NCBI GenBank assembly: GCA_002269645.1
Contig: NIVC01000006.1
Coordinates: 372,001-436,000, forward strand
Source of the DNA: Macrostomum lignano
Lineage: Eukaryota
Length of the DNA stretch: 64,000 bases
Direction: 5' to 3'
Notes under the pieces: generated by a model
Seen by the model: only the letters and a program-made list of their open reading frames with translations
What the model was told of the DNA's origin: nothing
The model's database searches: none
Shown: in pieces, positions 1 to 64,000 of the stretch
How positions within the stretch are numbered: the stretch's first letter is position 1
How the letters are laid out: the number at the start of each line of letters is the position of its first letter
Made by a program: the position numbers and the translations under genes

Positions 1-390
1 ATTCTCTATCACCATCAAGCGTTCCCTGGCGCCATCAAGCATTCTCTATCACGATCAAGCGTTCCCTGGCGCCACCAAGCATTCTCTATCACCATCAAGC
101 GTTCCCTGGCGCCTCAAGCATTCTCTATCACGATCAAGCGTTCCCTGGCGCCACCAAGCATTCTCTATCACCATCAAGCGTTCCCTGGCGCCTCAAGCAT
201 TCTCTATCACGATCAAGCGTTCCCTGGCGCCACCAAGCATTCTCTATCACCATCAAGCGTTCCCTGGCGCCATCAAGCATTCTCTATCACGATCAAGCGT
301 TCCCTGGCGCCATCAAGCATCCTGTGGCACCATCAAGCATTCTCTATCACCATCAAGCGTTCTCTGGCCCATCAAGCATTCTCTATCACC
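1..390. repeat. Minisatellite, ~40-bp unit made of two 20-bp halves (ATTCTCTATCACCATCAAGC / GTTCCCTGGCGCCATCAAGC); runs off the window start
   Basis: About 9-10 near-identical tandem units read directly from the sequence. Confidence 0.95.
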
Positions 391-1384
391 AGGCAATGGC
401 TGTACCTAAGAAGTGTCCCAAATAGGCCCCCTCGGGTAAGCGTGTGTATATGAGTGCGTGCCTGCGTCACGCGCTTGTACATGTACATTTAAATGTATGT
501 GCCCAGGAGCCAGCGGAATTGCCTCAGCGCTGCATGGTTGCGGGATCGGTGCCAGGGCGCCCGCAGCCATCGCAGCACGATGTCGAGAGAAGACAAATGG
601 AATCTCGTAATAAACATCGGGTATGCGCAGATGCATGCGTAAATGAATTTCTAGTCCAGAAGTCCTTGGTCTGCTAGTAAATCTAGGAAAGGGAAGGCAG
701 GGGCCGCATTTTTAACAGACCAATGCAGTTAATTTTCTAAATGCGCATCTACGCCCGTGTGTATGATGGGTGCCAGCATATAACTTGCCTTGCGCGGCAT
801 CAAGGGATTTAGGAAAGCCATATATAGTGTTCTAGCACAATAAATTGGTTGGAAATTAATTGGATATTGAATTAGATTAGGGGTTTAATCGGCGCCTCTT
901 CGTAGCCACTTGCTCCCCCCCCCCTCCCAACCACGTCAGGAGTTTTATTGCAACCAGTCTCTTCTGTCAAAAGCACATTAATATGATTAAGCCAGCTTAA
1001 AGTGACAGAATCGGCAGGCTACTCACTGGAAAGACGGAGCTGGGCTACTGGGATGACAAGAGTGAGGCTATAGTCATGAGCCGGAGTGGGTCTTCTGCAA
1101 GAGGGTCAGTAATGACTTTTACCCCTCCCTCCGATGAGAACCAACGAGCCCATTGTTCTGAGCTGACCAGGCAACAGGGAATGCTACTGTACACTCTGCA
1201 GCACCTGTTAGGATGGAAATTTTTGCTGATCCTGTACCCGCGGTTCAACATCCCCAACCAAATTGGCATGGCAACATAAAATTGATAAAAACAGACGCCA
1301 AGGTAACAGAATAATCAACGACCAAAATTAAAAACCCGTTATACAAAAAGTCATAACTGAAGCTGACAATTTTCAAGCCCAGAC

Positions 1385-2525
1385 ATGCTTCCTGTCGAAC
1401 GCTTGCTGTTCGTCTTCTTGGCGAACATCCTGGTGGTAGTGACGCTGTTGTTCTACCAAGCCACCGCATCCAGCTCAGGCCAAAATGAACGCTACTACAC
1501 TCAGGTGGGCACCGCTGGCGGCAACAGTTTCCCCCCAGCATTCAAAGTGCTCGAAGGCAGCAGCATTCGTTGCTCGATCTGGTGCTGGCAGACGCCGAGA
1601 TGCCTCGGTTTCTACTGGACGGTGAGCTCGATGCTGTGCCAGCTGTTTAACGCTTCGGTCTACTACTGGAAACCGTCGTGGGGTGCCATTGCGGACCAGC
1701 AGAGCGAGTTCTACATGTACAACGCCAGTGAGTATTTCTTGTTCATAGATAGCGCGTGCGGATGTTCATAGATAGCGCGTGCGGACTAGCTGTACCTATG
1801 GGAGCTGAGAAATGAAGATGATTTCGCCTCCAGTTTAGGGAGTTCGGCCTTTGACTATTAACAAAATGACTTACAGAAGAAGTTCATTTTTAACAAGATA
1901 TTCTCTGTTTAAGGCTACAACTGTATAACAGAATCTTCCGCGGCATCAATTGAAGACTTGTGTCTGGTAATTAGAAGCCGTCTCCGGTTGAAACGCCTGC
2001 TTCATGTGACGGGGGATGCCGCTTCTTCCTCAACAATTATTTCTAGGACTCGTTTTTAGGAAAATTCGATGTTACTTAAATTAGATTTACAGTAAACCTC
2101 ATTTCGCGCGTCTCATTTCAGCTCCTCAGAGGCTGCATTTCTTCAACTGCAGCCAGATTTCAGCGGCCTATAGTGCCTTTTGCACACGAGCCATGGACAA
2201 CAACACGAATACGCATTTTTTTGATGGAGGTTCTTGCATTCACACCAACAACGAGATCAAACCGTGGTGGGAGGCCGATCTCGCCCAAACAGCCGTTATC
2301 GTCTACGCCACCATCTACAACAGGATTGACATGTCCCCAGAGCGACTGAACAACTTTGAAATATTGGTTGACAACGTTTTCTGCGGTCGAGTGAACGTGA
2401 CGCAACACTTTGTTGTGACCAACGTGACCTGCGGCTTGACCGGAAGCAAAGTTCGACTGGTGAGCCAACTCACCGAACACCTGACCATGTGCGAGTTCGA
2501 GCCTTACGGGTTCTACATTCAGTGA
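1385..2525 (+). CDS. Secreted PAN/apple-like + F-type lectin (fucolectin) domain protein, 2 exons, ~248 aa
   Basis: Exons 1385-1727 (A|gtgagt) and 2122-2525 (tttcag|CT) join in frame (phase 1). Hydrophobic N-terminus; PAN-like C-x3-C-x5-C-x2-F...C-x-L; F-type lectin motif H-x26-R-x-D-x4-R (HTNNEIKPWW...IYNRIDMSPER) with SCIHT and PWWEADL. Confidence 0.85.
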
Positions 2526-4915
2526 GGAAGGATCGCTGCTGATGAAGTATTTGAGTTTCACTCGAGCTCAATATAGTCTATATAATAGCTGAACTGGAAT
2601 GTGACAGGGTCTCCTTAAGTTTAAGTTATGAAATGAGGCCAATACAGCTCGTAATTTCGAATAGGACTTAACGCATGTTTAAAGGGCTTTAACGGCTAAT
2701 GCAGCTGCTAGCTACCTGTAGAGCTTTTGAGGAGTGAAATCTGCATGCCAGAATCGATTCATGCCTCAATTTGTGAGGGGTTTGTTTGCTTTCACGAGCG
2801 CAATGAAGGACGATATGAGCAATTCTTAGCACTTTTTGTAAGCGGCCAGTGCAATTAAAGATCAAAACCAAAGCGCTAATGAAAGTTTAGGATTTATAGT
2901 TTGAATATTTTATATTTTAGGGACTTCCCTATTCTAAACTTATGGGATGAATGGAAAAAATGTTGATTGTGCGGTATATGCAAAAGATATGGCTCTAAAA
3001 TGGAATTGGCGATAGCGATGGGTCTCAGGAAATGAAATTGATATGCATGGCGATCTGAATATTCGCGAGTTTTTTAACTTTTATAAACATTTAAATTGCT
3101 ATTTAGACTTCTTATTATGTTTTTTAAGGTTCTTATAATATTCCTTTCTAATTTAAGTTTATACTTTCTCTGATTTTTTAGATGTGTGTAATGTTTTTTC
3201 TTCTTTTGTAATAAAACAGCCAGCTAGTCGTAAAAAGTGTTTTTATACATGTACGTCAATTTACGGTTTACGATTGTTTTTTTGTTTTATAACTCCTAAT
3301 TTTTGTTATAGCTATATAGGTATTCATTCAAAAATTAAAAGCATACTTTAGAAAGCTGAATTAAAGTTGGATTGTTCAAGGGCTACGCTTGTTAAATGTA
3401 CGTGTATTTTTTTAGATTTGCTGCTTCACCTGAACCATACGAGCGTAATATTAACTATATACATGTAGTACTGTAATTAAGGTACCCGGAATTTCGTTAT
3501 TATTTTATAATACATGCATAAACGTTTTCACGTTTAGCAAGATCTTAATTTTTCTATCGCGGTTCTACATATTTAATTATATTTTTTTGCTTGATGATTA
3601 TTTATAGCTTGCTGCCTACAATCAACATAGCTACAGCTTGCAGTTATGACGCATGTGCGGAGGCGGTTTATTAATTATAACTAATGAACAATAATACAAT
3701 TATTTATAGCTTGAATTGCAATTGCAACCCCGACGGCGTGTTTGGGGGGGGGGCGAGTCACTCGTGCCTCAGTCCTCGATCCCTAGCGGACGGCTAATTC
3801 CCATCCACGCAAAAATTTTATATATCAACGGGTATGCTGTACAATATATACTCGTATTAATTCCTAGCCAAAGTCAACAGATAAAGCTTGAACTGAATGA
3901 AGCTTTGAAACACTACTATACACCATCAGGCTGCAGGTATGCGTTGGGTGCCTGCGTAATTGCAAGCTACAGTTGTATGGGGGCATCCGGCCAGTAATGC
4001 CTGCCTGCGTCAACGGATAATCAATTAAGTTTAAAATATTTTTTGCCCAGAGTCAGAGAGAACTGTCAGGTCTTGCCGAGGCTATCTCTCGTCTCTTTCC
4101 TAATTCTACCCCCATGCAGCGGCAGAAGCCGCACCAGACCATGCAGTTGCTTTTTGGCGAAACAAACAAAGTATCGATAGAATGAATGAAATTTAAAACC
4201 ATATGTCGTTATTGTTTATTAATACACTATAACAACACATTCACACATATTTATTATAAGATTGTATTTGTTAATTGTGAAAGAAGTTTCTTCAATTTAA
4301 AACAAAATGTATTCAGGCACTACACCAGCTAAATGGAAATTTCTAATAATTACTCATTTTCGATACATATCGGCGGATAATGATTAAATTACCGTTCACA
4401 GAATGACCCGCTTACATGAGCCCGAAAGCAAATTCGAACTACTTGAAGTTTTACTGATGGAAGCCTACAATATTCTCCAAAATATAATTATAGCCCACAA
4501 ACCAGAATACATACATACAATTTTTTTTCGATACACATCGGTATAGATTTTGACGCTAAAAAACATTAGGTCAAAAGATTCCCCCAAATCACTGCCGTCA
4601 GCCTAATAAAATGTTAAATCTTGTATGACTTAAGGGTGTATCAAGAAATCTACATACTAAAGCCTAAAATTCATCTTTAAAAAATTTGTTTCGATACATA
4701 TCGTCAAAATTTTAATTAGACTTTTCGATTGTTAATAGCTTACTAAATCAAAAAGCCTACTAGAGAACACAGGTTTCGATACATATCGTCAAAATTTGAC
4801 AGATATTTTTTCGATCGCTAAAAGCTTACTAAACCAAAAAGCCTATTAAAAACACAATTTTCGATACATATCGGCGAATTACACAAAAAACTATATCGTT
4901 AAAGTTAAAACTGGT

Positions 4916-5356
4916 TTATTTCCCGCCGGTGCTTCTCTCGCGAACAAAATCGAACCCACGGACAGAGGCGTCGGCCAGCTCGGCGGGGTAGCACAGCCCG
5001 GCCCCGGCCGTCAGGCCCAGCGCTCCGTAGGCCAGTCGCCGCAGGCCGCCGCCTCGATAGCCGGCCACGACGCCGCCGAGGCCGCACAGACCGACCAGAG
5101 CGGCCCTGGCAACCAGACTGGGATCGGCGCGGACTCGCTCCCAGGTCTCCCAGCTGTGCGCGGAGCCGGTGGCGGCAGCCGCCTGGCCCCGCTGCCAAGC
5201 GGCTGTGATGGCGGCCGTGTCCACGGCTGATCCCACGGCCTGCCTGGCCGGCGACACCAGCGGCTCCAGCGGCGAGGCCGGCGCCGGCTCAAGGACGTAG
5301 GCGCGGTCGGCCAGGTCGTTGCCGTAGATGTCCAGGTCGCGCAGACGGCTCACCAT
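4916..5356 (-). CDS. Apolipoprotein O family / MICOS subunit MIC26-MIC27-like, intronless, 146 aa
   Basis: ATG-initiated GC-rich ORF. LDIY...LEP N-terminal block and Gly-rich hydrophobic hairpin GLCGLGGVVAGYRGGGLRRLAYGALGLTAGAGLCYP resemble the ApoO/MIC26/27 family (recognised from memory, no search run). Confidence 0.7.
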   Translation of the reverse strand: MVSRLRDLDIYGNDLADRAYVLEPAPASPLEPLVSPARQAVGSAVDTAAITAAWQRGQAAAATGSAHSWETWERVRADPSLVARAALVGLCGLGGVVAGYRGGGLRRLAYGALGLTAGAGLCYPAELADASVRGFDFVRERSTGGK

Positions 5357-6427
5357 GATTTTATGGCTTTTTTAAATTTAGCACTGAAAATTGTAGCAGC
5401 GGAAAACTGAAAAAGGCAAGAAATGTCAAAAGATGAGCATTGGGTGTCTGCCTCTTATCGACAGCAATAGCAATTTTGTGCTGAAAAATGAAAATCTATC
5501 TATGCATTGTATTTTTGGAAAAACCGGCCCCCATAAATCTTCCAAGAAAAAGTTCTATTCTTTAGCCTACTTATTACTATTAGGCATATTGAGAGCAAAT
5601 TAACTACCAGATTTTGCGATGAAACATCACCTCAGAGTCGTTGCAGGTAACACGTCGTCTACCATGGCGTCAAAAAGTGATCAAAGAGTCAATTAGAGGC
5701 GTTTTGAGAAACAGAAACAGTTGTCAACTTTTTTTGACGCACTCCTATAAAATTTTCTGTAATTCCCTATAAAATCTGTTTTAGCGAGACAACCACCTCA
5801 ACCTCCGCCTCTCTTTCCTTCCCTTATCTGGCCAGATGTGTAAAATGAGTTTTAAGATTGACTAACTTTCAGCTGCCATAAGTTTGCTCCACATGAAGCG
5901 ATTAACTTTAAACTTGGCACAATTCTTTGTTGACTCATTCTCTGTCGGAATGTAAAGTCTCAGCTCTGTAACTCAATCAGAACGGAAACTGGAAGTATTT
6001 GAAGTTTGCCTGCTTTTCTGGTATTGGGCCGATTACCAGGGTCGGGCTAAAAGGCTCAGAGTACATAGCAATGTACAGTGTTTTGGAATGACTTACTTGA
6101 CTCACTCTATGATTCTTGGATTGAGCATAAACAATGAGTCGAACTATGGAATAGCAAAAATATTCTATAATATCATGAGGTTTGTATAATTGTAATAAAG
6201 CAGTGATAAAAATACTATACAAAGTCAGTAAGCAAGTTCTTCAAGAGCAATTAATCTAATCGTTAGTACAGTGCAATCTAATGACAGAGCACTTTCAACA
6301 CTACAAACAGAGCTATTTTAAACTTCTCTACAGCGACACAATAGTTAATACTAAGCTATAAGACATTATAACTATTTTAGCCAACTAGCTAAAACTGTTT
6401 GAGCAGCTGTTCCATATTCAAGCTTTC

Positions 6428-7498
6428 AGCTCTCTAATCTCCCTCAACTCTCTCTAATCTCCCTCAACCATCTCTAATCTCCCTCAACCCTCTCTAATCT
6501 CCCTCAACTCTCTCTAATCTCCCTCAACCCTCTCTAATCTCCCTCAACCCTCTCTAATCTCCCTCAACCCTCTCTAATCTCCCTCAACTCTCTCTAATCT
6601 CCCTCAACCCTCTCTAATCTCCCTCAACCCTCTCTAATCTCCCTCAACCCTCTCTAATCTCCCTCAACCTCTCTAATCTCCCTCTACTCTCTCAATCTCC
6701 CTCAGCTCTTTAATCTCCTTCAACCCTCTCTAATCTCAACTCAACCCTCTCTAATCTCTTTCAAGCATCTCTAATCTCCCTCAACCCTCTCTAATCTCCC
6801 TCAACCCTCTCTAATCTCCCTCAACCCTCTCTAATCTCCCTCTACTCTCTCAATCTCCCTCAGCTCTTTAATCTCCTTCAACCCTCTCTAATCTCCCTCA
6901 ACCCTCTCTAATCTCCCTCAACCCTCTCTAATCTCCCTCTACTCTCTCAATCTCCCTCAGCTCTTTAATCTCCTTCAACCCTCTCTAATCTCTTTCAAGC
7001 ATCTCTAATCTCCCTCAACCCTCTCTAATCTCCCTCAACCATCTCTAATCTCCCTCAACCCTCTCTAATCTCCCTCAACCCTCTCTAATCTCCCTCTACT
7101 CTCTCAATCTCCCTCAGCTCTTTAATCTCCTTCAACCCTCTCTAATCTCAACTCAACCCTCTCTAATCTCTTTCAAGCATCTCTAATCTCCCTCAACCCT
7201 CTCTAATCTCCCTCAACCCTCTCTAATCTCCCTCAACCCTCTCTAATCTCCCTCAACCCTCTCTAATCTCCCTCTACTCTCTCAATCTCCCTCAGCTCTT
7301 TAATCTCCTTCAACCCTCTCTAATCTCAACTCAACCCTCTCTAATCTCTTTCAAGCATCTCTAATCTCCGTCAACCATCTCTAATCTCCCTCAACCATCT
7401 CTAATCTCCCTCAACCATCTCTAATCTCCCTCAACCCTCTCTAATCTCCCTCAACCCTCTCTAATCTCCCTCAACCATCTCTAATCTCCCTCAACCCC
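6428..7498. repeat. Minisatellite, 20-bp unit CTCTCTAATCTCCCTCAACC, starting right at the NDH-2 stop codon
   Basis: About 50 tandem copies with recurrent variants. Confidence 0.95.
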
Positions 7499-10400
7499 CT
7501 AGAACCTAGAGGTGTCCCTGCCAAAAAGCAGCGCTTTAGTCCAGTCCACGGGCACCTGCAGCCGGAGCCGCCAGCTGCCCAGCCTAGTCAGATAGGCCGA
7601 CCGCCACAGCAGCCAAGATGTGAACCCGTGCAGTTTCACGCCGGGCGTGTCAGTCAGAGCTTTAAACTCGCCAATATAAGCCAGCATTCCGCGGCCAGCA
7701 AAACGAAACGGTTCATCTTGGAGTTGAGTGCCGCTGTTGGATTCTGACAGAGGCCCAGTTCGATCCTGATTGAGCCGATTAGCCAGGTAGCGCCCCTGCC
7801 TCTCAGCCACCTGAGCCGTGCACGGCAGCGGACCGTCAACTATGGAAGCGCAATCTCCAATAGCAAATGATCGGCCAGTTTTATCAGCCAGAACTCTCAG
7901 CTGCGGGTCTGTTAACAGCTGACCGCTGGGACTCTTAGGCGCGTCTAGATCGTGTATGAAAGGCCGCGGCGCCAAGCCAGTGCTCCACACAACCAGGCCT
8001 GCAGGCAAGCGACTGCCGTCTCTGAGCGGGTGGGAGCTATCCGAGTGTAAATTATGGGGCTGTAGTTATAGACCTCTAGCGTATGAATTGCTACGAATCA
8101 CGTGACTTCACCGAAGGCTCTGGTCACGTGCCTGTAGGAAATCAAGTGATTTCTATAAGATTCTGCTCACGTGACTTTGAAGGAGATTGATCAAATCACT
8201 ATACAAAAATGTCATTATTATTAGCGATGGTCACGTGACTAAGAATCATTTGACTTTGAAACAATGGCTAGTTTGAAACAACTGTGAAAAACACGTGACT
8301 CTTCATAGACATTCTAAGAAAGCTGATTACATTACTGTATGAAATTCAAATGATTTCTATAGTCCGGAAAAAATCTCTTACTTACAGGTTGCTCACGCTA
8401 TAGAAATCTTGTGACTTTTAAGAAAAAAGGTCACGTGACACAATAAAATTACGTCACCTCAAACAAGCTGGTCAACTCCCTAAAAATCTGGCGATATCTA
8501 GTCTGACCATGTGTCTTTCAAGTTCTAAGACAAATGGTCACGTGACTTCTAATGTTAAGACGAATGGTCACGTGACTTTTATGGATTAAGACGAATGGTC
8601 ACGTGACTTTTATGATTAAAGACGAATGGTCACGTGACTTTTATGGATTAAGACGAATGGTCACGTGACTTTTATGATTAAAGACGAATGGTCACGTGAC
8701 TTTTATGGATTAAGACGAATGGTCACGTGACTTTTATGATCTAAGACGAATGGTCACGTGACTTTTAAGGCCTAAGACGAATGGTCACGTGACTTTTAAG
8801 GCCTAAGAAGAATGGTCTCGTGACTTTTATGATCTAAGACAAATGGTCACGTGACTGTAAAAATTCCGTCTGCAGAGCTAAACAAACCTGAGCGCCGCTC
8901 CCTGGGCGTCAACCGACGCAACAGTTCCCTGTCGCAAGTCGAAATTTTTTCTAGCTCGAATCTTTTTCTCCGCATAATTACGCAACGAGGCGTCGAACGA
9001 GGCAAGAATCTGGGCCGATTCGACCAGGGTGACGCGGACATCGGCGGCTTTGTGCCGGTACAGCCTGGCCAAATCTGTCCGAGCAAAGTCGTACAATTCA
9101 GCGCCGAATTCCACCCCGGTCGGTCCGCCGCCCACAATGACCATACATGCGCAACCTCCAAATTTCGGTCGGCCATGCGACTTAGTTTTAACAAAAATGC
9201 GACGTAGTTTTTGGCCAAAAATGCGACTTACATGTAAAAAAACCCGAAAGCAAAATTAACGCAACTTTGGGTAAACGGCAGGAGTAACTATGACTGTCTT
9301 ATAAAGCCAAAATGCCTCGTCAGCTACTTAGTACTACTACTCTGTGTTTTTTCGGGTTGGCATTTTTGCGACTTCCTTGGTTGGCCGCCAAATCGGTCGG
9401 CCGGATCGGCCGACTCGGCCGACTGTTGCGCATGTATGACAATGACAGTGTGCAGCAGGCGTGCCCGCTCGTCTGGACTGACCCAGGCCTGCTGGGCCAG
9501 CTCAGTGTTCTCAATCAGGCGCTCACGGATTTGCCTGGCGTCGCTCACCTCCTGCCGGAGGTTTTTTCATATTTCATATTAGCTATGGGCATTTCTCTGA
9601 GGCCGATTTATAGTCAGCAATAGAATCCTACAATCCCAAACTAGGGATTGCAGGACACCTTTAAGGATCCCAGACTAGGGATTGCAAGACATCTTTAAGA
9701 AACCCAGACAAGAGATTGCAGGACATCTTTAAGAATCCCAAACAAGGGATTGCCAGACACCTTTAACAATCCTAAACTAGGGATTGCCGGACACCTTTAA
9801 CAATCCCAAACTAGGGATTACCGGACACCTTTAACAATCCCAAACTAGGGATTACTGGACACCTTTAACAATTTTAAACTAGGGACTACCGGACATTTTT
9901 AAGAATCCAAAACTAGGGACTACCGGACATTTTCAAGAATCCAAAACTAGGGACTACCGGACATTTTCAAGAATCCAAAACTAGGGACTACCGGACATTT
10001 TCAAGAATCCAAAACTAGGGACTACCGGACATTTTCAAGAATCCAAAACTAGGGACTACCGGAAATTTTCAAGAATCCAAAACTAGGGACTACCGGACAT
10101 TTTCAAGAATCCAAAACTAGGGACTACCGGAAATTTTCAAGAATCCAAAACTAGGGACTACCGGACATTTTCAAGAATCCAAAACTAGGGACTACCGGAC
10201 ATCTTTAAGAATCTCAAACTAGGGATTACCGGACATCTTTAACAATCCCAAACTAGGGATTACTGGACATTTTCAAGAATCCAAAACTAGGGACTACCGG
10301 AAATTTTCAAGAATCCAAAACTAGGGACTACCGGATATTTTCAAGAATCCAAAACTAGGGACTACCGGACATCTTTAAGAATCTCAAACTAGGGATTACC

Positions 10401-11138
10401 GGACATCTTTAACAATCCCAAACTAGGGATTACTGGACATCTTTAAGAACCCAAAACTAGGGACTGCCGGACACCCTAAAAACTTCAAATTAAGGAATTA
10501 GCAGAAACCCTAATTAAGAGAATAGAAGACATTATTAAGAATCCAAAATCAAGGGATTAACAGACACCTTTAAGGATAAATTACACGGGGATAAATCCAC
10601 AGACTTTAAATATTTTATTAGGGCCTTACTCAAATCTCACCTTGAGAAAGAAGGCGTGCTCATTAACACCGGGCACGCCAAAGGTATTAGTGAGCGCACC
10701 CACCCCAATAATCAATCGATCATAGCCAATCTGATAGGATGCTCGACTTCCCAAACAGGAACGGCAGGTGACTTCGCGCAGATTAAAGTCCACCTCAGTG
10801 GCCTCGGCCAGATGGAAATGGTCCGACTGTCTGAAGCCATACTCGCGCACCGGCTCAATAATGGAACGAAACTCAAGCGTACCAACAGTTGTTGAGCACA
10901 GCAGCGGGGTGAATAGAAAGTGATTCCTAGGCGACACGACAATGACGTCAAATTTTGATTTGTCAACATTGCGCAGAGCCGAGTAGCTGCCCCAGCCCGT
11001 GCCCAGAATTACAAGACGCTGCCGGCTGCCATTTTGATAATCTGCTGATGCAGAATGGCGGCAGCGGATGCTGCATTTTTGAAGCCTAAAGCTGTTACAA
11101 CAGCGACGGCTTAGAGGAAGGAGCAGCAATGATGCCAA
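7499..11138 (-). CDS. Type II (alternative, rotenone-insensitive) mitochondrial NADH:ubiquinone oxidoreductase, Ndi1/Nde-like; exon 2 interrupted by a MITE; no genomic ATG
   Basis: Exons 11138-10641, 9551-8888 (MITE plus one TSD = 305 bp to be removed) and 8021-7499, all GT-AG, give 1380 nt = 460 codons in frame. Motifs: RLVILGTGWG, SPRNHFLFTPLL, YDRLIIGVGA, VIVGGGPTGVEFGAEL, VVWSTG, FAIGDC, TAQVAERQGRYLA, WLLWRSAYL...DW...LFGRD. Arg/Ser/Leu-rich presequence-like N-terminus. Confidence 0.9.
8520..8860. repeat. Intronic minisatellite, ~31-bp unit with palindromic core GTCACGTGAC
   Basis: About 11 units of AAGACGAATGGTCACGTGACTTTTATGGATT, in the NDH-2 intron 8022-8887. Confidence 0.9.
9142..9438. 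mobile_element. 297-bp MITE with 14-bp TIRs and 8-bp TSD (hAT- or P-superfamily type) inserted in NDH-2 exon 2
   Basis: TIR CATACATGCGCAAC at 9142-9155 and its exact reverse complement at 9425-9438. TSD ACAATGAC at 9134-9141 and 9439-9446. Subterminal GTCGGCC repeats. Confidence 0.93.
9630..10480. repeat. Intronic minisatellite, 34-bp unit AAGAATCCAAAACTAGGGACTACCGGACATTTTC
   Basis: About 25 tandem copies in NDH-2 intron 9552-10640. Confidence 0.95.
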
Positions 11139-13905
11139 CTGAAAGCAGAAATTTGCATTGTACTCAGCTATAAAATGCTTTTAGAGTGTGCTTGGTGAGA
11201 GTAGTATCAGACAGTAGTATGAGAGTTATAAGATGGGAGCATCTATTAATTTACTAAGCCTAGGCCTTGTACATTGTATAGTCTTTTGTATAGCAGCAAC
11301 ACCACGAATGCATTTTTCTTATTTTAAAAATGAAATACCTTTTCAGGTTAAAAATAGGCACTCTGTCTTAACTAAATAAAATGTCTTATTTAGAATTCAG
11401 TTAGCTCAAGGGTGTTAGCAGCTCAACTGATTTTCTACAAACTTGCAAAAAAGCAAAAAAGGTGATGGAAAATAAATTTGGTAAGATTTTCTTAAAGGTA
11501 CTCTCATGCAATAGATTTGAAATAATTTGTCATTATTTGCATGGTACCTTGTAAATAACAAATGCCTTTATTAAAATGCTTCATTCTTTCTTAAATTTCA
11601 TTTTGCATTTCTGTCCAATTTCTTAAAGCCAATAGTCATTGTTAAGAACTTTTACTCAGACACAATGAGAAGTCAAAATGGCCATTATTAACACCATTCA
11701 GCATCTCCACTTCTAGATTTTTCTAATTGATAAGAGCAGGCATATTGCTAAGATTTTATTAAACTGGAGTCTAAATTTGCCTCCTTCATTGTCATAGAAT
11801 TTGTCCATGGTGAATCTCTATTGCCAGAATGGTTAGCACCTGTTGAAAAGTTAGCAAAAGCTAGGCCTTACTTGTAATACTTGCAATATTTGCTTGTTTT
11901 GTTTGGATTATATTTGTCTCTCACTATTAGTAGGGACTGGTAAGATATAGAAATTTGACCAAAATCAAAACACTTAAAAATGTTTTTTCTAATATAAAAA
12001 ACAACCTAGTAGATAACTAAAAAAATAAATTAAGCAACATAGAAAGAGATACTCTAGAAGAAAAATAATTTTAGTAGTATTATTGAACTATAATACTACT
12101 AAAATACTTATTGTATTATTTTAGAAAAGTAGTATTATTGAAAATGTCAATTTTAATACATAAAACAGAATTGAAACAAATTTTCTTTTTAGTTAGGAAT
12201 CTATTTCCTAGGTAAGTAGGTATCTAGGTAGGTGCAAAAGCAGAAATTAGAGAGAAGTAAGCAAATGAGAGAGTACTCAGTGTGAAAGCTTGGAGGAAAA
12301 GATTGAAGGAAATGAAAGGGAAGAGGAATCAAATCTTGAGCACAAAGGAGAGAGAGAAAATGAGGAGGAGGTTATATGCGAGTGAATGAATCAAAGGAAA
12401 AGATATTGCATGCCAAGCAATGTGAGGATTATGTTATCCTAACCAACAAGAACAAACCAAGGTAGATCCAACCAAGAACAAATGAGGTAGATCTTGGTGT
12501 TGTGCATTGGAGCTCAGTCTATAGCTTTAGTGCATTATTGTTTTTCTGTCTATGTTGTATACTATGTGACTTAAGCTTTGCTCAACTTTCATTCTGTTAT
12601 TGTTTAGTAAGTCTATGGCTACTCTTTCTTTCTCAGAGCTCCCCTCTGGGTTTTAGCCCTTCTTCCTCTCAAGACTCTACCTAGAGCTATGCACTCAAGA
12701 TTCCTAATTCTACCATCAAATACAAACAATAACTTTGCACTACTTGTCACCTTAATCTTGACACACATCACCTGGCCTAGGTGCCAACTTCCCAGCTATC
12801 TTGGATAAGTTATTAAGAGGCTAGCATGAGCAAATTAAGCAACTGGTGAACATCCTAAAAGGGTCATTTGGTTTACATGGCCTACCTGCACACAGATTGG
12901 CCTACATCATGCTGGTATACACATGCCAGGAAGGAATTTTTGTACAAAATCCTAGATGCATTCTGTGCGCACAGACAAAAACTTGTGCACTTCTTGCAAA
13001 CTTGCAAAAGGCTTACGTGTGCAGGTTTTTTACACTATTAAAACTTGCAACTACAAAAAAATGTGCATGTATGTAATTAAACATTGAAGTATTCAAAGAT
13101 TGTTAAAAATATTTTAATGTTTTAAACTCTGTGGGCTTTTTACTAATTTTAAGATGCCTTTTTAAATCTTATACTTTCTTTGTTATATGTCATGCAACTT
13201 TAAATTAAAATTAACACCTTGTACATTCTCTTTTCAAATCAGCCAAATTACACAAAATGGCATCAAAAGTCAAAACAGTTTAAATGTATAAAGTTTAAAA
13301 ACTTTTGTGTTTTAAAAGTAATAAACAGTTTTTTAAGATTATTGTAAATATATCACTAGGTCAAAATAACTGTCTTTTTCATTCATTCATATTAAAAAGA
13401 TAAATCAGAAATGTTTAGCATTACTATTAGAGCACCTATTACTAGTAGTTAAATTATTTTTTTTAAACTTTTATATAAAAATATTCAATTAATTTGTCAA
13501 TTCATTAATTCAAGAAAGAGTACATTTAATTTTTGTGCTATTTCTTAATTATTGATCAAATCAACTAGTGGCTCTAATTTTATAAAAAAATTTATTAGTC
13601 TTAATGCTATGACTATAACTATCTATGAACTATTCAAAAATGTCTTTGTGGTGGTTATGGAAATTTTACTTATTACTTATTAATTTCTTTAATCTCTAAT
13701 AAATATTTAAAGCAATGAATGATATTATTGATATTATAACTTTATAAGGATGTATACAGATAAGGATAAGGATATTTCTCTGATTTCAAAATGCCTATGC
13801 CTGTTGCCTTAGTTTTTGCAGCATCTAGCTTTATTACTTTGGCAATATTATCATATATAATGTCTGATAGTATTAACTAGTGGTGTAGATAAAGAAAATA
13901 AAGCT

Positions 13906-16900
13906 ATGGAACAAGGTGTGGCTAGCAATCTAGTTGGTAAAGCTGTTAATATTAGCTTTCAAACTGTTGGTATTATAGCTGTCACCACTCAGGCTCAGCC
14001 ACAACCTTGTTCTTTGAGAATAGACGCTGCCACTATTAGTATAATTAATTCTGAAACTCTAGGCTCTGACACAGTTGTTGCTGATAGTAGCCTTATTTCT
14101 GCAACAGCTAGTCAGAACCAGCAGAATCCATTAGCTACAACTACTTCAAAGACATTGGCTTCACTAGGTGCACGCTCTTCAAAACCAAAGGTTGCACTAA
14201 GCAATGTCAAGGCTGATGCTCTAATTTGCAAGGAATGTTATCTTCAGAACAAGGTAAGTTTTAGTTTCAAATTGATTTGAAACATTTTTTGACATTTGAT
14301 ATTTTGCTATGATGTATCTAGATGAAATATACAATTATGCATGAATAAACTAAGGATGTGTAGTATATTTTTCAGAAACTTTGTGTTGTTAGCCAGAGTT
14401 GGGATACTGGCAGACACACAAAAAGTCATTATCATACATCAGCAACATCAACATTTTTCTTGAATTCATCATAGGCAGCAAAAAAAATGGTAGGTATTTT
14501 CTATAATTTTTATACACTATACTGGTACTTGTTTGGTTTTAAGAAAATTAAAATATTTGCATGAACTTAACTTACAGATCATATATCTAAGACTGGTTCT
14601 ACCATTCAAGATAAGATCCGTGTATCTGCCTCAGGTGATACTGGTCCACAAAAAAAGCCAATGGAGAAGGGTAAATACACAAGTATTTTAAATTTTCTTT
14701 ATGATGACTATAATTCATGTGCATGCTAGCATCTTTTTTTTAATGCTTTTATACATATCAAAATTTTCTTTACTGCAATATAGTTGTTTTGGATCATCAA
14801 GAGTTAGGCAGTGGTAGCTTCAGCAAGCTTTCCCATCCTTCACACTCTGAAATAAAGAGATCAGAGTCAGCTGCAAATGATTCCAATATAATATTGTTGG
14901 TGGATGATGTTCCAATTCAGTTGTTGTAAATTGCCCTATGGCTGAGGCTGACAATTTAGAGTGGTCCAAGTCCAATAAAGAAGATATTCGTCTGCTCCTA
15001 GCAAAGCTACCAAAACTGGTTGCTGATGAAGTTGAAAAGTGGTTGCCCTATTCCAGCCTAAATCATGATCAGCAGACTCAGCTATTGAACCAGGGTAACA
15101 GCCAGTACAAGTGATACTGTCTCTAATCTAGATAAGTGGCTGAAACTGGTTAATATTTCTAACATTTGCAAGGAAGTCACTGAATTGGAATTATTTGTGG
15201 CTGAACAAACTGGCAAGTCAGTTGTTTATTGCATAGTATGCTGGGACAGTCTAGACCCAAAAAATTCAAAAGGATAAATGCTTTCTAATGCTACTCACAT
15301 TTTGCTAAGTATGTTTATTTACTTTTTGGAATTATAGTCAACAAAAAACACTACCCAACATTTTTTTTAAATGGATTCTCTTTACTAAATTCTAGAATTG
15401 GCCCTTTGTCTCCTGTGATAGGTCTATGGTTCAATAAGGCATGCACTGAACAGCTTCTCAGGGGTACTAGTTCTCAAGACAGCTCATTCTGGCGCAAAAA
15501 AAAGAGCTACCTGCGTCCTGTACTGCCATCTTCTGGGTTCTATGGCCTCTGCTGAAGGCAAAAAACATGCCTTGGCTCTGCAGAGTGCTAAGATTGAAAA
15601 AGAAGTTAAAGTACACTCTCATTAAATTGCAATGCACTTTGTTTGGGCTATGATCATGACCTTAAGGGGAAAAGCAGCAGCTTGTCATTATGAAGACCAA
15701 CTCACTGTATTTCGTTTGAATGGCTCTGACATAGGAAATAGAGGACATGGAAGGCAACTTAGGCAAGTCTTTAATTTTTATTATTGTACTTTTCTTTCAA
15801 TTCTTTGATTTCCTTAATAGAAAAAATGTCAAAAATCATTTCAGAAAACAGATGATACTTCTGATGAAGTCTGCTAACCAGTGGCTTAACAAAGAATTCA
15901 ACAAATTTCTTCTGACTCATTTGCTATCAACGAGCCTGCCTCCATACTTTATAGGTATAATTGACAAAGCCACACAAACTCGTGAGACTAATCAGGCTAT
16001 ACTGCTTGTCGCTATGGTAAATGGAGAGTGATGTGCCCTTCTAGTTGGTGCTCCAGTTGTGTATTGCCTACAAGCCAAAAGGGTCAATATGGATGATTCC
16101 ACTTCTGATGGAGATGGGGATTTGATAGAATCTGAGAATAAGAATGGTGCTGGATGTGAGGAAAATTCTGAGACTGATGAAGAAGAGTTTAATAGCATGG
16201 ATGTAAACATTACAGGTGGAAGCCCTTCTGAGTTGGCTAATTTAATATATAAGACCATCAAAGAGTTTAACTTATCCAATGAGAATCTACACCACAATTG
16301 TGGAACATCTGCTGATGGTCAATATCAACCTATTCAATTTGCTAACAAGATGAGCTTATTAGCTGGGCACTCTAATATAAAAGAAAACAGCATTTTTCAG
16401 CCCATAGTCCAGGATTTTTTACATTTCTTAAGCCTAGCCATGACTGACATTCATGATGGAAATTTTGGTGATGCAGCAAAGAATTTTTTAAGCTCTTTGT
16501 TTCCCAGGTGAATGAGTTTAATACTTTATTGTTGCAAGGGAAATGAGGTTCTGCTTTCGCACAACCTCCAGTTTTATCACTAGAAGGCTGCAACATGGGG
16601 TAAATGCCTAATTTGTTGCATGGAAACCAGACAGAAGTCCTTGTTGCAAAAACACCTGGCTGACATACAACAACTTGGGTTTAAGGGCACTTGTCTGTAT
16701 GAAGGCTGGCATAATATTTCTAGCTCTACTAAACAGCAAGGAGCAAGCACACGTGGCAGACCTAAAAATCTGCAGATATACATTTGGGAAGAAAGAACTA
16801 TAGAAAGAGCTATAGAAGAATCCAAACTGTTTGCCACAGCTTTGCTAGAGAGCATTACTTCTTGACTTCAACTTGGAACTTCTCAATGCTCAAAGATTGT
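13906..16900 (+). mobile_element. Decayed intron-containing hAT-like (ZNF862-type) transposase gene
   Basis: AT-rich fragments with stops and frameshifts: CKEC...H..H.H Zn-finger-like start; GKAAACHYEDQLTVFRLNGSDIGNRGHG (~15670-15750); GTSADGQYQ and DFLHFLSLAMTD (in ORF 16059-16511, resembling the hAT catalytic Asp and CxxH-LxLA motifs); several GT-AG introns. Family call is from motif memory. Confidence 0.55.
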
Positions 16901-17278
16901 AGCAAAATTTCTGGACTTTGAAAAACTTCTTTAGAATCTATCTGGCAGATGTATGTGTGAAAATACTAGAGTTGCAAAAAATATTTGAACCTGCTTTGAT
17001 TTTGAGACATTTATGGCCATTGGTGAACAGGAATTCGTGCAACTCTTTAACTATGTTGTATTAGGCCCCCATATAACATAGGTCCCTATTTATTGTTGTA
17101 TATTCCTTAGGGGAATGCCTAATATTATAGGGGCCTAAGCCTTTATTGTTTAAAATGGTACTTTATTATAATATTATATATCTCTTTTTGGTTAAGAAAT
17201 AACGTGTCAAAACATAAAATCATAAAAAGGTCAAATTTTGAGCCTAAGCCTAATCAGTTCAGTTTTAGTACATACCAA

Positions 17279-18869
17279 CAGTGCTGCCACTCTATATTGT
17301 AAAAAAATTAACGCACAAGGAAAAAAATGCATTCTAAAATTATGATTGTTTTTACCTCCTATCACTAGGCCTAAAAGATATTTGAACGTAGAAATTTTTA
17401 ACGCTAAATTCGAATTTTATATTTAATTTTTTTCCTTGATTCCAGATAGGCAACACAACAAACAAAACACACAACACAGTGCAGCAGAATAATGAATGGT
17501 AAAAAATAGCTGTAATGAATTGACTGTAATAAAAAATTGATTGCTAAAAAGTTGCTTGTACTTAAAGAACAATGTGAAAGTTTATCCGTCATAGACAGTC
17601 AGATCAATTTATTGTACTACATTGTCATGGTCACAGGGCTTCTTGTTGGTAGAAGCTTTTCCATTGGTGTCGGCAATGGATTCTTGGTCCACATTGGCTT
17701 GACTAGAGGACTTGCGCTTCGTAGCTCCACCTCCATCAAAAGCACGTTGGTCTAGCATTTGGTGGTTCTTTTCCACTGCCATTTTGGCTTTCTGGGCAGC
17801 CTCCCGCTCACGCTGCGCTTGCTTTAGGTGCTCAGCGACCTTCTGCAGCGCCAACTCTGCTTCGGTGACCTTTTGATTGGCTTCCTGCTTGAGGTCATGA
17901 GCAGCCTTCTCTCGCTGGCGAATCTTTGTTGCTTGCTCTAGGTGCTGCATTTCGTGCTTTGCTGCCTCAGCATCCTTGGCCGCTTGCGCTGCAGCAGCCA
18001 CCTGAGCCTTTTCTGTTGCCTTACGCTTTTTCTTTTCTGCCTGGTGGGCAAAATACTTGGCTCGTGCTTCGATCCCGAGATCAATCAGGTTCCGACTGAT
18101 GTTCGCATCAATGCACAGTTGCTGAGTTGAGCAAAGGAAGCTACGAACTCGAAGATGAGCTAGACAAGTAGTGTCAGCCATTGCGTTTTGCTTTGAATTA
18201 TCATCGATGTCACTTGACTTCCCTATAGCATGTTCTAGATCGGCATTGGCATGGAAGAAGGTCATGACAGCTTGTACTAACTTAGTCATCAAGGGGAACA
18301 CTAGCTTGTCGAAGATGTTCTTCTTATTGGCGACTTGATGCCAGAAAAGTGCTGGTGCTAGGTAGCTTTTGACAAGATGCCCTTGAAGACGCAGAGCACT
18401 GCTGAACTTCTTGACGAAGAGAGTCAAGTTCGTTCTGGCATATTACTGTTGGCAGCTGCTTGGCCAGCGCAACAGCAAGGTCGGGACTCTCTTCATCAAG
18501 CAGTTTGCCTGGATTGAGAACTTGCAGGCGCCATAGAATGAACTTCCTAAATGGAAGTTCAGTTGCTAGGTAGGCAGCAAGGGCTTGATAGAATGCACGA
18601 ACCTTAAGAAAGAATAGTGCGTTTTGAGATTCTCGTCTTCCTGGGTCGCAGAGTAGAATTCGAGTCTCCTCGCCAACTCCCAGCTGGCTGTCATCGACTT
18701 GGCCGTTTCTTCACTGGGCTTGTTTATTTATAATAATGAAAAAGGATGGGTACGGTGTATATAATAAGAAAAAACGCAGATATTACGCCTGGTGAAAAAA
18801 TTATCGCATAACGCAGAGCCAGAGCTAAAAAACGCAGCTGCGCTAAAAACGCAGGTAGTGGCAGCACTG
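17279..18869 (-). mobile_element. ~1.6-kb non-autonomous hAT element with intact TIRs carrying the C-terminal part of a transposase
   Basis: TIR CAGTGCTGCCACT at 17279-17291 and its reverse complement at 18857-18869. ACATACCAA on both flanks (17270-17278, 18871-18879). AAAACGCA subterminal repeats. Minus-strand reading LGVGEETR...FFLKVRAFYQALAAYLATELPF...VLNP...LDSLRQE frameshifts into FWHQV...FPLMTKLVQAVMTFFHANADLE (hAT dimerisation-domain-like), then a coiled-coil tail (ORF 17609-18427). Confidence 0.8.
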
Positions 18870-20252
18870 CACATACCAATAGGGGCCTGCTAACTAAAGT
18901 TGTCTAAACTTTAATTCAAAATTAGTAGCAGGCCCTAGCACTTCGCTAGGTCAAGATATTAGTTTGCAATCAATCAGAAAAAAATTAATAATTCGTCTAG
19001 ATTCGAACACGAGGGCTGCGCACACGCCTAAGGCGAATTTTACCTATCCATCCAGGCCCGACTCGGATTATGAACTTAGAATTTAGAAACAGACCTTGAA
19101 TTGAATTTTGCTTTATAAGAAGTAACGTTTTTAAACAAAATTTACTAGCTTTAAAACAACTTAACGAGCTGCGCTACTTATGTTTTCAAAATAATTAGCT
19201 TTGGCTGCCTTTGCTTTTATTCCTTGATACGGCTGAACCTTAAAGCATTTCCTTGCTTCCCACATGTTTAAAATATAGATTTCTATAGATTGTCGACAGT
19301 ATAGTTTGGAATATAAAGTTTAGTCTAGCAATCTAGTGCCCCCTGCCCCTTTCGGGGCGCCCAATAAGCAAGGAGCAAAAGTATTCATGTAAATCTTTTA
19401 AAAAGCACATTTTCTTGAGAACAGAATTTTTCTGTTTTATAGATCACCTTATTCGAGTAAATTTGTCATGGACTAAGATGTTTGCTATGAATCTCTTTTT
19501 TCTAAAAGTAACAAAAGTGCACCACAAAATAAAGCCTTCACAAAGATAATAGGCATTCCCCTAAGTCAAAAGCATTTAAAGTAGCTGAAGTAACAAAATA
19601 TTTTTATTTTATTAAAAAATTTTTTATTATTTTACAAAATCATTTGCTGTGGAGCCTGTCTTTAATAATAATATTTTTAAATATCTTTTATAATATGTAA
19701 AGTAGCTGAAGTAATAAAATCTTTAATTCTTACCATGCTCTCTAGAAGCTTACTTTCTAGAAGATAGTCTAGTCTTATTTGGTGGTGGCTAGGCCTAATT
19801 CTAGGCAGCTTTCCTATAACTTTATTAGGCCTACTCTTAATTTAAGCCTCCACCATCCTAACCACAATGTGTAATGTATATATGGTGTCAAAAAGTTTTT
19901 TGAGTCCTTAACCTAGTGAGTTAAAAGCTTTCCTTGTATTAAAAATAAAAACTTTTATCTTAAATTAGCCCCTTTATCGTAGGGGGCCATAGCCCAGCAG
20001 TCTAGTGCAGGCTCTGGTATGCGTTGCATGCTTGTGCTTATTGAAAAATGGAAGTACATCATTTCTCTTCCCTTTTCCTACCTTCACTCTCTTTCCCGAT
20101 TGATTTATCATTCACTTATTCACTTATATACAGTACTAAACTGCACTGTACCCTGTACCCTGTAGGCTATACTGTACTGTATGTCTGGCAAACTAACTTG
20201 TATATATACACTCATGCACTCATATATATATGAATATATGATTCGCATACAG

Positions 20253-20500
20253 TTCCTCTCGATTGCGACTTAGTTCCTCCCGATTGCGACTTAGTTCCTC
20301 TCGATTGCGACTTAGTTCCTCCCGATTGCGACTTAGTTCCTCCCAATTGTGACTTAGTTTTCACTTTGTATATGACTTTTCTTGCCTTTTTCTCTTTTCT
20401 TTTATTTCTCTTTCTTTCTCCTCTTCCCCTCTCTCTCTCTTTCTTCTCCCTCCTTTCTTTTCCTTTTCTCTTCTCCTTTTTTTCTTCTCCCAATTTTTCG
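20253..20500. repeat. 21-bp tandem repeat (5 copies) followed by a CT-rich low-complexity tract
   Basis: GTTCCTCCCGATTGCGACTTA units, then polypyrimidine. Confidence 0.85.
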
Positions 20501-20579
20501 TTTTTGTGTTTTCAATTTTGCGACTTACCTTGGCCAGAGGCCATTTCACCTGTCCAGTTCGGACAGGTCGGACAGGTGT

Positions 20580-20700
20580 TGGGCATGTATGCCTATGTGA
20601 GTGTGTGCCTGCATACTTATCCGCGTGCTTGTATGCCTGCTCAGGGGAGTCGGTGGAATGGGCAGTAATGCCTCTCGCCAGTTGTGTGCCTATGTCACTT
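20580..20700. repeat. Dispersed repeat family (SINE-like core); related copies at ~490-560, ~43485-43550 and ~57427-57500
   Basis: Shared core CTCAGGGGAGTCGG(T/C)GGAATGGGCAGTAATGCC or its reverse complement seen in several places; the copy at ~490-560 is more diverged. Confidence 0.6.
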
Positions 20701-21687
20701 AAAGTGTGCCAAGGTACACATAACCCCCCTGCCTCTAATAAAAAAGCCCCTTATCATTCCAACCCCATACTAGTCCTAGATACTAGGGACTTAGACTTAG
20801 AGCTTCCCTTTAAAAGTGAAGTAAATTCATCTTAAATTAAGCCCTAACCACCTAAGTATAATGAAAATCGCTATTATTTGAGTCCTAAATTCTAGGGACT
20901 TATGAGTACCCCTCACTTTGAAATTAGCAACATTTATTCACCCTTACCCCTATTATATCAATAGCTCAAATGGAGTCAATAGACTTTTAAGTCTTTGTTG
21001 AGTGGTAATACTGTATATTGGAACAAAGTATTGGAAATATGTGTTTTTATATAACCATATCTATATCCATATGCTTTGTAAAGTCCCTAGTGCACATGGA
21101 AACCAGATTTGCTAGCATAATTAGCATGAATTCTAAGACTTAGTATAAATCTTGTTGTGAAAAATATATTGTTATTTGTTAATGTAGCTTTCATTTTAAA
21201 ATGTTAAATTAAACATTTTTATATTAATTTACTATTAGAAGTAGTATATATATATATATATATATTACATAGATAGCTCATAGATTATACCCTATCAATT
21301 TATTCCAATGCATACTCTGCTACCTTCCTAACTGTAGTCAAGAAGTGCTAGCCATCTATGCATTATCTTTGTGGTCTGTGACTGTATGCATTATTAAGGT
21401 TATAGGTTAATGCATTTTGTATTAGCAAAGGAATTGTACCATGGTTCTTTAACCTTCTGATGTTTTGATTAAAAAAATAATAATTGTGCTTTTTGATGCT
21501 ACAATAATATCCTAAGTTATAACAAAATCTAGATATGCCTTAAGAAATGAACTAACCTATACTAAACCTTTCCAAATTATCTATTGATATTAAACATGTA
21601 GTAATCAGATCTGTTTAAAAACTTAAGACAAAACTTAAGTCTAATTAGTCATGCTGCCATTGCAATTGTTCTCCAGCTAGCTGGCTC

Positions 21688-22216
21688 ATGCCTCTACGCA
21701 AACTGTTTCGCCAGCTGTTTCGTCCGGATTCAAATCAACCAGTAGCTGGCGATAGTAATGAATTTATTGGCCAAGTGCGAAGGTAAGTTGCTTTCGCTAG
21801 CTATGCATCCAACTAGTTATGTGTTGTTTTTTTCGTTAGCTTGTCTGACTATCGATCTCTGCCCCCCTGTCTTTGTTTCTGTTTTGTCTCTGCCTATTAT
21901 TTAGTTATATTTTTTAGTGTTGCCTGCTTGTCCTTCATCTCTGCAGATATCTGGCTTTGCCTTGCTTTTCTGCATTTCTGGTCGTGTCTTAGACTTTGTG
22001 TTTTTCTATTACGTGTCTGTGTCTTAATGTCTGTATGTCTGTTATAGTGTCTGTGTATCTGTGTCTTAGTGTCTGTGTTTGTGTCTTAGTGTCTGCGTTT
22101 GTGTCTTAGTGTGTGTTTGTGTCTTAGTGTCTGTGTTTGTGTCTGTAGTGGAATTGGCGATGCTCGCCTCCCCGCTGCGTCTTCGGACCGCCCTGTAGCT
22201 AAGTCCAGTTTTGTCC

Positions 22217-22274
<58 letters not shown>

Positions 22275-22335
22275 GTGTCTGTCTGTCTGTCTGTCTGTGT
22301 GTCTGTCTGTCTGCCTGTCTGTCTGACTGACTGAC

Positions 22336-22367
<32 letters not shown>

Positions 22368-25300
22368 ATCCCCGCTCTCCAATTTCCCGCAGTCTGGGCC
22401 ATCGCAGCCTGAGCGCGCCCAGTCTGGACCATCGGCATCGCCAGCATTTATTCAATGGCGATGGCGGTGGACTTCAGCCTGATCAGCAGCAGCCACCGAT
22501 GGACGCGGCCACTGGCGACTGCGGCCTGCTGTGCAGCCTCCTGCTGCCCGCCTCGCTAGCCGGCGGCAACACTTCGTGCGGCTCGCCCTGCCAGGCTGCC
22601 GCCAATTCGTCCGCTGCCCCCGCCTCTCTGGGCTCGTCCAGGAGGGTGGAGTTTCTCTATCGGGCCAGGTGCGACGATGCCCAGGCTGTGCTGCGGTTTC
22701 TGTCCAGAGGCGGCGGGCCCGTGGATCTGGTGCAGGTAGGCTGGGCGATGGTTTGGCTCTGTGTAGTGTCTGTCAAGTGTCTGTAGTGTCTGTTAAGTTT
22801 CTTACGTGTCTGTGACTTGTCTGTAGGTTCTCTGCTAATTGTCTGTAGTGTCTGTCAAGTGTCTGTAGTGTCTGTCAATTGTCTGTAGTGTCTTTCAATT
22901 CTCTGTAGTGTCTAAATGTGTCCGTAGTGTCTGCCTGTCATCCCCTGTCAAGTGTCTGTTTTTTCTGTCTTTAGTGTCTCTGCCTTCCTGTTTGTCCGCC
23001 TGTGTCTGTGTGTATGTGTCTGTCTCATTCCCTGTGTTTTTATCTGCTTTTTATCAGGTGTTATTTTTTACCGGGTTCATGCTAGTTCTTTTTTGAATTA
23101 AGCGCTTGTACTTTTGCACTTGGTCACGTGACTTCTGTCCCGTCTGTCGAACTGCAGGGCGGCAGCAGGCGCACCGCTCTGTGCTACGCTGCAGCCAATG
23201 GCAACAGCCGCCTGGCCGAGGAGCTCCTGGCGCTCGGCGCAGCGGTGGACGGCCTCGGCTACGAGGTGCCGCTGATCCACGCCTGCGAGCGCGGCCACCT
23301 GGACACTGTCCGGCTCCTGCTGGCCTCTGGCGCGTCGCCCGCTTGTCGAGACGCTCGCGGCTCGACGCCTCTAATTAAAGCGGTCAGTCAGGGACATCTG
23401 GAGGTTGTCCGGTTGCTATTGGATACGGCTGCGGAGTCAGCCGGTGCCTCTGTAGACGCGGTTAGCACTGAGCCCTGCTTCATCTGTCTGGAAGGTGAGG
23501 ATGCCAGCTTAACGTTGGATTTTTTGTATAGAATTGAAAAGTAAATGAAATGCATCGCCAAAGTGAACAAAGCATTTCAGCCCACCCCATAATTCATCAC
23601 TCCATTCAATAATTATTCCGCCTAATAATCATCATCCTATTCAATAATCATCATCTCACCTGAAAATCAACATCCGACTCAATAATCATCATCTCACCTG
23701 AAAATCATCATCTTCCTTGTTAACCATTATCCTACTCAAAAAATATAATCTTACTTGAAAGTTATCGTCCTACACTCCTACTCAATAATCATCTCATCTG
23801 ATAATCATCATCCAACTCAATAAAAATCATCTTTCTTGATAACTATTATCCTACTGAATAATCATCATCCTACTCAATAATCATCATCTCACCTGAAAAT
23901 CATCATCCTACTCAATAATCATCTCATCTGATAATCATCACCCAACTCAATAAAAATCATCTTTCTTGATAACTATTATCCTACTGAATAATCATCATCT
24001 CACCTGAAAATCATCATCCTACTGAATAATCATCATCTCACCTGAAAATCATCATCTCACCTGAAAATCATCATCCTACTCAATAATCATCTCATCTGAT
24101 AATCATCATCCAACTCAATAAAAATCTTCTTTCTTGATAACTATTATCCTACTGAATAATCATCATCTCACCTGAAAATCATCATCCCACTCAATAATCA
24201 TCATCTCACCTGAAAATCATCATCCTACTGAATAATAATCATCTCACCTGAAAATCATCATCCTACTCAATAATCATCATCTCACCTGAAAATCATCATC
24301 CCACTCAATAATCATCATCTCACCTGAAAATCATCATCCTACTGAATAATCATCATCTCACCTGAAAATCATCATCCCACTCAATAATCATCATCTCACC
24401 TGAAAATCATCATCCTACTGAATAATCATCATCTCACCTGAAAATCATCATCCCACTCAATAATAATCATCTCACCTGAAAATCATCATCCTACTGAATA
24501 ATCATCATCTCACCTGAAAATCATCATCCCACTCAATAATCATCATCTCACCTGAAAATCATCATCCTACTGAATAATCATCATCTCACCTGAAAATCAT
24601 CATCCTACTCAATAATAATCATCTCACCTGAAAATCATCATCCCACTCAATAATCATCATCTCACCTGAAAATCATCATCCTACTGAATAATAATCATCT
24701 CACCTGAAAATCATCATCCTACTCAATAATCATCATCTCACCTGAAAATCATCATCCTACTCAATAATCATCATCTCACCTGAAAATCATCATCCCACTC
24801 AATAATCATCATCTCACCTGAAAATCATCATCCTACTGAATAATAATCATCTCACCTGAAAATCATCATCCTACTCAATAATCATCATCTCACCTGAAAA
24901 TCATCATCCCACTCAATAATCATCATCTCACCTGAAAATCATCATCCTACTGAATAATCATCATCTCACCTGAAAATCATCATCCCACTCAATAATCATC
25001 ATCTCACCTGAAAATCATCATCCTACTGAATAATCATCATCTCACCTGAAAATCATCATCCCACTCAATAATCATCATCTCACCTGAAAATCATCATCCT
25101 ACTGAATAATCATCATCTCACCTGAAAATCATCATCCCACTCAATAATCATCATCTCACCTGAAAATCATCATCCTACTGAATAATCATCATCTCACCTG
25201 AAAATCATCATCCCACTCAATAATCATCATCTCACCTGAAAATCATCATCCTACTGAATAATCATCATCTCACCTGAAAATCATCATCCCACTCAATAAT

Positions 25301-27311
25301 CATCATCTCACCTGAAAATCATCATCCCACTCAATAATCATCATCTCACCTGAAAATCATCATCTCACCTGAAAATCATCATCTCACCTGAAAATCATCA
25401 TCTCACCTGAAAATCATCATCTCAACTGATACTCGTAACCATCATCCCATTACGATGATAAATGATTATTCATATAATCATCGATAGTCATTATCCTACT
25501 CAATAATCTCTTCCCATACCGACATATACCGATAATCACCATCCCACACCCGGCCTCCCAGAGCAATCGGACGGTTCGAGTTTTGCGCCCGACTGCGGCG
25601 GCCTCAGCGCTCTGATGCGCGCCACCCACGCCCTTCGAGTTGACGTCGCCCGCCTGCTGCTGGACTCCGGCGGAGCCAGCGTGGACCTCGCCAACAGCCG
25701 GGGCAACACGGCGCTCCACTCTTTGGCCCTCACCTGTCGGCTACCCGCCGCGCCCGTGTCTCACCTGGTGCATCATCCGCCGCTGCACTGGGCCGCCACA
25801 GGACGACTTCTGCTTAGCCGGGCTTGCCGGGTGAATCCCAGGAATCGTTGCGGAGAGACTCCGCTAGATCGGCTGGTCGCCTGCGCGCCCGCCACGCTGG
25901 AGTTAGCGCCGTTCAAAGTGAGCTTGACAACTGCATAGCAACGGGCTGTTGTTTACCTAAGCTCTGAGTTAATCTAGTAGCTTGACAACTGCATAGCAAC
26001 GGGCTGTTGTTTACCTAAGCTCTGGGTTAATCTAGTAGCTTGACAACTGCATAGCAACGGGCTGTTGTTTACCTAAGCTCTGGGTTAATCTAGTAGCTTG
26101 ACAACTGCATAGCAACGGTTTGATGGCTAATTGTTAACCTAATCTCCGGGGTTAATCTAGTAGCTTGACAACCGCATAGCAACGGTTTGATGGCTAATTG
26201 TTAACCTAATCTCTGGGGTTAATCTAGTAGCTTGACAACCGCATAGCAACGGTTTGATGGCTAATTGTTAACCTAATCTCCGGGGTTAATCTAGTAGCTT
26301 GACAACTGCATAGCAACGGGCTGTCGGAGCTCCAAGTTAATCTAGTAGCTCGACAACCGCATAGCAACGGTTTGTTGTTAACCTAAGCTCCGGGGTTAAT
26401 CTAGTAGCTTGACAACTGCATAGCAACGGTTTGATGGCTAATTGTTAACCTAATCTCCGGGGTTAATCTAGTAGCTTGACAACTGCATAGCAACGGTTTG
26501 ATGGCTAATTGTTAACCTAATCTCCGGGGTTAATCTAGTAGCTTGACAACTGCATAGCAACGGTTTGATGGCTAATTGTTAACCTAATCTCCGGGGTTAA
26601 TCTAGTAGCTTGACAACTGCATAGCAACGGTTTGATGGCTAATTGTTAACCTAAGCTCCGGGGTTAATCTAGTAGCTTGACAACCGCATAGCAACGGGCT
26701 GTCGGAGCTCCAAGTTAATCTAGTAGCTTGACAACCGCATAGCAACGGTTTGATTGCCGTTGTTAACCTAAGCTCCGGGTAAATCTAGTAGCTTGACAAC
26801 GGCATAGCAACCAGCCCTAATTTCTGTTTCCTATTCGCCCCCAACACAGGCTCAAGCGGTAACAGCGTGGTGCGAAGTGGTCCGCCTACTGCTTGTGTAC
26901 GGAGCCGACCTGTCCAACAAGGTGACATTCAATCACAGAGAGACCGCCCTGGACCGCCTAGTGAGAAAGCTGCTTGCCCTGATGGAGTGCAGCGCCAGCT
27001 CGCAGGAGTTCTTGGCTTTGGCCAGGCTGCTGCTCACTCTGTCCCGGTTGAGCACCCGGCGGCGCCGGCTGGCCTCGGCGGCGGCTTACCTGGCGAGCCA
27101 CCAGCTGGCCGCCAGCGAGCCGCGTTTGGGCCGGTTTTTCCTGCGCCTGCGCGACGACCTCTCCGGCCCGCTGAGCTTGAAGGCGGCCTCCGCACTGAGG
27201 CTGCGTCTGGCTTGCGGAGATCCGCTGGTTGCTAGGGCTCGCCGATTGCCGTTGCCAAGGACGCTAATTCACTACGTAGTATTCGGTGTTGCCGAATCTG
27301 CGGCTAGTTAA
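21688..27311 (+). CDS. Ankyrin repeat and SOCS box protein (ASB-like), 5 exons, ~530 aa
   Basis: Exons 21688-21782, 22393-22735, 23158-23494, 25562-25917 and 26850-27311 join with consistent phases (2,0,1,0) to 1593 nt. Ankyrin repeats (TALCYAAANGN, PLIHACERGH, TPLIKAVSQGH, GNTALH, GETPL). C-terminal SOCS box PLSLKAASALRLR...LPLPRTLIHYV. Confidence 0.88.
22213..22367. repeat. (TCTG)n microsatellite in ASB intron 1
   Basis: Direct. Confidence 0.95.
23620..25430. repeat. Intronic minisatellite, ~38-bp unit CTCACCTGAAAATCATCATCCTACT(C/G)AATAATCATCAT
   Basis: About 45 copies filling ASB intron 3. Confidence 0.95.
25920..26812. repeat. Intronic minisatellite, 58-67-bp unit (GCTTGACAACTGCATAGCAACGG...TTAATCTAGTA)
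   Basis: About 14 copies starting immediately after the donor of ASB intron 4. Confidence 0.93.
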
Positions 27312-28729
27312 TTCTCGTACCACCTGGTATCCTGGCTCAACATTCAGGATGTCAGATTGGAAATCGGGAAGCCAACATCTCTATGCCCTGGGCCTTTCCA
27401 CGTTACCTTGACAAGAGTCGCGAAACAGTCATTTCAAACAACTCACTAGTTACTCTAGCGACTCTGGGGGCGACTCAAAGGGCGTCACGTTGAGTCTTGA
27501 GAATTGACTCTTTGATAACTTTTTGGCGTTTCGTCGTTTTAGAGTCGTCTAGGGTCACTTTTTTCCTATTTTTACCTGTGTTATCTGCGCTACGGGTGCG
27601 GGTGCTACACAATTGACTCTGTTAGGCACCTTGGCCTATGTACCGTTTTCATCGGGTAATTGATTGACACAGTGTTGAAATCCCAGGAATCTCTATTATA
27701 CTAATGGAAATATGGAACGTAAATTTGAGAAAGCGCACAACATATCTTAGTTGCTGCAAAGTGCGAATTGTCTACGACCAAAACCCCATGAATTGCCAAG
27801 AAATTTATAGTTTGTGTAGAAAACAAAATTTGTCTATGGTTGGGGCTCCAACACCACACCCAAGGAAGCCTCTATGTTCGCTTCTAGGAACCTAGCCGTG
27901 GACTTTTAAGTCACACTTAGACTGGAACTGGAGTTGAATTAAGGTTTACAATAATGTTATTGATATTTGCTAACACTTTCTTAACCATAGATCTATTAAG
28001 TGAAGCATAAAAAAGTACATGATGTTCTTATTTTAAAGTTCAAAAAACAGTTCGATTTTGGCTAAGTCGATCTTTGCTGTTTATGAATATATAAAAATTG
28101 TCTTATTTGTGTATTGTGGTTCTTAACAATCAATAAAAATTATTAGGTGCTCTGTGCTTCTTAATAAGTCATTCTCTTGTGCATATTACTTTTATTAAAA
28201 ATTTTAAATTCGCGCAAAAATTGTCGTAATGCAAAAATTCCGGGTTTTATGGTTCCCTCTTTAATTCCATTCATTCTTATATTTCATATCTCCTCATTTG
28301 CTATTTTATAATTTTAAAGTGCAAAAAATACCCTCTGAAATTCCACTATTATACCTCAATAATTTTTATTTATCAATAAATTTGTTATAATTAATATTGC
28401 TGGACAAACATTATACCTGGTATGTTATTTATGATCTCTAGAGTTGCCCACTTTTAGTGTAGTCTTTAATTATCGATTTTATTTTTAACAAAAATTATTT
28501 TACGTAATTATGTTACTTTTTATTACTTGTTAACAAAAATCATTTTATTGCATTCGCGGATAAGTGAAAAAGTCTGTCTGCTTGCTGGAACTGCAGCTGC
28601 CTTTGATCCTGGCTTTTTTGATTCGCTAATACAATGCGCCCTACTTTCTTTGTACTATGTAATTTAATATATAATCCTTAGATTCTCTAAAGTACATTTA
28701 CCATTATTTTATACCTGCCATAAAATACA

Positions 28730-29262
28730 TCCACTATCCAATCCTCCCCTGCCCTAAAGTACATTCAATACCCAATCCCCCTGCCATAAAGTACATTCAC
28801 TATCCAATCCTCCCCTGCCCTAAAGTACATTCACTATCCAATCCTCCCCTGCCCTAAAGTACATTCACTATCCAATCCTCCCCTGCCCTAAAGTACATTC
28901 AATACCCAATCCCCCTGCCATAAAGTACATTCACTATCCAATCCTCCCCTGCCCTAAAGTACATTCACTATCCAATCCTCCCCTGCCCTAAAGTACATTC
29001 ACTATCCAATCCTCCCCTGCCCTAAAGTACATTCAATACCCAATCCCCCTGCCATAAAGTACATTCAATACCCAATCCCCCTGCCATAAAGTACATTCAC
29101 TATCCAATCCTCCCCTGCCCTAAAGTACATTCACTATCCAATCCTCCCCTGCCCTAAAGTACATTCACTATCCAATCCTCCCCTGCCCTAAAGTACATTC
29201 ACTATCCGATCCTCCCCTGCCCTAAAGTACATTCACTATCCAATCCTCCCCTGCCCTAAAGT
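28730..29262. repeat. Minisatellite, 34-bp unit AAAGTACATTCACTATCCAATCCTCCCCTGCCCT
   Basis: About 16 tandem copies. Confidence 0.95.
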
Positions 29263-29589
29263 TCAAGTTCATCAATTTTCAAGTATACAGAAATCAATAA
29301 GTTTCGGTTGTGACTAAGCTTACGATTTTTAACCATTGAACGTTTTCAGTGTTAAAACTTTAGTTTGTTTAAAAAAATTACTTTATTCGTTTATATTTAG
29401 CTGCAACTTACTGGGCCCAACAACTATGAGTTTCAAGTAGGCATTTTTGTAACCATTGGTGCTGAGTTCCTTTTAAACTCGAAGCTTAAATGTCTTTGAA
29501 ATTAACTTAAATTTGAGTCAATACATGTGTTAACTCCATCCATAGTTTAGAATTCTCAAACAAGATTGCTGGAATTCCAAGAATCCCAA

Positions 29590-30555
29590 CTATTTAGGGA
29601 TCAGAATCCCAGCAATGTAGGGATCAGAATCCCAGCAATGTAGGGATAGAATCCCAGCAATTTAGGAATCAGAATCCCAGCAATGTAGGGATCAGAATCA
29701 CAGCAATGTAGGGATCAGAATCACAGCAATGTAGGGATCAGAATCACAGCAATGTAGGGATCAGAATCCCAGCAATGTAGGGATCAGAATCCAAGCAATG
29801 TTGGGATCAGAAACCCAGAAATTTAAGGATCAGAATTCCAAGAATTTAGGGATCAGAATCCCAGCAATGTAGGGATCTGTATCCTAGGAATTTAGGGATC
29901 AGAATCCCAACTGTTTAAGGATCAGAATCCCATCTGTTTAAGGATCAGAATCCCAGGAATTTAGGGATCAGAATCCCAGAAATTTAGGGATCAGAATCCC
30001 AGGAATTTAGGGATCAGAATCCCAGAAATTTAGGGATCAGAATCCCAGAAATTTAGGGATCAGAATCCCAGGTATTTAGGGATCAGAATCCCAGAAATTT
30101 AGGGATCAGAATCCCAGGTATTTAGGGATCAGAATCCCAGAAATTTAGGGATCAGAATCCCAGGAATTTAGGGATCAGAATCCCAGAAATTTAGGGATCA
30201 GAATCCCAGGTATTTAGGGATCAGAATCCCAGAAATTTAGGGATCAGAATCCCAGAAATTTAGGGATCAGAATCCCAGGTATTTAGGGATCAGAATCCCA
30301 GGAATTTAGGGATCAGAATCCCAGGAATTTAGGAATCAGAATCCCAGGTATTTAGGGATCAGAATCCCAGGAATTTAGGGATCAGAATCCCAGGTATTTA
30401 GGGATCAGAATCCCAGGAATTTAGAGATCAGAATCCCAGAAATTCAGGGATTAGAATCCCAGGTATTTAGGGATCAGAATCCCAGCAATGTAGGGATCAG
30501 AATCCCAACTGTTTAAGGATCAGAATCCCAGGAATTTAGGGATCAGAATCCCAAG
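29590..30555. repeat. Minisatellite, 23-bp unit AGGGATCAGAATCCCAGGAATTT
   Basis: About 42 tandem copies directly upstream of the COX15 first acceptor. Confidence 0.95.
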
Positions 30556-30660
30556 AACTTAAGGCGAGAAATTCTTCAACCTTAGGGATCGTAATTGTGC
30601 CCTCCAGTTCGGAACGCTTATTTTCACAGCCTTTATTTATTAACCCTCTCCTCAACTCAG

Positions 30661-31986
30661 TTCGCCATTCGCCACCTGTCAGCGCCGGCCCATCTCGGGC
30701 TGAGCACGGTTCGCTGCTGCTCGTTGAACTCCGGCAGCCTGCTGGCCGCCAACGCTCGCCAATCCCAGTTTGGCTCGCTGTTGCGCAATCGATTGCGTAA
30801 TCAGAGTCGATCTCCGCTAGGCGGCAACGCCATCCGCCGGTGCCACTCGTCGGCGCCTCCGTCGGCTTCGCCGGTCTGGCACCCGATGGTGGCGCATCTC
30901 ACCGCTGGCCAGAGACGCGCCGTCGGCATCTGGCTGGCCACCTGCGCCGGGATGACCGCTGGAGCCGTTGTGCTCGGCGGCCTGACCCGGCTCACGAGGT
31001 CCGGCCTGAGCATGACCAACTGGTCGCTGTTTAAGGTGTTTAAGGGTTACTGCGTATGTCTCTAATCTCACTCAGTCTCTGATCTCACCCAGACTCTAAT
31101 CTCACCCAGGCTTATCTCATCCTTACTGTTGTCTCACCATGACTTATCTTACATAAATCTAGTCTCACCTCGACTCGAATCTCACATTTACTCTAATCTT
31201 AACCCAGCTTTAGTTTCACACTGACTTGAATCTCACTCTGTTTCATCTCCCCCACCCCTAGTCTAATCTCAACAATAATCTAATCTAACCTTTCTCTTAC
31301 CTCACTCTGACTCTAATCTTACCCTTAGCTCTAAAATCTCATCGTTGTCGCTAATTGTCCCTTTTGTCCTCAAACTCAATGCGTTTCTAATCTCACAGTG
31401 TGCCCAATCTCATCTTTAGCTCAAAAGTCATCATTACTATTGGCTCTAATCTTATCATGCTCATATTCTCTCTCACGCGCCCAATCCATTATCAATGGAA
31501 TCCAGGAGCTACCGCCAGTGACTCAGGCAGACTGGGAGCGGGAGTTCCAGCGCTACCAGGCCTACCCGGAGTACGAGTACATCGTGCGCGAGCGAGGCAG
31601 CATGTCGCTGAACGATTTCAAAGCCATCTTCTGGCTGGAGTTTCTGCACAGAACCTGGGGTCGGGCGATCGGAGCTGCCTTCCTCCTGCCGGCCGCTTAC
31701 TTCTGGGCTCGGGGCCGCTTTCAGGTGGGCTGTGCCAGCCAAGATAGGGGCTCGGGTCACGTGATCTGACCATTGGATGTAACTGTACAGCCCAAATTAG
31801 GTTAGTTAGTTCGTTAGTTAGTTAAATCACTTAGTAGGTACTTAGATAGATAGTTACGCTCGTAGTTAATTAATCTGTAATTAGTTCGTTAATTAGATGG
31901 ATAGTTAATTAGTTAGTTATTTATTCAGTTAGTTAGTTAGTTAGTTAGTTAGTCAGTTAGTTAGTTAGTCAGTTAGTTAGTTAGTC

Positions 31987-32017
<31 letters not shown>

Positions 32018-32022
32018 CAGTC

Positions 32023-32053
<31 letters not shown>

Positions 32054-33095
32054 CAATTAGTTAATTAGTTAGTTAGTTAGTTAGTCAGTGAGTTAGTTAG
32101 TTAGTTAGTTAGTTAGTCAGTGAGTTAGTTAGTTAGTTAGTCAGTGAGTTAGTCAGTTAGTCAGCTAGTAAGTCAGTCAGTTAGTTGGTTATTTAGTCAG
32201 TCAGTTAGTCAGTTAGTGGGTTAGTCAGTTAGTGAATTGGATAATATTTCGACACTCAAATCGCAGCCAGCATTGAGTCAAGTAGTTTTGTCAATTCTAC
32301 CACTGATCCCTAAGCAACAACATGTCACACCGCAGTGCCACATGCCGTCCCTACCACCCCCCGCCCCCACCTCAGCCCGCCATGCGCAAGCGAGTGCTAA
32401 TCTACGGCAGTCTAATCCTTGGCCAAGGACTGCTAGGCTGGTACATGGTCCGCAGCGGGCTGAGCAAGGACACCCTGACTCAGGACGTGCCCCGGGTCAG
32501 CCAGTACAGACTGGCCGCTCACCTGGGCTCGGCCCTGCTGCTATTCTCCCTGTTCACCTGGTCGGCCCTCACCCACCTGCTGCCGTTCACTCAATTCGGC
32601 GCCGCCGTGGCTCTGCGCGGCCGCCTGGCCGCCGCTGCCCACCTGCTGACGTCGGCCGCCTTCGCCACGGCCATTTCCGGCGCGTTCGTTGCCGGTATCG
32701 ACGCCGGCTTGGTGTACAACAGCTGGCCGAAGATGGCCGACCGCTGGGTGCCAACCGACTATTGGGCTCTGCAGCCGGCTTGGAGGAATCTGTTTGAGAA
32801 CGCCAGCGCTACTCAGTTCAATCACCGACTGCTGGGGCACAGCACCGCCTGTGCGGTTGCCGCCGTTTGGCTGTGGGCTGTGGCGGCCAAAACTCGCAGA
32901 GCCGCTCTGCCGCCTCGAACTAGGCTGGCGCTGAACAGCCTACTGGCAGTAGTGTGCACCCAGGCCGGGCTGGGCATCGCCACTCTGCTCACCTACGTGC
33001 CCATCGCTTTGGCTGCCTGTCACCAGACTGGCAGTCTGGCTTTGCTGGGCACCGCGACTTGGCTCATGCACGAGCTGAGGCGCGTGCCCAAGTGA
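30661..33095 (+). CDS. COX15: Heme A synthase COX15, 3 exons; no genomic ATG
   Basis: Exons 30661-31035, 31506-31724 and 32376-33095, all phase 0 and GT-AG. Motifs [94 protein letters not shown]. Confidence 0.95.
31790..32235. repeat. (TTAG)n microsatellite in COX15 intron 2
   Basis: Direct. Confidence 0.95.
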
Positions 33096-33119
33096 ACTGT
33101 TAGGCTGTAGCTGCTGAAT

Positions 33120-33120
33120 T

Positions 33121-33180
<60 letters not shown>

Positions 33181-33207
33181 CAAAGACACAAAGACAGACA
33201 GGCAGGC

Positions 33208-33252
<45 letters not shown>

Positions 33253-33297
33253 CAAAGACAGACAGGCAGACAGACAGACAAACAAACAGACAGACAG
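33120..33297. repeat. (CAGA)n microsatellite just 3' of COX15
   Basis: Direct. Confidence 0.95.
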
Positions 33298-33842
33298 TAC
33301 ATTTGGCAAAAGATTTTGTGTTCGCAGTTGGCCTGTAGCAATTGGTGCACAGCACACAATATATAGCACGTGTTTAAATTATATAAATTCGCTTACACGA
33401 TGTGTTTTTTCGCTATCAAGAATAGCGACAAAATGCTGTGCTACCACCAGTCAGCACAGCAGCTGATGCATTACCACGTCGATATTAATTAGTGGGCAAT
33501 AATTGAGGAGTGCGGCATCGTGTATTCAGTATCTGTATATTGCGTCATTGTTTTTCCGGTGTTATTAGTTTAATACAAGGCGCAATCTGTTAGCTTTTAA
33601 TGTACGGCGCTCAAGAAAGAACAACATAAAAATAAATACAAAAATGAACGATTGGGTGTTACTTTAATTTTTCCTATTATAATTACTTTTTCCCTAATAA
33701 TTATGGTGTAGGTAAGTGTTTTATCCTAAAAAATAAAAAGGTAATGTTATGCTAGTTGTCTAGTAAGATAGTGGGGCTTGCAGCATAGGAAAAATAATAA
33801 AAATAGTTATGCTACTAAATTGCATTAAAGTGTCTCAGGTAT

Positions 33843-34970
33843 TCAATACAACTTCAGCCTATTTTTCGACTTGCTTGCTGACAAAGATTTGACCACTGTA
33901 AATTTGAGCAAACTGCAGTCCTTGTTGCAACAATTTAATAGGTATCCGTAGCCTATGCGACCCAACATGCCAGCAACTGAATTTGACGACTCTTTTATTG
34001 TCTCCGACGTCTTTGAAGTTGCCGCCGGCTCTTTCATTGTCTCCGACGTCTTTGAAGTTGCCCCCGACGTCTTTGAAGTTGCCGCCGACTCTTTTATTGT
34101 CTCCGACGTCTTTGAAGTTGCCCCCGACGTCTTTGAAGTTGCCGCCGACTCTTTTATTGTCTCCGACGTCTTTGAAGTTTCCGCCGGCTCTTTTATTGTC
34201 TCCAGCGTCTTTGAAGTTGCCACCGGCTCTTTTATTGTCTCCGACGTCTTTGAAGTTGCCGCCGGCTCTTTTATTGTCTCCGACGTCTTTGAAGTTGCCG
34301 CCGACGTCTTTGAAGTTGCCGCCGACGTCTTTGAAGTTGCCGCCGACGTCTTTGAAGTTGCCGCCGACTCTTTTATTGTCTCCGACGTCTTTGAAGTTTC
34401 CGCCGGCTCTTTTATTGTCTCCAGCGTTTTTAAAGTTGCCACCGGCTCTTTTATTGTCTCTGGCGTCTTTGAACTAGCCGACACTTTTATTGTCTCCGAC
34501 GTCTTTGAAGTTGCCGCCAACTCTTTTATTGTCTCCGGCGTCTTTGAAGTACCGGAATCTTTTATTGTCTCCGTAATATTTGAAGTTTCGAACCATTTCA
34601 TTAACTCCGGCGTGCTTGAAGTTGCCGCCGACTCTTTTATTGTCTTTGAAGTCGCCGCCACCTTTGAACTTGCCGCCTTATTAATATTAGCCGTATAAAA
34701 GCCTAACAAAATGCCGTTCCGTTTGACGCTCTCCGGCCAGGCTAATAAACGAGACCGCACTGCCTGGTCAGGCTGTACGAGAGCTAATAAATGCTCATTG
34801 GATTCGAAATCAGTGTCAATCTGTACCGATAGCAACCTGCCAGTGCCAAGAGGTTGACGGCCCACACGATTTCTGTCGCAGTAATAGATGCTAACAGTTG
34901 CTGGAGTGACGCTAGCGTTTGATATTCTCTGCGACATATCGCCGGAACTGGCAACTTGCTGCTGACTCAT
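33843..34970 (-). CDS. Uncharacterised 375-aa ORF with an in-frame Ser/Thr/Lys-rich repeat core (SKTSETIKEPAAT); coding status uncertain
   Basis: ATG-initiated, with ~100 aa of unique N-terminus, a 39/21-bp repeat block (~33990-34680) whose length variants are all multiples of 3, and a unique Cys-containing C-terminus. Confidence 0.4.
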   Translation of the reverse strand: MSQQQVASSGDMSQRISNASVTPATVSIYYCDRNRVGRQPLGTGRLLSVQIDTDFESNEHLLALVQPDQAVRSRLLAWPESVKRNGILLGFYTANINKAASSKVAATSKTIKESAATSSTPELMKWFETSNITETIKDSGTSKTPETIKELAATSKTSETIKVSASSKTPETIKEPVATLKTLETIKEPAETSKTSETIKESAATSKTSAATSKTSAATSKTSAATSKTSETIKEPAATSKTSETIKEPVATSKTLETIKEPAETSKTSETIKESAATSKTSGATSKTSETIKESAATSKTSGATSKTSETMKEPAATSKTSETIKESSNSVAGMLGRIGYGYLLNCCNKDCSLLKFTVVKSLSASKSKNRLKLY

Positions 34971-36034
34971 CGCTGGTCTTGCTTCAGCTTGTCTAATAAG
35001 CTAAGCTATGTACTTAAGTTCGCTTCGGTGATTGTAAATCAACTTCGCTTCCCAGTTCCCCTCTACGAGTTTAGTCCTAGACTCCTAAGGCCATCACCAT
35101 GCATTTGAGACCTTTTGAGAAATTACGTTTATAATCGTTTATGGTACAAAATCAACGTTCAGATCAGAACATTGTATATGGCCCATACTGATATTGGACA
35201 CATTAGCTTTAGCCCATCAACATTTGCCTTCTATCATCGACAATTTTTATCTCAACGCGTGGGGAAACAGAGAAAGCATATAACTTGTCAGGCATAACGC
35301 TTCAAGCACAATGAAGCAAAGAGGTGCCACTTGCAGAAGAGTGCTGTTGAGAAACTGCAAGGTTTCTTCCAACATTAACAGAGAACGGAGAAAGAGCTGT
35401 TTTAAGGCATTTATTTTTAAAATTATCCAGCTACTACCCACACAACTGAACAGTCAATTGAGGAAGCCCGTTTCCGAAAGATCGTTAAAAGAATAAAGAA
35501 ATGCTATATTTCGGTTTCAATTTTTTTTTGCTTCTCGGTCTCCACATCCGTGTGTTTGAGTCGCGCAAATGCATCTTCAAACGCGAAATTCATAGAAATG
35601 GGGCAGTTTGAGGTGAAAGGTCAACTGTCTTTTCACCAATTATCTGTGTCTGTTATATTCTTATGATTTTAGTTCTTACTAGAAAAGGATATATACTCAA
35701 CAACATTAAAAAGTCGCCACCTTTGGCTTTGAGAGTGCGCAGTAAATTCCAGCTCAGTATTGACTTTTCAGTGACACAAGTTGCGCCACGCAACGCAGAG
35801 TTGGGCTGGGTGCGGAGTAATTGGGAAGAGCGGAGGGAGAAGAGAGGATAGCGTGCATGTACGGTACACATACTATAGTATAAGTTAGTTAGTGCCCAGA
35901 GCTCAGCATTACTTCAGCACCAGTCTTTTTGTAGCAATAGTGGCTCTATTCGTACTCTACTACTTTCTGAATAAGTAGCAAAATAGGCGATTGATTGATT
36001 ATGCAATTAAAACGTCACTTATTCGCTCTTTCAG

Positions 36035-39000
36035 TCTGCCGAAGTTGCTTCGTCCGCCGCAGCGGACCGGCCTCCAATTGAGGTGGCCGTCCTTCTGTCC
36101 GACGAGAAGGAGCGCAAGCTGCGCCTCTTCGAACGGTGCCGTCAGAATCCGCCGTCTGGGGTTCGATTCCACCGACTAGATTTAGACGAACTGCTGCAGT
36201 CGGGCAGTCGCTATAGAGTTGTGCTGCACAAGATTCACTCGGAATTGACCTCGAATAAACCCGAATCGATCGATCGTGTCCGGCGGTTTAAAGCTTGGAT
36301 AGAGGCAAGAGGCTCCGAGTTGGTTCTGTTGGACCCTCTGCGCGGCCTCGAGTCCATGCTGCTGTACCGCTTTGCCCAGTGCCAAGCTATGTCCAGGTGT
36401 GCTGGGGCAAAATAAATTTGCCTATTGTGTTCGATTGATTAATCCGCATTTGGTTAGAATATGTTAAGTAGCCAAATCACATGCATACACATCTGTCCAC
36501 GTACTTAAATGCATTCCCGCCCAAGCAGATGTACATTCGGATATCCTCCCAGTCATATGTACATCTTCGCCCATGCAAATGTAACAGTAAACTGCCACGC
36601 ATATGTGATGTACATTATACGCATATCCGCCCAAGCATACGTACGCGCAAATGTACACACCCGCCCACGCACATGTACACATACCCGCCCACGAACATGT
36701 ACACATACCTGCCCACGCACATGTACACCTGCCCGCCCACGCACATGTACACATACCTGCCCACGCACATGTACACACACCCAGGCACTTGTACCGGTAC
36801 ACCTGCCCGCCAAGGTACATGTACACAGACACACACAGGCACTTGTACCGGTACACCTGCCCGCCCACGCACGTACACAAATCCTTCCACGCCGTGAAAT
36901 TTACAGATGCGTCGCCGCATGCCCCGAGCCGCTGCGCCAGCGGGTGTTCGTGCCCCGCTACGCCCTCGTCCAGAACCCTGGCGACCCCGTCGCCGACTCC
37001 AACGGCGCGCTCCGCTTCCCGCTGCTGTGCAAGCCGCATCTGGCCTCCGGAGCGGAGGCGCACAGTATGTCGCTGGTGTTCAATGCCGGACAGCTGGCCG
37101 ACCTGCGGCCGCCCTTGGTGGCTCAGGAGTTTGTCAATCATGGTGCTAGGATTATCAAGGTAAGCATTGATAATTTCCTTTATTTCGGTCCGATAATCCA
37201 GACTCATTTCCTGATTCTTTACTACCAGATAATCCTCATCTTCACTACCAGATAATCCGCCCCTTCACTACCAAATAATCCACCCCTTCACTACCAAATA
37301 ATCCACCCCTTCACTACCAGATAATCCACCCCTTCACTACCAGATAATCCACACCTTCACTACCAGATAATCTGCCCCTTCACTACCAGATAATCTGCCC
37401 CTTCACTACCAGATAATCTGCCCCTTCACTACCAGATAATCTGCCCCTTCACTGCCAGATAATCCACACCTTCACTACCAGATAATCTGCCCCTTCACTA
37501 CCAGATAATCTGCCCCTTCACTACCAGATAATCTGCCCCTTCACTACCAGATAATCTGCCCCTTCACTACCAGATAATCTGCCCCTTCACTACCAGATAA
37601 TCTGCCCCTTCACTACCAGATAATCTGCCCCTTCACTACCAGATAATCTGCCCCTTCACTACCAGATAATCTGCCCCTTCACTACCAGATAATCTGCCCC
37701 TTCACTACCAGATAATCTGCCCCTTCACTGCCAGATAATCTGCCCCTTCACTATCCGATAATCTGCCCCTTCACTACCAGATAATCTGCCCCTTCACTAC
37801 CAGATAATCCGCCCCTTCACTACCAGATAATCTGCCCCTTCACTACCAGATAATCTGCCCCTTCACTACCAGATAATCTGCCCCTTCACTACCAGATAAT
37901 CTGCCCCTTCACTACCAGATAATCTGCCCCTTCACTGCCAGATAATCCACACCTTCACTACCAGATAATCTGCCCCTTCACTACCAGATAATCTGCCCCT
38001 TCACTACCAGATAATCTGCCCCTTCACTGCCAGATAATCCACACCTTCACTACCAGATAATCCACACCTTCACTACCAGATAATCTTCATCTTCACTACC
38101 AGATAATCCGCCCCTTTACTGCCAAATAATCCGCCCCTTCACTACCAGATAATCCGCCCCTTCACTACCAGATGATCCACACCTTCACTACCAGATAATC
38201 TGCCCCTTCACTATCCGATAATCCGCCCCTTCACTATCCGATAATCCGCCCCTTCACTATCCGATAATCCGCCCCTTCACTATCCGATAATCCGCCCCTT
38301 CACTATCCGATAATCCGCCCCTTCACTATCCGATAATCCGCTCATTCACTACCAGATAATCCGCCCCTTCACTGCCAGATAATCCGTCCCTTCACTGCCA
38401 GATAATCCGCCCCTTCACTGCCAGATAATCTGCCCCTTCACTATCCGATAATCTCCCCTTTCACTACCAGATAATCCGCCCCTTCACTACCAGATAATCT
38501 GCCCCTTCACTACCAGATAATCTGCCCCTTCACTACCAGATAATCTGCCCCTTCACTACCAGATAATCTGCCCCTTCACTACCAGATAATCTGCCCCTTC
38601 ACTGCCAGATAATCCACACCTTCACTACCAGATAATCTGCCCCTTCACTACCAGATAATCTGCCCCTTCACTACCAGATAATCTGCCCCTTCACTGCCAG
38701 ATAATCCACACCTTCACTACCAGATAATCCACACCTTCACTACCAGATAATCTTCACCTTCACTACCAGATAATCTGCCCCTTCACTACCAGATAATCTG
38801 CCCCTTCACTACCAGATAATCTGCCCCTTCACTACCAGATAATCCGCCCCTTCACTACCAGATGATCCACACCTTCACTACCAGATAATCTGCCCCTTCA
38901 CTATCCGATAATCCGCCCCTTCACTATCCGATAATCCGCCCCTTCACTATCCGATAATCCGCCCCTTCACTATCCGATAATCCGCCCCTTCACTATCCGA

Positions 39001-40754
39001 TAATCCGCCCCTTCACTATCCGATAATCCGCTCATTCACTACCAGATAATCCGCCCCTTCACTGCCAGATAATCCGTCCCTTCACTGCCAGATAATCCGC
39101 CCCTTCACTGCCAGATAATCTGCCCCTTCACTATCCGATAATCTCCCCTTTCACTACCAGATAATCCGCCCCTTCACTACCAGATAATCTGCCCCTTCAC
39201 TACCAGATAATCTGCCCTTCACTACCAGATAATCTGCCCCTTCACTACCAGATAATCTGCCCCTTCACTACCAGATAATCTGCCCCTTCACTGCCAGATA
39301 ATCCACACCTTCACTACCAGATAATCTGCCCCTTCACTACCAGATAATCTGCCCCTTCACTACCAGATAATCTGCCCCTTCACTGCCAGATAATCCACAC
39401 CTTCACTACCAGATAATCCACACCTTCACTACCAGATAATCTTCACCTTCACTACCAGATAATCTGCCCCTTCACTACCAGATAATCTGCCCCTTCACTA
39501 CCAGATAATCTGCCCCTTCACTACCAGATAATCCGCCCCTTCACTACCAGATGATCCACACCTTCACTACCAGATAATCTGCCCCTTCACTATCCGATAA
39601 TCCGCCCCTTCACTATCCGATAATCCGCCCCTTCACTATCCGATAATCCGCCCCTTCACTATCCGATAATCCGCCCCTTCACTATCCGATAATCCGCCCC
39701 TTCACTATCCGATAATCCGCTCATTCACTACCAGATAATCCGCCCCTTCACTGCCAGATAATCCGTCCCTTCACTGCCAGATAATCCGCCCCTTCACTGC
39801 CAGATAATCTGCCCCTTCACTATCCGATAATCCGCCCCTTCACTATCCGATAATCCGCCCCTTCACTATCCGATAATCCGCCCCTTCACTATCCGATAAT
39901 CCGCCCCTTCACTACCAGATAATCCGCCCCTTCACTATCCGATAATCCGCCCCTTCACTACCAGATAATCCGCCCCTTCACTACCAGATAATCCGCCCCT
40001 TCACTGGCAGATAATCCGCCCCTTCACTACCAGATAATCTGCCCCTTCACCGCCAGATAATCCGCCCCTTCACTGCCAGATAATCCGCCCCTTCACTGCC
40101 AGATAATCCGCCCCTTCACTGGCAGATAATCCGCCCCTTCACTACCAGATAATCCGCCCCTTCACTGGCAGATAATCCGCCCCTTCACTACCAGATAATC
40201 CGCCCCTTCACTGGCAGATAATCCGCCCCTTCACTACCAGATAATCCGCCCCTTCACCGCCAGATAATCCGCCCCTTCACTGCCAGATAATCCGCCCCTT
40301 CACTGGCAGATAATCCGCCCCTTCACTACCAGATAATCTGCCCCTTCACCGCCCCCTTCAACCGCAGGTGTACGTCCTTGGCAGCCGAATTCACGCCTGC
40401 ATTCGTCCGTCAGTTCGCGATTTCCAGGCCGATTACGCCGGCCCGGCCATCCAGTTCTCCAGCCACGCCGTCTCCAAGGCCGGCTGCCAGTCCGAGCTGT
40501 CCGACGCCGCTGCCTCCGCTCAAAACGGCGATGACGGCGAGATGCTGCTGTCCCGCTACTCCGGCCTGCTGGAGCCGCTGTGCCGTGCGTGCCGCTCTGT
40601 GCTCGGCCTCGACCTGCTCAATTTGGACCTGGTGCCCGACACCCGATCTGGTAGATTAGGCCTGGTAGACATTAACCAGTTTCCCGGATTCGAGTCCATG
40701 CCCAACTATGTTGACGCTCTGGTTGAGTTGATCAAGCTGAAGGTTAATTATTAG
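36035..40754 (+). CDS. ITPK1: Inositol-tetrakisphosphate 1-kinase (ATP-grasp), 3 exons; no genomic ATG
   Basis: Exons 36035-36396, 36907-37159 and 40368-40754 join in frame (1002 nt). Motifs [20 protein letters not shown]...[50 protein letters not shown]. Confidence 0.9.
36480..36880. repeat. Degenerate ~24-bp repeat (CATGTACACATACCTGCCCACGCA) in ITPK1 intron 1
   Basis: Direct. Confidence 0.8.
37215..40355. repeat. Intronic minisatellite, 23-bp unit CCAGATAATCTGCCCCTTCACTA, with ~690-bp higher-order repeat
   Basis: Roughly 135 copies. Diagnostic variants recur at 38341/39031/39721 (CTCATTCACT) and 38171/38862/39550 (GATGATCCACACC). Confidence 0.95.
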
Positions 40755-40839
40755 TCAGGACATTGGGCCCCGTCGGGTGAAGGACTGTCGGACTGAGTCG
40801 ATTTGAATAGGAAATCTTTTTATTCCCTGATTTATCCCC

Positions 40840-41800
40840 TCTCCACTTCATTCTATCCCCTCTCCTCTCCATTCTATCCCCTCTCCACTCCATTCTATCC
40901 TCCTCTCCACTTCATTCTATCCCCTCTCCTCTTCATTCTATCCCCTCTCCACTCCATTCTATCCCCTCTCCACTCCATTCTATCCCTTCTCCTCTCCATT
41001 CTATCCCCTCTCCACTCCATTCTATCCCCCTCTCCACTTCATTCTATCCCCTCTCCTCTTCATTCTATCCCCTCTCCACTCCATTCTATCCCCTCTCCAC
41101 TCCATTCTATCCCCTCTCCACTCCATTCTATCCCCTCTCCACTTCATTCTATCCCCTCTCCACTCCATTCTATCCCCTCTCCACTCAATTCTGTCCCCTC
41201 TCCTCTTCATTCTATCCCCTCTCCACTCCATTCTATCCCCTCTCCACTCCATTCTGTCCCCTCTCCTCTTCATTCTATCCCCTCTCCACTCCATTCTATC
41301 CTCCTCTCCACTTCATTCTATCCCCTCTCCTCTTCATTCTATCCCCTCTCCACTCCATTCTATCCCCTCTCCACTCCATTCTATCCCCTCTCCACTTCAT
41401 TCTATCCCCTCTCCACTCCATTCTATCCCTTCTCCTCTCCATTCTATCCCCTCTCCACTCCATTCTATCCCCTCTCCACTCCATTCTATCCCCTCTCCAC
41501 TTCATTCTATCCCCTCTCCACTCCATTCTATCCCCTCTCCACTCAATTCTGTCCCCTCTCCTCTTCATTCTATCCCCTCTCCACTCCATTCTATCCCCTC
41601 TCCACTCCATTCTGTCCCCTCTCCTCTTCATTCTATCCCCTCTCCACTCCATTCTATCCCCTCCACTCCATTCTATCCCCTCTCCACTCCATTCTATCCC
41701 CTCTCCACTTCATTCTATCCCCTCTCCACTCCATTCTATCCCCTCTCCACTCCATTCTGTCCCCTCTCTACTCCATTCTATCCCCTCGCCACTCCATTTG
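40840..41800. repeat. Minisatellite, 21-bp unit CCACTCCATTCTATCCCCTCT
   Basis: About 45 copies 3' of ITPK1. Confidence 0.95.
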
Positions 41801-42324
41801 ACCCCCCTCTCGCTCACCCATTGGAACCTCTACCTCCCACTGATTTATTTCACGTTTTTATGCTTTTGGATGTAATGCACTTTTAGGAAGTTTAACTGAC
41901 TTATCTGAAGCAGTATATTTAACTTGCCTAAACAATACATACCCAGTGTGCACTCGCTACTCTTGCAGTAATTCCTGCTTTACTATTTAGTGCAATTTGA
42001 ACAGGTATTTTGACTAATCCTGCTAACAATCAGCTAATGTTTAATTACCAGCAGTTCACCCGTGTCCCCGGCTCGCGCCGTCCTTGCGACTGGAATCTGT
42101 TTAATCCGATTTTTGCTTTTTATACACTGTACCTTCTAAGATTTTTCTTTTGTCAAAGCCATCGCCTGCTGATTGAGTGTTAGACTGCTAAACTACAATA
42201 TATATTCCTTTCTATTATGTTATTAGGATTTATGACTTGATTGCGCTTCAGATTGTCGTCTATTAAATCCTAACTAATTTGTTTGGTTTTCTGTTTTAGT
42301 ACATTCTGCATCAAAAGCAATGTC

Positions 42325-42384
42325 AGTGTCTGACTGTCTGTCTGTCTGTCCGTCTGTCTGTCTGTCTGTCTGTCTGCCTCTCTG

Positions 42385-42429
<45 letters not shown>

Positions 42430-42512
42430 GCCTGCCTGTCTGCCTGTCTGTCTGCCTCTCTGTGTCTGTCTGTCTGTCTGTCTGTCTGCCTCTCTGTGTC
42501 TGCCTGCCTGCC

Positions 42513-42555
<43 letters not shown>

Positions 42556-42684
42556 GTGTGTGTGTCTGTCTGTCTGTCTGTCTGTCTGTCTGCCTGCCTG
42601 CCTGTTTGTCTGTCTGCCTGTCTGTCTGTCTGCCTGCCTGCCTGTTTGTCTGTCTGCCTGTCTGTCTGCCTCTCTGTGTCTGCC

Positions 42685-42729
<45 letters not shown>

Positions 42730-42832
42730 GACTGTCTGTCTGTCTGTCCGTCTGTCTGTCTGTCTGTCCGTCTGTCTGTCTGTCTGCCTGCCTCTCTGTG
42801 TCTGTCTGTCTTAGTGTCTGTCTGTCTATCTT

Positions 42833-42883
<51 letters not shown>

Positions 42884-42905
42884 GCCTCTTTGTGTCTGCC
42901 TGTCT
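42325..42905. repeat. (TCTG)n microsatellite
   Basis: Direct. Confidence 0.95.
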
Positions 42906-43701
42906 GTTTTTCTTTTAGAAATGTAAAGTTTGTCGATTTACACAGGGACAACGGCTGTGTGACATGTTTGAAGGCATTGCGGATGTGAAAGTATACTTTA
43001 TTTTTTATTTTCGGTGCTCATACAGTATAAATGAAATTGAAATATTTTTTCTCTCTTGACGGTAAAATCAGGTAGGTATGCAAAAGGTGAACTTCTTACA
43101 AAAAGTTATAAAGAAGGCATTACAGTATTTCGACTGAGAAAAAAATCTAGATAGAGAAAGGCAGGAAAGCTCTTTAGCGATCAAACAGCTTCTTCTCTGA
43201 AAATCGATAATCTGATTAAAGATAAAGGCATAGTGTGGGCGTTCACTATAACACAAGCTGCAGGTGTGCAAACTAAACTAAAATTGGAACTGTAACTAAA
43301 ACTTGTTGGTTACAGCTATTATATAAAAGTTCAGCCATTGAAAACCTGTCAAAAAACCTTCAGTTTCAGAGTGACGCAGCTGGTGTGAAATGACTTGTGC
43401 AATAAGCTGGCTCGTATATTAAAGCAAGAAGGCCCATTACAGCACAGCAGTTACTTTTTGTTAGAGGCACCCTAAGCGGCATTGTCACACAACTGGCGAT
43501 AGGCATTACTGCCCATTCCGCCGACTCCCCTGAGCAGGCACACACTCACACAGGAGTGTACAGCGGCCCTAACTTTATTTTATCGTTAGGCATGTACACT
43601 TCACTGTGCCTTGGGGGTTGGCCCTCAATGGCATTAATTGCACGAGCTGAGCCAAGCCGAGATTCCAATTCAGCCCCAGTAGCCCCAGTAAAACAGTTGC
43701 T

Positions 43702-44115
43702 AGGCGTAGCCAGGATTCTTCATTGGGAATAGGAGCGCCTCTAAGTAGCAGCTGATATCATTTGAGTAGGCGCCAATCTCATTTGAGTAAGCGCCAATCT
43801 CATTTGAGTAAGCGCCAATCTCATTTGAGTAAGCGCCAATCTCATTTGAGTAAGCGCCAATCTTATTTGAGTAAGCGCCAATCTTATTTGAGTAAGCGCC
43901 AATCTCATTTAAGTAAGCGCCAATCTCATTTAAGTAAGCGCCAATCTCATTTGAGTAAGCGCCAATCTCATTTGAGTAAGCGCCAATCTCATTTGAGTAA
44001 GCGCCAATCTCATTTGAGTAAGCGCCAATCTCATTTGAGTAAGCGCCAATCTCATTTGAATGAACTGCTGCAAGGAGGTACTTTTGCCAGTCAACTGGAT
44101 CCTTGACTACGCCCC
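43702..44115. mobile_element. Putative MITE with GGCGTAG-type imperfect TIRs, carrying an internal 21-bp minisatellite (ATTTGAGTAAGCGCCAATCTC, 43762-44058)
   Basis: GGCGTAGCCAGGAT at 43703 versus ATCCTTGACTACGCC at 44099-44113; no clear TSD. Confidence 0.5.
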
Positions 44116-44505
44116 TTGGTTGAACATTGCATTGAGCATCTCGGATTGCACCAGCCGTAACCGCAGCATTTTTAAAAGTGCATTTATTGATGGCTACCGT
44201 AAAAAAATGATAAATGTCTATTTTAAGCGGCTAAACAGTTGCTACACACGCGCGTGCTTAAGATCTAAGCAAAACTAATTAGAAAAGTGTAGAAAAACGA
44301 TTTACGAGCTGTGGCGCATTTTGCAGTGCAGCAGCTTCTCTAAATAAGAAATTTTTGAAGGCCGATTTTTTAAACAATTTTTTTTCTTTTAAGGACAACA
44401 ACTTGAGTAGCTATAATGCTGTCCTGTCCTTTTCAGCGCTTTGCTTGGATTTCCACACAGTTATTTTGAATTCAAAAATCGGCCTTCAAAAGTGTAATTT
44501 ATTAC

Positions 44506-46368
44506 TCAAGCCAGCTCCACTTTCATCTGGTCGCTCTGCTTCGATTGTGACTTCGGCTTTGACGACTTCTTCTGCAGTTTGATCTCCTCTTCGTCGCTGG
44601 ATCCGCCCGGATACTCTTGGCTGCTGTCGTCTTCATCGTCCTCCTCCTCCTTCGGCTGCTCCGCCCGCTGCTCCATGTCGATGCTGATGACGTCATCGTT
44701 TAAAGCGGAGCCGGTGCTCAAAGCGCCGCCGCGCCCGCCGCAACGGCAGCCGACAGGCCGCATCTGCGCTACGGTGTTTGGCATGGCGCGGCCACGTGAC
44801 TCCGGCAGTAGCAGCGCCGCCAGGCCGGCCAAGACGGTGACCGATCCGTACAGCAGGCTGGGCAGGTGCGGGTACACCTGGGACAGGATGCCGCCCAGCT
44901 CCGGGGCCATGAACTGGCCGAGGCCCATCACGCTGAATGCAAAGAACAGCGAGCAGCTGCGCACGGTCGTGGGCAGCACCTCGGAGCCGTAGACGTTCAG
45001 CTCGCTGTAGGCGACGGTGATGCTGAACTTCACCGCGATGGCCACGCAGCTGTGCGCCTGGAACACCACGCTGGGGTCTCTGGGAATGAATGGCATGAGG
45101 ATGAGGCCCAGGCCGCAGAAGCACATGGTGATCACGGTGGTTGGCTTCCTACCAATTCGATTGATCATCTGCCAGGCGATGAGGTAGGCCGGCACCTCCA
45201 ACAGGCCGGAGATGAGCACGTTCAGGTACGGATCCAAGGTGATGAAGTCGCGCTGAAAGCACATGGCGTGATAGACAAATGCGGCGGTGAAAAAGTTGAC
45301 AGTAACCACGGCCAGGGTGATCAAATAATCGGCGTTGAAGATGTTCTCCTTGGGCAGGCACTTGAGGATGCGCCTTGAGGACGCGGAGTCTTCGCCGCTG
45401 TTGACAAATTCGTTGTCGGTCAGTTCGAACTTGTCCAACGCGTTCGGGCAGCCTGAAAATTTGCACACCTGTCGGAGAATTTTCTCCGCCCGACGCGTCT
45501 TGCCCCGGGTGAGCAGCCAGCGAGGCGACTCGGGCAGCACCGGGATGTAGGTGGCGAAGCTCAGGCCCGTGATGACCACCACGGCCATCATCTGGTGTCG
45601 CCAGTTCAGCATGTAGTAGCTAATTGCGGCAGAGCTGCTGTAGGCCACCACCCAGGTCATCCAGAACATGTTGCCGTGCAGGCTGCGGTAGTTTTCCCCG
45701 ACCAGCTCCGTGATGAGTATGAGGCCCATAAGCAGGGCGGGGTCGCCACAGCCCATGAAGAATCTGAGCACCATCTGGGCGGTGAGATCCTTGACGAAGA
45801 CCACAGCCAGGTTGCATGCCAGGTTGAGGTAGCAGAAAGCCACAAGCACTGTCTTGCGGCCGAGCAGATCGCCCAGAGGCCCGACCAGGGTGGACAGGAA
45901 GACGCCGAACTGCAGCACCGTCTGCATTCGGTCGTTGAGATACTGCCTATCGCAGACCATTTCGTACTCGATCAGCATGGTCCACCGGTCCGGGTGGTCG
46001 GGGTTGAACTGCCACGCCTCGCACTTCTCAGTCCCGGTGGCGGCAGCGGAGCTCGAATCGTTCTGAAAGTCATCCTCCAGGTTCAACAGACCGTCAGCGC
46101 CGCGCCAGAACCTCGGCGCTCTGCAGGTGAACTGCTCGATGCTAAAATTCAACGCGAAGCTGTTATTTGCAAGGACGTCAGTCCAGGACAAAGTCTGATT
46201 GTCCACGATCGCTTGGGCGCAGTGGAACGGCACGCTAGCCGTAGCCAAGTTCGTCACGAACATGTCGAATGCGGACTTCATGGACAGCACGGACAGCAGG
46301 ATGGTGATGGTCCAGCGGTAGCCGGGCCCCGACTTGGAGATTTGCTTCAGCAGTTCTTCGTAATTCAT
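44506..46368 (-). CDS. SLC22-like organic cation/anion MFS transporter, paralog 1, intronless, 620 aa
   Basis: Large Cys-containing extracellular loop after TM1 (EYEMVCDR), GDLLGRK, LPESPRWLL, RIGRK, YGSEVLPTTVRS, LLLPESRG; about 12 hydrophobic segments; acidic tail. Confidence 0.92.
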   Translation of the reverse strand: MNYEELLKQISKSGPGYRWTITILLSVLSMKSAFDMFVTNLATASVPFHCAQAIVDNQTLSWTDVLANNSFALNFSIEQFTCRAPRFWRGADGLLNLEDDFQNDSSSAAATGTEKCEAWQFNPDHPDRWTMLIEYEMVCDRQYLNDRMQTVLQFGVFLSTLVGPLGDLLGRKTVLVAFCYLNLACNLAVVFVKDLTAQMVLRFFMGCGDPALLMGLILITELVGENYRSLHGNMFWMTWVVAYSSSAAISYYMLNWRHQMMAVVVITGLSFATYIPVLPESPRWLLTRGKTRRAEKILRQVCKFSGCPNALDKFELTDNEFVNSGEDSASSRRILKCLPKENIFNADYLITLAVVTVNFFTAAFVYHAMCFQRDFITLDPYLNVLISGLLEVPAYLIAWQMINRIGRKPTTVITMCFCGLGLILMPFIPRDPSVVFQAHSCVAIAVKFSITVAYSELNVYGSEVLPTTVRSCSLFFAFSVMGLGQFMAPELGGILSQVYPHLPSLLYGSVTVLAGLAALLLPESRGRAMPNTVAQMRPVGCRCGGRGGALSTGSALNDDVISIDMEQRAEQPKEEEDDEDDSSQEYPGGSSDEEEIKLQKKSSKPKSQSKQSDQMKVELA

Positions 46369-47444
46369 CTCTACTGACTATTTTAATCTGGCGATCCAGC
46401 CTGTTCATATGTCTGCAATACGAGGTGGCGATGGGGTCTACGTGAAATGCGCTGGTCCAGTTCGGGCAGACTGGGAAACGAGGTTAAAGTACACGCAGCC
46501 TATGTTGAGCCTCGTACGATTTAACCCCTTACAGACAGAACAGGCGGACAAAATCTTTCTCTGCCTTTTCCCAAAGCCTCCCAGTGAACAACTTACCGTT
46601 GTTGCTTCCGATTTGCACTGCCCTCGGACTTTGATGATTCGGATAGCTGAGCAGCCTCTACCATACGGTCTGCAAATGTTTAAGTGCTTTCAGCAATGTT
46701 TTACAGCAAAACAATGGGCTGGTCGGCCGGGGCTGCTGACCTACAAAATGTTTAGCGACAGCCGGAAAAAAGTGAGCGAGACAGAGAACGGCGAGAACAG
46801 CTGGAGCTGGGAGTGTGCAGTACTCCGCATCATTGCATTGTATTTATCTGCTGGCTATTACTGTATGATTGTACACTTGAGGTCTGCAGCCACTCGGAAC
46901 ACTACTTGTCAGCTTCTCTGCCCCACACTGTACTCCGGAAAACCTCATCGCATCCTAGCGCTGCCTCCCCTCAAAGCTGCATGCCATTAACCCACAGTTC
47001 ATTCAGTCTGTCTTTCTCGCCCCTCCGCCCGGCCTGTGGGAATTTTCCATGACGCTAATTTTAGACGGGTTCTCGGGTTTTTTCCAACAAGTATGCGGGT
47101 TTCTCTTAGTGTGTGCCTGTGCGTCCTTTCAACGTCTTAATAACATTATACGGCTGCTTTCTCAGCGATGGCACAATGTCACAATGTACCCTGCATACTC
47201 GTACATGTTGCACCACTGTATCCTTTTAGGCTATAATATTCACATATTGTAACTTTCGTTCAAGGGAGAGAGATACGAAAGACAGCTTTGTAATCTGCCC
47301 TCTTGCCACCCTCCTTTTTGGTCTTAGTTACATTTATTGTATAATCAATCTGCTTTTATGTGTCCAATTGAAACTTGATAGGTTTACTTTTTTGTGACAA
47401 ATTTCTCCATCTAGCTCGTTACTGTCCATGTGTGCACTTTGTCT

Positions 47445-47765
47445 ATCTATACCTACCTGTCCATGTATTAAGCATGTCTACCCTGCCTACCTGTTCATAT
47501 ATTCACCCTTGTCTACCCTGTCTACTTGTCCGTTTATTCACCTTGTCTACCTGCCTACCTGTCCACGTATTCACCATTATCTACCTGCCTACCTGTCCAT
47601 ATATTCACCCTTATCTACCTGCCTACCTGTCCATGTATTCACCTTGTCTACCCTGCCTACCTGTCCATATATTCACCCTTGTCTACCTGTCTACCTGTCC
47701 ATGTATTCAGCTTGTCTACCTGTCTACTTTCCGTGGGTTCACTTTGTCTACTAATCTACTTGTCT
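47445..47765. repeat. Degenerate ~33-bp repeat (CTACCTGCCTACCTGTCCATATATTCACCCTTGT)
   Basis: Direct. Confidence 0.8.
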
Positions 47766-48119
47766 ACGTCTGTTCTAGTTTGCCTTTCCTTATGGTAGCT
47801 GTATATATATTTTCATATTTTTATCACTCAAAAGATCAAAAATATGAATAATCACGAAAATCCGGAAATTTCCGGATTCATCCAGCCCACCTTAAAGAAC
47901 AAAGATTTTTTGTTTCACTTGCACTTAAAAAAACAGTAAAATTAATTCTAAGCTGCGTAGGGGGATGGGGCAGAGATCCGGTTCTGTGAAATCTGATAGT
48001 GTAACTCTTTGACCTGAAGTAGCCACGAAAACGTAAACACAGCTTTCTGAATCAGCCCGTCGCGCTTCTAGAGTTCTTTCAGCCCTTTGAAAATCTGTAA
48101 TTATGCGAAAAATGTCCCA

Positions 48120-48640
48120 TATTAATTTCTCGATAATCACCCCATTGATTTCTCGATAATCACCCTATTGATTTCTCGATAATCACCCTATTGATTTCTC
48201 GATAATCACCACAATAATTTCTCGATAATCACACCATTGATTTCTCGATAATCACCCTATTGATTTCTCGATAATCACACCATTGATTTCTCGATAATCA
48301 CCCTATTGATTTCTCGATAATCACCCCATTGATTTCTCGATAATCACCCTATTGATTTCTCGATAATCACCCCATTGATTTCTCGATAATCACCCCATTG
48401 ATTTCTCGATAATCACCCTATTGATTTCTCAATAATCACTTCATTGATTTCTCGATAATCACCCAAAAAATTCTCGATAATCACCCAAAAAATTCTCGAT
48501 AATCACCAAAAAATTCTCGATAATCATCCCATTGATTTCTTGATAATTACCCCATTGAATTCTCAATAATCACCTCATTGATTTCTCGATAATCACCACA
48601 ATAATTTCTAAATAATCACCCCATTGATTTCTCGATAATA
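48120..48640. repeat. Minisatellite, 23-bp unit ATTGATTTCTCGATAATCACCCC
   Basis: About 22 copies. Confidence 0.93.
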
Positions 48641-48939
48641 ACTACTATAAGTAGGCTAGTGTAGCAAATGCACGCCAGAAAAATATTAACGATAATATAT
48701 TAATTTTTAAGCATGAAGTCAATACCAGAATAATCATTTTACAGCACAGCAGTTGTCAATCAAAGACCGACTGCAAGTTTATACTTAACGAGTAGTGCTA
48801 ATAAACAAGCCAGATTATTTCACTGACTAGCTAATCAACACCTTGACGATAAAGTCCGGGCGGAGCTTTATAATGTAGTTTGATTATTCATTCATACAAG
48901 CTACATGTAGCAGCTGTTTATTTTAGTTTGAGAACCCCG

Positions 48940-49096
48940 GGGTGCGCAAGGTGATGGACCATGGCACAGTCTGGTTGTCAATCGTGACTTCAGCGCATTC
49001 AGATACAGCTCAGGTACAGTGTTAAGAAAGTGATGTCTCAACCATGAAGTGGCCGGATATCCACCGCTTAAAAATCTCCGTTAAGCAATACTGCAC
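48940..49096 (-). pseudogene. Decayed 5' fragment of a fourth SLC22-like paralog
   Basis: Minus strand encodes CAEVTIDNQTVPWS (48956-48997), nearly identical to CAEITLDNQTVPWS of paralog 3; preceded by VQYCLTEIFKRW with stops in between. Confidence 0.7.
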
Positions 49097-49124
49097 ACTC
49101 CTGAGCTGCTTGAACTGTTAGCGC

Positions 49125-49972
49125 CTATGGGTGCTGGCGCTTGTTGCTGGCGCCTCTTGTTGCTGGCGCCTCTTGTTGCTGGCGCCTCTTGGTGCTGGCG
49201 CCTCTTGGTGCTGGCGCCTCTTGGTGCTGGCGCCTCTTGGTGCTGGCGCCCCTTGTTGCTGGAGCCTCTTGGTGCTGGCGCCTCTTGTTGCTGGAGCCTC
49301 TTGTTGCTGGAGCCTATTGGTGCTGGCGCCTCTTGTTGCTGGAGCCTATTGGTGCTGGCGCCTCTTGTTGCTGCAGGCGCCCCTTGTTGCTGGAGCCTCT
49401 TGGTGCTGGCGCCTCTTGTTGCTGGAGCCTCTTGTTGCTGGCGCCTGTTGGTGCTGGCGCCCCATTGATGCTGGCGCCTCTGGTGCTGGCGCCTCTGGTG
49501 CTGGCGCCTCTGGTGCTGGCGCCTCTGGTGCTGGCGCCTCTGGTGCTGGCGCCTCTGGTGCTGGCGCCTCTGGTGCTGGCGCCTCTGGTGCTGGCGCCTC
49601 TGGTGCTGGCGCCTCTGGTGCTGGCGCCTCTGGTGCTGGCGCCTCTGGTGCTGGCGCCTCTGGTGCTGGCGCCTCTGGTGCTGGCGCCTCTGGTGCTGGC
49701 GCCTCTGGTGCTGGCGCCTCTGGTGCTGGCGCCTCTGGTGCTGGCGCCTCTTGGTGCTGGCGCCCCTTGTTTCTGGCGCCTCTGGGTGCTAAAGCCCTTG
49801 GTGCTAAAGCCCCTTGGTGCTAAAGCCCCTTGGTGCTAAAGCCCCTTGGTGCTAAAGCCCCTTGGTGCTAAAGCCCCTTGGTGCTAAAGCCCCTTGGTGC
49901 TAAAGCCCCTTGGTGCTAAAGCCCCTTGGTGCTAAAGCCCCTTGGTGCTAAAGCCCCTTGGTGCTAAAGCCC
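49125..49972. repeat. Compound minisatellite: 15-bp TGGTGCTGGCGCCTC then 16-bp TTGGTGCTAAAGCCCC; related block at ~50565-50735
   Basis: Direct. Confidence 0.93.
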
Positions 49973-52291
49973 CTCAGTACTTTACTATTTCCTCGCGCTG
50001 GCGCCCCACCCCAATAAATAATTCTGGCTTTGTCCTGCTGTCAAAAGTTTACTTTTGCATTGCAAAGCCAGCTGGCAGAGAGGAAGCGAAAGAACATCCC
50101 GGAGGCGCACATGCAATCTTTCTGTTAAACTTCATGCAAGTCAGGAATATCGAAAATCTGCTAGAAGATTTTCACAGATGGTCGAATTTTATTTAGTTTG
50201 AAACATGACGAAATCGGGATTAAAGCCGCTGCACTGACCTCTTGTCCCCGCGTGCCCCTGCAAAGCCACTGCATGCAGTGACATTTTCAAAGGGCTGCGG
50301 TGCCAGACTTTGGGGTGGATTTTTGCTTCAACATTTCTGTGGACGGAAGCAAAGTCCAGGTCAGATCCGACCGAACCGGGAGTGAATTTGTTTTAATCCA
50401 GTTTTGGACAGTTTCTGTAGGGAATGAAGGGTAGGGTGTTCAGCGTCTTAAAGAAATGAGGTCAAGATGTAGGCATAGGAATAAATTCATATTTTCGCTT
50501 CGATGGGGCAAAATTAAGCAGGCATTATAGATGTAGCAGAGGCGTATGGTGTCACTGACAATGGCGCCCCTGGTGCTAAAGCCCCTGGTGCTAAAGCCCC
50601 TGGTGCTAAAGCCCCTGGTGCTAAAGCCCCTGGTGCTAAAGCCCCGGTTCTAAGCCTCTGGTGCTAAAGCTTCTGGTGCTAAAGCCCCCGGGGCTAAAGC
50701 CCCCGGTGCTAATTAATTAAGCCCCTGGTGCTAAAGCTGCTGAGTTCTATTTAAAAAACTGTGTGAGACCCAGTTCAAAAAAACAAACCAGTTACATATT
50801 ATCCTTATCACGCCTCTGTCAGCAAATCAGTAGTATTCTGCAAACGTACATTAAGCTGGATATAAGCATGCACACTTGAGTTCGAAAATCTTATCTAGAG
50901 CGCTTATCATCGAGCGTTTACCGCAGCTCCTTATTGGCTAAGAAAAGACGATTTGAGACAGAATTCTTTCTTTGTCTCGGCCGCCGTCAGCAAAGCTAAC
51001 TTAGCGAAGGCTCCGCCATATCAGAACCGAATTCTAGTTCTATCGAGTTTACTGATACATGTAAGTGCTGCCTTTTCAGAAATTGAACTGTCGGAAAGCT
51101 TACAACGACAGATACTCCAGTGATATCGTAGTTGTTTCAAACGCAATAATTACACCTCTTGATTGATTGTATTTAAATGTATTAACATATATATTTTATC
51201 AACCATTTAAACTATGTCTACTAAAGTTAAAATTGTAATGTAAAATAAATTTCAATACAGTGCGTCAGTTCGGCTAATTTAAACAGCATGGTTACAGACC
51301 AGTAGATCGCCTGGACTCTCTTTCTGTTTCTGCGAAAGGGTTGCACAAACAGAAAGCATTATATGACAAGTTTGTGTTTTAGGCGCAATTGGGTGATATG
51401 ATTTTTAAATATGTTACTTAAAAGTAATGTAATATTTTTATATTTTAAATACGATCGTGTCTTAATAAAACTGATAAGCAATGATTATAACAATTAGGTA
51501 CATTAAAGAAGTTGCCAGCATATACATAACATATAGTGACGAAAAAATCAGATAAAACTAAAAACTAAAAAAACTAGCATTGTTAAACTAAAATTACCAA
51601 CAAAGAAAAAACGCAACAATTCCAAAAATTATTTTTTTACAAGTAAAAGTACAACTAATTTAAATATGATTGTTTTTTTAAATAATCCGTTTAAATTAAT
51701 GAATGCTATTAAAAATCTTTTAGACAGAAAACGAAAACACTTTGTTTATATCTATAAAGTTTGAAGCGGATTAACTATATGTTAAATAGAACAGCAAACA
51801 TGCCTTCTAATCTACAACAGAGCAAATTTACATAATAAAAAATGAGAACAAAGGATGAACGTTTCGAAAAGTTGCAAAAAAAATTTGAGTTGATAGCTAG
51901 TTAGTTCGAACGAATACAAAATAACAAACGTTGAGACTGCCTTTTCAAATTTAAAACAAACGGTTAAACTCAAAACATGGGGGCGTTTTATAAGCTGCGT
52001 CCCAAGACTGTTTTTATAAATGCTCGGTATTAAATTCGAGTCAATTTGAACCTGCAAGGCCATGGGACTGCAAATAAGTACAGTGTAGAATCAGGTATTG
52101 AAACATTTTCGATGCCTCCTAAATTTAAGCTTTTGATCACCCTGTAAAATCTCTTCTGATTCATATTAGCTAAGCTAGTTTGTGCCTATCGTCTTCAGGT
52201 TAACTTTTCTTTATGAAACCGCTCACTCTCAAGTTCTGCTGGATCCTAGGATCGAACTTGGCTTTATAAAACAGCCTCCCCCTGCAGACTC

Positions 52292-54019
52292 TCACACTCT
52301 TAGCGGCTTCATCTCTTCGCCGCAGGCCTCCCCAGCCGATGCTCCCTGCCGCTCCGCCTCATCGCTGCCCGACACGCAGCAGGGACAGCCCACCTGTTCC
52401 ATCTCGGCCACGGTGTTGGGCATGGGCTTGTCCTTGGTCTCGGGCAGCAGCAGGATAGCTAGGCTGGCCAGAACCGAGATCACACCATAGAGCAGGTAGG
52501 GCAGGTGGATGTACCATTGGGCCAGAGCTCCGCCCAGCTCCGGGGCAAGGATTTGAGCCGAGCGCATCAGAAAGCAGGCGAAGAAGAATGAGCAGCTGCG
52601 AACTTTGGTTGGCAGCACCTCGGAGCCGTAGACAGCCAGGACGCTGAAGGCTACGGTGACGCTGAACTTGATGGCGATAGCCAGGACGCTACTGCCCTGA
52701 AACACCACTTCCGGGTCGGTGGGCACATAAGGCAGAATTATGAGGCCGACACCGCAGAAAGCCATGGTGCCGAGACAGGTGTACTTGCGGCCGGCCCTGT
52801 TCGTGAGCTGCCAGGCCAGGATGTAGGCCGGCAGCTCAAGCAGGCCAGAGATCAGCACGTTCAGGTACGGATTATTGGTGATAAAATCGCGCTTGAACGA
52901 CAGGGCGAAGTAGACAAGCGACACGGTGAAGAAGTTGAAGGTCACAACGCCCACGGTGACAAGGTAATCCAGGCGGCACAGGTTCTCTCGCGGTATGAAC
53001 TTAAAGATGCAGCTCTGCTCCTCCCGCTCGTTCGTGTGCTCCGGTGGATCAACCAGCTCGTTGTGCTCGAAGTTGAACTCATTGAGCACCTCTTTGCAGC
53101 CCGAGTACTTGCTGACCTCTTTCAGAATCTTCTTAGCTCGCTTGGTTTTACCACGAGTGAGCAGCCAACGCGGTGACTCCGGCAGCACCGGGATGTAGGT
53201 GGCGTACCCCGCTCCGATGATGAGCACGACTACCACCATTTGAATGCGCCAGTTGTAGATAAAGTAGCTGATTGCTGCTGAGCCGCTGTAAGCGAACACC
53301 CACAGAGTCCAGACTAGGTTGCCATGGATACCGCGATAGTCCTCCGCCACCAGCTCCGTGATGAGTATGATCCCAATGAGCACGGCGGGCGCGCCGAAAC
53401 CCATGCAGAATCTGAGCACCATCTGCAGGGTGAGATTGCGGACGAAGATCACGGCTATGTTGCAGGTGAGATCCAGGTAGCAGAAGGCCACGAGCAGCGG
53501 CTTCCGACCGAGAATGTCGCCCAGAGGACCGAATATTGTCGACAGGCAGATGCCGAACTGCATGACGGTCTGCATGCGGTCCATCAGGTACTTGCGGTCG
53601 CACACCATCTCGTACTCCATGAACATTGTCCACCGCTCGGGTGGGTCCGGCCTAAACGTCCAGGCGCCGCAGACCTCCTCCTTGGGCGTCGCGGTCGACC
53701 CATTGCCGCCAGCCGCCGAGGCCATGGCCATGTGCAGCGAGCCGTCCAAGCCGCGCACGAACTTCGGCCGCTGACAGGTGAAATCGTTGATGCTAAAATT
53801 GGTAGCGAAGGTGTTGTTGGCGAGCACCTCCGACCAGGGCTGCACGGCGCCGTCCACCAGCGCTTCGGCGCAGTGGTAGGGCACGCTGGCGGTGGCCAGG
53901 TTCAACACGAACATGTCGAATGCGGACTTCATGGATAGGAAGGCGATGAGCACGGTGATGATCCATCGGTAGGCCGGGCCTGACTTGGATATGTGAGTCA
54001 GCAGGTCTTCGTAAAGCAT
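52292..54019 (-). CDS. SLC22-like MFS transporter, paralog 2, intronless, 575 aa
   Basis: ATG at 54019 (MLYEDLL, matching MNYEELL of paralog 1; the ORF-track start at 54085 is a non-ATG codon). Same motifs: EYEMVCDR, LPESPRWLL, YGSEVLPTKVRS. Confidence 0.92.
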   Translation of the reverse strand: MLYEDLLTHISKSGPAYRWIITVLIAFLSMKSAFDMFVLNLATASVPYHCAEALVDGAVQPWSEVLANNTFATNFSINDFTCQRPKFVRGLDGSLHMAMASAAGGNGSTATPKEEVCGAWTFRPDPPERWTMFMEYEMVCDRKYLMDRMQTVMQFGICLSTIFGPLGDILGRKPLLVAFCYLDLTCNIAVIFVRNLTLQMVLRFCMGFGAPAVLIGIILITELVAEDYRGIHGNLVWTLWVFAYSGSAAISYFIYNWRIQMVVVVLIIGAGYATYIPVLPESPRWLLTRGKTKRAKKILKEVSKYSGCKEVLNEFNFEHNELVDPPEHTNEREEQSCIFKFIPRENLCRLDYLVTVGVVTFNFFTVSLVYFALSFKRDFITNNPYLNVLISGLLELPAYILAWQLTNRAGRKYTCLGTMAFCGVGLIILPYVPTDPEVVFQGSSVLAIAIKFSVTVAFSVLAVYGSEVLPTKVRSCSFFFACFLMRSAQILAPELGGALAQWYIHLPYLLYGVISVLASLAILLLPETKDKPMPNTVAEMEQVGCPCCVSGSDEAERQGASAGEACGEEMKPLRV

Positions 54020-54434
54020 AGCTCTGCTCTGGCGCTCGGTTCTTTCCAAAGAGAAACTTACAATAGCAGAGAAGCTCACTGGCAAGCCGTTGTCAAGATT
54101 TCTTTTTGCCGCTCTTAACTTCTTTCGCTCGCCACTTCACTTTATTGCACTTCTCTCTAGGAAGCCCCACGAGCCACACACGCTTGTGCCGCTTCTCTGT
54201 TTGCTCGCTGCAGGGGGGGGGGGTCGGTGGAGGCGCTTGATTGGCTCGCAGCAACAGCTGCATAATCATGCGAGGGGGGGCCGTGGGACGATCCCCAACA
54301 CCTCAGAAAGTGGAGAGGCCAGAAGCGCGGCTGGCGGTGCGAATAAATCGCGCCAAGAGGCGATCAGAAAAACTGAAACAAAGCCGTTTGGCCCGCCTTC
54401 ACTGCTTGGCCAGGGGAGACAGAGTAAGACAGAG

Positions 54435-54902
54435 TATGCTGTATGTTGTCTGTTCTGTATGCTGTATATTGTCTGTTCTGTATGCTGTATGTTGTCTGTT
54501 CTGTATGCTGTATGTTGTCTGTTCTGTATGCTGTATGTTGTCTGTTCTGTATGCTGTATGTTGTCTGTTCTGTATGCTGTATGTTGTCTGTTCTGTATGC
54601 TGTATGTTGTCTGTTCTGTATGCTGTATGTTGTCTGTTCTGTATGCTGTATGTTGTCTGTTCTGTGTGCTGTATGTTGTCTGTTCTGTATGCTGTATGTT
54701 GTCTGTTCTGTATGCTGTATGTTGTCTGTTCTGTATGCTATATATTGTCTGTTCTGTATGCTGTATATTGTCTGTTCTGTATGCTGTATGTTGTCTGTTC
54801 TGTATGCTGTATATTGTCTGTTCTGTATGCTGTATGTTGTCTGTTCTGTATGCTGTATATTGTCTGTTCTGTATGCTGTATCCCAGTATGTTGTCTGTTC
54901 TG
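54435..54902. repeat. Minisatellite, 23-bp unit TGTTGTCTGTTCTGTATGCTGTA
   Basis: About 20 copies. Confidence 0.95.
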
Positions 54903-55537
54903 TACGTTTCAACTTTTCCGTTTCTCCCAGCCAGTTTTAGAAAAAAAGTCAAACAAATAAACCGAATATGGTGGCTGCAAATGCGGTCCGTAGTGCGTTG
55001 CACACCATGTTGCATTGCTGATTTTCTAGCCTCAGGGGTCTCTGGCTTGGGGGGGGACTGACAAAACTGAACTTCCTAATCCTAATCCTCCCGCTCCCAC
55101 GTCGGGCAGGAAATGCGACATGCAGCCATAAGGCTGGCTTCGCAGGCAAGCAGTAAAACCATTTTAGTGCTTTTCACCTCGTGGGGAATTTTAGCACCTG
55201 CGCACCGGAGAGCCGGCCCGAATCGCAGCAGAAAAAAGTCAGAGGAGGAGACGAAGAGCGGCAAAGTGGGGTTGCAGGAAAAATTAATAAAAGCCGTCTC
55301 TCTCTCTGGTTTCCCCTTTGCTTGGCTCCGGCAAAGTTTGTCAGTCAGGACTGACAGGTCAGAGCAGAATGCCTAGCGAGTGGCGATCGAAGCAATGCCA
55401 GGCTGCCAAAAGAAAAAAAGTGCAAACGTTTCTAAAAATTTCATAGTTGCATTCCTTTTTTAAAAAAATTGATCATTTCAAAGGTTAATAATTTAATATC
55501 TTAATAGCCTAATAACTTACTAACTTAACCTAATTGC

Positions 55538-55780
55538 CAGATGTGCAACCGACAGCTCAGCCGCAGCTATTTCGTGGTACATCTGAAGGCTGCGTACGGC
55601 TGTTCAGTCCAAGGACTGGGGGGTCGCCACACACACCCTCAATTACCCCAGCTAATGCTAGCACCCTGCATTTTACAGCTGGGTGAACTGAAGCAATGCA
55701 GAGTTAAGTGTCTTGCTCATGGACCCAAATTGTTCCAAGTGGGTCCAGAATCGAACCCCCGACCTTTCAGTCGTGAGTTC
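55538..55780 (-). mobile_element. tRNA-derived SINE with CORE-like domain, 5'-truncated copy
   Basis: Highly similar to the copy at 58959-59234; retains the B-box region (GGTTCGATTC), A-box missing. Confidence 0.75.
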
Positions 55781-56459
55781 CAGTTTCAAAAGTCTGAGAT
55801 AGCGGCAAACCTTTTAAAACACAGATCTGTGGTTCTGATGAATCCTGACGGATGCAGGAAAAACAGCACTAGAAAAATAGACAAGAGATTAGTAACGTTT
55901 TTTCGTTTGAATTTCAAGTTTTAGTTGTCCCTGTGTCCTTCCTGTCGTTCAGGATTGCATGTCAGGCTATTAGGTTTCAACTCCAGATCCTCTAGAATTT
56001 CATGCCCCCAGCCAGAGAGTCAGACCGATCACCAAAACAGCCACCCAACCGTATTTGACTTGAGTTATGTAAAAAAATTGACGAAAAAATGAACTTGAAA
56101 GAGTATTTTTGGCAGCAGATGTCAGCGGTTTTTTGGACTGACTGGCGAGCTGCCCTCAGTCAGAGCTCAGTTATTTGGTTTCTTTGAGTCCGTGAAGTCT
56201 CTATATTGCATGCACAGTTTTGGCCGGCGCAAGTCAGGCAGAGGCAGTTAATCCAATCCACTGGTGCCGGGCTTGAGTGGCTGAACTCTGCCACTCCTGT
56301 CACAATCCTGTCACTATCCTGTCACAATCCTGTCACCGGCACGCACAACTGAGTGTCATGGACAGCTGAAATTGAAAAAGGAGCTGCTTCCACCCACAAA
56401 CTTCGGGCAATTCTTGCTTAAAGAGAAATTTGGAAGTTTGGAAATTGAGGTGCCTGGAT

Positions 56460-57375
56460 CTGGCGCGTCAGTTCTGACTCTGGCGCCTCAATTCTGACTT
56501 TGGTGCTTCAGTTCTGAATTTGGCGCCTCAGTTCTGACTTTGGCGTCTCATTTGTGACTCTGGTTCCTAAATTCTGACTTTGGCGCCTCAATTCTGACTT
56601 TGGCGCCTCAATTCTGACTTTGGCGCCTCAATTCTGACTCTGGCGTCTCGATTCTGACTTTGGCGCCTCAATTCTGACTTTGGCGCCTCAATTCTGACTT
56701 TGGTGCCTCAATTCTGACTTTGGCGCCTCAATTCTGACTTTGGCGCCTCAATTCTGACTTTTGCGCCTCAATTCTGACTTTGGCGCATCAATTATGACTT
56801 TGGCGCCTCGATTCTGACTTTGGTGCCTCAGTTCTGACTTTGGCGTCTCAATTCTGACTTTGGCGCCTCAATTCTGACTTTGGCGCCTCAATTCTGACTT
56901 TGGCGTCTCAATTCTGACTCTGGCGCCTCAATTCTGACTTTTGCGCCTCAATTCTGACTCTGGAGCCTCAATTCTGACTTTTGCGCCTCAATTCTGACTC
57001 TGGAGCCTCAATTCTGACTTTGGCGCCTAAATTCTGACTTTGGCGCCTCAATTCTGACTTTGGTGCCTCAATTCTGACTTTGGCGCCTCAATTCTGACTT
57101 TGGCGCCTCAATTCTGACTTTTGCGCCTCAATTCTGACTTTGGCGTCTCAATTCTGACTTTGGCGTCTCAATTCTGACTTTGGCGTCTCAATTCTGACTT
57201 TGGCGTCTCAATTCTGACTCTGGAGCCTCAATTCTGACTCTGGTGCCTCAATTCTGACTTTGGCGTCTCAATTCTGACTTTGGCGTCTCAATTCTGACTT
57301 TGGCGTCTCAATTCTGACTTTGGTGCCTCAGTTCTGACTCTGGTGCATCAATTATGACTTTGACGCCTCGATTCT
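56460..57375. repeat. Minisatellite, 20-bp unit TTGGCGCCTCAATTCTGACT
   Basis: About 45 copies. Confidence 0.95.
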
Positions 57376-57535
57376 TACTTTATAGAGAATTAATCTACGA
57401 GTAATGCTATGATGATAATATCAGGAGGCCCGAGGGCACCCTGGCAACCAGAGCTGAGGCAATTCTGCCCATTCCGCAGACTACTGAGCACATGCAAGCG
57501 CCCCAATACTGAACGCAGCCCCGCACGCATGCACA

Positions 57536-58170
57536 CATAGATTTGACAAGCTACAAGTGAATAGTGACAAGTGACAAGTTAAAAAATTACAAGTGCTACA
57601 GATTTTTGTTTCATAGACTGATTTCTAAATCTAGTGACAAGTTACAAGCTGACTGAGTAGTGAACTAGATATCTATGGGCCAAACATCAAGTCCGTCCCA
57701 GGCGCAGCCACAGCTGACTCCCGTTGGACCCTGGATATGATCTAATTCTGTATCATAGTACACACTGTATCCACGTCCTCCTCAGTCAGTCGAAATCGTG
57801 ACTGGTGATGATCGGCGCGATCCTCAAATTGAAAGTTTATTCGTGGTTTAAAAATTCTGGGTCTCTTTGCCAATGCAACGTGGCCAATAGCTTCAACCAA
57901 AAAGTCCGAATCAGAATCGAACATGTTGCCATGCGAAGCGAAATCTGATAGTTACAAGTTTGACGAATCTCGCGGGACTACTCAAGCTTGTCGAAAATCA
58001 AACGCTGCTCACTCTTCAAGAAGCAATGTCTATGAAACAAACCGCTTGTAACTAGCACTTGTCACTACTCACTTGTCACTTGTCACTTGTAATTCTATGA
58101 AACGGAAATCGCTACTCACTGCTCACTTGTCACACTTGTAACTCTGACAAGTGGTCTATGAAACACCCCA
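57536..58170 (-). mobile_element. Internally deleted PIF/Harbinger-like element
   Basis: Long imperfect inverted ends built of GTGACAAGT and GTTTCATAGA motifs; right end reads GGGTGTTTCATAGAC on the minus strand. Internal fragment 57742-57924 (RPRIFKPR...SRFRLTEEDV...I) resembles the HARBI1-type nuclease N-terminus. Confidence 0.65.
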
Positions 58171-58958
58171 AGGACTACTCCAGTAACATATATATAGGAC
58201 ACAACACTCAAAATCTATGGTAAATGTTTTGAAGGCAAATTTTCGCCGAAAAATACACTACAGAGATAGGAGGTTTTAATTTTTTCAGCACTAAAATTGT
58301 TATTGCTTTTGATAGGAGGCAGATCCAGTGTTCATCTTTTGATATGTTGTGCCTTTCTTATTGCTCTATCGATATTCATAAAGCTTTTTGTTCAGAAATA
58401 GTTTTAAAGGCAGGTTTCACCGGAAAAATACACTACGGAGATAGGAAACTTCACGATTTTCAACACTAAAACAGTGATCGGGTCTCTTAACAGTGTCAGA
58501 GAAAGTCCTAATCACACTATTTTGTGCCTCACATGCTGCTCCAACGACGCATTAATCGATTTTTCATGTTAAATTGGTCTTTCACTTGAAAAAACGTTTA
58601 ATATAATAAGAGCCAAAACTGACGCGTTTACCAAAGTGAGCCATTCGAAAAGTACAACACTCCCGCTGTCTTGTCTTGGTTTTTAGTCAGAAACAAAAAC
58701 GTCAGAAGCAGGCAGTTGAACGGATCGGCTTTTTCCCGGATCTGGATTTGACAGCGCATCGGTGCTTCACAAAAAATCTCTTCGCCGCACGTCAGATCCA
58801 CTCAGGTCGCCTCCTTCAATTTCTTCAACAGCTGGATGCTGTTCCAAGAAATCTCAGCAAAGTATTGTACATGGGTTACTAACTACTCATAGCTACTGTT
58901 TATAGAAGTTTTTATAGAATAATAATAAATAACTGATTTCACCTGCCCTATTGGGCAG

Positions 58959-59234
58959 CAGATGTGCAACCGACAGCTCAGCCGCAGCTATTGCGCGGCG
59001 CATCTGAAGGCTGCGTACGGCTGTTCAGTCCAAGGGGACTGGGGTCGCCACACACCCTCAATTACCCCAGCTAATGCTGGCACCCATTTTACAGCTGGGT
59101 GAACTGAAGCAATGCAGAGTTACAGTAAGTGTCTTGCTCAAGGGCGCAAATTGTTCCAAGTGAGATCGGGAATCGAACCCCCGACCTTTCAGTCGTAAGT
59201 TCGACGCTCTAACTCTAAACACTAGGCTAGAACC
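58959..59234 (-). mobile_element. tRNA-derived SINE with CORE-like domain, near full length
   Basis: Minus strand: A-box-like TAGCCTAGTGT, B-box GGTTCGATTCC, then CCCTTGAGCAAGACACTTA...CTTCAGTTCACCCAGCTGTAAAATGGGT resembling the MIR/CORE domain. Confidence 0.8.
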
Positions 59235-60119
59235 CCTTGAATATCAAGCAACCGCCAAAAAGACACGGGAAACTACAGCAGAAGAATGCTAGCTTCAACT
59301 CGATTTTCGTAGAAATGATCTGGAAGCCAAACGACACGTTTATTTACGCATGGCACTGAATGAGGTTTTCGTGGCACAAGTGGCACAAGTTCGGTTGAGA
59401 AATATCCCAGGTTTTCGAGTGCATTCTAAATACACTGGCTTTTAAAAGCTCTATCCAAAGTCTCAAATACTCGGGTTTCTAGTTTTCGACCATAGACAAA
59501 AGTCTGCAACTAAAATTCGACTCAAATCAAGGACAACTTAGTCACTCAAGACGACAGTCTAGCAATTTATGGTAAAAAAAAGTACGAGGTAAAATCCAAG
59601 TAAAATCCCGGAGAAGGCAAATATCTTGATAATAAATCGCATTGCACAGCTGTAACTCATGATTAAGTTTCAAAGCGGTTATATTGGACCAAATTATGTG
59701 GCTATAGGTGCCAGCCTTGTAGCCAGACCCGCCCGAAGATGAGTATAATTATGCACTCGAAAACATTCGTACAGTACAAGACTTGAAGCGTACCTTTGCG
59801 TTGCACCTTGCAAGCCATGAAGCTATGAAGCTAAGCTAACAGGCAATCGCCAACCAAAAAATGCCAAAAAGTGGTCAGAAAGTATATAGCTAGTCCATTT
59901 CAACATGAATAGCAAATAAAAAGCATTTCTAGCTAAGCTCAAAAGCAGCGCTGAGATTCTGTGGCTCATTGCACATTCTTGCACAATTAGGAGCTGGAGA
60001 TCAAACTTGAGCAAAATAGAAAAGTTGACAGTCTCTGCTTGAAAAAAGGACGGTAACTCAAAAGGACAATTGAGGCTTGTTGGGCTTCTCTATATATGCC
60101 ATAGGCTGTCCATTTCTCA

Positions 60120-61885
60120 ATGCTTTCAACCGCACTAGAGAAGATGCAGTACGAAGAACTACTCACCAAAATTTCAAAGTCCGGACCCTGCTACCGATGG
60201 GTCATCACCAATCTTATCGCCATCATTTCCATGAAAGCCGCATTCGACATGTTCATACTGAACCTGGTCACGGCCAGTGTGCCCTTCCACTGCGCTGAGA
60301 TCACGCTTGACAACCAGACGGTGCCATGGTCCAGCATCGCTCACAATGCGAGCATGCCTGACAACTTCACCATCAACAGCTTCATCTGCAGTCGTCCTCG
60401 GTTGTTTCGAGACTCGGACGGATCGCTGCGACTCGAATCATCGTCCGAAGGAAACGCATCGACGGTTAATCGGACCAGCGTCCCGGCCGAGGCCTGCAGC
60501 GCGTGGACGTTCTTGCCTGACCCGCCAACCCGCTGGACCATGTTCATGGAGTACTCCATGGTGTGCGAGCGACAGTACTTGATGGATCGAATCCAGACGA
60601 TGCTGCAGTTCGGAATCTGTCTGTCCACCGTGTTTGGTCCCCTGGGCGACATTATCGGCAGAAAGACGGTGTTGGTCGGCTTTGCCTATCTGGACATTTC
60701 CTGCAACATTGCTGTGATATTCGTCCAAGACCTGACGCTGCAGATGGTGCTGCGCTTCATCATGGGGTTCGGTGCTCCAGCGGTCATCATCAGCACCATT
60801 CTCATAACGGAGCTTGTGGCGGAGGACTACAGAGGCATCCACGGAAATCTAATGTGGATTCTGTTCTGCTTAGGATACAGCGGTTCGGCGGCCATCAGCT
60901 ACTTCATTCACAACTGGAGAGTGCAGACAGCGGTGGCCTGCGCCATTGCTGGAGTCGGCTACGCCACATTTATTCCGGTCATTCCGGAGTCTCCGAGATG
61001 GCTGCTCACGCGCGGCTACACAAAAAGAGCCAAGAAAATATTAAAAGAAATCTGCAAGTTTTCCGGTTGCAAGGAGGTGCTCAACGAGTTTAACTTTGAG
61101 CACAACGAGCTGGTTGAGCCTCCGGATGAAAACAAGCCCCAGAGGAGAACTGTATTTTCAAAATTTTTCCCAGGGAGAACCTATGCCGGCTGGAGTACTT
61201 TGTCACTGTCGGTGTACTATCGTTCAACTTTTTCACCGTGTCCCTGGTCTACTTCGCTCTGTCGTTCAAGAGAGACTTCATCACAAAAGATATCTACCTG
61301 AACGTGCTGATCTCTGGCCTACTGGAGATTCCGGCCTACATCCTGGCCTGGCAGCTCACCAACAGGGCTGGCCGCAAGTACACCAGCATGGCTAATATGG
61401 CATTCAGTGGAGTTGGACTTATCATCATGCCTTTCATTCCAACCAACCCGAACATTGTGTTCCAAGGCAGCAGCGTGCTGGCAATCGCCGTCAAGTTCAG
61501 CGTCACCGTTGCCTTCAGTATCCTGGCCGTCTACGGATCCGAAGTTTTGCCGACTAAAGTCCGCAGCTGCTCATTCTTCGTTGCCTCCATTTTGATGCGG
61601 GGCGCTCAACTGCTGGCACCGGAGATCGGCGGTGCTCTGGCGAGTCTCTACGACAACTTGCCGTCTCTGTTGTACGGCGTGATCTGCGTCCTGGCCAGCC
61701 TGACCATCCTGCTCCTGCCCGAGAGCAAGGACAGGCCGATGCCCAACACCGTGGCTGAGATGGAGCCTGTGGGCTGTCCCTGCGGCGCCCGGAGAACTGA
61801 ACTTGCAACCAATGCTTCCGGCGCCAATGCTCAAGTTGATGAAGACGAGATGAAACCTCTGCAAGTGTTCTCCGTGGACGTTTGA
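60120..61885 (+). CDS. SLC22-like MFS transporter, paralog 3, intronless, with a single-base frameshift at 61137-61140
   Basis: ORFs 60120-61301 and 61238-61885 are two halves of one gene. Adding one C to CCCC gives NKPPEENCIFKIFPRENLCRLEY, collinear with paralog 2 (SCIFKFIPRENLCRLDY). The homologous start is probably ATG 60144. Confidence 0.88.
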
Positions 61886-62488
61886 CGAATTGGGATCAGA
61901 AACAAATAAAATTATTGTAATTTAATCTTTTATCCTCGTTTTGTACTGTTTTCTGCTTTGGAAGCTTCAGAAATGCTTGATAAAAGACGTCCATTGGTCT
62001 AAAGATTTTTGCTACCAACAAGTCCAGCCTTAGTGAAGCAAAAAGAAACTGTCCAGAAACTTCAGTTTATTCTTACTACTAATATCCGTACGAGCGTAAT
62101 TTTTCTATTAAAATACACTAGAGCCAATTTTCTATCTTGGATAGCTGGTTCAATAAAAGCTTCTTATTATGCAGTACGCAGGATCGTTCCTGAGAGACGC
62201 GACTTCACGTGGCATATCTTGGACTGTACGAGCTAGATATTGCACTGTGACCGCGCCTTGCACAGTCAACCCCAGTGTACGCAATGGTACGAACTTACAG
62301 GCGCTAAATCGGGGTGCAAAATTTCCGATAAGAGCGCCGCTAGCCTTCAAACTGTTGGCTAACCAGCCTAATCTGCTTCCAGCAGTGGAAAGCCCGAAGT
62401 TAAAGAGCTGGTTAGCAGTACAAAGCTTTGGTTTGGTGCAAATCCAAAGGCTGCGAGTGTTGCCGAGTGAAGTAGAACAAACCTCGGC

Positions 62489-62953
62489 ATGGGCAACCGT
62501 CTGGTCATGTGCCGCAGGGGCGCCAGCGGACAGGAGACCTACACAACCACGGTGATTCAAGACCGATTCTCCTCTGACATCGACGGTGGCAAAAATTTGC
62601 CTAATCGACGACGGTCAAACGATGAAGACGCCGACGATGAGGACGATGACGGTTTAGAAGAGGAAGCTGAGCACTCTGTGTACGAAATCCGCCCAGTGCA
62701 ACATCAGCATCGAGCTCAAGGTCTGGGCGATCAGAAATCTCCCCTGACTATTTTGACTAATCCGCTGTACGAGGACAGCCCCAATGAGAAAGACGTCCAG
62801 GACGATACGTCGCCAGTTGTCGATGAGGTAGCAGCGGCGGCGGCCGCCGAGGCCGCGCTCGAGAAGGTTCGAGCTGAGGCAGCGGCGAAGCGCAGTTTTC
62901 TGCTTGAGCAAAGCCATCCAGAGGCTAAGCAGCCCGACCCCGTGCTGCTGTGA
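62489..62953 (+). CDS. Orphan acidic 154-aa protein with predicted N-myristoylation (MGNRLVMC) and an NPLY motif
   Basis: GGC-ATG-G start context, GC-rich codon usage like the neighbouring genes, non-repetitive; no family recognised. Confidence 0.6.
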   Translation: MGNRLVMCRRGASGQETYTTTVIQDRFSSDIDGGKNLPNRRRSNDEDADDEDDDGLEEEAEHSVYEIRPVQHQHRAQGLGDQKSPLTILTNPLYEDSPNEKDVQDDTSPVVDEVAAAAAAEAALEKVRAEAAAKRSFLLEQSHPEAKQPDPVLL

Positions 62954-63080
62954 GCACGGCCTTAGTTTATGTTGCTTGACTTGGACTTTGCATGCTAAAA
63001 TTTTTGACAACAATTGCAATTCTCATCAGTTCTTTTCTAACGTCACTCAAACTATTCATATTTGCTGAAATTTACATGTA

Positions 63081-63303
63081 ACCCGTACAGCAAGTACGAC
63101 GTCGTCGATGTCGGCGAACGTTCCCGACGTCTATCGACGTCGCTGAAAAATATGTACTTTTACATTTCACCGAAATTTAGCTGGCGTGACGTCGTTATCT
63201 GTCGTATGAACTCGTAGTCTGTCGATGTAATATAAAGCGACACATTTTTCAGCGACGTAGATAGACGTCAGAAGCGTCGCCGACGTCGGATTGCTGTACT
63301 GGT
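63081..63303. mobile_element. 223-bp MITE with long (~70-bp) imperfect TIRs flanked by TA
   Basis: ACCCGTACAGCAA...GACGTCTATCGACGTCGCTGAAAAAT versus ATTTTTCAGCGACGTAGATAGACGTC...TTGCTGTACTGGT; TA at 63079-80 and 63304-05. Confidence 0.8.
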
Positions 63304-64000
63304 TAGCACATTTTGAAGAAAATTTGAAAAAAATTCTCCTCGAAATCCAAATTTACATTCTAAACGGATTTCGCAAAAACTCTGTAAAGATTACAAGCGT
63401 ATTTGGTGGAAAAAATTGTCTAGAATAACAAACAACAACAAAGAACTCCTCCCACCAATCACACAAAGTGTCCACAAGGGGGAGGAATCAGATGGCACGC
63501 CCATGGGCCAGGTTCCTCAAAAAGTCTCTAGAAAGAATGCACTACGAGCTAAGGAGACAGGAACAGTGGCATTTTGCCTGCTTGTCGGTCTTTGGTATGG
63601 CATTTCAAGAAAAAACGGCTTGATAAACTTTTGAGTCTAAATGTGAGATATTTGAGGAATTTAGAAGATGCTAAAGAACTAAAAACTAGTCCTAGTTTTT
63701 GTCCTAATGGTCTTAGGGTTCTTAGGGCTCTTCGGGTGAAAGAATCCAATTTAAAAAGGATTAGGCCACCCTCTCATCGGACTGAGAGCTTGAGAACAGT
63801 TTGAGATGTGTTTTCTTCCTAGGATGAGGAAGGTAATTTTACCAATAATCATCAGTGCTACATCATCGTTTCATTTTCTTAGCTGTTCACAAGTAAGGAC
63901 ATGCAATGTGAAAGGACTACTTTTGTAATATGCAAATTGCTTTTATTGTTACGCTTGCAAACATACTACTTTCACTAGTCTATTGCTGCATGTTAGGCCA

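What the first reader, a model, noticed from the sequence alone, without database searches (positions are those of the whole stretch)
7499..11138. An animal gene for a type II (alternative) NADH dehydrogenase
Seen: a complete ~460-aa Ndi1/Nde-like sequence with two dinucleotide-binding motifs, no EF-hand insert, a presequence-like N-terminus and spliceosomal introns, embedded among animal genes. Known: NDH-2 bypasses complex I without pumping protons; it is typical of fungi, plants, protists and bacteria, absent from vertebrates and insects, and patchily reported in invertebrates. Inference: this animal has, or recently had, a branched respiratory chain.
Basis: partly seen in the sequence, partly recalled or inferred. 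Interest (0 to 1): 0.7.

Follow-up and report, generated by a model that had tools for sequence, protein, structure and literature searches.

The report
Flatworm alternative NADH dehydrogenase, transposon-interrupted copy
This is a genuine animal (flatworm, Macrostomum lignano) gene for the single-subunit "alternative" NADH dehydrogenase that bypasses complex I, a family already known in many marine invertebrates, but this copy is split by a small transposon and has no start codon of its own, while a near-identical second copy elsewhere in the genome is intact.

Summary
The sequence is real and lies at the stated coordinates, on the minus strand. The window matches Macrostomum lignano contig NIVC01000006.1 with no mismatches. 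The conceptual 459-aa product is a canonical NDH-2: Pyr_redox_2 plus NDH2_C domains, yeast Ndi1 at E 5e-63 against FSP1/AIFM2 at 5e-5. It is 55-63% identical to NDH-2 of echinoderms, molluscs, annelids, nematodes, tardigrades, spiders, cnidarians, tunicates and Trichoplax. In a tree it falls inside Metazoa, with a choanoflagellate as nearest outgroup.

- The middle "intron" (9438..9142) is a 297-bp non-autonomous DNA transposon with 14-bp terminal inverted repeats and an 8-bp target duplication. It sits just before the NADH-binding GGGPTG motif. The paralogous locus has the empty site, and the GenBank model of this locus reads into the element and stops.
- Exon 1 has no ATG. It begins at a TTTCAG acceptor in phase 0, where the flatworm spliced leader (which ends in AUG) would supply Met. 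The paralog carries ATG at exactly that trinucleotide.

Verdict: an ordinary member of the known metazoan NDH-2 family. This copy is probably a very young null, and the animal keeps an intact copy. Interest is low to moderate.

The parts
11139..11150 (-). Splice acceptor ctgctttCAG immediately 5' of exon 1 (CAG = 11141..11139). Proposed spliced-leader trans-splice acceptor, phase 0. The paralog L001 has ATG in place of CAG.
   Evidence: It matches the M. lignano trans-acceptor motif [T/C]TNCAG (PMC8629364).
10641..11138 (-). Exon 1 (166 codons): presequence-like N-terminus LASLLLLPLSRRCCNSFRLQKCSIRCRHSAS and the FAD-binding Rossmann motif GTGWGS (11003..10986). No in-frame ATG. Donor is AAG|GTGAGA.
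9552..10640 (-). Intron 1 (GT..AG), mostly a 34-bp x 24.8 tandem array at 9632..10473.
   Evidence: Also present in L001.
9439..9551 (-). Exon 2, 5' part (EVSDARQIRE...LLHTVIV). The last 8 nt, 9446..9439 (GTCATTGT), are the left copy of the target-site duplication.
9142..9438 (-). 297-bp non-autonomous DNA transposon (MITE). It has perfect 14-bp terminal inverted repeats CATACATGCGCAAC and internal AAGTCGCA-type repeats. Read-through translation stops at TAG 9326..9324.
   Evidence: Empty site in L001 at 11661-11668. GenBank model PAA94571.1 ends inside it.
9134..9141 (-). Right copy of the 8-bp target-site duplication GTCATTGT.
8888..9133 (-). Exon 2, 3' part: NADH-binding Rossmann motif GGGPTG (9132..9115) and TLVES with the acidic residue at the end of beta-2. 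Donor is AG|GTTTGT, phase 2.
8022..8887 (-). Intron 2 (GT..AG), containing a 31-bp x 10.7 tandem array at 8526..8856.
7499..8021 (-). Exon 3: second half of the FAD domain, TAQVAERQ quinone-site region (7819..7796), NDH2_C membrane-anchor domain, stop TAG 7501..7499.
6430..7497 (.). 20-bp x 54 tandem array starting 2 nt after the stop codon (3' UTR or flank). A homologous array follows the gene in L001.

Best explanation
Window 11138..7499 (minus strand) is one of at least two near-identical copies of the nuclear gene for the mitochondrial type II NADH:ubiquinone oxidoreductase (NDH-2; the 'alternative NADH dehydrogenase' or NDX of animals) of the neopolyploid flatworm Macrostomum lignano.

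The enzyme would be a single FAD-containing polypeptide bound to the inner membrane through its C-terminal domain. It passes electrons from NADH to ubiquinone without pumping protons and so bypasses complex I. This is inferred from homology to Ndi1.

The gene descends vertically within animals. It is inside the metazoan NDH-2 clade, with a choanoflagellate as nearest outgroup.

In this copy a 297-bp MITE has inserted, with an 8-bp target duplication, between the codons for ...LLHTVIV and GGGPTG. As encoded, the mRNA would yield a product of about 241 residues that lacks the NADH-binding domain and the membrane anchor. This copy is therefore most likely a very recent null. There is no other decay: 137 of 141 near-invariant metazoan positions are kept, and the repeats of the element are still perfect. 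The function would be carried by the uninterrupted paralog on contig NIVC01001740.1.

Neither an ATG nor an upstream exon is visible for this copy. The initiator Met is most likely supplied by the 3'-terminal AUG of the M. lignano spliced leader, trans-spliced at the phase-0 acceptor TTTCAG|TTG, giving MLASLLLLPLSRR....

Shown: identity, clade, insertion and empty site, absence of an ATG. Inferred: loss of function of this copy, use of the SL AUG, enzymatic role and mitochondrial location.
For: Identity:
- Pfam Pyr_redox_2 1e-37 and NDH2_C 1.7e-15.
- PDB: yeast Ndi1 E 5e-63 across residues 33-455, Plasmodium NDH2 8e-55, FSP1 only 5e-5.

Organism:
- P0001 is an M. lignano protein, 99% identical.
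- The window equals NIVC01000006.1 with 0 mismatches.

Clade:
- 120 of the 120 best hits that carry a name are animals, at 54-64% identity.
- The best non-animal cluster is the choanoflagellate Salpingoeca urceolata, 48% identity.
- NJ tree: Metazoa 85.5% bootstrap, Metazoa plus choanoflagellate 96.5%.

Transposon:
- Terminal inverted repeats found at 9142-9155 and 9425-9438; 4 matches in the window against 0.5 expected.
- Window 9439 aligns to L001 11668 and window 9141 aligns to L001 11661. The 8-nt overlap is the target duplication, so L001 is an empty site.
- A related degenerate element lies at about 20591.
- The GenBank model for this locus reads ...LLHTVIVIHAQQSAES...SSSTK and stops inside the element.

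Selection: dN/dS 0.15 between the copies, with 13 synonymous and 6 non-synonymous changes. The non-synonymous changes are all at variable sites.

Start codon:
- No ATG in exon 1, and an in-frame stop 14 codons upstream.
- The acceptor fits [T/C]TNCAG and the 35-nt SL ends in ATG (PMC8629364).
- The flatworm SL AUG is documented as an initiator (PMC9851317 citing Cheng et al. 2006).
- L001 has ATG at exactly this trinucleotide. It is the only adjacent double difference in about 380 nt of roughly 99%-identical upstream sequence.
Against: - I had no RNA reads. SL use at this acceptor and retention of the element in mRNA are not directly shown.
- The GenBank model is a genome-guided assembly. Reads from the paralog or from other copies of the element could have contributed to it.
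- An older UniProt model (P0123) splices most of the element out (ACT|GTCATT ... CTAAG|TCG), leaving 13 extra residues. A partly functional product therefore cannot be excluded.
- CAG in place of ATG could instead be loss of the start codon.
- The ATG in L001 could be an artefact of polishing the assembly with RNA-seq (PMC5730564).
- The two copies could be divergent haplotypes rather than homeologs.
Confidence: 0.75

Rival explanations
1. The 297-bp element behaves as a new intron (intronisation of a MITE). Cryptic sites remove most of it, and this copy still makes a working NDH-2 with a short insertion before the NADH-binding strand.
For: Enumeration of in-frame, stop-free GT..AG pairs finds donor 9446 (ACT|GTCATT) or 9440 with acceptor 9181 (CTAAG|TCG). 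These give +13 or +15 residues and keep VIVGGGPTG intact. UniProt model A0A1I8I8Y7 (P0123) uses exactly this splice. The rest of the copy shows no decay.
Against: Neither site fits the M. lignano consensus of GT[G/A]AG for donors and CAG for acceptors (PMC8629364). The acceptor has no pyrimidine tract. The transcript-based GenBank model does not splice here and terminates in the element. No splice restores the original sequence. The insertion abuts the first beta-strand of the NADH Rossmann fold.
Confidence: 0.15
2. The missing ATG is a second disabling lesion. The ancestral genomic start codon ATG, as in L001, mutated to CAG in this copy, so the copy is a pseudogene on two counts and the spliced leader plays no part.
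For: L001 has ATG at the homologous trinucleotide. Other animal NDH-2 genes encode their own Met.
Against: UniProt model P0001 has the L001-type residue at all six differing positions, yet reads ...FCFQLASLL, i.e. CAG. CAG therefore occurs with both protein types and is more parsimoniously ancestral. The copies have been under purifying selection since they split (dN/dS 0.15). The change yields a perfect TTTCAG acceptor in phase 0 with the SL AUG, which is unlikely for a random two-base change.
Confidence: 0.2
3. It is an AIFM2/FSP1-type or AIF-type oxidoreductase rather than a respiratory NDH-2.
For: It shares the Pyr_redox_2 fold, and FSP1 chains appear weakly in the PDB search (E about 5e-5).
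Against: Ndi1 matches end to end at 217 bits, against about 26 bits over residues 192-383 for FSP1. The NDH2_C domain is present. All close relatives are annotated as NDH-2, NDA or NDE.
Confidence: 0.01
4. The gene is not the animal's own. It would be a contaminant contig or a recent horizontal transfer from a fungus, protist or bacterium.
For: NDH-2 is best known from non-animals. Its intron positions are not shared with Capitella or Nematostella.
Against: It lies in a 1.11-Mb M. lignano contig, with a syntenic second copy on a 243-kb contig. It is flanked by ApoO-like, COX15 and SLC22-like genes and has GT..AG introns. Its nearest relatives are animals at 54-64% identity, and the choanoflagellate is the sister.
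Confidence: 0.01

Closest known systems
Ciona intestinalis NDX (alternative NADH dehydrogenase; P0112) and the wider metazoan NDH-2 clade described by Matus-Ortega et al. 2011 and McDonald & Gospodaryov 2019 (cited in PMC7056681)
   Same: Same domain layout (Pyr_redox_2 plus NDH2_C, no EF-hand), similar length (about 430-490 aa), and 56-58% identity to Ciona with up to about 65% to molluscs. Same clade in the tree. 137 of 141 near-invariant metazoan positions are kept.
   Different: The host is a flatworm. I found no paper in the searchable library that mentions NDH-2 in flatworms. This copy is interrupted by a MITE and lacks an encoded ATG. It has a small lineage-specific insertion around residues 378-386. 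Its intron positions are not shared with Capitella or Nematostella.
Saccharomyces cerevisiae Ndi1 (PDB 4G6G/4G73/5YJW), internal rotenone-insensitive NADH:ubiquinone oxidoreductase
   Same: Full-length alignment at E 5e-63. Both GxGxxG motifs, the acidic residue ending beta-2 of the NADH domain (TLVES, aligned with Ndi1 LVEA), the TAQVA quinone-site segment and the C-terminal amphipathic anchor all align.
   Different: About 35-40% identity only. Ndi1 carries several longer loops. The second Gln of Ndi1's AQVAHQ is displaced by one residue here and in all animal sequences (AQVAERQ).
Plant NDA1/NDA2 and fungal or protist NDE-type external enzymes; NDB-type enzymes with an EF-hand
   Same: Same family. 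NCBI names many animal orthologues 'internal alternative NAD(P)H-ubiquinone oxidoreductase A1-like'.
   Different: 41-47% identity, outside the animal-plus-choanoflagellate clade. There is no EF-hand insert, so no NDB-type calcium control. Which side of the membrane it faces is unknown.
AIFM2 / FSP1
   Same: Same FAD/NAD(P)H two-Rossmann superfamily.
   Different: Only a partial match of about 26 bits. FSP1 has no NDH2_C domain. This sequence is not a member.
Flatworm genes that take their start codon from the spliced leader (Cheng et al. 2006, as summarised in PMC9851317)
   Same: A phase-0 acceptor directly followed by the coding sequence, no genomic ATG, and a spliced leader ending in AUG.
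   Different: Not demonstrated here with reads. What is unusual is that a paralog carries a genomic ATG at the very same three nucleotides.

Membership tests
Type II NADH:quinone oxidoreductase (NDH-2) | Two-Rossmann FAD/NAD(P)H flavoprotein fold (Pyr_redox_2) with two GxGxxG motifs | tested here: met
   Pyr_redox_2 E 1.1e-37 over residues 41-362. GTGWGS at residues 46-51 and GGGPTG at 205-210.
Type II NADH:quinone oxidoreductase (NDH-2) | C-terminal membrane-anchoring domain (Pfam NDH2_C, PF22366) | tested here: met
   NDH2_C E 1.7e-15, 57.3 bits against a 27.7-bit cutoff, residues 396-455.
Type II NADH:quinone oxidoreductase (NDH-2) | Full-length similarity to biochemically and structurally characterised NDH-2, much stronger than to sister families (FSP1, SQR) | tested here: met
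   Ndi1 5e-63, PfNDH2 8e-55, bacterial NDH-2 1e-26, FSP1 5e-5, SQR 7e-5.
Type II NADH:quinone oxidoreductase (NDH-2) | Quinone-site motif AQxAxQ | tested here: inconclusive
   TAQVAERQ aligns with Ndi1 TAQVAHQE. The second Gln is shifted by one position, as in all animal orthologues.
Type II NADH:quinone oxidoreductase (NDH-2) | Acidic residue at the end of beta-2 of the nucleotide domain (NADH rather than NADPH preference; rule taken from the plant NDH-2 literature, from memory) | tested here: met
   VTLVES at residues 238-243, aligned with Ndi1 IHLVEA.
Type II NADH:quinone oxidoreductase (NDH-2) | Rotenone-insensitive, non-proton-pumping NADH:ubiquinone reductase activity in mitochondria | not testable with these tools
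   Needs respirometry or a recombinant enzyme. The only support here is a presequence-like N-terminus (6 R/K and 0 D/E in the first 33 residues).
Type II NADH:quinone oxidoreductase (NDH-2) | An uninterrupted, translatable gene at this locus | tested here: not met
   A 297-bp MITE lies in the coding exon, with a read-through stop at 9326..9324. There is no ATG. The paralog L001 meets this feature.
Metazoan NDH-2 clade (vertical descent) | Falls within animal sequences, with holozoan relatives as sister | tested here: met
   NJ tree, 39 taxa, 425 columns: Metazoa 85.5% and Metazoa plus Salpingoeca 96.5% bootstrap. The position within animals is unresolved.
NDB-type calcium-regulated external NDH-2 | EF-hand insertion | tested here: not met
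   No EF-hand family in the Pfam scan, and the length of 459 aa leaves no room for the insert.
AIFM2/FSP1 | Best similarity to FSP1, and no NDH2_C domain | tested here: not met
   About 26 bits over a partial stretch, and NDH2_C is present.
Non-autonomous class II (cut-and-paste) DNA transposon / MITE | Terminal inverted repeats, target-site duplication, no coding capacity, and an empty site in a homologous locus | tested here: met
   14/14 terminal inverted repeats, 8/8 target duplication, and 297 bp with stops in the reading frame. Empty site in L001. Superfamily unresolved: 8 bp fits hAT, P or Merlin, but the terminus CATAC does not fit the hAT YARNG rule (from memory).
SL trans-spliced flatworm mRNA using the SL AUG | Acceptor motif without an upstream cis donor, SL AUG in frame, SL-containing reads at the site | tested here: inconclusive
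   The motif TTTCAG and phase 0 are met. SL-bearing reads could not be examined.

The most novel reading that the evidence does not exclude
The two M. lignano NDH-2 copies would be a natural pair in which the initiator codon is either outsourced to the spliced leader (CAG acceptor, this window) or encoded in the genome (ATG, paralog) at exactly the same three nucleotides, giving the same protein. That would be a captured interconversion between an SL-donated and a genomic start codon. Alongside it, this would be the first NDH-2 noted in Platyhelminthes, pointing to a branched respiratory chain in a free-living, intertidal flatworm.
Probability: 0.3. Interest if true: 0.5.

Novelty: new member of a known kind. 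Interest (0 to 1): 0.3.

Why it matters
Alternative NADH dehydrogenases let mitochondria oxidise NADH when complex I is inhibited or over-reduced, for example under sulfide, hypoxia-reoxygenation or xenobiotic stress. The Ciona and yeast enzymes are being used as bypass tools in flies and mammalian cells.

Showing that M. lignano carries an intact, selectively maintained NDH-2 adds an experimentally tractable host in which the native role of the animal enzyme could be tested. M. lignano is a transgenic, RNAi-amenable, regenerating flatworm.

The finding itself is not surprising, because the family is widespread among marine invertebrates. The practical lessons are for annotation:
- One apparent intron is a transposon.
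- The GenBank models of both copies are truncated.
- Start codons in this genome can come from the spliced leader.

The CAG/ATG difference between the copies is a small but neat lead on how SL-donated start codons arise or are lost.

Tried and rejected
- Upstream cis exon. I read 3.4 kb upstream and found no GC-rich, ORF-like block or ATG...GT candidate. The public annotation shows no called gene in the 10 kb upstream. A tiny 5' exon cannot be excluded.
- Exact excision of the element by splicing. I enumerated all in-frame GT..AG pairs. None restores the native sequence.
- Intron-position conservation as evidence of vertical descent. I mapped the Capitella (6 introns) and Nematostella (2 introns) genes. 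No position is shared with M. lignano, so this is uninformative.
- SL remnants in the genome as a test of the polishing-artefact idea. The 3' 14-mer of the SL with up to 3 mismatches occurs at chance frequency in the window and in L001. One 12/14 match lies 370 nt upstream of exon 1 and was not pursued.
- Literature on NDH-2 or AOX in flatworms. Nothing relevant turned up in the open library. The two key reviews (PubMed ids 21632289 and 29421444) are not held.
- The first tree attempt, using Biopython BLOSUM distances, timed out. I replaced it with Kimura-corrected p-distances.
- Other copies of the MITE. Only one degenerate relative is in the window. The tools give no access to the rest of the M. 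lignano genome.
- I did not search for AOX in M. lignano, because that would have required a query sequence written from memory.
Full report
**What is at the coordinates**

The coding sequence is on the minus strand. Six-frame translation shows four GC-rich coding blocks between 11138 and 7499. With exact boundaries they are:
- 11138..10641
- 9551..9439
- 9133..8888
- 8021..7499, ending in stop TAG at 7501..7499

Joined, they give 1380 nt, or 459 codons, with no internal stop.

**What the protein is**

- Pfam finds Pyr_redox_2 (1.1e-37), the NDH-2-specific C-terminal domain NDH2_C (1.7e-15, well above its cutoff) and no EF-hand.
- Against all PDB chains the best match is yeast Ndi1, E 5e-63, covering residues 33-455. 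Plasmodium NDH2 follows at 8e-55, then bacterial NDH-2 at about 1e-26.
- FSP1/AIFM2 reaches only 5e-5 over a partial stretch.
- The two dinucleotide-binding motifs are GTGWGS (11003..10986) and GGGPTG (9132..9115).
- TLVES supplies the acidic residue that marks NADH-preferring enzymes. That rule is taken from memory of the plant literature.
- The TAQVA quinone-site segment aligns with Ndi1.

**Whose gene it is**

- The best database hit, at 99% identity, is a Macrostomum lignano protein.
- Members of its cluster include two GenBank proteins from assembly GCA_002269645.1.
- Fetching their loci shows that the window is the reverse complement of contig NIVC01000006.1 (1.11 Mb), with 0 mismatches over 21,114 nt.
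- Neighbouring genes are an ApoO/MIC26-like gene (4916-5356, a below-cutoff Pfam match), a COX15 fragment (32322-33095) and three MFS/SLC22-like transporter genes.
- The window is full of 20-40-bp tandem arrays, as described for this genome (PMC5730564).

The second refutation condition (a non-animal contig) is not met.

**Phylogenetic position**

- All named proteins among the 120 best hits are animal, at 54-64% identity. They include echinoderms, molluscs, a brachiopod, annelids, a nemertean, hemichordates, nematodes, tardigrades, spiders, a scorpion, cnidarians, tunicates and Trichoplax.
- In a library clustered at 50% identity the whole animal group collapses into one representative. The next full-length cluster is from the choanoflagellate Salpingoeca urceolata (48% identity, E 7e-119). 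After it come a ciliate, amoebozoans, a red alga, a jakobid and fungal NDE-type enzymes.
- A neighbour-joining tree (39 taxa, 425 columns, 200 bootstraps) gives Metazoa 85.5% and Metazoa plus choanoflagellate 96.5%. Both M. lignano copies sit inside the animals, at an unresolved position.
- Both copies keep 137 of the 141 columns that are near-invariant among the other 26 animal sequences.

This is an ordinary, vertically inherited member of the animal NDH-2 family. That family has been known since Matus-Ortega et al. 2011 (cited in PMC7056681). I found no paper in the searchable library that mentions it in flatworms, and the two key reviews are not held.

**First correction: one "intron" is a transposon**

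- The sequence between 9438 and 9142 begins CATACATGCGCAAC and ends with its exact reverse complement (4 matches in the window against 0.5 expected).
- It is flanked on both sides by GTCATTGT (9446..9439 and 9141..9134).
- Removing the 297 bp plus one copy of the 8-mer restores ...LLHTVIVGGGPTGVEF..., which is the universal NDH-2 sequence.
- The paralogous locus L001 (contig NIVC01001740.1) shows the empty site. Window 9439 aligns to L001 11668 and window 9141 aligns to L001 11661, so the flanks overlap by exactly the 8-mer. L001 reads CACACTGTCATTGTGGGCGGC.
- The element has internal AAGTCGCA-type repeats and no coding capacity. A degenerate relative with a 13/14 terminal repeat lies at about 20591.
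- It is therefore a MITE with an 8-bp target duplication. Its superfamily is unresolved.

Read straight through, translation ends at TAG 9326..9324 after 241 codons, before the NADH-binding domain. This is exactly what the transcript-based GenBank model of the locus does: PAA94571.1 ends ...LLHTVIVIHAQQSAES...SSSTK.

No GT..AG pair removes the element precisely. The only frame-preserving options that keep the Rossmann motif add 13 or 15 residues, and they use sites that fit the species' splice consensus poorly. An older UniProt model (P0123) uses one of them.

**Second correction: there is no start codon**

- Exon 1 has no in-frame ATG. The only Met of the product is residue 398, and an in-frame stop lies 14 codons upstream of exon 1.
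- Exon 1 is preceded by ctgctttCAG. This fits the M. lignano trans-splice acceptor motif [T/C]TNCAG, and the 35-nt spliced leader ends in ...TTGCATG (PMC8629364).
- The acceptor is in phase 0. The SL's AUG would therefore read ATG|TTG GCA TCA..., giving MLASLLLLPLSRRCCNSFRLQKCSIRCRHSAS. That N-terminus is presequence-like, with 6 R/K and no D/E in the first 33 residues.
- Use of the flatworm SL AUG as initiator is documented in Schistosoma (PMC9851317 citing Cheng et al. 2006).

The paralog L001 has ATG in place of CAG at exactly this trinucleotide. It is the only adjacent double difference in about 380 nt of roughly 99%-identical upstream sequence.

UniProt model P0001 has the L001-type residue at all six amino-acid differences but reads FQ (CAG) here. 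CAG therefore occurs with both protein types and is probably ancestral.

Three readings remain open:
- a real CAG-to-ATG change in one copy, which would make the SL-donated and genomic start codons interchangeable;
- an ATG-to-CAG loss in this copy;
- an artefact in L001, because the assembly was polished with RNA-seq reads as well as DNA reads (PMC5730564).

I could not discriminate between them without reads.

**State of the two copies**

- L001 encodes an uninterrupted 459-codon frame with canonical splice sites.
- The copies differ by 13 synonymous and 6 non-synonymous changes (dS 0.038, dN/dS 0.15). All six replacements are at positions that vary among animals.
- Both lineages were therefore under purifying selection for most of their separate history.
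- The insertion is very young: its terminal repeats and target duplication are still perfect.
- M. lignano is a neopolyploid, and its assembly contains several versions of most loci (PMC5730564; PMC10733133). That explains the duplicate. I cannot say whether the two are homeologs or haplotypes.

**Mechanism and verdict**

By homology to Ndi1, the intact enzyme would sit on the inner mitochondrial membrane through its C-terminal domain, oxidise NADH and reduce ubiquinone without proton pumping. That would give the worm a rotenone-insensitive bypass of complex I. This is inferred, not shown.

The copy in this window is most likely a recent null or hypomorph. The animal retains the function through the other copy.

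The finding is correct in its main claim but not rare or new in kind. The points of modest interest are the first flatworm example, the MITE mistaken for an intron, and the CAG/ATG start-codon difference.

Noticed in passing
window 11139-11141 (minus strand) vs L001 9962-9964: The trinucleotide before exon 1 is CAG (a splice acceptor) in the window copy and ATG in the paralog. It is the only adjacent double substitution in about 380 nt of roughly 99%-identical upstream sequence. Either start-codon supply has switched between the spliced leader and the genome, or it is an artefact of polishing the assembly with RNA-seq.
   Followed up: partly
window 6430-7497: A 20-bp x 54 tandem array (CTCTCTAATCTCCCTCAACC) starts 2 nt after the NDH-2 stop codon, so the 3' UTR must run into or through a minisatellite. 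A homologous array follows the paralog in L001 (13332-14357).
   Followed up: partly
window 9632-10473 and 8526-8856: Both true introns of the gene are largely tandem arrays (34-bp x 24.8 and 31-bp x 10.7). The 31-bp unit contains the palindrome GGTCACGTGACT (an E-box-like CACGTG core). The arrays are also present in the paralog, with different copy numbers.
   Followed up: no
window ~20250-20591 (minus strand): A degenerate relative of the MITE: terminal CATACATGCCCAAC (13/14), 68% identity over the first 90 nt, followed by purine-rich low complexity and five tandem AACTAAGTCGCAATCGGGAGG units. This shows that the element family is repeated in the genome.
   Followed up: partly
window 4916-5356 (minus strand): A 146-aa ApoO/MIC26-like (MICOS) ORF lies 2.1 kb downstream of NDH-2 on the same strand. 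The Pfam match is weak (24.6 bits, below the 31.4-bit curated cutoff). Two TTTTCAG acceptor-like motifs lie 25-50 nt before its ATG. It is syntenic in L001. It is possibly SL trans-spliced, and co-transcription with NDH-2 was not examined.
   Followed up: no
window 32322-33095 (+): An ORF with a strong COX15/CtaA (haem A synthase) match, E 1e-54, covering only profile positions 106-321. It is presumably one exon of a mitochondrial-function gene and is a third such gene within 30 kb, which is probably coincidence.
   Followed up: no
window 44506-46368 (-), 52292-54085 (-), 60120-61301 (+): Three long ORFs with MFS/Sugar_tr (SLC22-like transporter) domains, apparently a local gene cluster.
   Followed up: no
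window 23624-25429, 37217-40349, 40833-41798 and many others: Very dense 20-40-bp tandem arrays, for example 23-bp x 136 at 37217-40349. They account for the extreme GC skew seen in the composition profile (-0.5 to -0.65) and are typical of this genome.
   Followed up: partly
window 11505-11518 (minus strand): AAATCTATTGCATG matches the last 14 nt of the M. lignano spliced leader at 12/14, 370 nt upstream of exon 1. The paralog differs at one of these bases. The overall frequency of such matches is at chance level.
   Followed up: partly
L001 10001-12734 and window 11114-9324: The GenBank models of both NDH-2 copies are partial and wrong at their 3' ends. PAA64560.1 runs into intron 2 (...AALRHVTRAFGEVT) and PAA94571.1 runs into the MITE. 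Neither model includes the last exon, which carries the NDH2_C domain.
   Followed up: yes

What the first reader, a model, noticed from the sequence alone, without database searches (positions are those of the whole stretch)
11130..11185. NDH-2 has no ATG: the first exon opens at an acceptor, in frame for a spliced-leader AUG
Seen: minus strand TTCTGCTTTCAG|TTG GCA TCA. An in-frame stop lies at 11181-11183 with no in-frame ATG before the acceptor, and the first native Met is in the last exon. Adding AUG gives MLASLLLLPLSRRCCNSFR, a convincing mitochondrial presequence. Known: flatworm spliced leaders end in a conserved AUG that can serve as the initiator (shown in Schistosoma). Inference: translation depends on SL trans-splicing.
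Basis: partly seen in the sequence, partly recalled or inferred. Interest (0 to 1): 0.75.

Follow-up and report, generated by a model that had tools for sequence, protein, structure and literature searches.

The report
Flatworm NDH-2 gene lacking a start codon
This copy of a mitochondrial alternative NADH dehydrogenase gene of the flatworm Macrostomum lignano has no start codon of its own and most likely borrows the AUG at the end of the trans-spliced leader, which is a known flatworm trick, and the copy is also damaged by a small transposon.

Summary
On the minus strand TTCTGCTTTCAG|TTGGCATCA puts an acceptor at 11140-11139. The in-frame stop TAA is at 11183-11181, and no in-frame ATG follows before the enzyme core.

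The window is Macrostomum lignano Mlig_3_7, NIVC01000006.1:372001-436000. This flatworm's 35-nt spliced leader ends in ATG, and its trans-splice acceptor motif [T/C]TNCAG matches TTTCAG here.

Adding the leader's AUG gives a 46-residue basic presequence, within the orthologue range. All four public models of the gene are 5'-partial. No convincing upstream coding exon exists.

A homeologous copy (NIVC01001740.1) reads ATG exactly where the window reads CAG, inside 524 otherwise almost identical bases. That ATG is either real or written in when the assembly was polished with RNA-seq reads. Either way it places AUG directly before UUG GCA.

No leader-bearing read could be reached, so the last step is inferred.

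The mechanism has been known since 2006: an ordinary new member, of moderate-to-low interest. COX15 at 30661 looks like a second case.

The parts
11181..11183 (-). In-frame stop codon TAA upstream of the first coding exon. It closes the frame 14 codons before the acceptor.
11139..11150 (-). Pyrimidine tract plus 3' splice acceptor TTCTGCTTTCAG. TTTCAG (11144-11139) matches the M. lignano trans-splice acceptor motif [T/C]TNCAG. This is the proposed site of spliced-leader addition.
   Evidence: motif from PMC8629364; phase and motif scan
11156..11158 (-). Out-of-frame ATG in the outron. It opens a 15-codon upstream ORF that overlaps the coding start. Trans-splicing at 11138 would remove it.
   Evidence: direct reading
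10641..11138 (-). First coding exon of NDH-2 (166 codons, LASLLLLPLSRRCC…AFFLK), with no ATG in frame. The donor is AAG|GTGAGA.
   Evidence: tblastn of P0001 and P0123
9552..10640 (-). Intron 1 (GT-AG), mostly a 34-bp minisatellite (9632-10473).
9439..9551 (-). Exon 2, left part (EVSDARQ…LLHTVIV). It ends with the first copy of the target duplication GTCATTGT (9446-9439).
9142..9438 (-). 297-bp non-autonomous DNA transposon (MITE) inserted in the exon, just before the codons for the GGGPTG NADH-binding motif. Inverted ends are CATACATGCGCAAC and GTTGCGCATGTATG, and the target duplication is 8 bp. It is absent from the paralogue, where the exon is continuous.
   Evidence: read-through model P0121 ends in a stop inside it, and P0123 splices it with cryptic sites
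8888..9141 (-). Exon 2, right part. It begins with the second target-duplication copy (9141-9134), then GGGPTGVEF…AAL. The donor is CAG|GTTTGT.
7499..8021 (-). Last coding exon (…DGSRLPAGLVVWSTG…GRGMLAYIG…GRDTSRF), with stop TAG at 7501-7499. It holds the only genome-encoded Met of the undisrupted protein.

Best explanation
The pre-mRNA of this NDH-2 gene is trans-spliced at the acceptor TTTCAG| (AG at 11140-11139). The 35-nt M. lignano spliced leader, which ends in ...UUGCAUG, is joined to UUG GCA UCA at 11138. The leader's terminal AUG then becomes codon 1 and gives MLASLLLLPLSRRCCNSFRLQK…, a basic mitochondrial presequence in front of a type-II NADH:quinone oxidoreductase.

Trans-splicing also discards the outron with its out-of-frame ATG.

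Shown: the anatomy of the site, the organism and its leader, and the lack of any alternative start. Inferred: the actual leader-exon junction and its use for initiation.

In this copy a 297-bp transposon sits in the exon before the NADH-binding motif. Translation started in this way probably yields a truncated product (233 aa in the NCBI model) or one carrying a 13-residue insertion. The intact enzyme would come from the homeologous copy or copies.
For: 1. Identity. The window is identical to NIVC01000006.1 of M. lignano Mlig_3_7. The best protein hit is M. lignano A0A1I8HLR4 at 99% identity.

2. Leader. The M. lignano leader ends in ATG, and 30-39% of genes are trans-spliced (PMC8629364; PMC5730564). 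All flatworm leaders end in AUG. In Schistosoma mansoni the leader's AUG is in frame in 28% of trans-spliced mRNAs, and more than 40 cDNAs need it for initiation (Cheng et al. 2006, as cited in PMC9851317 and PMC12582326).

3. Site. TTTCAG matches [T/C]TNCAG and lies in phase 0. It is the only one of three in-phase AGs that fits the motif.

4. No alternative start. There is no in-frame ATG from the stop at 11183 until the last exon.

5. N-terminal length. With the leader's Met, 46 residues precede GTGWG. For 115 orthologues the interquartile range is 32-53.5. The presequence has 8 K/R, and its first acidic residue is at position 34.

6. Paralogue. The copy L001 (NIVC01001740.1) reads CTGCTTTATGTTGGCATC where the window reads CTGCTTTCAGTTGGCATC, so its genome sequence encodes MLASLLLL…. 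Across 524 nt around this site the two copies differ only here and at one other base.
   - The older ML2-assembly model of that same locus (P0001) is identical to the L001 protein except at this codon, where it has Q (CAG).
   - Mlig_3_7 was Pilon-polished with RNA-seq reads, and leader trimming that leaves the ATG on reads is an established practice in the genus.
   - The ATG is therefore either a real allele or an imprint of leader-bearing reads. Both readings place AUG directly 5' of UUG GCA.

7. Selection. dN/dS between the copies is 0.16, so the gene has been under purifying selection despite having no ATG.

8. Public models. All four models (P0001, P0123, P0121, P0122) are 5'-partial. 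The two UniProt models run unspliced into the outron rather than to an upstream exon.
Against: - No leader-containing read, EST or transcript contig for this gene could be retrieved. The protein cluster holds only genome-derived models.
- The Mlig_3_7 gene models start 24 and 36 nt downstream of the acceptor, not exactly at it. The authors' trans-splice-peak pipeline therefore did not visibly set this boundary.
- The two ML2 models begin at 11165-11167, directly after another AG (11169-11168). Leader addition there would put its AUG out of frame, ending in a 19-codon ORF.
- The leader's AUG has a weak context (U at -3, U at +4).
- This copy carries a disruptive transposon, so it may not be a working gene at all.
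Confidence: 0.72

Rival explanations
1. This copy is a decaying homeologue. It is not translated into a working enzyme, and the missing ATG is simply part of its decay. The functional gene is the paralogue, which has its own genomic ATG.
For: - A 297-bp transposon interrupts the exon just before the GGGPTG NADH-binding motif.
- The RNA-seq-based NCBI model reads into the transposon and stops at 233 aa (P0121).
- The paralogue L001 has ATG and an uninterrupted exon.
- M. lignano carries three homeologous copies of this region, so redundancy exists.
Against: - The missing ATG is not private to the damaged copy. The ML2 model of the undamaged locus also has CAG (P0001).
- Random loss of a start codon would rarely produce, through two adjacent changes, a perfect in-phase YTNCAG acceptor.
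- dN/dS is 0.16, and the window copy keeps the conserved residue R in …GRDTSRF where the paralogue has M.
- The transposon may simply be recent. This rival concerns the fate of the copy and is compatible with leader-AUG initiation.
Confidence: 0.15
2. The leader is added at a different AG. One option is 11169-11168 (exon start 11167), which is out of frame and gives a non-productive mRNA or one dependent on the paralogue's ATG. The other is one of the in-phase AGs giving exon starts at 11177 or 11162, which would add 13 or 8 residues to the N-terminus.
For: - Both UniProt/ML2 models start with EYNANFCFQ. Their transcript 5' end therefore lies at 11165-11167, directly after TTTTATAG|.
- Exon starts 11177 and 11162 are also in phase 0.
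- Genes with several trans-splice sites are known in M. lignano.
Against: - None of these AGs fits [T/C]TNCAG, and their pyrimidine tracts are poorer (7-9 of 16 against 10 of 16, with purines next to the AG).
- The paralogue's ATG marks 11138, not the other sites.
- An out-of-frame leader AUG would leave CAG-type copies untranslatable, which is hard to reconcile with dN/dS of 0.16.
Confidence: 0.07
3. An upstream cis-spliced exon supplies the ATG in phase 0. This is the refutation the reader proposed.
For: The acceptor alone cannot tell cis- from trans-splicing. The two copies are conserved for about 1.8 kb upstream.
Against: - In 10 kb upstream only two ATG…|GTRAG phase-0 candidates exist: a bare ATG at 19736-19734 and a 9-codon piece at 15732-15706. 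Neither has coding support.
- NCBI annotates no gene in those 10 kb.
- The N-terminus is already of normal length.
- The paralogue has no AG at this position, so nothing can be spliced onto it there.
- The public models run unspliced through the acceptor.
Confidence: 0.03
4. Translation starts at a non-AUG codon on an mRNA that is not trans-spliced, for example UUG at 11138-11136.
For: The first codon after the acceptor is TTG. The ML2 models suggest that transcripts containing the outron exist.
Against: - From established knowledge, UUG is a poor eukaryotic initiator.
- An out-of-frame AUG lies 18 nt upstream (11158-11156) and would capture scanning ribosomes.
- Nothing positive supports this reading.
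Confidence: 0.03

Closest known systems
Schistosoma mansoni mRNAs that use the spliced leader's 3'-terminal AUG as initiator (Cheng, Cohen, Ndegwa & Davis, J Biol Chem 2006; cited in PMC9851317 and PMC12582326)
   Same: - A flatworm leader that ends in AUG.
- The recipient exon begins in phase 0 at the acceptor.
- There is no genomic start codon, so the leader's AUG is required to open the correct frame.
   Different: - Different flatworm lineage (free-living Macrostomorpha) and a different leader sequence.
- The junction here is inferred, not sequenced.
- One homeologous copy shows a genome-encoded ATG at the same codon.
slORFs: reading frames created by spliced-leader addition (slORFfinder, PMC9851317)
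   Same: [quoted passage not shown]
   Different: That study called slORFs from leader-containing reads and ribosome footprints in nematodes, Oikopleura and trypanosomes. It did not analyse M. lignano.
Spliced-leader trans-splicing in M. lignano (Wudarski et al. 2017, PMC5730564; Ustyantsev & Berezikov 2021, PMC8629364) and in M. cliftonense and M. hystrix (PMC10468722)
   Same: The same organism, leader and acceptor motif [T/C]TNCAG. The G3 paper explicitly notes the final ATG as a likely translation start codon.
   Different: The parts of these papers I searched name no individual gene that relies on the leader's AUG. This NDH-2 (BOX15_Mlig008243g1 and Mlig017334g1) is annotated only as 'partial'.
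Metazoan alternative NADH dehydrogenases (NDH-2; yeast NDI1 type; Ciona NDX)
   Same: 60-64% identity to molluscan, echinoderm, annelid, brachiopod and tunicate NDH-2. It has the Pyr_redox_2, Pyr_redox and NDH2_C domains, two GxGxxG motifs and an N-terminal presequence.
   Different: Nothing unusual in the enzyme itself. Only the way the start codon is supplied differs, together with the transposon in this copy.

Membership tests
Flatworm mRNAs initiated at the spliced-leader AUG | The organism has an SL RNA whose leader exon ends in AUG. | tested here: met
   The window is M. lignano. The published 35-nt leader ends in ATG (PMC8629364). No SL RNA gene lies in the window itself.
Flatworm mRNAs initiated at the spliced-leader AUG | A 3' splice acceptor lies directly before the first coding base, in phase 0 with the ORF. 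| tested here: met
   TTTCAG|TTG at 11139/11138 is in phase 0 and fits [T/C]TNCAG.
Flatworm mRNAs initiated at the spliced-leader AUG | No genome-encoded in-frame AUG can produce the functional protein. | tested here: met
   The stop is at 11183-11181. The first in-frame Met of the undisrupted protein is residue 398 of 459. All public models are 5'-partial.
Flatworm mRNAs initiated at the spliced-leader AUG | The leader sequence is found joined to that acceptor in cDNA or RNA-seq reads. | not testable with these tools
   No transcript-derived sequence for this gene is in the searchable collections. The only indirect trace is the ATG in the RNA-seq-polished paralogue.
Flatworm mRNAs initiated at the spliced-leader AUG | The protein N-terminus starts with the leader-encoded Met. 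| not testable with these tools
   This needs N-terminal proteomics or a reporter assay.
Type II NADH:quinone oxidoreductase (NDH-2 / NDI1 family) | Pyr_redox_2 fold with two dinucleotide-binding motifs, plus the NDH2 C-terminal domain. | tested here: met
   Pfam: PF07992 at 1.1e-37, PF22366 at 1.7e-15 and PF00070 at 1.7e-05. The motifs GTGWG and GGGPTG are present. There are 5448 homologues, the best non-self at 60-64% identity.
Type II NADH:quinone oxidoreductase (NDH-2 / NDI1 family) | An uninterrupted reading frame in this copy. | tested here: not met
   A 297-bp transposon sits between …LLHTVIV and GGGPTG…. Read-through stops after 233 aa (P0121).
Non-autonomous DNA transposon (MITE; the 8-bp duplication suggests the hAT type) | Terminal inverted repeats, a target-site duplication and an empty site in a related sequence. 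| tested here: met
   The inverted ends are 14 bp and the duplication GTCATTGT is 8 bp. The paralogue shows the exact empty site, and a 79-82% similar copy lies at L001 3223-3419. The superfamily assignment is from memory and was not tested.

The most novel reading that the evidence does not exclude
The same codon position may be a trans-splice acceptor (CAG, start codon donated by the leader) in one homeologue and a genome-encoded ATG in another. That would mean leader-donated and cis-encoded initiators have interconverted recently within one genome through a two-base change. This requires the ATG at NIVC01001740.1:159520-159522 to be real.

The alternative reading is about equally likely. 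RNA-seq polishing may have written the leader's ATG into the reference assembly at a trans-splice site. That artefact could affect many M. lignano gene starts.
Probability: 0.35. Interest if true: 0.55.

Novelty: new member of a known kind. Interest (0 to 1): 0.3.

Why it matters
If confirmed, this explains why the M. lignano NDH-2 models, and probably COX15, are annotated as 5'-partial in both UniProt and GenBank. Their start codon is not in the genome.

For this model flatworm it is a practical annotation rule. At trans-splice sites in phase 0, the leader's ATG should be prepended before ORFs are called. Otherwise mitochondrial presequences and true N-termini are lost.

The CAG/ATG difference between copies and between assemblies is worth a quick check. 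It is either a neat natural experiment on swapping a donated for an encoded start codon, or a warning that RNA-seq polishing can imprint leader bases into a reference genome.

The biology itself, leader AUG as initiator, has been known since 2006.

Tried and rejected
- **Transcript search.** I searched the protein collection with only the N-terminal 75 residues (M added) to find transcript-derived fragments. It returned only distant short hits and no M. lignano sequence.
- **Cluster look-up.** The cluster holds four genome-derived models and nothing that starts MLASL.
- **Supplementary tables.** None are held for the trans-splicing paper. Wasik et al. 2015 is not held.
- **Leader fragments in the genome.** I scanned the window and loci for leader 3' ends of 7-12 nt. 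There were only chance-level 7-9-mers and no SL RNA gene. Rfam and tRNA scans of the window found nothing.
- **COX15 paralogues.** I tried to reach them to see whether their acceptor shows the same CAG/ATG dimorphism.
- **Further NAG/ATG differences.** I found none among about 44 kb of aligned homeologous sequence.
- **A correction to my own estimate.** I first treated the two-base CAG/ATG change as astronomically unlikely. Adjacent double substitutions are in fact about 6% of differences between these copies (73 against 1124 single differences). The chance estimate is therefore only about 1e-3 to 1e-4.
- **The transposon as an intron.** I rejected this because no cut within the target duplication gives GT-AG.
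Full report
**What is at the coordinates.** Read on the minus strand, 11150-11130 is TTCTGCTTTCAG|TTG GCA TCA. The AG is at 11140-11139 and the exon starts at 11138. In the frame of TTG GCA TCA there is a TAA at 11183-11181, and the 14 codons between it and the acceptor hold no ATG. The one ATG nearby (11158-11156) is out of frame. The frame then runs open to a GTGAGA donor after 10641 and encodes LASLLLLPLSRRCCNSFRLQKCSIRCRHSASADYQNGSRQRLVILGTGWGSY….

**Gene and organism.** The spliced protein (459 aa without a Met) hits 5448 homologues. The best is a Macrostomum lignano UniProt entry at 99% identity, followed by mollusc, echinoderm, brachiopod, annelid and tunicate NDH-2 at 54-64%. Pfam gives Pyr_redox_2, Pyr_redox and NDH2_C. 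The window is NIVC01000006.1:372001-436000 of the M. lignano Mlig_3_7 assembly.

**The leader.** M. lignano uses one 35-nt leader, CGGTCTCTTACTGCGAAGACTCAATTTATTGCATG. It is found on 30-39% of genes, and the top motif at trans-splice acceptors is [T/C]TNCAG (PMC8629364; PMC5730564). TTTCAG at 11144-11139 fits this motif.
- A 3'-terminal ATG has been reported for all parasitic-flatworm leaders (PMC12582326).
- In Schistosoma mansoni the leader's AUG is in frame in 28% of trans-spliced mRNAs, and more than 40 cDNAs need it (Cheng et al. 2006, as cited in PMC9851317).
- For Macrostomum the final ATG has been flagged as a likely translation start codon (PMC10468722).

**Tests of the inference.**
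- Phase and motif: three AGs in the open stretch are in phase 0, giving exon starts at 11177, 11162 and 11138. Only the last fits YTNCAG and has a decent pyrimidine tract. An in-phase YTNCAG within 15 codons is expected about 0.04 times by chance.
- Completeness of the N-terminus: with the leader's Met there are 46 residues before GTGWG. For 115 orthologues that start with Met the interquartile range is 32-53.5. The segment has 8 K/R and its first acidic residue at position 34. Nothing appears to be missing upstream.
- Upstream exon: in the 10 kb upstream there are only two ATG…|GTRAG phase-0 candidates, and neither is credible. NCBI annotates no gene there.
- Public models: all four are 5'-partial. 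UniProt A0A1I8HLR4 and A0A1I8I8Y7 begin EYNANFCFQLASL…, running unspliced through the acceptor into the outron. GenBank PAA94571 and PAA64560 begin 24 and 36 nt inside exon 1.

**The most informative result.** It comes from the homeologous copy on NIVC01001740.1 (L001). Its sequence is CTGCTTT ATG TTGGCATC where the window has CTGCTTT CAG TTGGCATC, so that copy encodes MLASLLLL… in the genome.
- Over 524 nt around the site (window 11471-10948) the two copies differ only at these two bases and at 11191.
- Adjacent double substitutions are not rare between these homeologues: 73 against 1124 single differences in 44 kb. Even so, a double change at exactly these bases and to exactly AT has a chance of roughly 1e-3 to 1e-4.
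- The ML2-assembly model of that same locus (P0001) is identical to the L001 protein at all 459 positions except this one, where it has Q (CAG).
- The three homeologous contigs are 2-4% apart, so P0001 is unlikely to come from a third copy.
- Mlig_3_7 was built from the same PacBio data but was polished with Pilon using RNA-seq reads mapped by STAR (PMC5730564). Trimming the leader while leaving its ATG on the reads is a practice used in the genus.

I therefore see two readings of about equal weight. Either the ATG was imprinted by leader-bearing RNA-seq reads, which would be indirect read-level evidence for trans-splicing at exactly this acceptor. Or it is a real allele in which the acceptor was converted to an encoded start. 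I could not retrieve any leader-containing read or transcript, so the junction remains inferred.

The sequence treated as the intron between exons 2 and 3 is not an intron. The paralogue has one continuous exon, …CTGCACACT GTCATTGT GGGCGGCGGA…. The window has a 297-bp insertion (9438-9142) with 14-bp inverted ends (CATACATGCGCAAC and GTTGCGCATGTATG), flanked by an 8-bp duplication GTCATTGT. No cut within the duplication gives GT-AG.
- The GenBank model reads into the element and stops after 233 aa.
- The UniProt model uses weak cryptic sites and inserts SHGRPKFGGCACM directly before VIVGGGPTG, the NADH-binding strand.
- The window copy is therefore probably crippled.

Even so, dN/dS between the copies is 0.16 (13 synonymous and 6 non-synonymous differences). 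The window copy also keeps the conserved R in GRDTSRF where the paralogue has M. The gene has evidently been under selection without a genomic ATG, and the insertion is probably recent.

**Residual doubts.**
- The two ML2 models start at 11165-11167, just after another AG (TTTTATAG|, 11169-11168). Leader addition there would put the AUG out of frame, giving a 19-codon ORF. This could be an alternative non-productive site or simply an unprocessed transcript end.
- The leader's AUG has a weak context.
- The Mlig_3_7 gene boundaries were not set at 11138.

**A second candidate in the same window.** The first exon of COX15 (plus strand) is open from 30595, with a TAA at 30592-30594, and has no ATG until 30886. 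Starting at that ATG would leave only 30 residues before GGxTRLTxSGLS. Only 1.7% of 117 orthologues are that short, and the median is 85. An in-phase acceptor CTCAG|TTC (exon start 30661) with the leader's AUG gives 106 residues, and the first 70 contain 9 K/R and no acidic residue. The UniProt model is again 5'-partial. This suggests that leader-donated starts are not rare in M. lignano.

**Verdict.** It belongs to a known kind of mechanism, so it is a new member, not a new kind. The added points are a transposon-damaged copy and an unresolved CAG/ATG dimorphism between homeologous copies and assemblies.

Noticed in passing
window 9142-9438 (target duplications at 9439-9446 and 9134-9141): A 297-bp MITE-like element with 14-bp inverted ends and an 8-bp target duplication is inserted in the NDH-2 exon just before the GGGPTG motif. 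The paralogue shows the exact empty site. A 79-82% similar copy lies at L001 3223-3419.
   Followed up: yes
L001 9962-9964 (NIVC01001740.1:159520-159522) against window 11141-11139: The homeologous NDH-2 copy reads ATG where the window reads CAG. The older ML2 model of that locus has CAG. Mlig_3_7 was polished with RNA-seq reads, so the ATG may be an imprint of spliced-leader reads rather than a real variant.
   Followed up: partly
window 30595-31035 (+), acceptor AG 30659-30660, first genomic ATG 30886-30888: The COX15 first exon also lacks an upstream ATG. An in-phase acceptor at 30661 plus the leader's AUG would give a 106-residue presequence region that is basic and free of acidic residues. 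The first genomic ATG would leave almost no presequence. The UniProt model is 5'-partial.
   Followed up: partly
window 10948-11471: A 524-nt tract spanning the outron and the first 63 codons is identical between the two homeologues, apart from one SNP (11191) and the CA/AT pair. Flanking non-coding sequence is 5-7% diverged. This suggests recent gene conversion or strong constraint.
   Followed up: partly
window 11165-11169: Both UniProt (ML2) models begin at 11165-11167, directly after TTTTATAG|. This may be an alternative trans-splice site where the leader's AUG would be out of frame, opening a 19-codon ORF.
   Followed up: partly
window 9632-10473, 8526-8856, 6430-7497: Minisatellites fill the NDH-2 introns and 3' flank: 34 bp x 25 in intron 1, 31 bp x 11 in the last intron, and 20 bp x 54 starting two bases after the stop codon. 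Many more occur across the window, for example 23 bp x 136 at 37217-40349, and they explain the strong GC-skew blocks.
   Followed up: no
window 4916-5356 (-): An ApoO/MIC26-like gene (146 aa, weak Pfam hit below the cut-off) lies 2.1 kb downstream of NDH-2 on the same strand, about 1.1 kb after subtracting the minisatellite. With COX15 that makes three mitochondrial genes within 30 kb. A possible operon was not examined.
   Followed up: no
window 44506-46368 (-), 52292-54085 (-), 60120-61885 (+): There are three paralogous single-exon MFS transporter genes (Pfam Sugar_tr and MFS_1 on the copies in L003 and L004). The third is split into two overlapping ORFs (60120-61301 and 61238-61885), which suggests a frameshift or a short intron. 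The region exists in three homeologous contigs that are 96-98% identical.
   Followed up: partly

What the first reader, a model, noticed from the sequence alone, without database searches (positions are those of the whole stretch)
30592..30700. COX15 has no ATG for its targeting peptide: acceptor at 30660 in frame for an SL AUG
Seen: CCTCTCCTCAACTCAG|TTC GCC ATT CGC, with an in-frame TAA at 30592-30594 and no ATG between. The first native Met comes about 75 codons later, after the Arg/Ser-rich presequence-like region. AUG addition gives [19 protein letters not shown]. Inference: SL-donated start codon; trans-splicing would control whether the protein gets its mitochondrial leader.
Basis: partly seen in the sequence, partly recalled or inferred. 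Interest (0 to 1): 0.7.

Follow-up and report, generated by a model that had tools for sequence, protein, structure and literature searches.

The report
COX15 start codon supplied by spliced leader
The flatworm Macrostomum lignano's COX15 (heme A synthase) gene has no ATG of its own in front of its mitochondrial-leader-like N-terminus. It most likely gets its start codon from the trans-spliced leader RNA, a mechanism already known in flatworms, so this is an ordinary new example.

Summary
There is an in-frame TAA at 30592-30594, a pyrimidine tract ending in AG at 30659-30660, and an open frame from 30661. The first in-frame ATG is at 30886 (codon 76).

The gene is a clean three-exon COX15 (Pfam E=8e-95). 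It is identical to a 5'-truncated UniProt model from Macrostomum lignano. That species' 35-nt spliced leader (SL) ends in ATG, and use of the SL AUG as initiator is documented in flatworms (Cheng et al. 2006).

The 75 ATG-less codons look coding:
- a GC change-point at 30663;
- GC3 of 0.77;
- the best codon-usage frame;
- no Asp/Glu, and rich in Arg/Ser.

They give an N-extension of normal length: 89 residues, against 51-124 in 32 animal COX15 proteins. Starting at Met76 would leave 13. Of eight AGs nearby, only 30660 puts an SL AUG into the COX15 frame. I found no convincing upstream ATG exon.

Two other genes in the window show the same ATG-less pattern: NDH-2 at 11138 (- strand) and ITPK1 at 36035.

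Direct proof (SL-junction reads) could not be obtained. The claim that trans-splicing "controls" targeting is unsupported.

Verdict: a probable SL-donated start codon (about 0.7), a new member of a known kind, of modest interest.

The parts
29580..30561 (+). 23-bp tandem array (about 43 copies of AGAATCCCAGGAATTTAGGGATC) directly upstream. It probably lies in the outron or intergenic spacer.
   Evidence: TRF: period 23, 42.7 copies, 89% matches; sequence.
30592..30594 (+). In-frame TAA that closes the COX15 frame upstream.
30630..30660 (+). Pyrimidine-rich tract (CCTTTATTTATTAACCCTCTCCTCAACTCAG) ending in the proposed trans-splice acceptor AG at 30659-30660. A TTAAC branch-point-like motif lies about 17 nt upstream, with no AG between.
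   Evidence: for the sequence; pyrimidine fraction of 0.75 at -22..-3, equalled only by the AG at 30682 (inside the coding region) among the 8 AGs in 30562-30720, and the only AG whose SL-AUG ORF runs into COX15.
30661..30885 (+). 75 ATG-less codons encoding a presequence-like N-extension ([20 protein letters not shown]...SPVWHP).
   Evidence: GC 0.67, GC3 0.77, 0 Asp/Glu, 9 Arg, 13 Ser; frames 1 and 2 contain stops; codon log-odds of +1.8 bits in frame 0 against -36 and -25; change-point at 30663.
30886..30888 (+). First native in-frame ATG (codon 76), only 13 residues before the invariant Gly of the first transmembrane helix.
30661..31035 (+). COX15 exon 1 (125 codons, phase-0 donor AAG|GTGTTT).
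31506..31724 (+). COX15 exon 2.
   Evidence: The joined model is in frame and matches P0001 and Pfam PF02628.
32376..33095 (+). COX15 exon 3 with the TGA stop.

Best explanation
This is the 5' end of the Macrostomum lignano gene for COX15 (heme A synthase), a mitochondrial inner-membrane protein. The gene carries no start codon for its N-terminal, presequence-like extension.

Proposed mechanism: the pre-mRNA is SL trans-spliced at the AG at 30659-30660. It comes either from its own promoter or as the downstream gene of a polycistron with the ankyrin-repeat gene that ends at 27311. The 35-nt M. lignano spliced leader ends in ...UUGCAUG. Its terminal AUG therefore lands directly in front of UUC (30661) and opens a 438-codon [13 protein letters not shown]...RRVPK.

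Shown here: the sequence features, the gene model, the organism, the coding character of the 75 codons, and the lack of alternatives in cis.

Taken from the literature: the SL sequence, and the fact that flatworm SL AUGs initiate translation.

Inferred: that this acceptor is the one used, that the SL AUG is the initiator here, and that the extension is a mitochondrial targeting sequence.
For: - Gene and organism. The three-exon model hits Pfam COX15-CtaA at E=8.2e-95. The best homolog, P0001, is UniProt 'COX15, Macrostomum lignano'. Its first 240 residues equal model residues 28-267 exactly, and it has no Met start of its own.
- SL. The M. lignano SL is CGGTCTCTTACTGCGAAGACTCAATTTATTGCATG, and 30-39% of genes are trans-spliced, mostly conserved ones (PMC8629364; PMC5730564). 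Wiberg et al. note that the terminal ATG is likely a start codon (PMC10468722). [quoted passage not shown]
- The region from 30661 is coding. GC change-point at 30663; GC3 of 0.77 against 0.79-0.86 in the other exons and 0.38-0.45 in the intron and upstream sequence; codon log-odds best in frame 0, reached by 2 of 5000 shuffles; 0 Asp/Glu and 9 Arg in 75 residues.
- An N-extension is needed. 32 animal COX15 proteins have 51-124 residues (median 83.5) before the invariant Gly. The SL-Met form has 89; the Met76 form would have 13.
- Acceptor. Only the AG at 30660, of 8 AGs in 30562-30720, gives an SL-AUG ORF that runs into COX15.
- No cis alternative. In 27312-30660 there are 15 combinations of an ATG reaching a phase-0 GT. 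None has a GTRAG donor, and all have low GC3.
- Parallels in the same window. NDH-2 (exon start 11138, - strand, after CTGCTTTCAG|) has no ATG in 170 codons, and its Rossmann domain starts at residue 41. ITPK1 (exon start 36035, after CTCTTTCAG|) has an in-frame TAA 27 nt upstream and its first ATG at codon 108.
Against: - There is no direct evidence of trans-splicing at 30660. No M. lignano transcript or read could be retrieved, and no paper or supplement mentions this gene.
- The hexamer before the site (ACTCAG) matches only the CAG core of the published trans-acceptor motif [T/C]TNCAG. An upstream AG at 30607 (CCCTCCAG) matches it fully, but would give a 12-codon out-of-frame SL-AUG ORF.
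- The amphipathic-helix signal of the extreme N-terminus is weak: maximum hydrophobic moment 0.41, against 0.45-0.77 in homolog N-termini. It rises to 0.58 further in.
- Codon-usage support per codon is much weaker than in the mature exons (0.02 against about 0.4 bits).
- A tiny upstream exon ending in ATG cannot be excluded from sequence alone. Examples are ATG|GT at 27836 and 28249.
Confidence: 0.7

Rival explanations
1. An unrecognised upstream cis-spliced exon supplies the ATG (possibly only ATG plus a few codons) and joins the same acceptor at 30660.
For: The acceptor is an ordinary (Y)nCAG site that could serve cis-splicing. Flatworm acceptors are often shared between cis- and trans-splicing (PMC12582326). 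Candidate ATG|GT sites exist at 27836-27838 and 28249-28251, and short ATG...GT segments lie in 27383-28651.
Against: None of the 15 candidates has the GT[A/G]AG donor typical of M. lignano, and all have low GC3 (no more than 0.62, apart from the two bare ATG codons) in AT-rich sequence. They lie in what looks like the 3' UTR of the ankyrin gene, around the AATAAA sites at 28132 and 28375. About 1.5 kb of tandem repeats separates them from the acceptor. The N-extension already has a typical length without extra residues. Two other genes in the window show the same ATG-less start.
Confidence: 0.12
2. Translation starts at the native Met76 (30886). The 225 nt upstream are 5' UTR, and this COX15 has no cleavable presequence.
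For: It is the first genomic in-frame ATG. Some inner-membrane proteins import without presequences (general knowledge).
Against: It would leave 13 residues before the invariant Gly, against a minimum of 51 in 32 animal homologs. The upstream 75 codons are open only in this frame and have exon-like GC3, frame-specific codon usage and no acidic residues. If the mRNA is trans-spliced at 30660, the SL AUG lies upstream and in frame, so a scanning ribosome would meet it first.
Confidence: 0.06
3. Trans-splicing uses a different nearby AG (30607 or 30629), or the mRNA is not trans-spliced and initiation is at a near-cognate codon. In-frame candidates are TTG 30595, ATT 30667 and CTG 30676.
For: 30607 (CCCTCCAG) is a full match to the published [T/C]TNCAG trans-acceptor motif. 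30629 (TTTTCACAG) is also a reasonable acceptor. Near-cognate codons exist in frame.
Against: SL AUG at 30607 gives a 12-codon ORF. At 30629 it gives a 57-codon out-of-frame ORF. Neither makes COX15. The strongest pyrimidine tract and the composition boundary sit at 30660. Near-cognate initiation is inefficient and unnecessary in an organism whose SL carries an AUG.
Confidence: 0.08
4. Assembly error or pseudogene: a native ATG was lost by a sequencing error or by mutation in a decaying duplicate of this polyploid genome.
For: M. lignano is a hidden polyploid with many duplicated genes (PMC10468722). The older UniProt model P0001 carries a frameshift.
Against: The whole 437-codon frame is intact with canonical splice sites and a full-length Pfam match. 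The independent P0001 sequence also lacks a Met start and is identical over its first 240 residues. The same pattern recurs in two unrelated genes.
Confidence: 0.03

Closest known systems
Flatworm SL 3'-terminal AUG used as the translation initiator (Cheng, Cohen, Ndegwa & Davis 2006, J Biol Chem 281:733; Schistosoma mansoni. Also reported for Echinococcus granulosus, PMC3510090.)
   Same: The SL ends in AUG. The acceptor places it in frame with an ORF that lacks its own usable AUG. The SL AUG is needed to give an N-terminus matching conserved orthologs.
   Different: The species is different (the free-living macrostomid M. lignano). Within the library searched, the SL ATG there was only noted as a likely start codon (PMC10468722), not analysed gene by gene. 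No junction read or translation assay is available here for this gene.
slORFs: ORFs created by SL addition (slORFfinder, PMC9851317)
   Same: This is an ORF whose start codon is contributed by the spliced leader.
   Different: slORFfinder mostly describes new or alternative ORFs and near-cognate starts in nematodes, Oikopleura and trypanosomes. Here the SL AUG would start the canonical, conserved protein.
Animal COX15 / heme A synthase with an N-terminal mitochondrial presequence
   Same: Full-length COX15-CtaA domain, with an acid-free, Arg/Ser-rich N-extension of 89 residues within the 51-124 range of homologs.
   Different: In the 32 homologs compared, the extension begins with a genomically encoded Met. 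Here the Met is not in the gene.

Membership tests
SL-AUG-initiated flatworm mRNAs (Cheng et al. 2006) | The organism has an SL RNA whose leader ends in AUG. | tested here: met
   The window is M. lignano: P0001 residues 1-240 are identical to the model. The published SL is ...TTGCATG (PMC8629364). No SL RNA gene lies in this window, so the SL sequence rests on the literature.
SL-AUG-initiated flatworm mRNAs (Cheng et al. 2006) | The mRNA is SL trans-spliced at the acceptor in question. | not testable with these tools
   No M. lignano reads or transcripts were reachable. The literature and supplements do not mention this gene.
SL-AUG-initiated flatworm mRNAs (Cheng et al. 2006) | The SL AUG falls in frame with the main ORF. 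| tested here: met
   AG at 30660 followed by TTC. The ORF runs through all three exons to the TGA at 33095.
SL-AUG-initiated flatworm mRNAs (Cheng et al. 2006) | No native AUG can give an N-terminus matching the orthologs. | tested here: met
   In-frame TAA at 30592 and first ATG at codon 76. A start at Met76 leaves 13 residues, against at least 51 in 32 homologs.
SL-AUG-initiated flatworm mRNAs (Cheng et al. 2006) | The SL AUG is actually used by ribosomes. | not testable with these tools
   This needs ribosome profiling, N-terminal proteomics or reporter assays.
COX15 / CtaA heme A synthase | Full-length match to the family profile. | tested here: met
   PF02628 at E=8.2e-95, profile positions 2-321 of 322. 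The first-exon invariant residues are shared with 32 homologs.
Mitochondrial matrix-targeting presequence | N-terminal stretch free of acidic residues and rich in Arg, Ser, Ala and Leu. | tested here: met
   0 Asp/Glu, 9 Arg, 13 Ser, 10 Leu and 9 Ala in 75 residues. Homolog extensions have 0-3 Asp/Glu and 9-17 Arg+Lys.
Mitochondrial matrix-targeting presequence | Amphipathic helix, or a positive call from a dedicated targeting predictor. | tested here: inconclusive
   Maximum hydrophobic moment is 0.41 in the first 45 residues and 0.58 at residues 56-66, against 0.45-0.77 in homologs. TargetP and MitoFates were not available.

The most novel reading that the evidence does not exclude
Start-codon-less nuclear genes may be common in M. 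lignano. Three genes with recognisable 5' ends in this 64-kb window fit the pattern, and two of them encode mitochondrial proteins whose whole targeting leader depends on the SL AUG. SL trans-splicing would then be an obligatory translational licence for a sizeable part of the proteome. For COX15, competition among the three closely spaced AGs could tune how much import-competent heme A synthase is made: 30607 gives a 12-codon uORF, 30629 an out-of-frame ORF, and 30660 the productive ORF.
Probability: 0.12. Interest if true: 0.5.

Novelty: new member of a known kind. Interest (0 to 1): 0.27.

Why it matters
If confirmed, this is a clear example in a free-living model flatworm where a conserved mitochondrial enzyme cannot be translated with its import leader unless the spliced leader donates the AUG.

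The practical consequence concerns annotation. Pipelines that trim the SL together with its ATG, or that demand a genomic ATG, will produce 5'-truncated or 'partial' models. The UniProt M. lignano COX15 entry, for instance, starts at Leu28 without a Met. Such models lose targeting peptides, which distorts predictions of subcellular localisation.

It does not change what is known about the mechanism, which has been established in flatworms since 2006.

Tried and rejected
- Protein-database searches for M. lignano or other Macrostomum COX15 transcripts that might carry an SL-derived N-terminus. The full-length query found only the truncated UniProt model. The exon-1 query returned nothing. The exon-1+2 query returned only distant homologs.
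- Exact-product look-ups. Contiguous window ORFs and P0001 were not on record.
- An exact-DNA scan of JGI metagenome contigs for the first 31 nt of exon 1 gave 0 hits.
- Literature. No paper mentions Macrostomum together with COX15. No supplement lists the gene. Cheng 2006 and Wasik 2015 are not held, so their content is cited second-hand.
- Rfam and tRNA scans of the window, and a search for the SL itself, found nothing.
- The hydrophobic-moment test of the presequence was not discriminating.
- Pfam on the first ITPK1 exon alone and on the ankyrin gene's last exon gave no hit. Identity was settled through PDB and other exons.
- Rejected: a gene on the opposite strand. Only one open reverse frame exists in GC-rich sequence, with no other support.
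- Rejected: an ATG inside the tandem array. The ATG at 30488 is followed directly by TAG.

Full report
**Observation.**
On the + strand the sequence reads ...TTATTTATTAACCCTCTCCTCAACTCAG|TTCGCCATTCGCCAC..., with the AG at 30659-30660. The frame that continues into the gene is closed upstream by TAA at 30592-30594. It contains no ATG until 30886-30888, which is codon 76 counted from TTC at 30661. The only other ATG near by (30488) is out of frame, sits in the tandem array and is followed at once by TAG.

**What the gene is.**
Three exons join in frame into 437 codons plus TGA, with GT..AG introns:
- exon 1: 30661-31035;
- exon 2: 31506-31724;
- exon 3: 32376-33095.

The product matches Pfam COX15-CtaA over the whole profile (E=8.2e-95) and thousands of COX15/heme A synthase proteins. 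The top hit, P0001, is the UniProt entry 'Cytochrome c oxidase assembly protein COX15, Macrostomum lignano'. Its first 240 residues equal residues 28-267 of my model exactly, and 120 of 122 C-terminal residues agree. The middle differs by a frameshift in the older model. So the window is M. lignano DNA. P0001 itself starts at Leu28 without a Met, which means earlier annotators did not find a start codon either.

**Background from papers.**
- M. lignano has a single 35-nt spliced leader, CGGTCTCTTACTGCGAAGACTCAATTTATTGCATG. It is attached to 30-39% of genes, preferentially conserved ones.
- The top motif at trans-acceptors is [T/C]TNCAG, found at 44% of sites.
- Operon spacers are often inflated by repeats, so a repeat-adjusted distance under 1 kb is used to call operons (PMC8629364; PMC5730564).
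- Wiberg et al. remark that the final ATG of the Macrostomum SL is probably a translation start codon (PMC10468722).
- All reported flatworm SLs end in AUG (PMC12582326).
- Cheng et al. 2006 showed that this AUG can act as the initiator methionine. It is in frame in 28% of trans-spliced S. mansoni mRNAs and required by more than 40 cDNAs (as summarised in PMC9851317).
- In Echinococcus, several cDNAs need it to match conserved N-termini (PMC3510090).

I could not read Cheng 2006 or Wasik 2015 directly.

**Are the 75 ATG-less codons coding?**
- GC jumps from 0.43 to 0.67, with the maximum-likelihood change-point at 30663. Near-equal alternatives span 30644-30671.
- GC by codon position is 0.60/0.63/0.77. 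That resembles the other exons (GC3 0.79-0.86) and differs from the intron and the upstream sequence (GC3 0.38-0.45).
- I trained codon-usage log-odds on 1371 codons from this window. The score is +1.8 bits in frame 0, against -36 and -25 in the other forward frames. Only 2 of 5000 shuffles reach it. Per codon this is much weaker than in the mature exons, as expected for a poorly constrained leader.
- The peptide has no Asp or Glu, and has 9 Arg, 13 Ser, 10 Leu and 9 Ala. Shuffles give an open, acid-free frame in 1.1% of trials.

**Is the extension needed?**
In an alignment with 32 animal COX15 proteins, all of which start with Met, 51-124 residues (median 83.5) precede the invariant Gly of the first helix. 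Those stretches contain 0-3 acidic and 9-17 basic residues. The SL-Met form of this protein has 89 residues, 0 acidic and 11 basic. A protein starting at Met76 would have 13. The first transmembrane-like segment starts at residue 88. A simple hydrophobic-moment test was not discriminating, so the targeting function is inferred from composition and position only.

**Which acceptor?**
There are eight AGs between the end of the tandem array and 30720.
- Only 30660 gives an SL-AUG ORF that runs into COX15.
- 30585 is in frame but meets the TAA after three codons.
- 30607 (CCCTCCAG) is a full match to [T/C]TNCAG but gives a 12-codon ORF.
- 30629 gives a 57-codon out-of-frame ORF.

The AG at 30660 follows the most pyrimidine-rich tract (0.75). 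That value is equalled only by 30682, which lies inside the coding region. A TTAAC branch-like motif sits about 17 nt upstream, with no AG between. The hexamer ACTCAG, however, matches only the CAG core of the published motif. Sequence alone therefore favours 30660 but does not prove it.

**Is there an upstream ATG exon?**
The ankyrin-repeat gene upstream (Pfam Ank) has its stop at 27309-27311. Between there and 30660 are 32 ATGs and 15 cases of an ATG reaching a phase-0 GT. None has a GT[A/G]AG donor. Apart from two bare ATG|GT sites, all have GC3 of 0.62 or less in AT-rich sequence. They lie around the likely poly(A) signals of the ankyrin gene at 28132, 28194 and 28375. They are separated from COX15 by two tandem arrays totalling 1.53 kb. 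A minimal ATG|GT exon (27836, 28249) cannot be excluded.

If the ankyrin gene ends near 28150-28400, the repeat-adjusted spacer to 30660 is about 0.7-1.0 kb. That falls within the published operon criterion, so COX15 may be a downstream operon gene, which would itself require trans-splicing. This last point is inference.

**Parallels in the same window.**
- Type II NADH dehydrogenase, - strand. Pfam identity: Pyr_redox_2 from profile position 2 at residue 41, and NDH2_C in a later exon. The first coding exon starts at 11138, right after CTGCTTTCAG|, a full motif match. An in-frame TAA lies at 11183-11181. There is no ATG anywhere in its 170 codons. An SL AUG would give MLASLLLLPLSRRCCNSFRLQK..., a typical leader.
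- ITPK1, + strand. Identity: Ins134_P3_kin in later exons, and first-exon residues 18-109 aligned to human ITPK1 residues 12-105 (E=7e-4). The exon starts at 36035 after CTCTTTCAG|. An in-frame TAA lies at 36008, and the first ATG is at codon 108.

Three unrelated genes with conserved N-termini, each beginning exactly at a (Y)nCAG acceptor with an in-frame stop just upstream and no ATG, are most simply explained by one shared external source of AUG. Three MFS-type transporter genes in the window do have native ATGs.

**What could not be done.**
No transcript or read evidence was reachable.
- The protein collection holds no other Macrostomum COX15.
- A metagenome DNA scan found nothing.
- Papers and supplements do not mention the gene.

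**Conclusion.**
The best explanation, at about 0.7, is that SL trans-splicing at 30660 donates the initiator AUG, producing [10 protein letters not shown]... with a presequence-like leader of normal length.

The rivals are:
- a tiny upstream cis exon (about 0.12);
- another AG or near-cognate initiation (about 0.08);
- a start at Met76 (about 0.06);
- an assembly error or pseudogene (about 0.03).

The idea that trans-splicing regulates whether the leader is present has no support. The pattern looks constitutive and genome-wide. Because SL-AUG initiation has been an established flatworm mechanism since 2006, and the ATG-terminal SL of Macrostomum is published, this is a new member of a known kind. 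Its main value is for annotation, since 5'-partial models lose their targeting peptides.

Noticed in passing
window 10629-11183, - strand: Type II NADH dehydrogenase (NDH-2) gene. Its first coding exon starts at 11138, right after CTGCTTTCAG|. It has an in-frame TAA at 11183-11181 and no ATG in all 170 codons. An SL AUG would give MLASLLLLPLSRRCC..., an MTS-like leader. This is a second mitochondrial protein in the window that seems to depend on the SL AUG, and a stronger case than COX15, because the Rossmann domain starts at residue 41.
   Followed up: partly
window 36008-36400 (+); later exons around 36900-37200 and 40368-40754: ITPK1 (inositol-tetrakisphosphate 1-kinase) gene. Its N-terminal exon starts at 36035 after CTCTTTCAG|. 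An in-frame TAA lies at 36008, and the first in-frame ATG is only at codon 108. This is a third ATG-less 5' end, giving M-SAEVASS... with an SL AUG.
   Followed up: partly
window 11138, 30661 and 36035: In all three ATG-less genes the first exon base after CAG is T (TTG, TTC, TCT), so the SL AUG would be followed by U at +4. The sample is far too small to call this a preference.
   Followed up: no
window 22499-27311 (+) and 27312-30660: An ankyrin-repeat gene lies upstream on the same strand. By eye its C-terminus looks SOCS-box-like, but Pfam gave no hit on that last exon. Its stop is at 27309-27311, and poly(A) signals lie at 28132, 28194 and 28375. After subtracting 1.53 kb of tandem repeats, the spacer to the COX15 acceptor is about 0.7-1.0 kb. 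That is compatible with the published repeat-adjusted operon criterion for M. lignano.
   Followed up: partly
window 29580-30561: A 23-bp tandem array (about 43 copies) directly upstream of the COX15 acceptor. Every unit carries ATCCCAG, so the putative outron holds dozens of acceptor-like CAGs. Whether they act as decoy or alternative SL acceptors is unknown.
   Followed up: no
window 31036-31505, 31725-32375 and 33121-33297: COX15 introns and 3' flank are packed with simple repeats: CTCTAATCTCAC-like units in intron 1, 108 copies of GTTA in intron 2, and 44 copies of GACA just after the stop codon. Similar microsatellite-like arrays with strong GC skew fill 36.6-42.9 kb inside the ITPK1 gene.
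   Followed up: no
window 44506-46368 (-), 52292-54085 (-) and 60120-61885 (+): Three paralogous MFS/sugar-transporter-like genes share the N-terminus ...YEELLKQISKSGPGYRW... and have native ATG starts. This is a local tandem gene family, and the third copy appears split or frameshifted around 61240-61300.
   Followed up: no
P0001 (UniProt M. lignano COX15) against window 32376-33095: The public UniProt model is 5'-truncated (it starts at Leu28, with no Met). It also carries a roughly 43-residue frameshifted stretch that corresponds to the +1 frame of exon 3, so the public protein entry for this gene is faulty.
   Followed up: partly

Follow-up and report, generated by a model that had tools for sequence, protein, structure and literature searches.

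A predicted inositol-tetrakisphosphate 1-kinase gene of Macrostomum lignano lacks a genomic start codon and probably receives one from the spliced leader

The M. lignano gene for inositol-tetrakisphosphate 1-kinase (ITPK1) lacks a genomic start codon, very probably because the spliced leader (SL) of this flatworm, which ends in AUG, supplies one. The gene was analysed within a window of 64,000 nucleotides (NIVC01000006.1:372001-436000, Mlig_3_7), in which its reading frame opens directly at a 3' splice acceptor. The initiator function of a 3'-terminal SL AUG has been known in flatworms since 2006 and the ITPK1 case is not new: it is a base-exact example of a known flatworm peculiarity and opens no new biological question.

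Gene structure and identity

The ITPK1 gene comprises three exons, all on the plus strand. Exon 1 (36035..36396, 362 nt) begins in phase 0 at the acceptor, ends at the donor CAG|gtgtgc and codes for SAEVASS...QAMS (residues 2-121, with an SL-encoded Met as residue 1) plus the first two bases of the R122 codon. Intron 1 (36397..36906) contains a 24-nt tandem repeat at 36646-36827 and is followed by exon 2 (36907..37159, 253 nt, donor AAG|gtaagc) and by intron 2 (37160..40367), nearly all of which is a 23-nt tandem array of ~136 copies (37217-40349). Exon 3 (40368..40754), entered through the acceptor aaccgcag|GTG, carries the C-terminal portion of the ATP-grasp domain with DINQFPG, and ends in ...KLKVNY and the stop codon TAG (40752-40754). 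With the SL Met, the predicted protein has 334 amino acids.

Sequence similarity identifies the gene at 36035 as ITPK1. The Pfam profile PF05770 (Ins134_P3_kin ATP-grasp) matches residues 133-328 at profile positions 5-199 of 201 (E=7.5e-41), and PF17927, the profile for the N-terminal domain, gives no match to the ITPK1 protein at E<=1. In a phmmer comparison with the human ITPK1 structures 2odt, 2q7d and 2qb5, residues 19-325 align with human residues 12-314. Like the human enzyme, the product is predicted to be an ATP-grasp inositol-phosphate kinase, and the IHK, LDPL and DINxFPG motifs align; however, the similarity is modest (E ~1e-35 over residues 19-325), and the human gene has its own ATG. 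Because residue 19 falls on human residue 12, the N-terminus is complete relative to human ITPK1, with no N-terminal exon missing, and the protein with the SL Met would therefore be 7 residues longer than human ITPK1.

Start region and proposed trans-splicing

At the 5' end of exon 1, the sequence ...acttattcgctctttcag|TCT GCC GAA GTT places the acceptor AG at 36033-36034, so that exon 1 begins with base 36035. An earlier note on this DNA had described this acceptor and the ITPK1 frame that runs from it, and direct reading bears out both to the base. The polypyrimidine tract with the acceptor, cttattcgctctttcAG (cgctctttcag|TCT; 36018..36034, plus strand), was also read directly. The hexamer TTTCAG, which ends at 36034, matches the SL-acceptor motif published for M. 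lignano, [T/C]TNCAG (PMC8629364), pyrimidines occupy 82% of positions -20 to -4, and the GC content steps up at the acceptor, from 0.35 in the preceding 100 nt to 0.64 in the following 100 nt. By its pyrimidine tract, motif fit and GC step, the site is more than a chance AG.

Nine codons 5' of the acceptor, an in-frame TAA (36008..36010, plus strand) closes the ITPK1 frame, and no ATG follows it. The nearby ATG at 36001-36003 is out of frame and opens a 26-codon uORF (36001..36081, plus strand; stop TGA at 36079-81) that would be possible only in RNA that has escaped trans-splicing. From 36035 the frame stays open to the donor at 36396|GT, and no genomic ATG occurs in it before codon 108 (residue 109 when numbering starts with the SL Met); VVLHKI (63-68) and VLLDPL (98-103) both precede this ATG. 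The earlier note had placed the stop codon, the out-of-frame ATG and the first genomic Met in just this way. Four AGs lie between the in-frame stop and the start of homology, and phase 0 is found only for those that would open an exon at 36035 and at 36083. The second of these (AG at 36081-82, caattgag|GTG) is weaker and would give MVAVLL...; we count it against an SL-dependent start at 36035.

Upstream of the acceptor, an intergenic region of 1,064 bp (34971..36034, plus strand) separates ITPK1 from a divergent minus-strand gene whose ATG lies at 34970. We infer that this region, which contains 11 plus-strand ATGs, consists of the promoter and an outron that is discarded by trans-splicing.

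The published M. lignano SL of 35 nt, CGGTCTCTTACTGCGAAGACTCAATTTATTGCATG, ends in ATG and is followed by GTAAG, and ~30% of M. lignano genes are trans-spliced (PMC8629364). The final ATG of the Macrostomum SL has been named a translation start codon (PMC10468722); use of the 3' AUG of a flatworm SL as the initiator Met is established and is credited to Cheng et al. 2006 in the papers that cite that work (PMC9851317, PMC12582326, PMC3510090). As the ITPK1 acceptor is in phase 0, the terminal AUG of the leader would become codon 1. A promoter within the 1-kb stretch shared with the divergent neighbour would give rise to ITPK1 pre-mRNA, and the outron, with its 11 upstream ATGs and the in-frame TAA, would be removed by the spliceosome. 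The 35-nt leader (...UUAUUGCAUG; 3' part ...CAATTTATTGCATG) would be joined to the acceptor at 36034|36035 (NIVC01000006.1:408035), yielding a junction that would read ...TTGCATG|TCTGCCGAAG. An mRNA with a 32-nt 5' UTR and the start AUG UCU GCC GAA... would then be translated into MSAEVASS..., the full-length 334-aa kinase. The earlier note had arrived at the same N-terminus by adding an AUG, and this prediction is supported by the terminal ATG of the published leader, the phase-0 acceptor and an N-terminus that is complete relative to human ITPK1. Both trans-splicing at 36034|36035 and translation from the SL AUG are predicted on these grounds.

A search of the 64-kb window for the SL exon, with up to 3 mismatches, found none, and the SL RNA gene therefore lies elsewhere; an Rfam gathering scan of the window likewise gave no match. 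We found no demonstration in the literature of translation from the SL AUG in M. lignano, which we count against initiation of ITPK1 at that codon, and no genome-wide count of SL-ATG-dependent M. lignano genes. About 21-28 thousand SL acceptors have been mapped, and by chance one third of such sites would be in phase with the ORF that follows. The supplementary tables of PMC5816591 mention neither Mlig024962 nor Mlig017294.

Annotation, genome copies and alternative explanations

The protein encoded by exons 1 and 2 is 100% identical to M. lignano BOX15_Mlig024962g2. Five ITPK1 models, drawn from two assemblies, all lack a Met and begin at the acceptor or 3 nt past it. Two WormBase/UniProt models, from the earlier assembly, begin with SAEVASS exactly at the AG (36035); three NCBI models, flagged 'partial', begin 3 nt after the AG (36038) and so omit the first genomic codon as well. 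The TBONE pipeline cut the transcripts behind the NCBI models wherever SL reads peaked (PMC5730564), and the 5'-partial ITPK1 coding sequences fit such cutting, which is indirect evidence of trans-splicing at this acceptor. In the Logan transcript assemblies, the 90% cluster of ITPK1 consists of NCBI and UniRef members only.

Many loci are duplicated in M. lignano, a hidden polyploid (PMC10468722), and the gene was compared in three genome copies, of which L001 (GCA_002269645.1) is 100% identical to positions 26038-50754 of the window. The three-exon ITPK1 ORF of 333 codons is intact in all three. Because the copies are ~98-99% identical (13-18 substitutions per kb upstream versus 2-4 in exon 1), conservation tests have little power; the comparison was of use only for ruling out an upstream-exon candidate. 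The first 100 nt of exon 1 are identical in all three copies, and R37H and N154D are copy-specific SNPs. Intron 2 measures ~2.3 kb in L002 and ~0.26 kb in L003. The acceptor AG is kept in L001 and L002 and is mutated to CTG in L003, where the frame stays open despite the loss; this we also count against an SL-derived start.

The alternative that survives best, itself very unlikely, is that an upstream cis exon has been missed, either a coding exon or the first exon of an alternative promoter, which would be spliced to the same acceptor and bring its own ATG. Cis- and trans-splicing often share one acceptor in parasitic flatworms (PMC12582326), and two weak in-phase candidates can be found upstream of ITPK1, ATG35598..GAG|GTGAAA and ATG35857..ATA|GTATAAG. 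However, the space before the divergent gene is just 1,064 bp, and a GT[AG]AG donor is absent from every in-phase ATG...GT candidate in 34971-36034. The best candidate, ATG35598, acquires a frameshift and stop through a 1-nt insertion in L002 and has its ATG changed to ATA in L003, although the coding sequence is kept. An upstream exon appears in 0/5 gene models from the two assemblies, and the N-terminus with the SL Met is already longer than that of the human protein. The view of the earlier note that missed exons do not account for these starts is thus favoured by the lack of an in-phase exon with a GT[AG]AG donor and by the five Met-less models.

A shade less likely again is that no AUG is added and translation starts at a near-cognate codon (ATT16, GTG18 or CTG22) or at Met109. 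Near-cognate codons do lie in frame early in exon 1, and the mutated acceptor codon of L003 is itself an in-frame CTG. A start at Met109, however, would remove the entire N-terminal domain, with all the residues aligned to human ITPK1 12-105, and without trans-splicing the RNA would have as many as 11 ATGs ahead of the start, one of them that of the 26-codon uORF, which overlaps the start region. Moreover, M. lignano has a ready AUG donor, and the ITPK1 site is in phase with it. The least probable explanation, a decaying duplicate, pseudogene or assembly artefact that has lost its start codon, could draw on the hidden polyploidy and on the loss of the AG in L003, but the ORF is intact in 3/3 copies, which differ pairwise by 3-5 synonymous versus 1-3 non-synonymous changes, the ATP-grasp match has E=7.5e-41, the Met-less start is common to two independent assemblies, and two unrelated neighbouring genes have the same anatomy.

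Other genes without an ATG in the window

Supply of the start codon by the SL, which we prefer for ITPK1, was suggested in the earlier note as a systematic mechanism behind three genes of the window, and we find the same three ATG-less starts: an NDH2-type NADH dehydrogenase gene with its acceptor at 11138 (minus strand), COX15 at 30661 and ITPK1 at 36035. They make up 3 of ~10 recognisable genes in 64 kb, and two of them are for mitochondrial proteins. Exon 1 of COX15 (30661..31035, plus strand) follows the acceptor ctcaactcag|TTC GCC, which is kept in L001, L002 and L003. The COX15 frame is closed by a TAA 23 codons upstream, with no intervening ATG, and does not reach a genomic Met until codon 76; the 55 residues ahead of this Met are basic and lack acidic residues, like a mitochondrial presequence. 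Exon 1 of the NDH2-type gene (10641..11138, minus strand; acceptor ctgctttcag|TTG GCA, donor AAG|gtgaga) has 166 coding codons without a single Met and an in-frame TAA 15 codons upstream. Pyr_redox_2 matches its product from residue 41 at profile position 2, and the N-terminus, as in COX15, is presequence-like. A homologue search with this exon returned no M. lignano entry.

Another candidate for the set of three, the Ank gene, was set aside, since a genomic ATG stands 7 codons beyond its in-frame acceptor-like site at 22478. For a 393-aa ORF at 60120-61301, no database record was found.

Obligate dependence on the SL AUG may, on a fairly even balance, be much commoner in M. lignano than in schistosomes, for which a few dozen cases are documented. 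If it is, the dependence would date at least to the base of Rhabditophora, and thousands of public M. lignano proteins would be 'partial' while lacking only their Met (UniProt) or the Met and the next residue (NCBI). Gene finders and the GenBank rules class genes with an SL-derived start as 5'-partial. This has consequences for M. lignano, a regeneration model open to transgenesis (PMC5730564): its protein catalogues, predictions of N-terminal targeting (for COX15 and NDH2) and the way reporter constructs are designed are all touched.

Comparison with known systems

The closest parallel is provided by Schistosoma mansoni and S. japonicum (Cheng, Cohen, Ndegwa & Davis 2006, J Biol Chem 281:733, through later work), in which the SL also ends in AUG, an in-phase acceptor precedes an ORF without a genomic start, and only with the SL AUG does the N-terminus agree with those of conserved orthologues. 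In contrast to these members of the Neodermata, Macrostomorpha are free-living and early-branching, and the M. lignano SL is a distinct 35-nt sequence, CGGTCTC...TTGCATG. Translation from the schistosome SL AUG has been shown experimentally, according to the literature that cites it, whereas the ITPK1 case is predicted here from the genome sequence and its annotation.

In Echinococcus granulosus (PMC3510090), 143/187 SL clusters are full length only with the SL ATG as the start. That set includes mitochondrial proteins, a NADH-ubiquinone oxidoreductase subunit and COX6B, which may be compared with COX15 and the NDH2-type gene described above. The E. granulosus evidence comes from cDNA, whereas that for M. 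lignano comes from the genome and its annotation.

The TBONE studies of M. lignano (Wudarski et al. 2017, PMC5730564; Ustyantsev & Berezikov 2021, PMC8629364) deal with the same organism, leader and acceptor motif; in the accessible portions of these two papers, however, SL-ATG-dependent genes are not counted and ITPK1 is not discussed. Finally, the slORFs of nematodes, Oikopleura and trypanosomes (slORFfinder, PMC9851317) likewise take their start codon from the SL. Most of these start at a non-AUG (NUG) codon within the leader, and alternative ORFs are a frequent result, whereas in ITPK1 a canonical AUG at the very end of the leader would make the main ORF.

ITPK1 gene structure and 5' end

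Spliced alignment of the annotated protein defines three plus-strand exons of ITPK1 (36035-36396, 36907-37159 and 40368-40754, with the stop codon TAG at 40752-4), which together comprise 333 genomic codons; the annotation places the gene at 36038-40754. The product is predicted to be an inositol-tetrakisphosphate 1-kinase: it matches Pfam PF05770 at residues 133-328 (E=7.5e-41) and, in a phmmer search, the human ITPK1 structures 2odt, 2q7d and 2qb5 at residues 19-325 (E~1e-35). The protein encoded by exons 1 and 2 is 100% identical to 'hypothetical protein BOX15_Mlig024962g2, partial [Macrostomum lignano]'. At the nucleotide level, positions 26038-50754 match the locus in GCA_002269645.1 (NIVC01000006.1) with 100% identity, which places the window at NIVC01000006.1:372001-436000 in the Mlig_3_7 assembly. 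Intron 1 contains a 24-nt repeat, and nearly all of intron 2 is made up of ~136 tandem copies of a 23-nt unit (37217-40349), with strongly negative GC skew. This intron measures ~2.3 kb in L002 and ~0.26 kb in L003, the two other genome copies of the locus, so that the size of the array differs greatly among copies. Further tandem arrays lie at 30000-30561, 40833-41798, 42327-42907 and 43758-44059.

At the start of exon 1 the plus strand reads acttattcgctctttcag|TCT GCC GAA GTT GCT, where the AG occupies 36033-36034 and the exon begins at 36035. The frame is open from there to the donor 36396|GT, and nine codons upstream of TCT it is closed by TAA (36008-36010), with no ATG between this stop and the acceptor. 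The ATG at 36001 is out of frame and would start a 26-codon upstream ORF ending at 36079-81. The first in-frame genomic ATG is exon codon 108 (residue 109, counting a leader-derived Met as residue 1), downstream of the blocks VVLHKI (63-68) and VLLDPL (98-103). An earlier note had described this acceptor, the in-frame TAA, the out-of-frame ATG and the late first Met, and direct reading confirmed all four exactly.

The hexamer at the junction, TTTCAG, matches the spliced leader (SL) acceptor motif [T/C]TNCAG, pyrimidines make up 82% of positions -20 to -4, and GC content across the junction goes from 0.35 to 0.64. Because the acceptor is in phase 0, a leader AUG joined to UCU GCC... gives the same 15-residue N-terminus that the note had written. 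Four AGs lie in the stretch from the in-frame stop to where homology starts; besides the acceptor, these are two out-of-phase ones at 36045 and 36063, and one at 36083 that is in phase but has neither pyrimidine tract nor motif. Another site that looks like a good acceptor, gacttttcag|TGA, is found at 35762-35774 (+), 263 nt upstream; if it were trans-spliced, the SL AUG would directly abut a stop codon.

Search for an upstream exon

The alternative, that an ATG-bearing exon of ITPK1 has been missed, would have to be accommodated in a narrow space. The upstream neighbour, a repeat protein with its own ATG (33843-34970, minus strand), is divergently transcribed, so ITPK1 is not an internal gene of an operon and any promoter, outron or additional exon is confined to 34971-36034. 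We listed every plus-strand ATG in this region with an open frame reaching a GT in the right phase, and no candidate had a GT[AG]AG donor, the form found at 122,399 of 187,627 M. lignano cis-donor regions (PMC8629364). The best of these poor candidates, ATG35598...GAG|GTGAAA, is disrupted in the two other copies, by a 1-nt insertion leading to a stop in L002 and by ATA in place of ATG in L003. The 333-codon ORF, in contrast, is intact in all three copies, with 3-5 synonymous versus 1-3 non-synonymous differences per pair. By alignment, the N-terminus is complete: residue 19 aligns to residue 12 of human ITPK1, so that the flatworm protein, once the SL Met is included, extends seven residues beyond its human counterpart N-terminally, whereas a start at Met109 would remove the whole aligned N-terminal domain. 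Together with five gene models that lack Met, these observations argue that no exon is missing, as the note had held.

The divergent repeat protein has no Pfam match; its coding region consists of 21/39-nt tandem repeats (33987-34645), and its annotated length in the three copies is 335, 253 and 470 aa. Downstream of ITPK1, two single-exon MFS sugar transporter paralogues with their own ATGs are annotated at 44506-46368 and 52292-54019 (both minus strand). An intron or a frameshift splits a third (60120-61885, plus strand) into two overlapping ORFs, of which the 393-aa one has no protein record.

In L003 (NIVC01001004.1, Mlig024962.g1) the ITPK1 acceptor CAG is changed to CTG (L003:9996-9997, corresponding to 36033), with loss of the AG. 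The ORF of this copy is intact, with two private amino-acid changes (R37H, N154D), and the CTG that replaces the acceptor triplet is itself in frame. Possible readings are a duplicate in decay, an error of the assembly or a gene that starts in a different way.

Other genes without a start codon

The note's claim of three ATG-less genes in the window holds, the other two being COX15 (acceptor at 30661, plus strand) and an NDH2-type NADH dehydrogenase gene (11138, minus strand); in all, about 3 of 10 recognisable genes lack their own start codon. COX15 (annotated at 30664-33095) begins at ctcaactcag|TTC GCC, an acceptor conserved in all three genome copies. Upstream, the nearest notable in-frame codon is TAA; downstream, no genomic Met occurs before codon 76. 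Of the 55 residues that follow the acceptor, 7 are basic and none is acidic, a composition resembling that of a mitochondrial presequence. The NDH2-type gene (Pyr_redox_2 and NDH2_C; 7499-11138) has the acceptor ctgctttcag|TTG GCA and a first exon of 166 coding codons with no Met and a GTGAG donor. Its Pfam match starts at residue 41, profile position 2, and its N-terminus is presequence-like. The protein collection holds no identical M. lignano protein, and the gene may be unannotated in GenBank.

The plus-strand ankyrin-repeat gene, which ends at 27311, was rejected as a further case. It has an acceptor-like site in phase with the ORF, ggacttcag|CCT (22478-22501), and a genomic ATG seven codons after it; trans-splicing at this site would give the protein a short N-terminal extension beginning at the SL AUG.

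Annotation of the Met-less models

All five Met-less ITPK1 models begin at the 36035 acceptor. The WormBase/UniProt models P0002 and P0014, from an earlier assembly, start with SAEVASS exactly at the AG; the NCBI models P0001, P0012 and P0013, which carry the flag 'partial', start 3 nt past it, at GCC. With an in-frame stop just 27 nt upstream, a 5'-partial ORF implies that the transcript begins at most a few bases from the acceptor. No RNA-derived ITPK1 protein was present in the protein collection searched, and the supplementary tables searched (PMC5816591) have no entry for the gene, mentioning neither Mlig024962 nor Mlig017294.

The transcripts behind the NCBI set were cut at SL-read peaks by the TBONE pipeline and then processed with TransDecoder (PMC5730564). 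In this set the CDSs of both ITPK1 (36038) and COX15 (30664) start exactly 3 nt past the AG and are labelled 'partial'; the genomic codon thereby omitted is the first one, for S in ITPK1 and for F in COX15. To us, the shared shift suggests a one-base offset in the TBONE-based pipeline, and the annotation of SL-AUG genes seems to be systematically shifted in this way. The practical interest is that such genes stand as 'partial' in public databases. The literature searched contained no genome-wide count of SL-AUG-dependent M. lignano genes.

Comparison with other flatworms

These data support the spliced leader as the source of the ITPK1 initiator AUG; that M. lignano translates from this AUG is probable by analogy with other flatworms. 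The single 35-nt leader of M. lignano, CGGTCTCTTACTGCGAAGACTCAATTTATTGCATG, is found on ~30% of genes, and [T/C]TNCAG is the top motif at its acceptors (PMC8629364). The leader terminates in ATG, and a 3'-terminal AUG is conserved among flatworm leaders. Passages of PMC9851317, PMC12582326 and PMC3510090 credit Cheng et al. 2006 with the finding that this AUG works as the initiator methionine. Among 187 SL clusters of Echinococcus granulosus, 143 need the SL ATG to be full length, and its use as a start is conserved across Neodermata (PMC3510090). For Macrostomum species the final ATG of the SL has been described as the likely translation start codon (G3 2023 genome paper, PMC10468722). The mechanism is therefore the long-known initiator function of the flatworm leader 3' AUG, to which the ITPK1 case adds little that is new.
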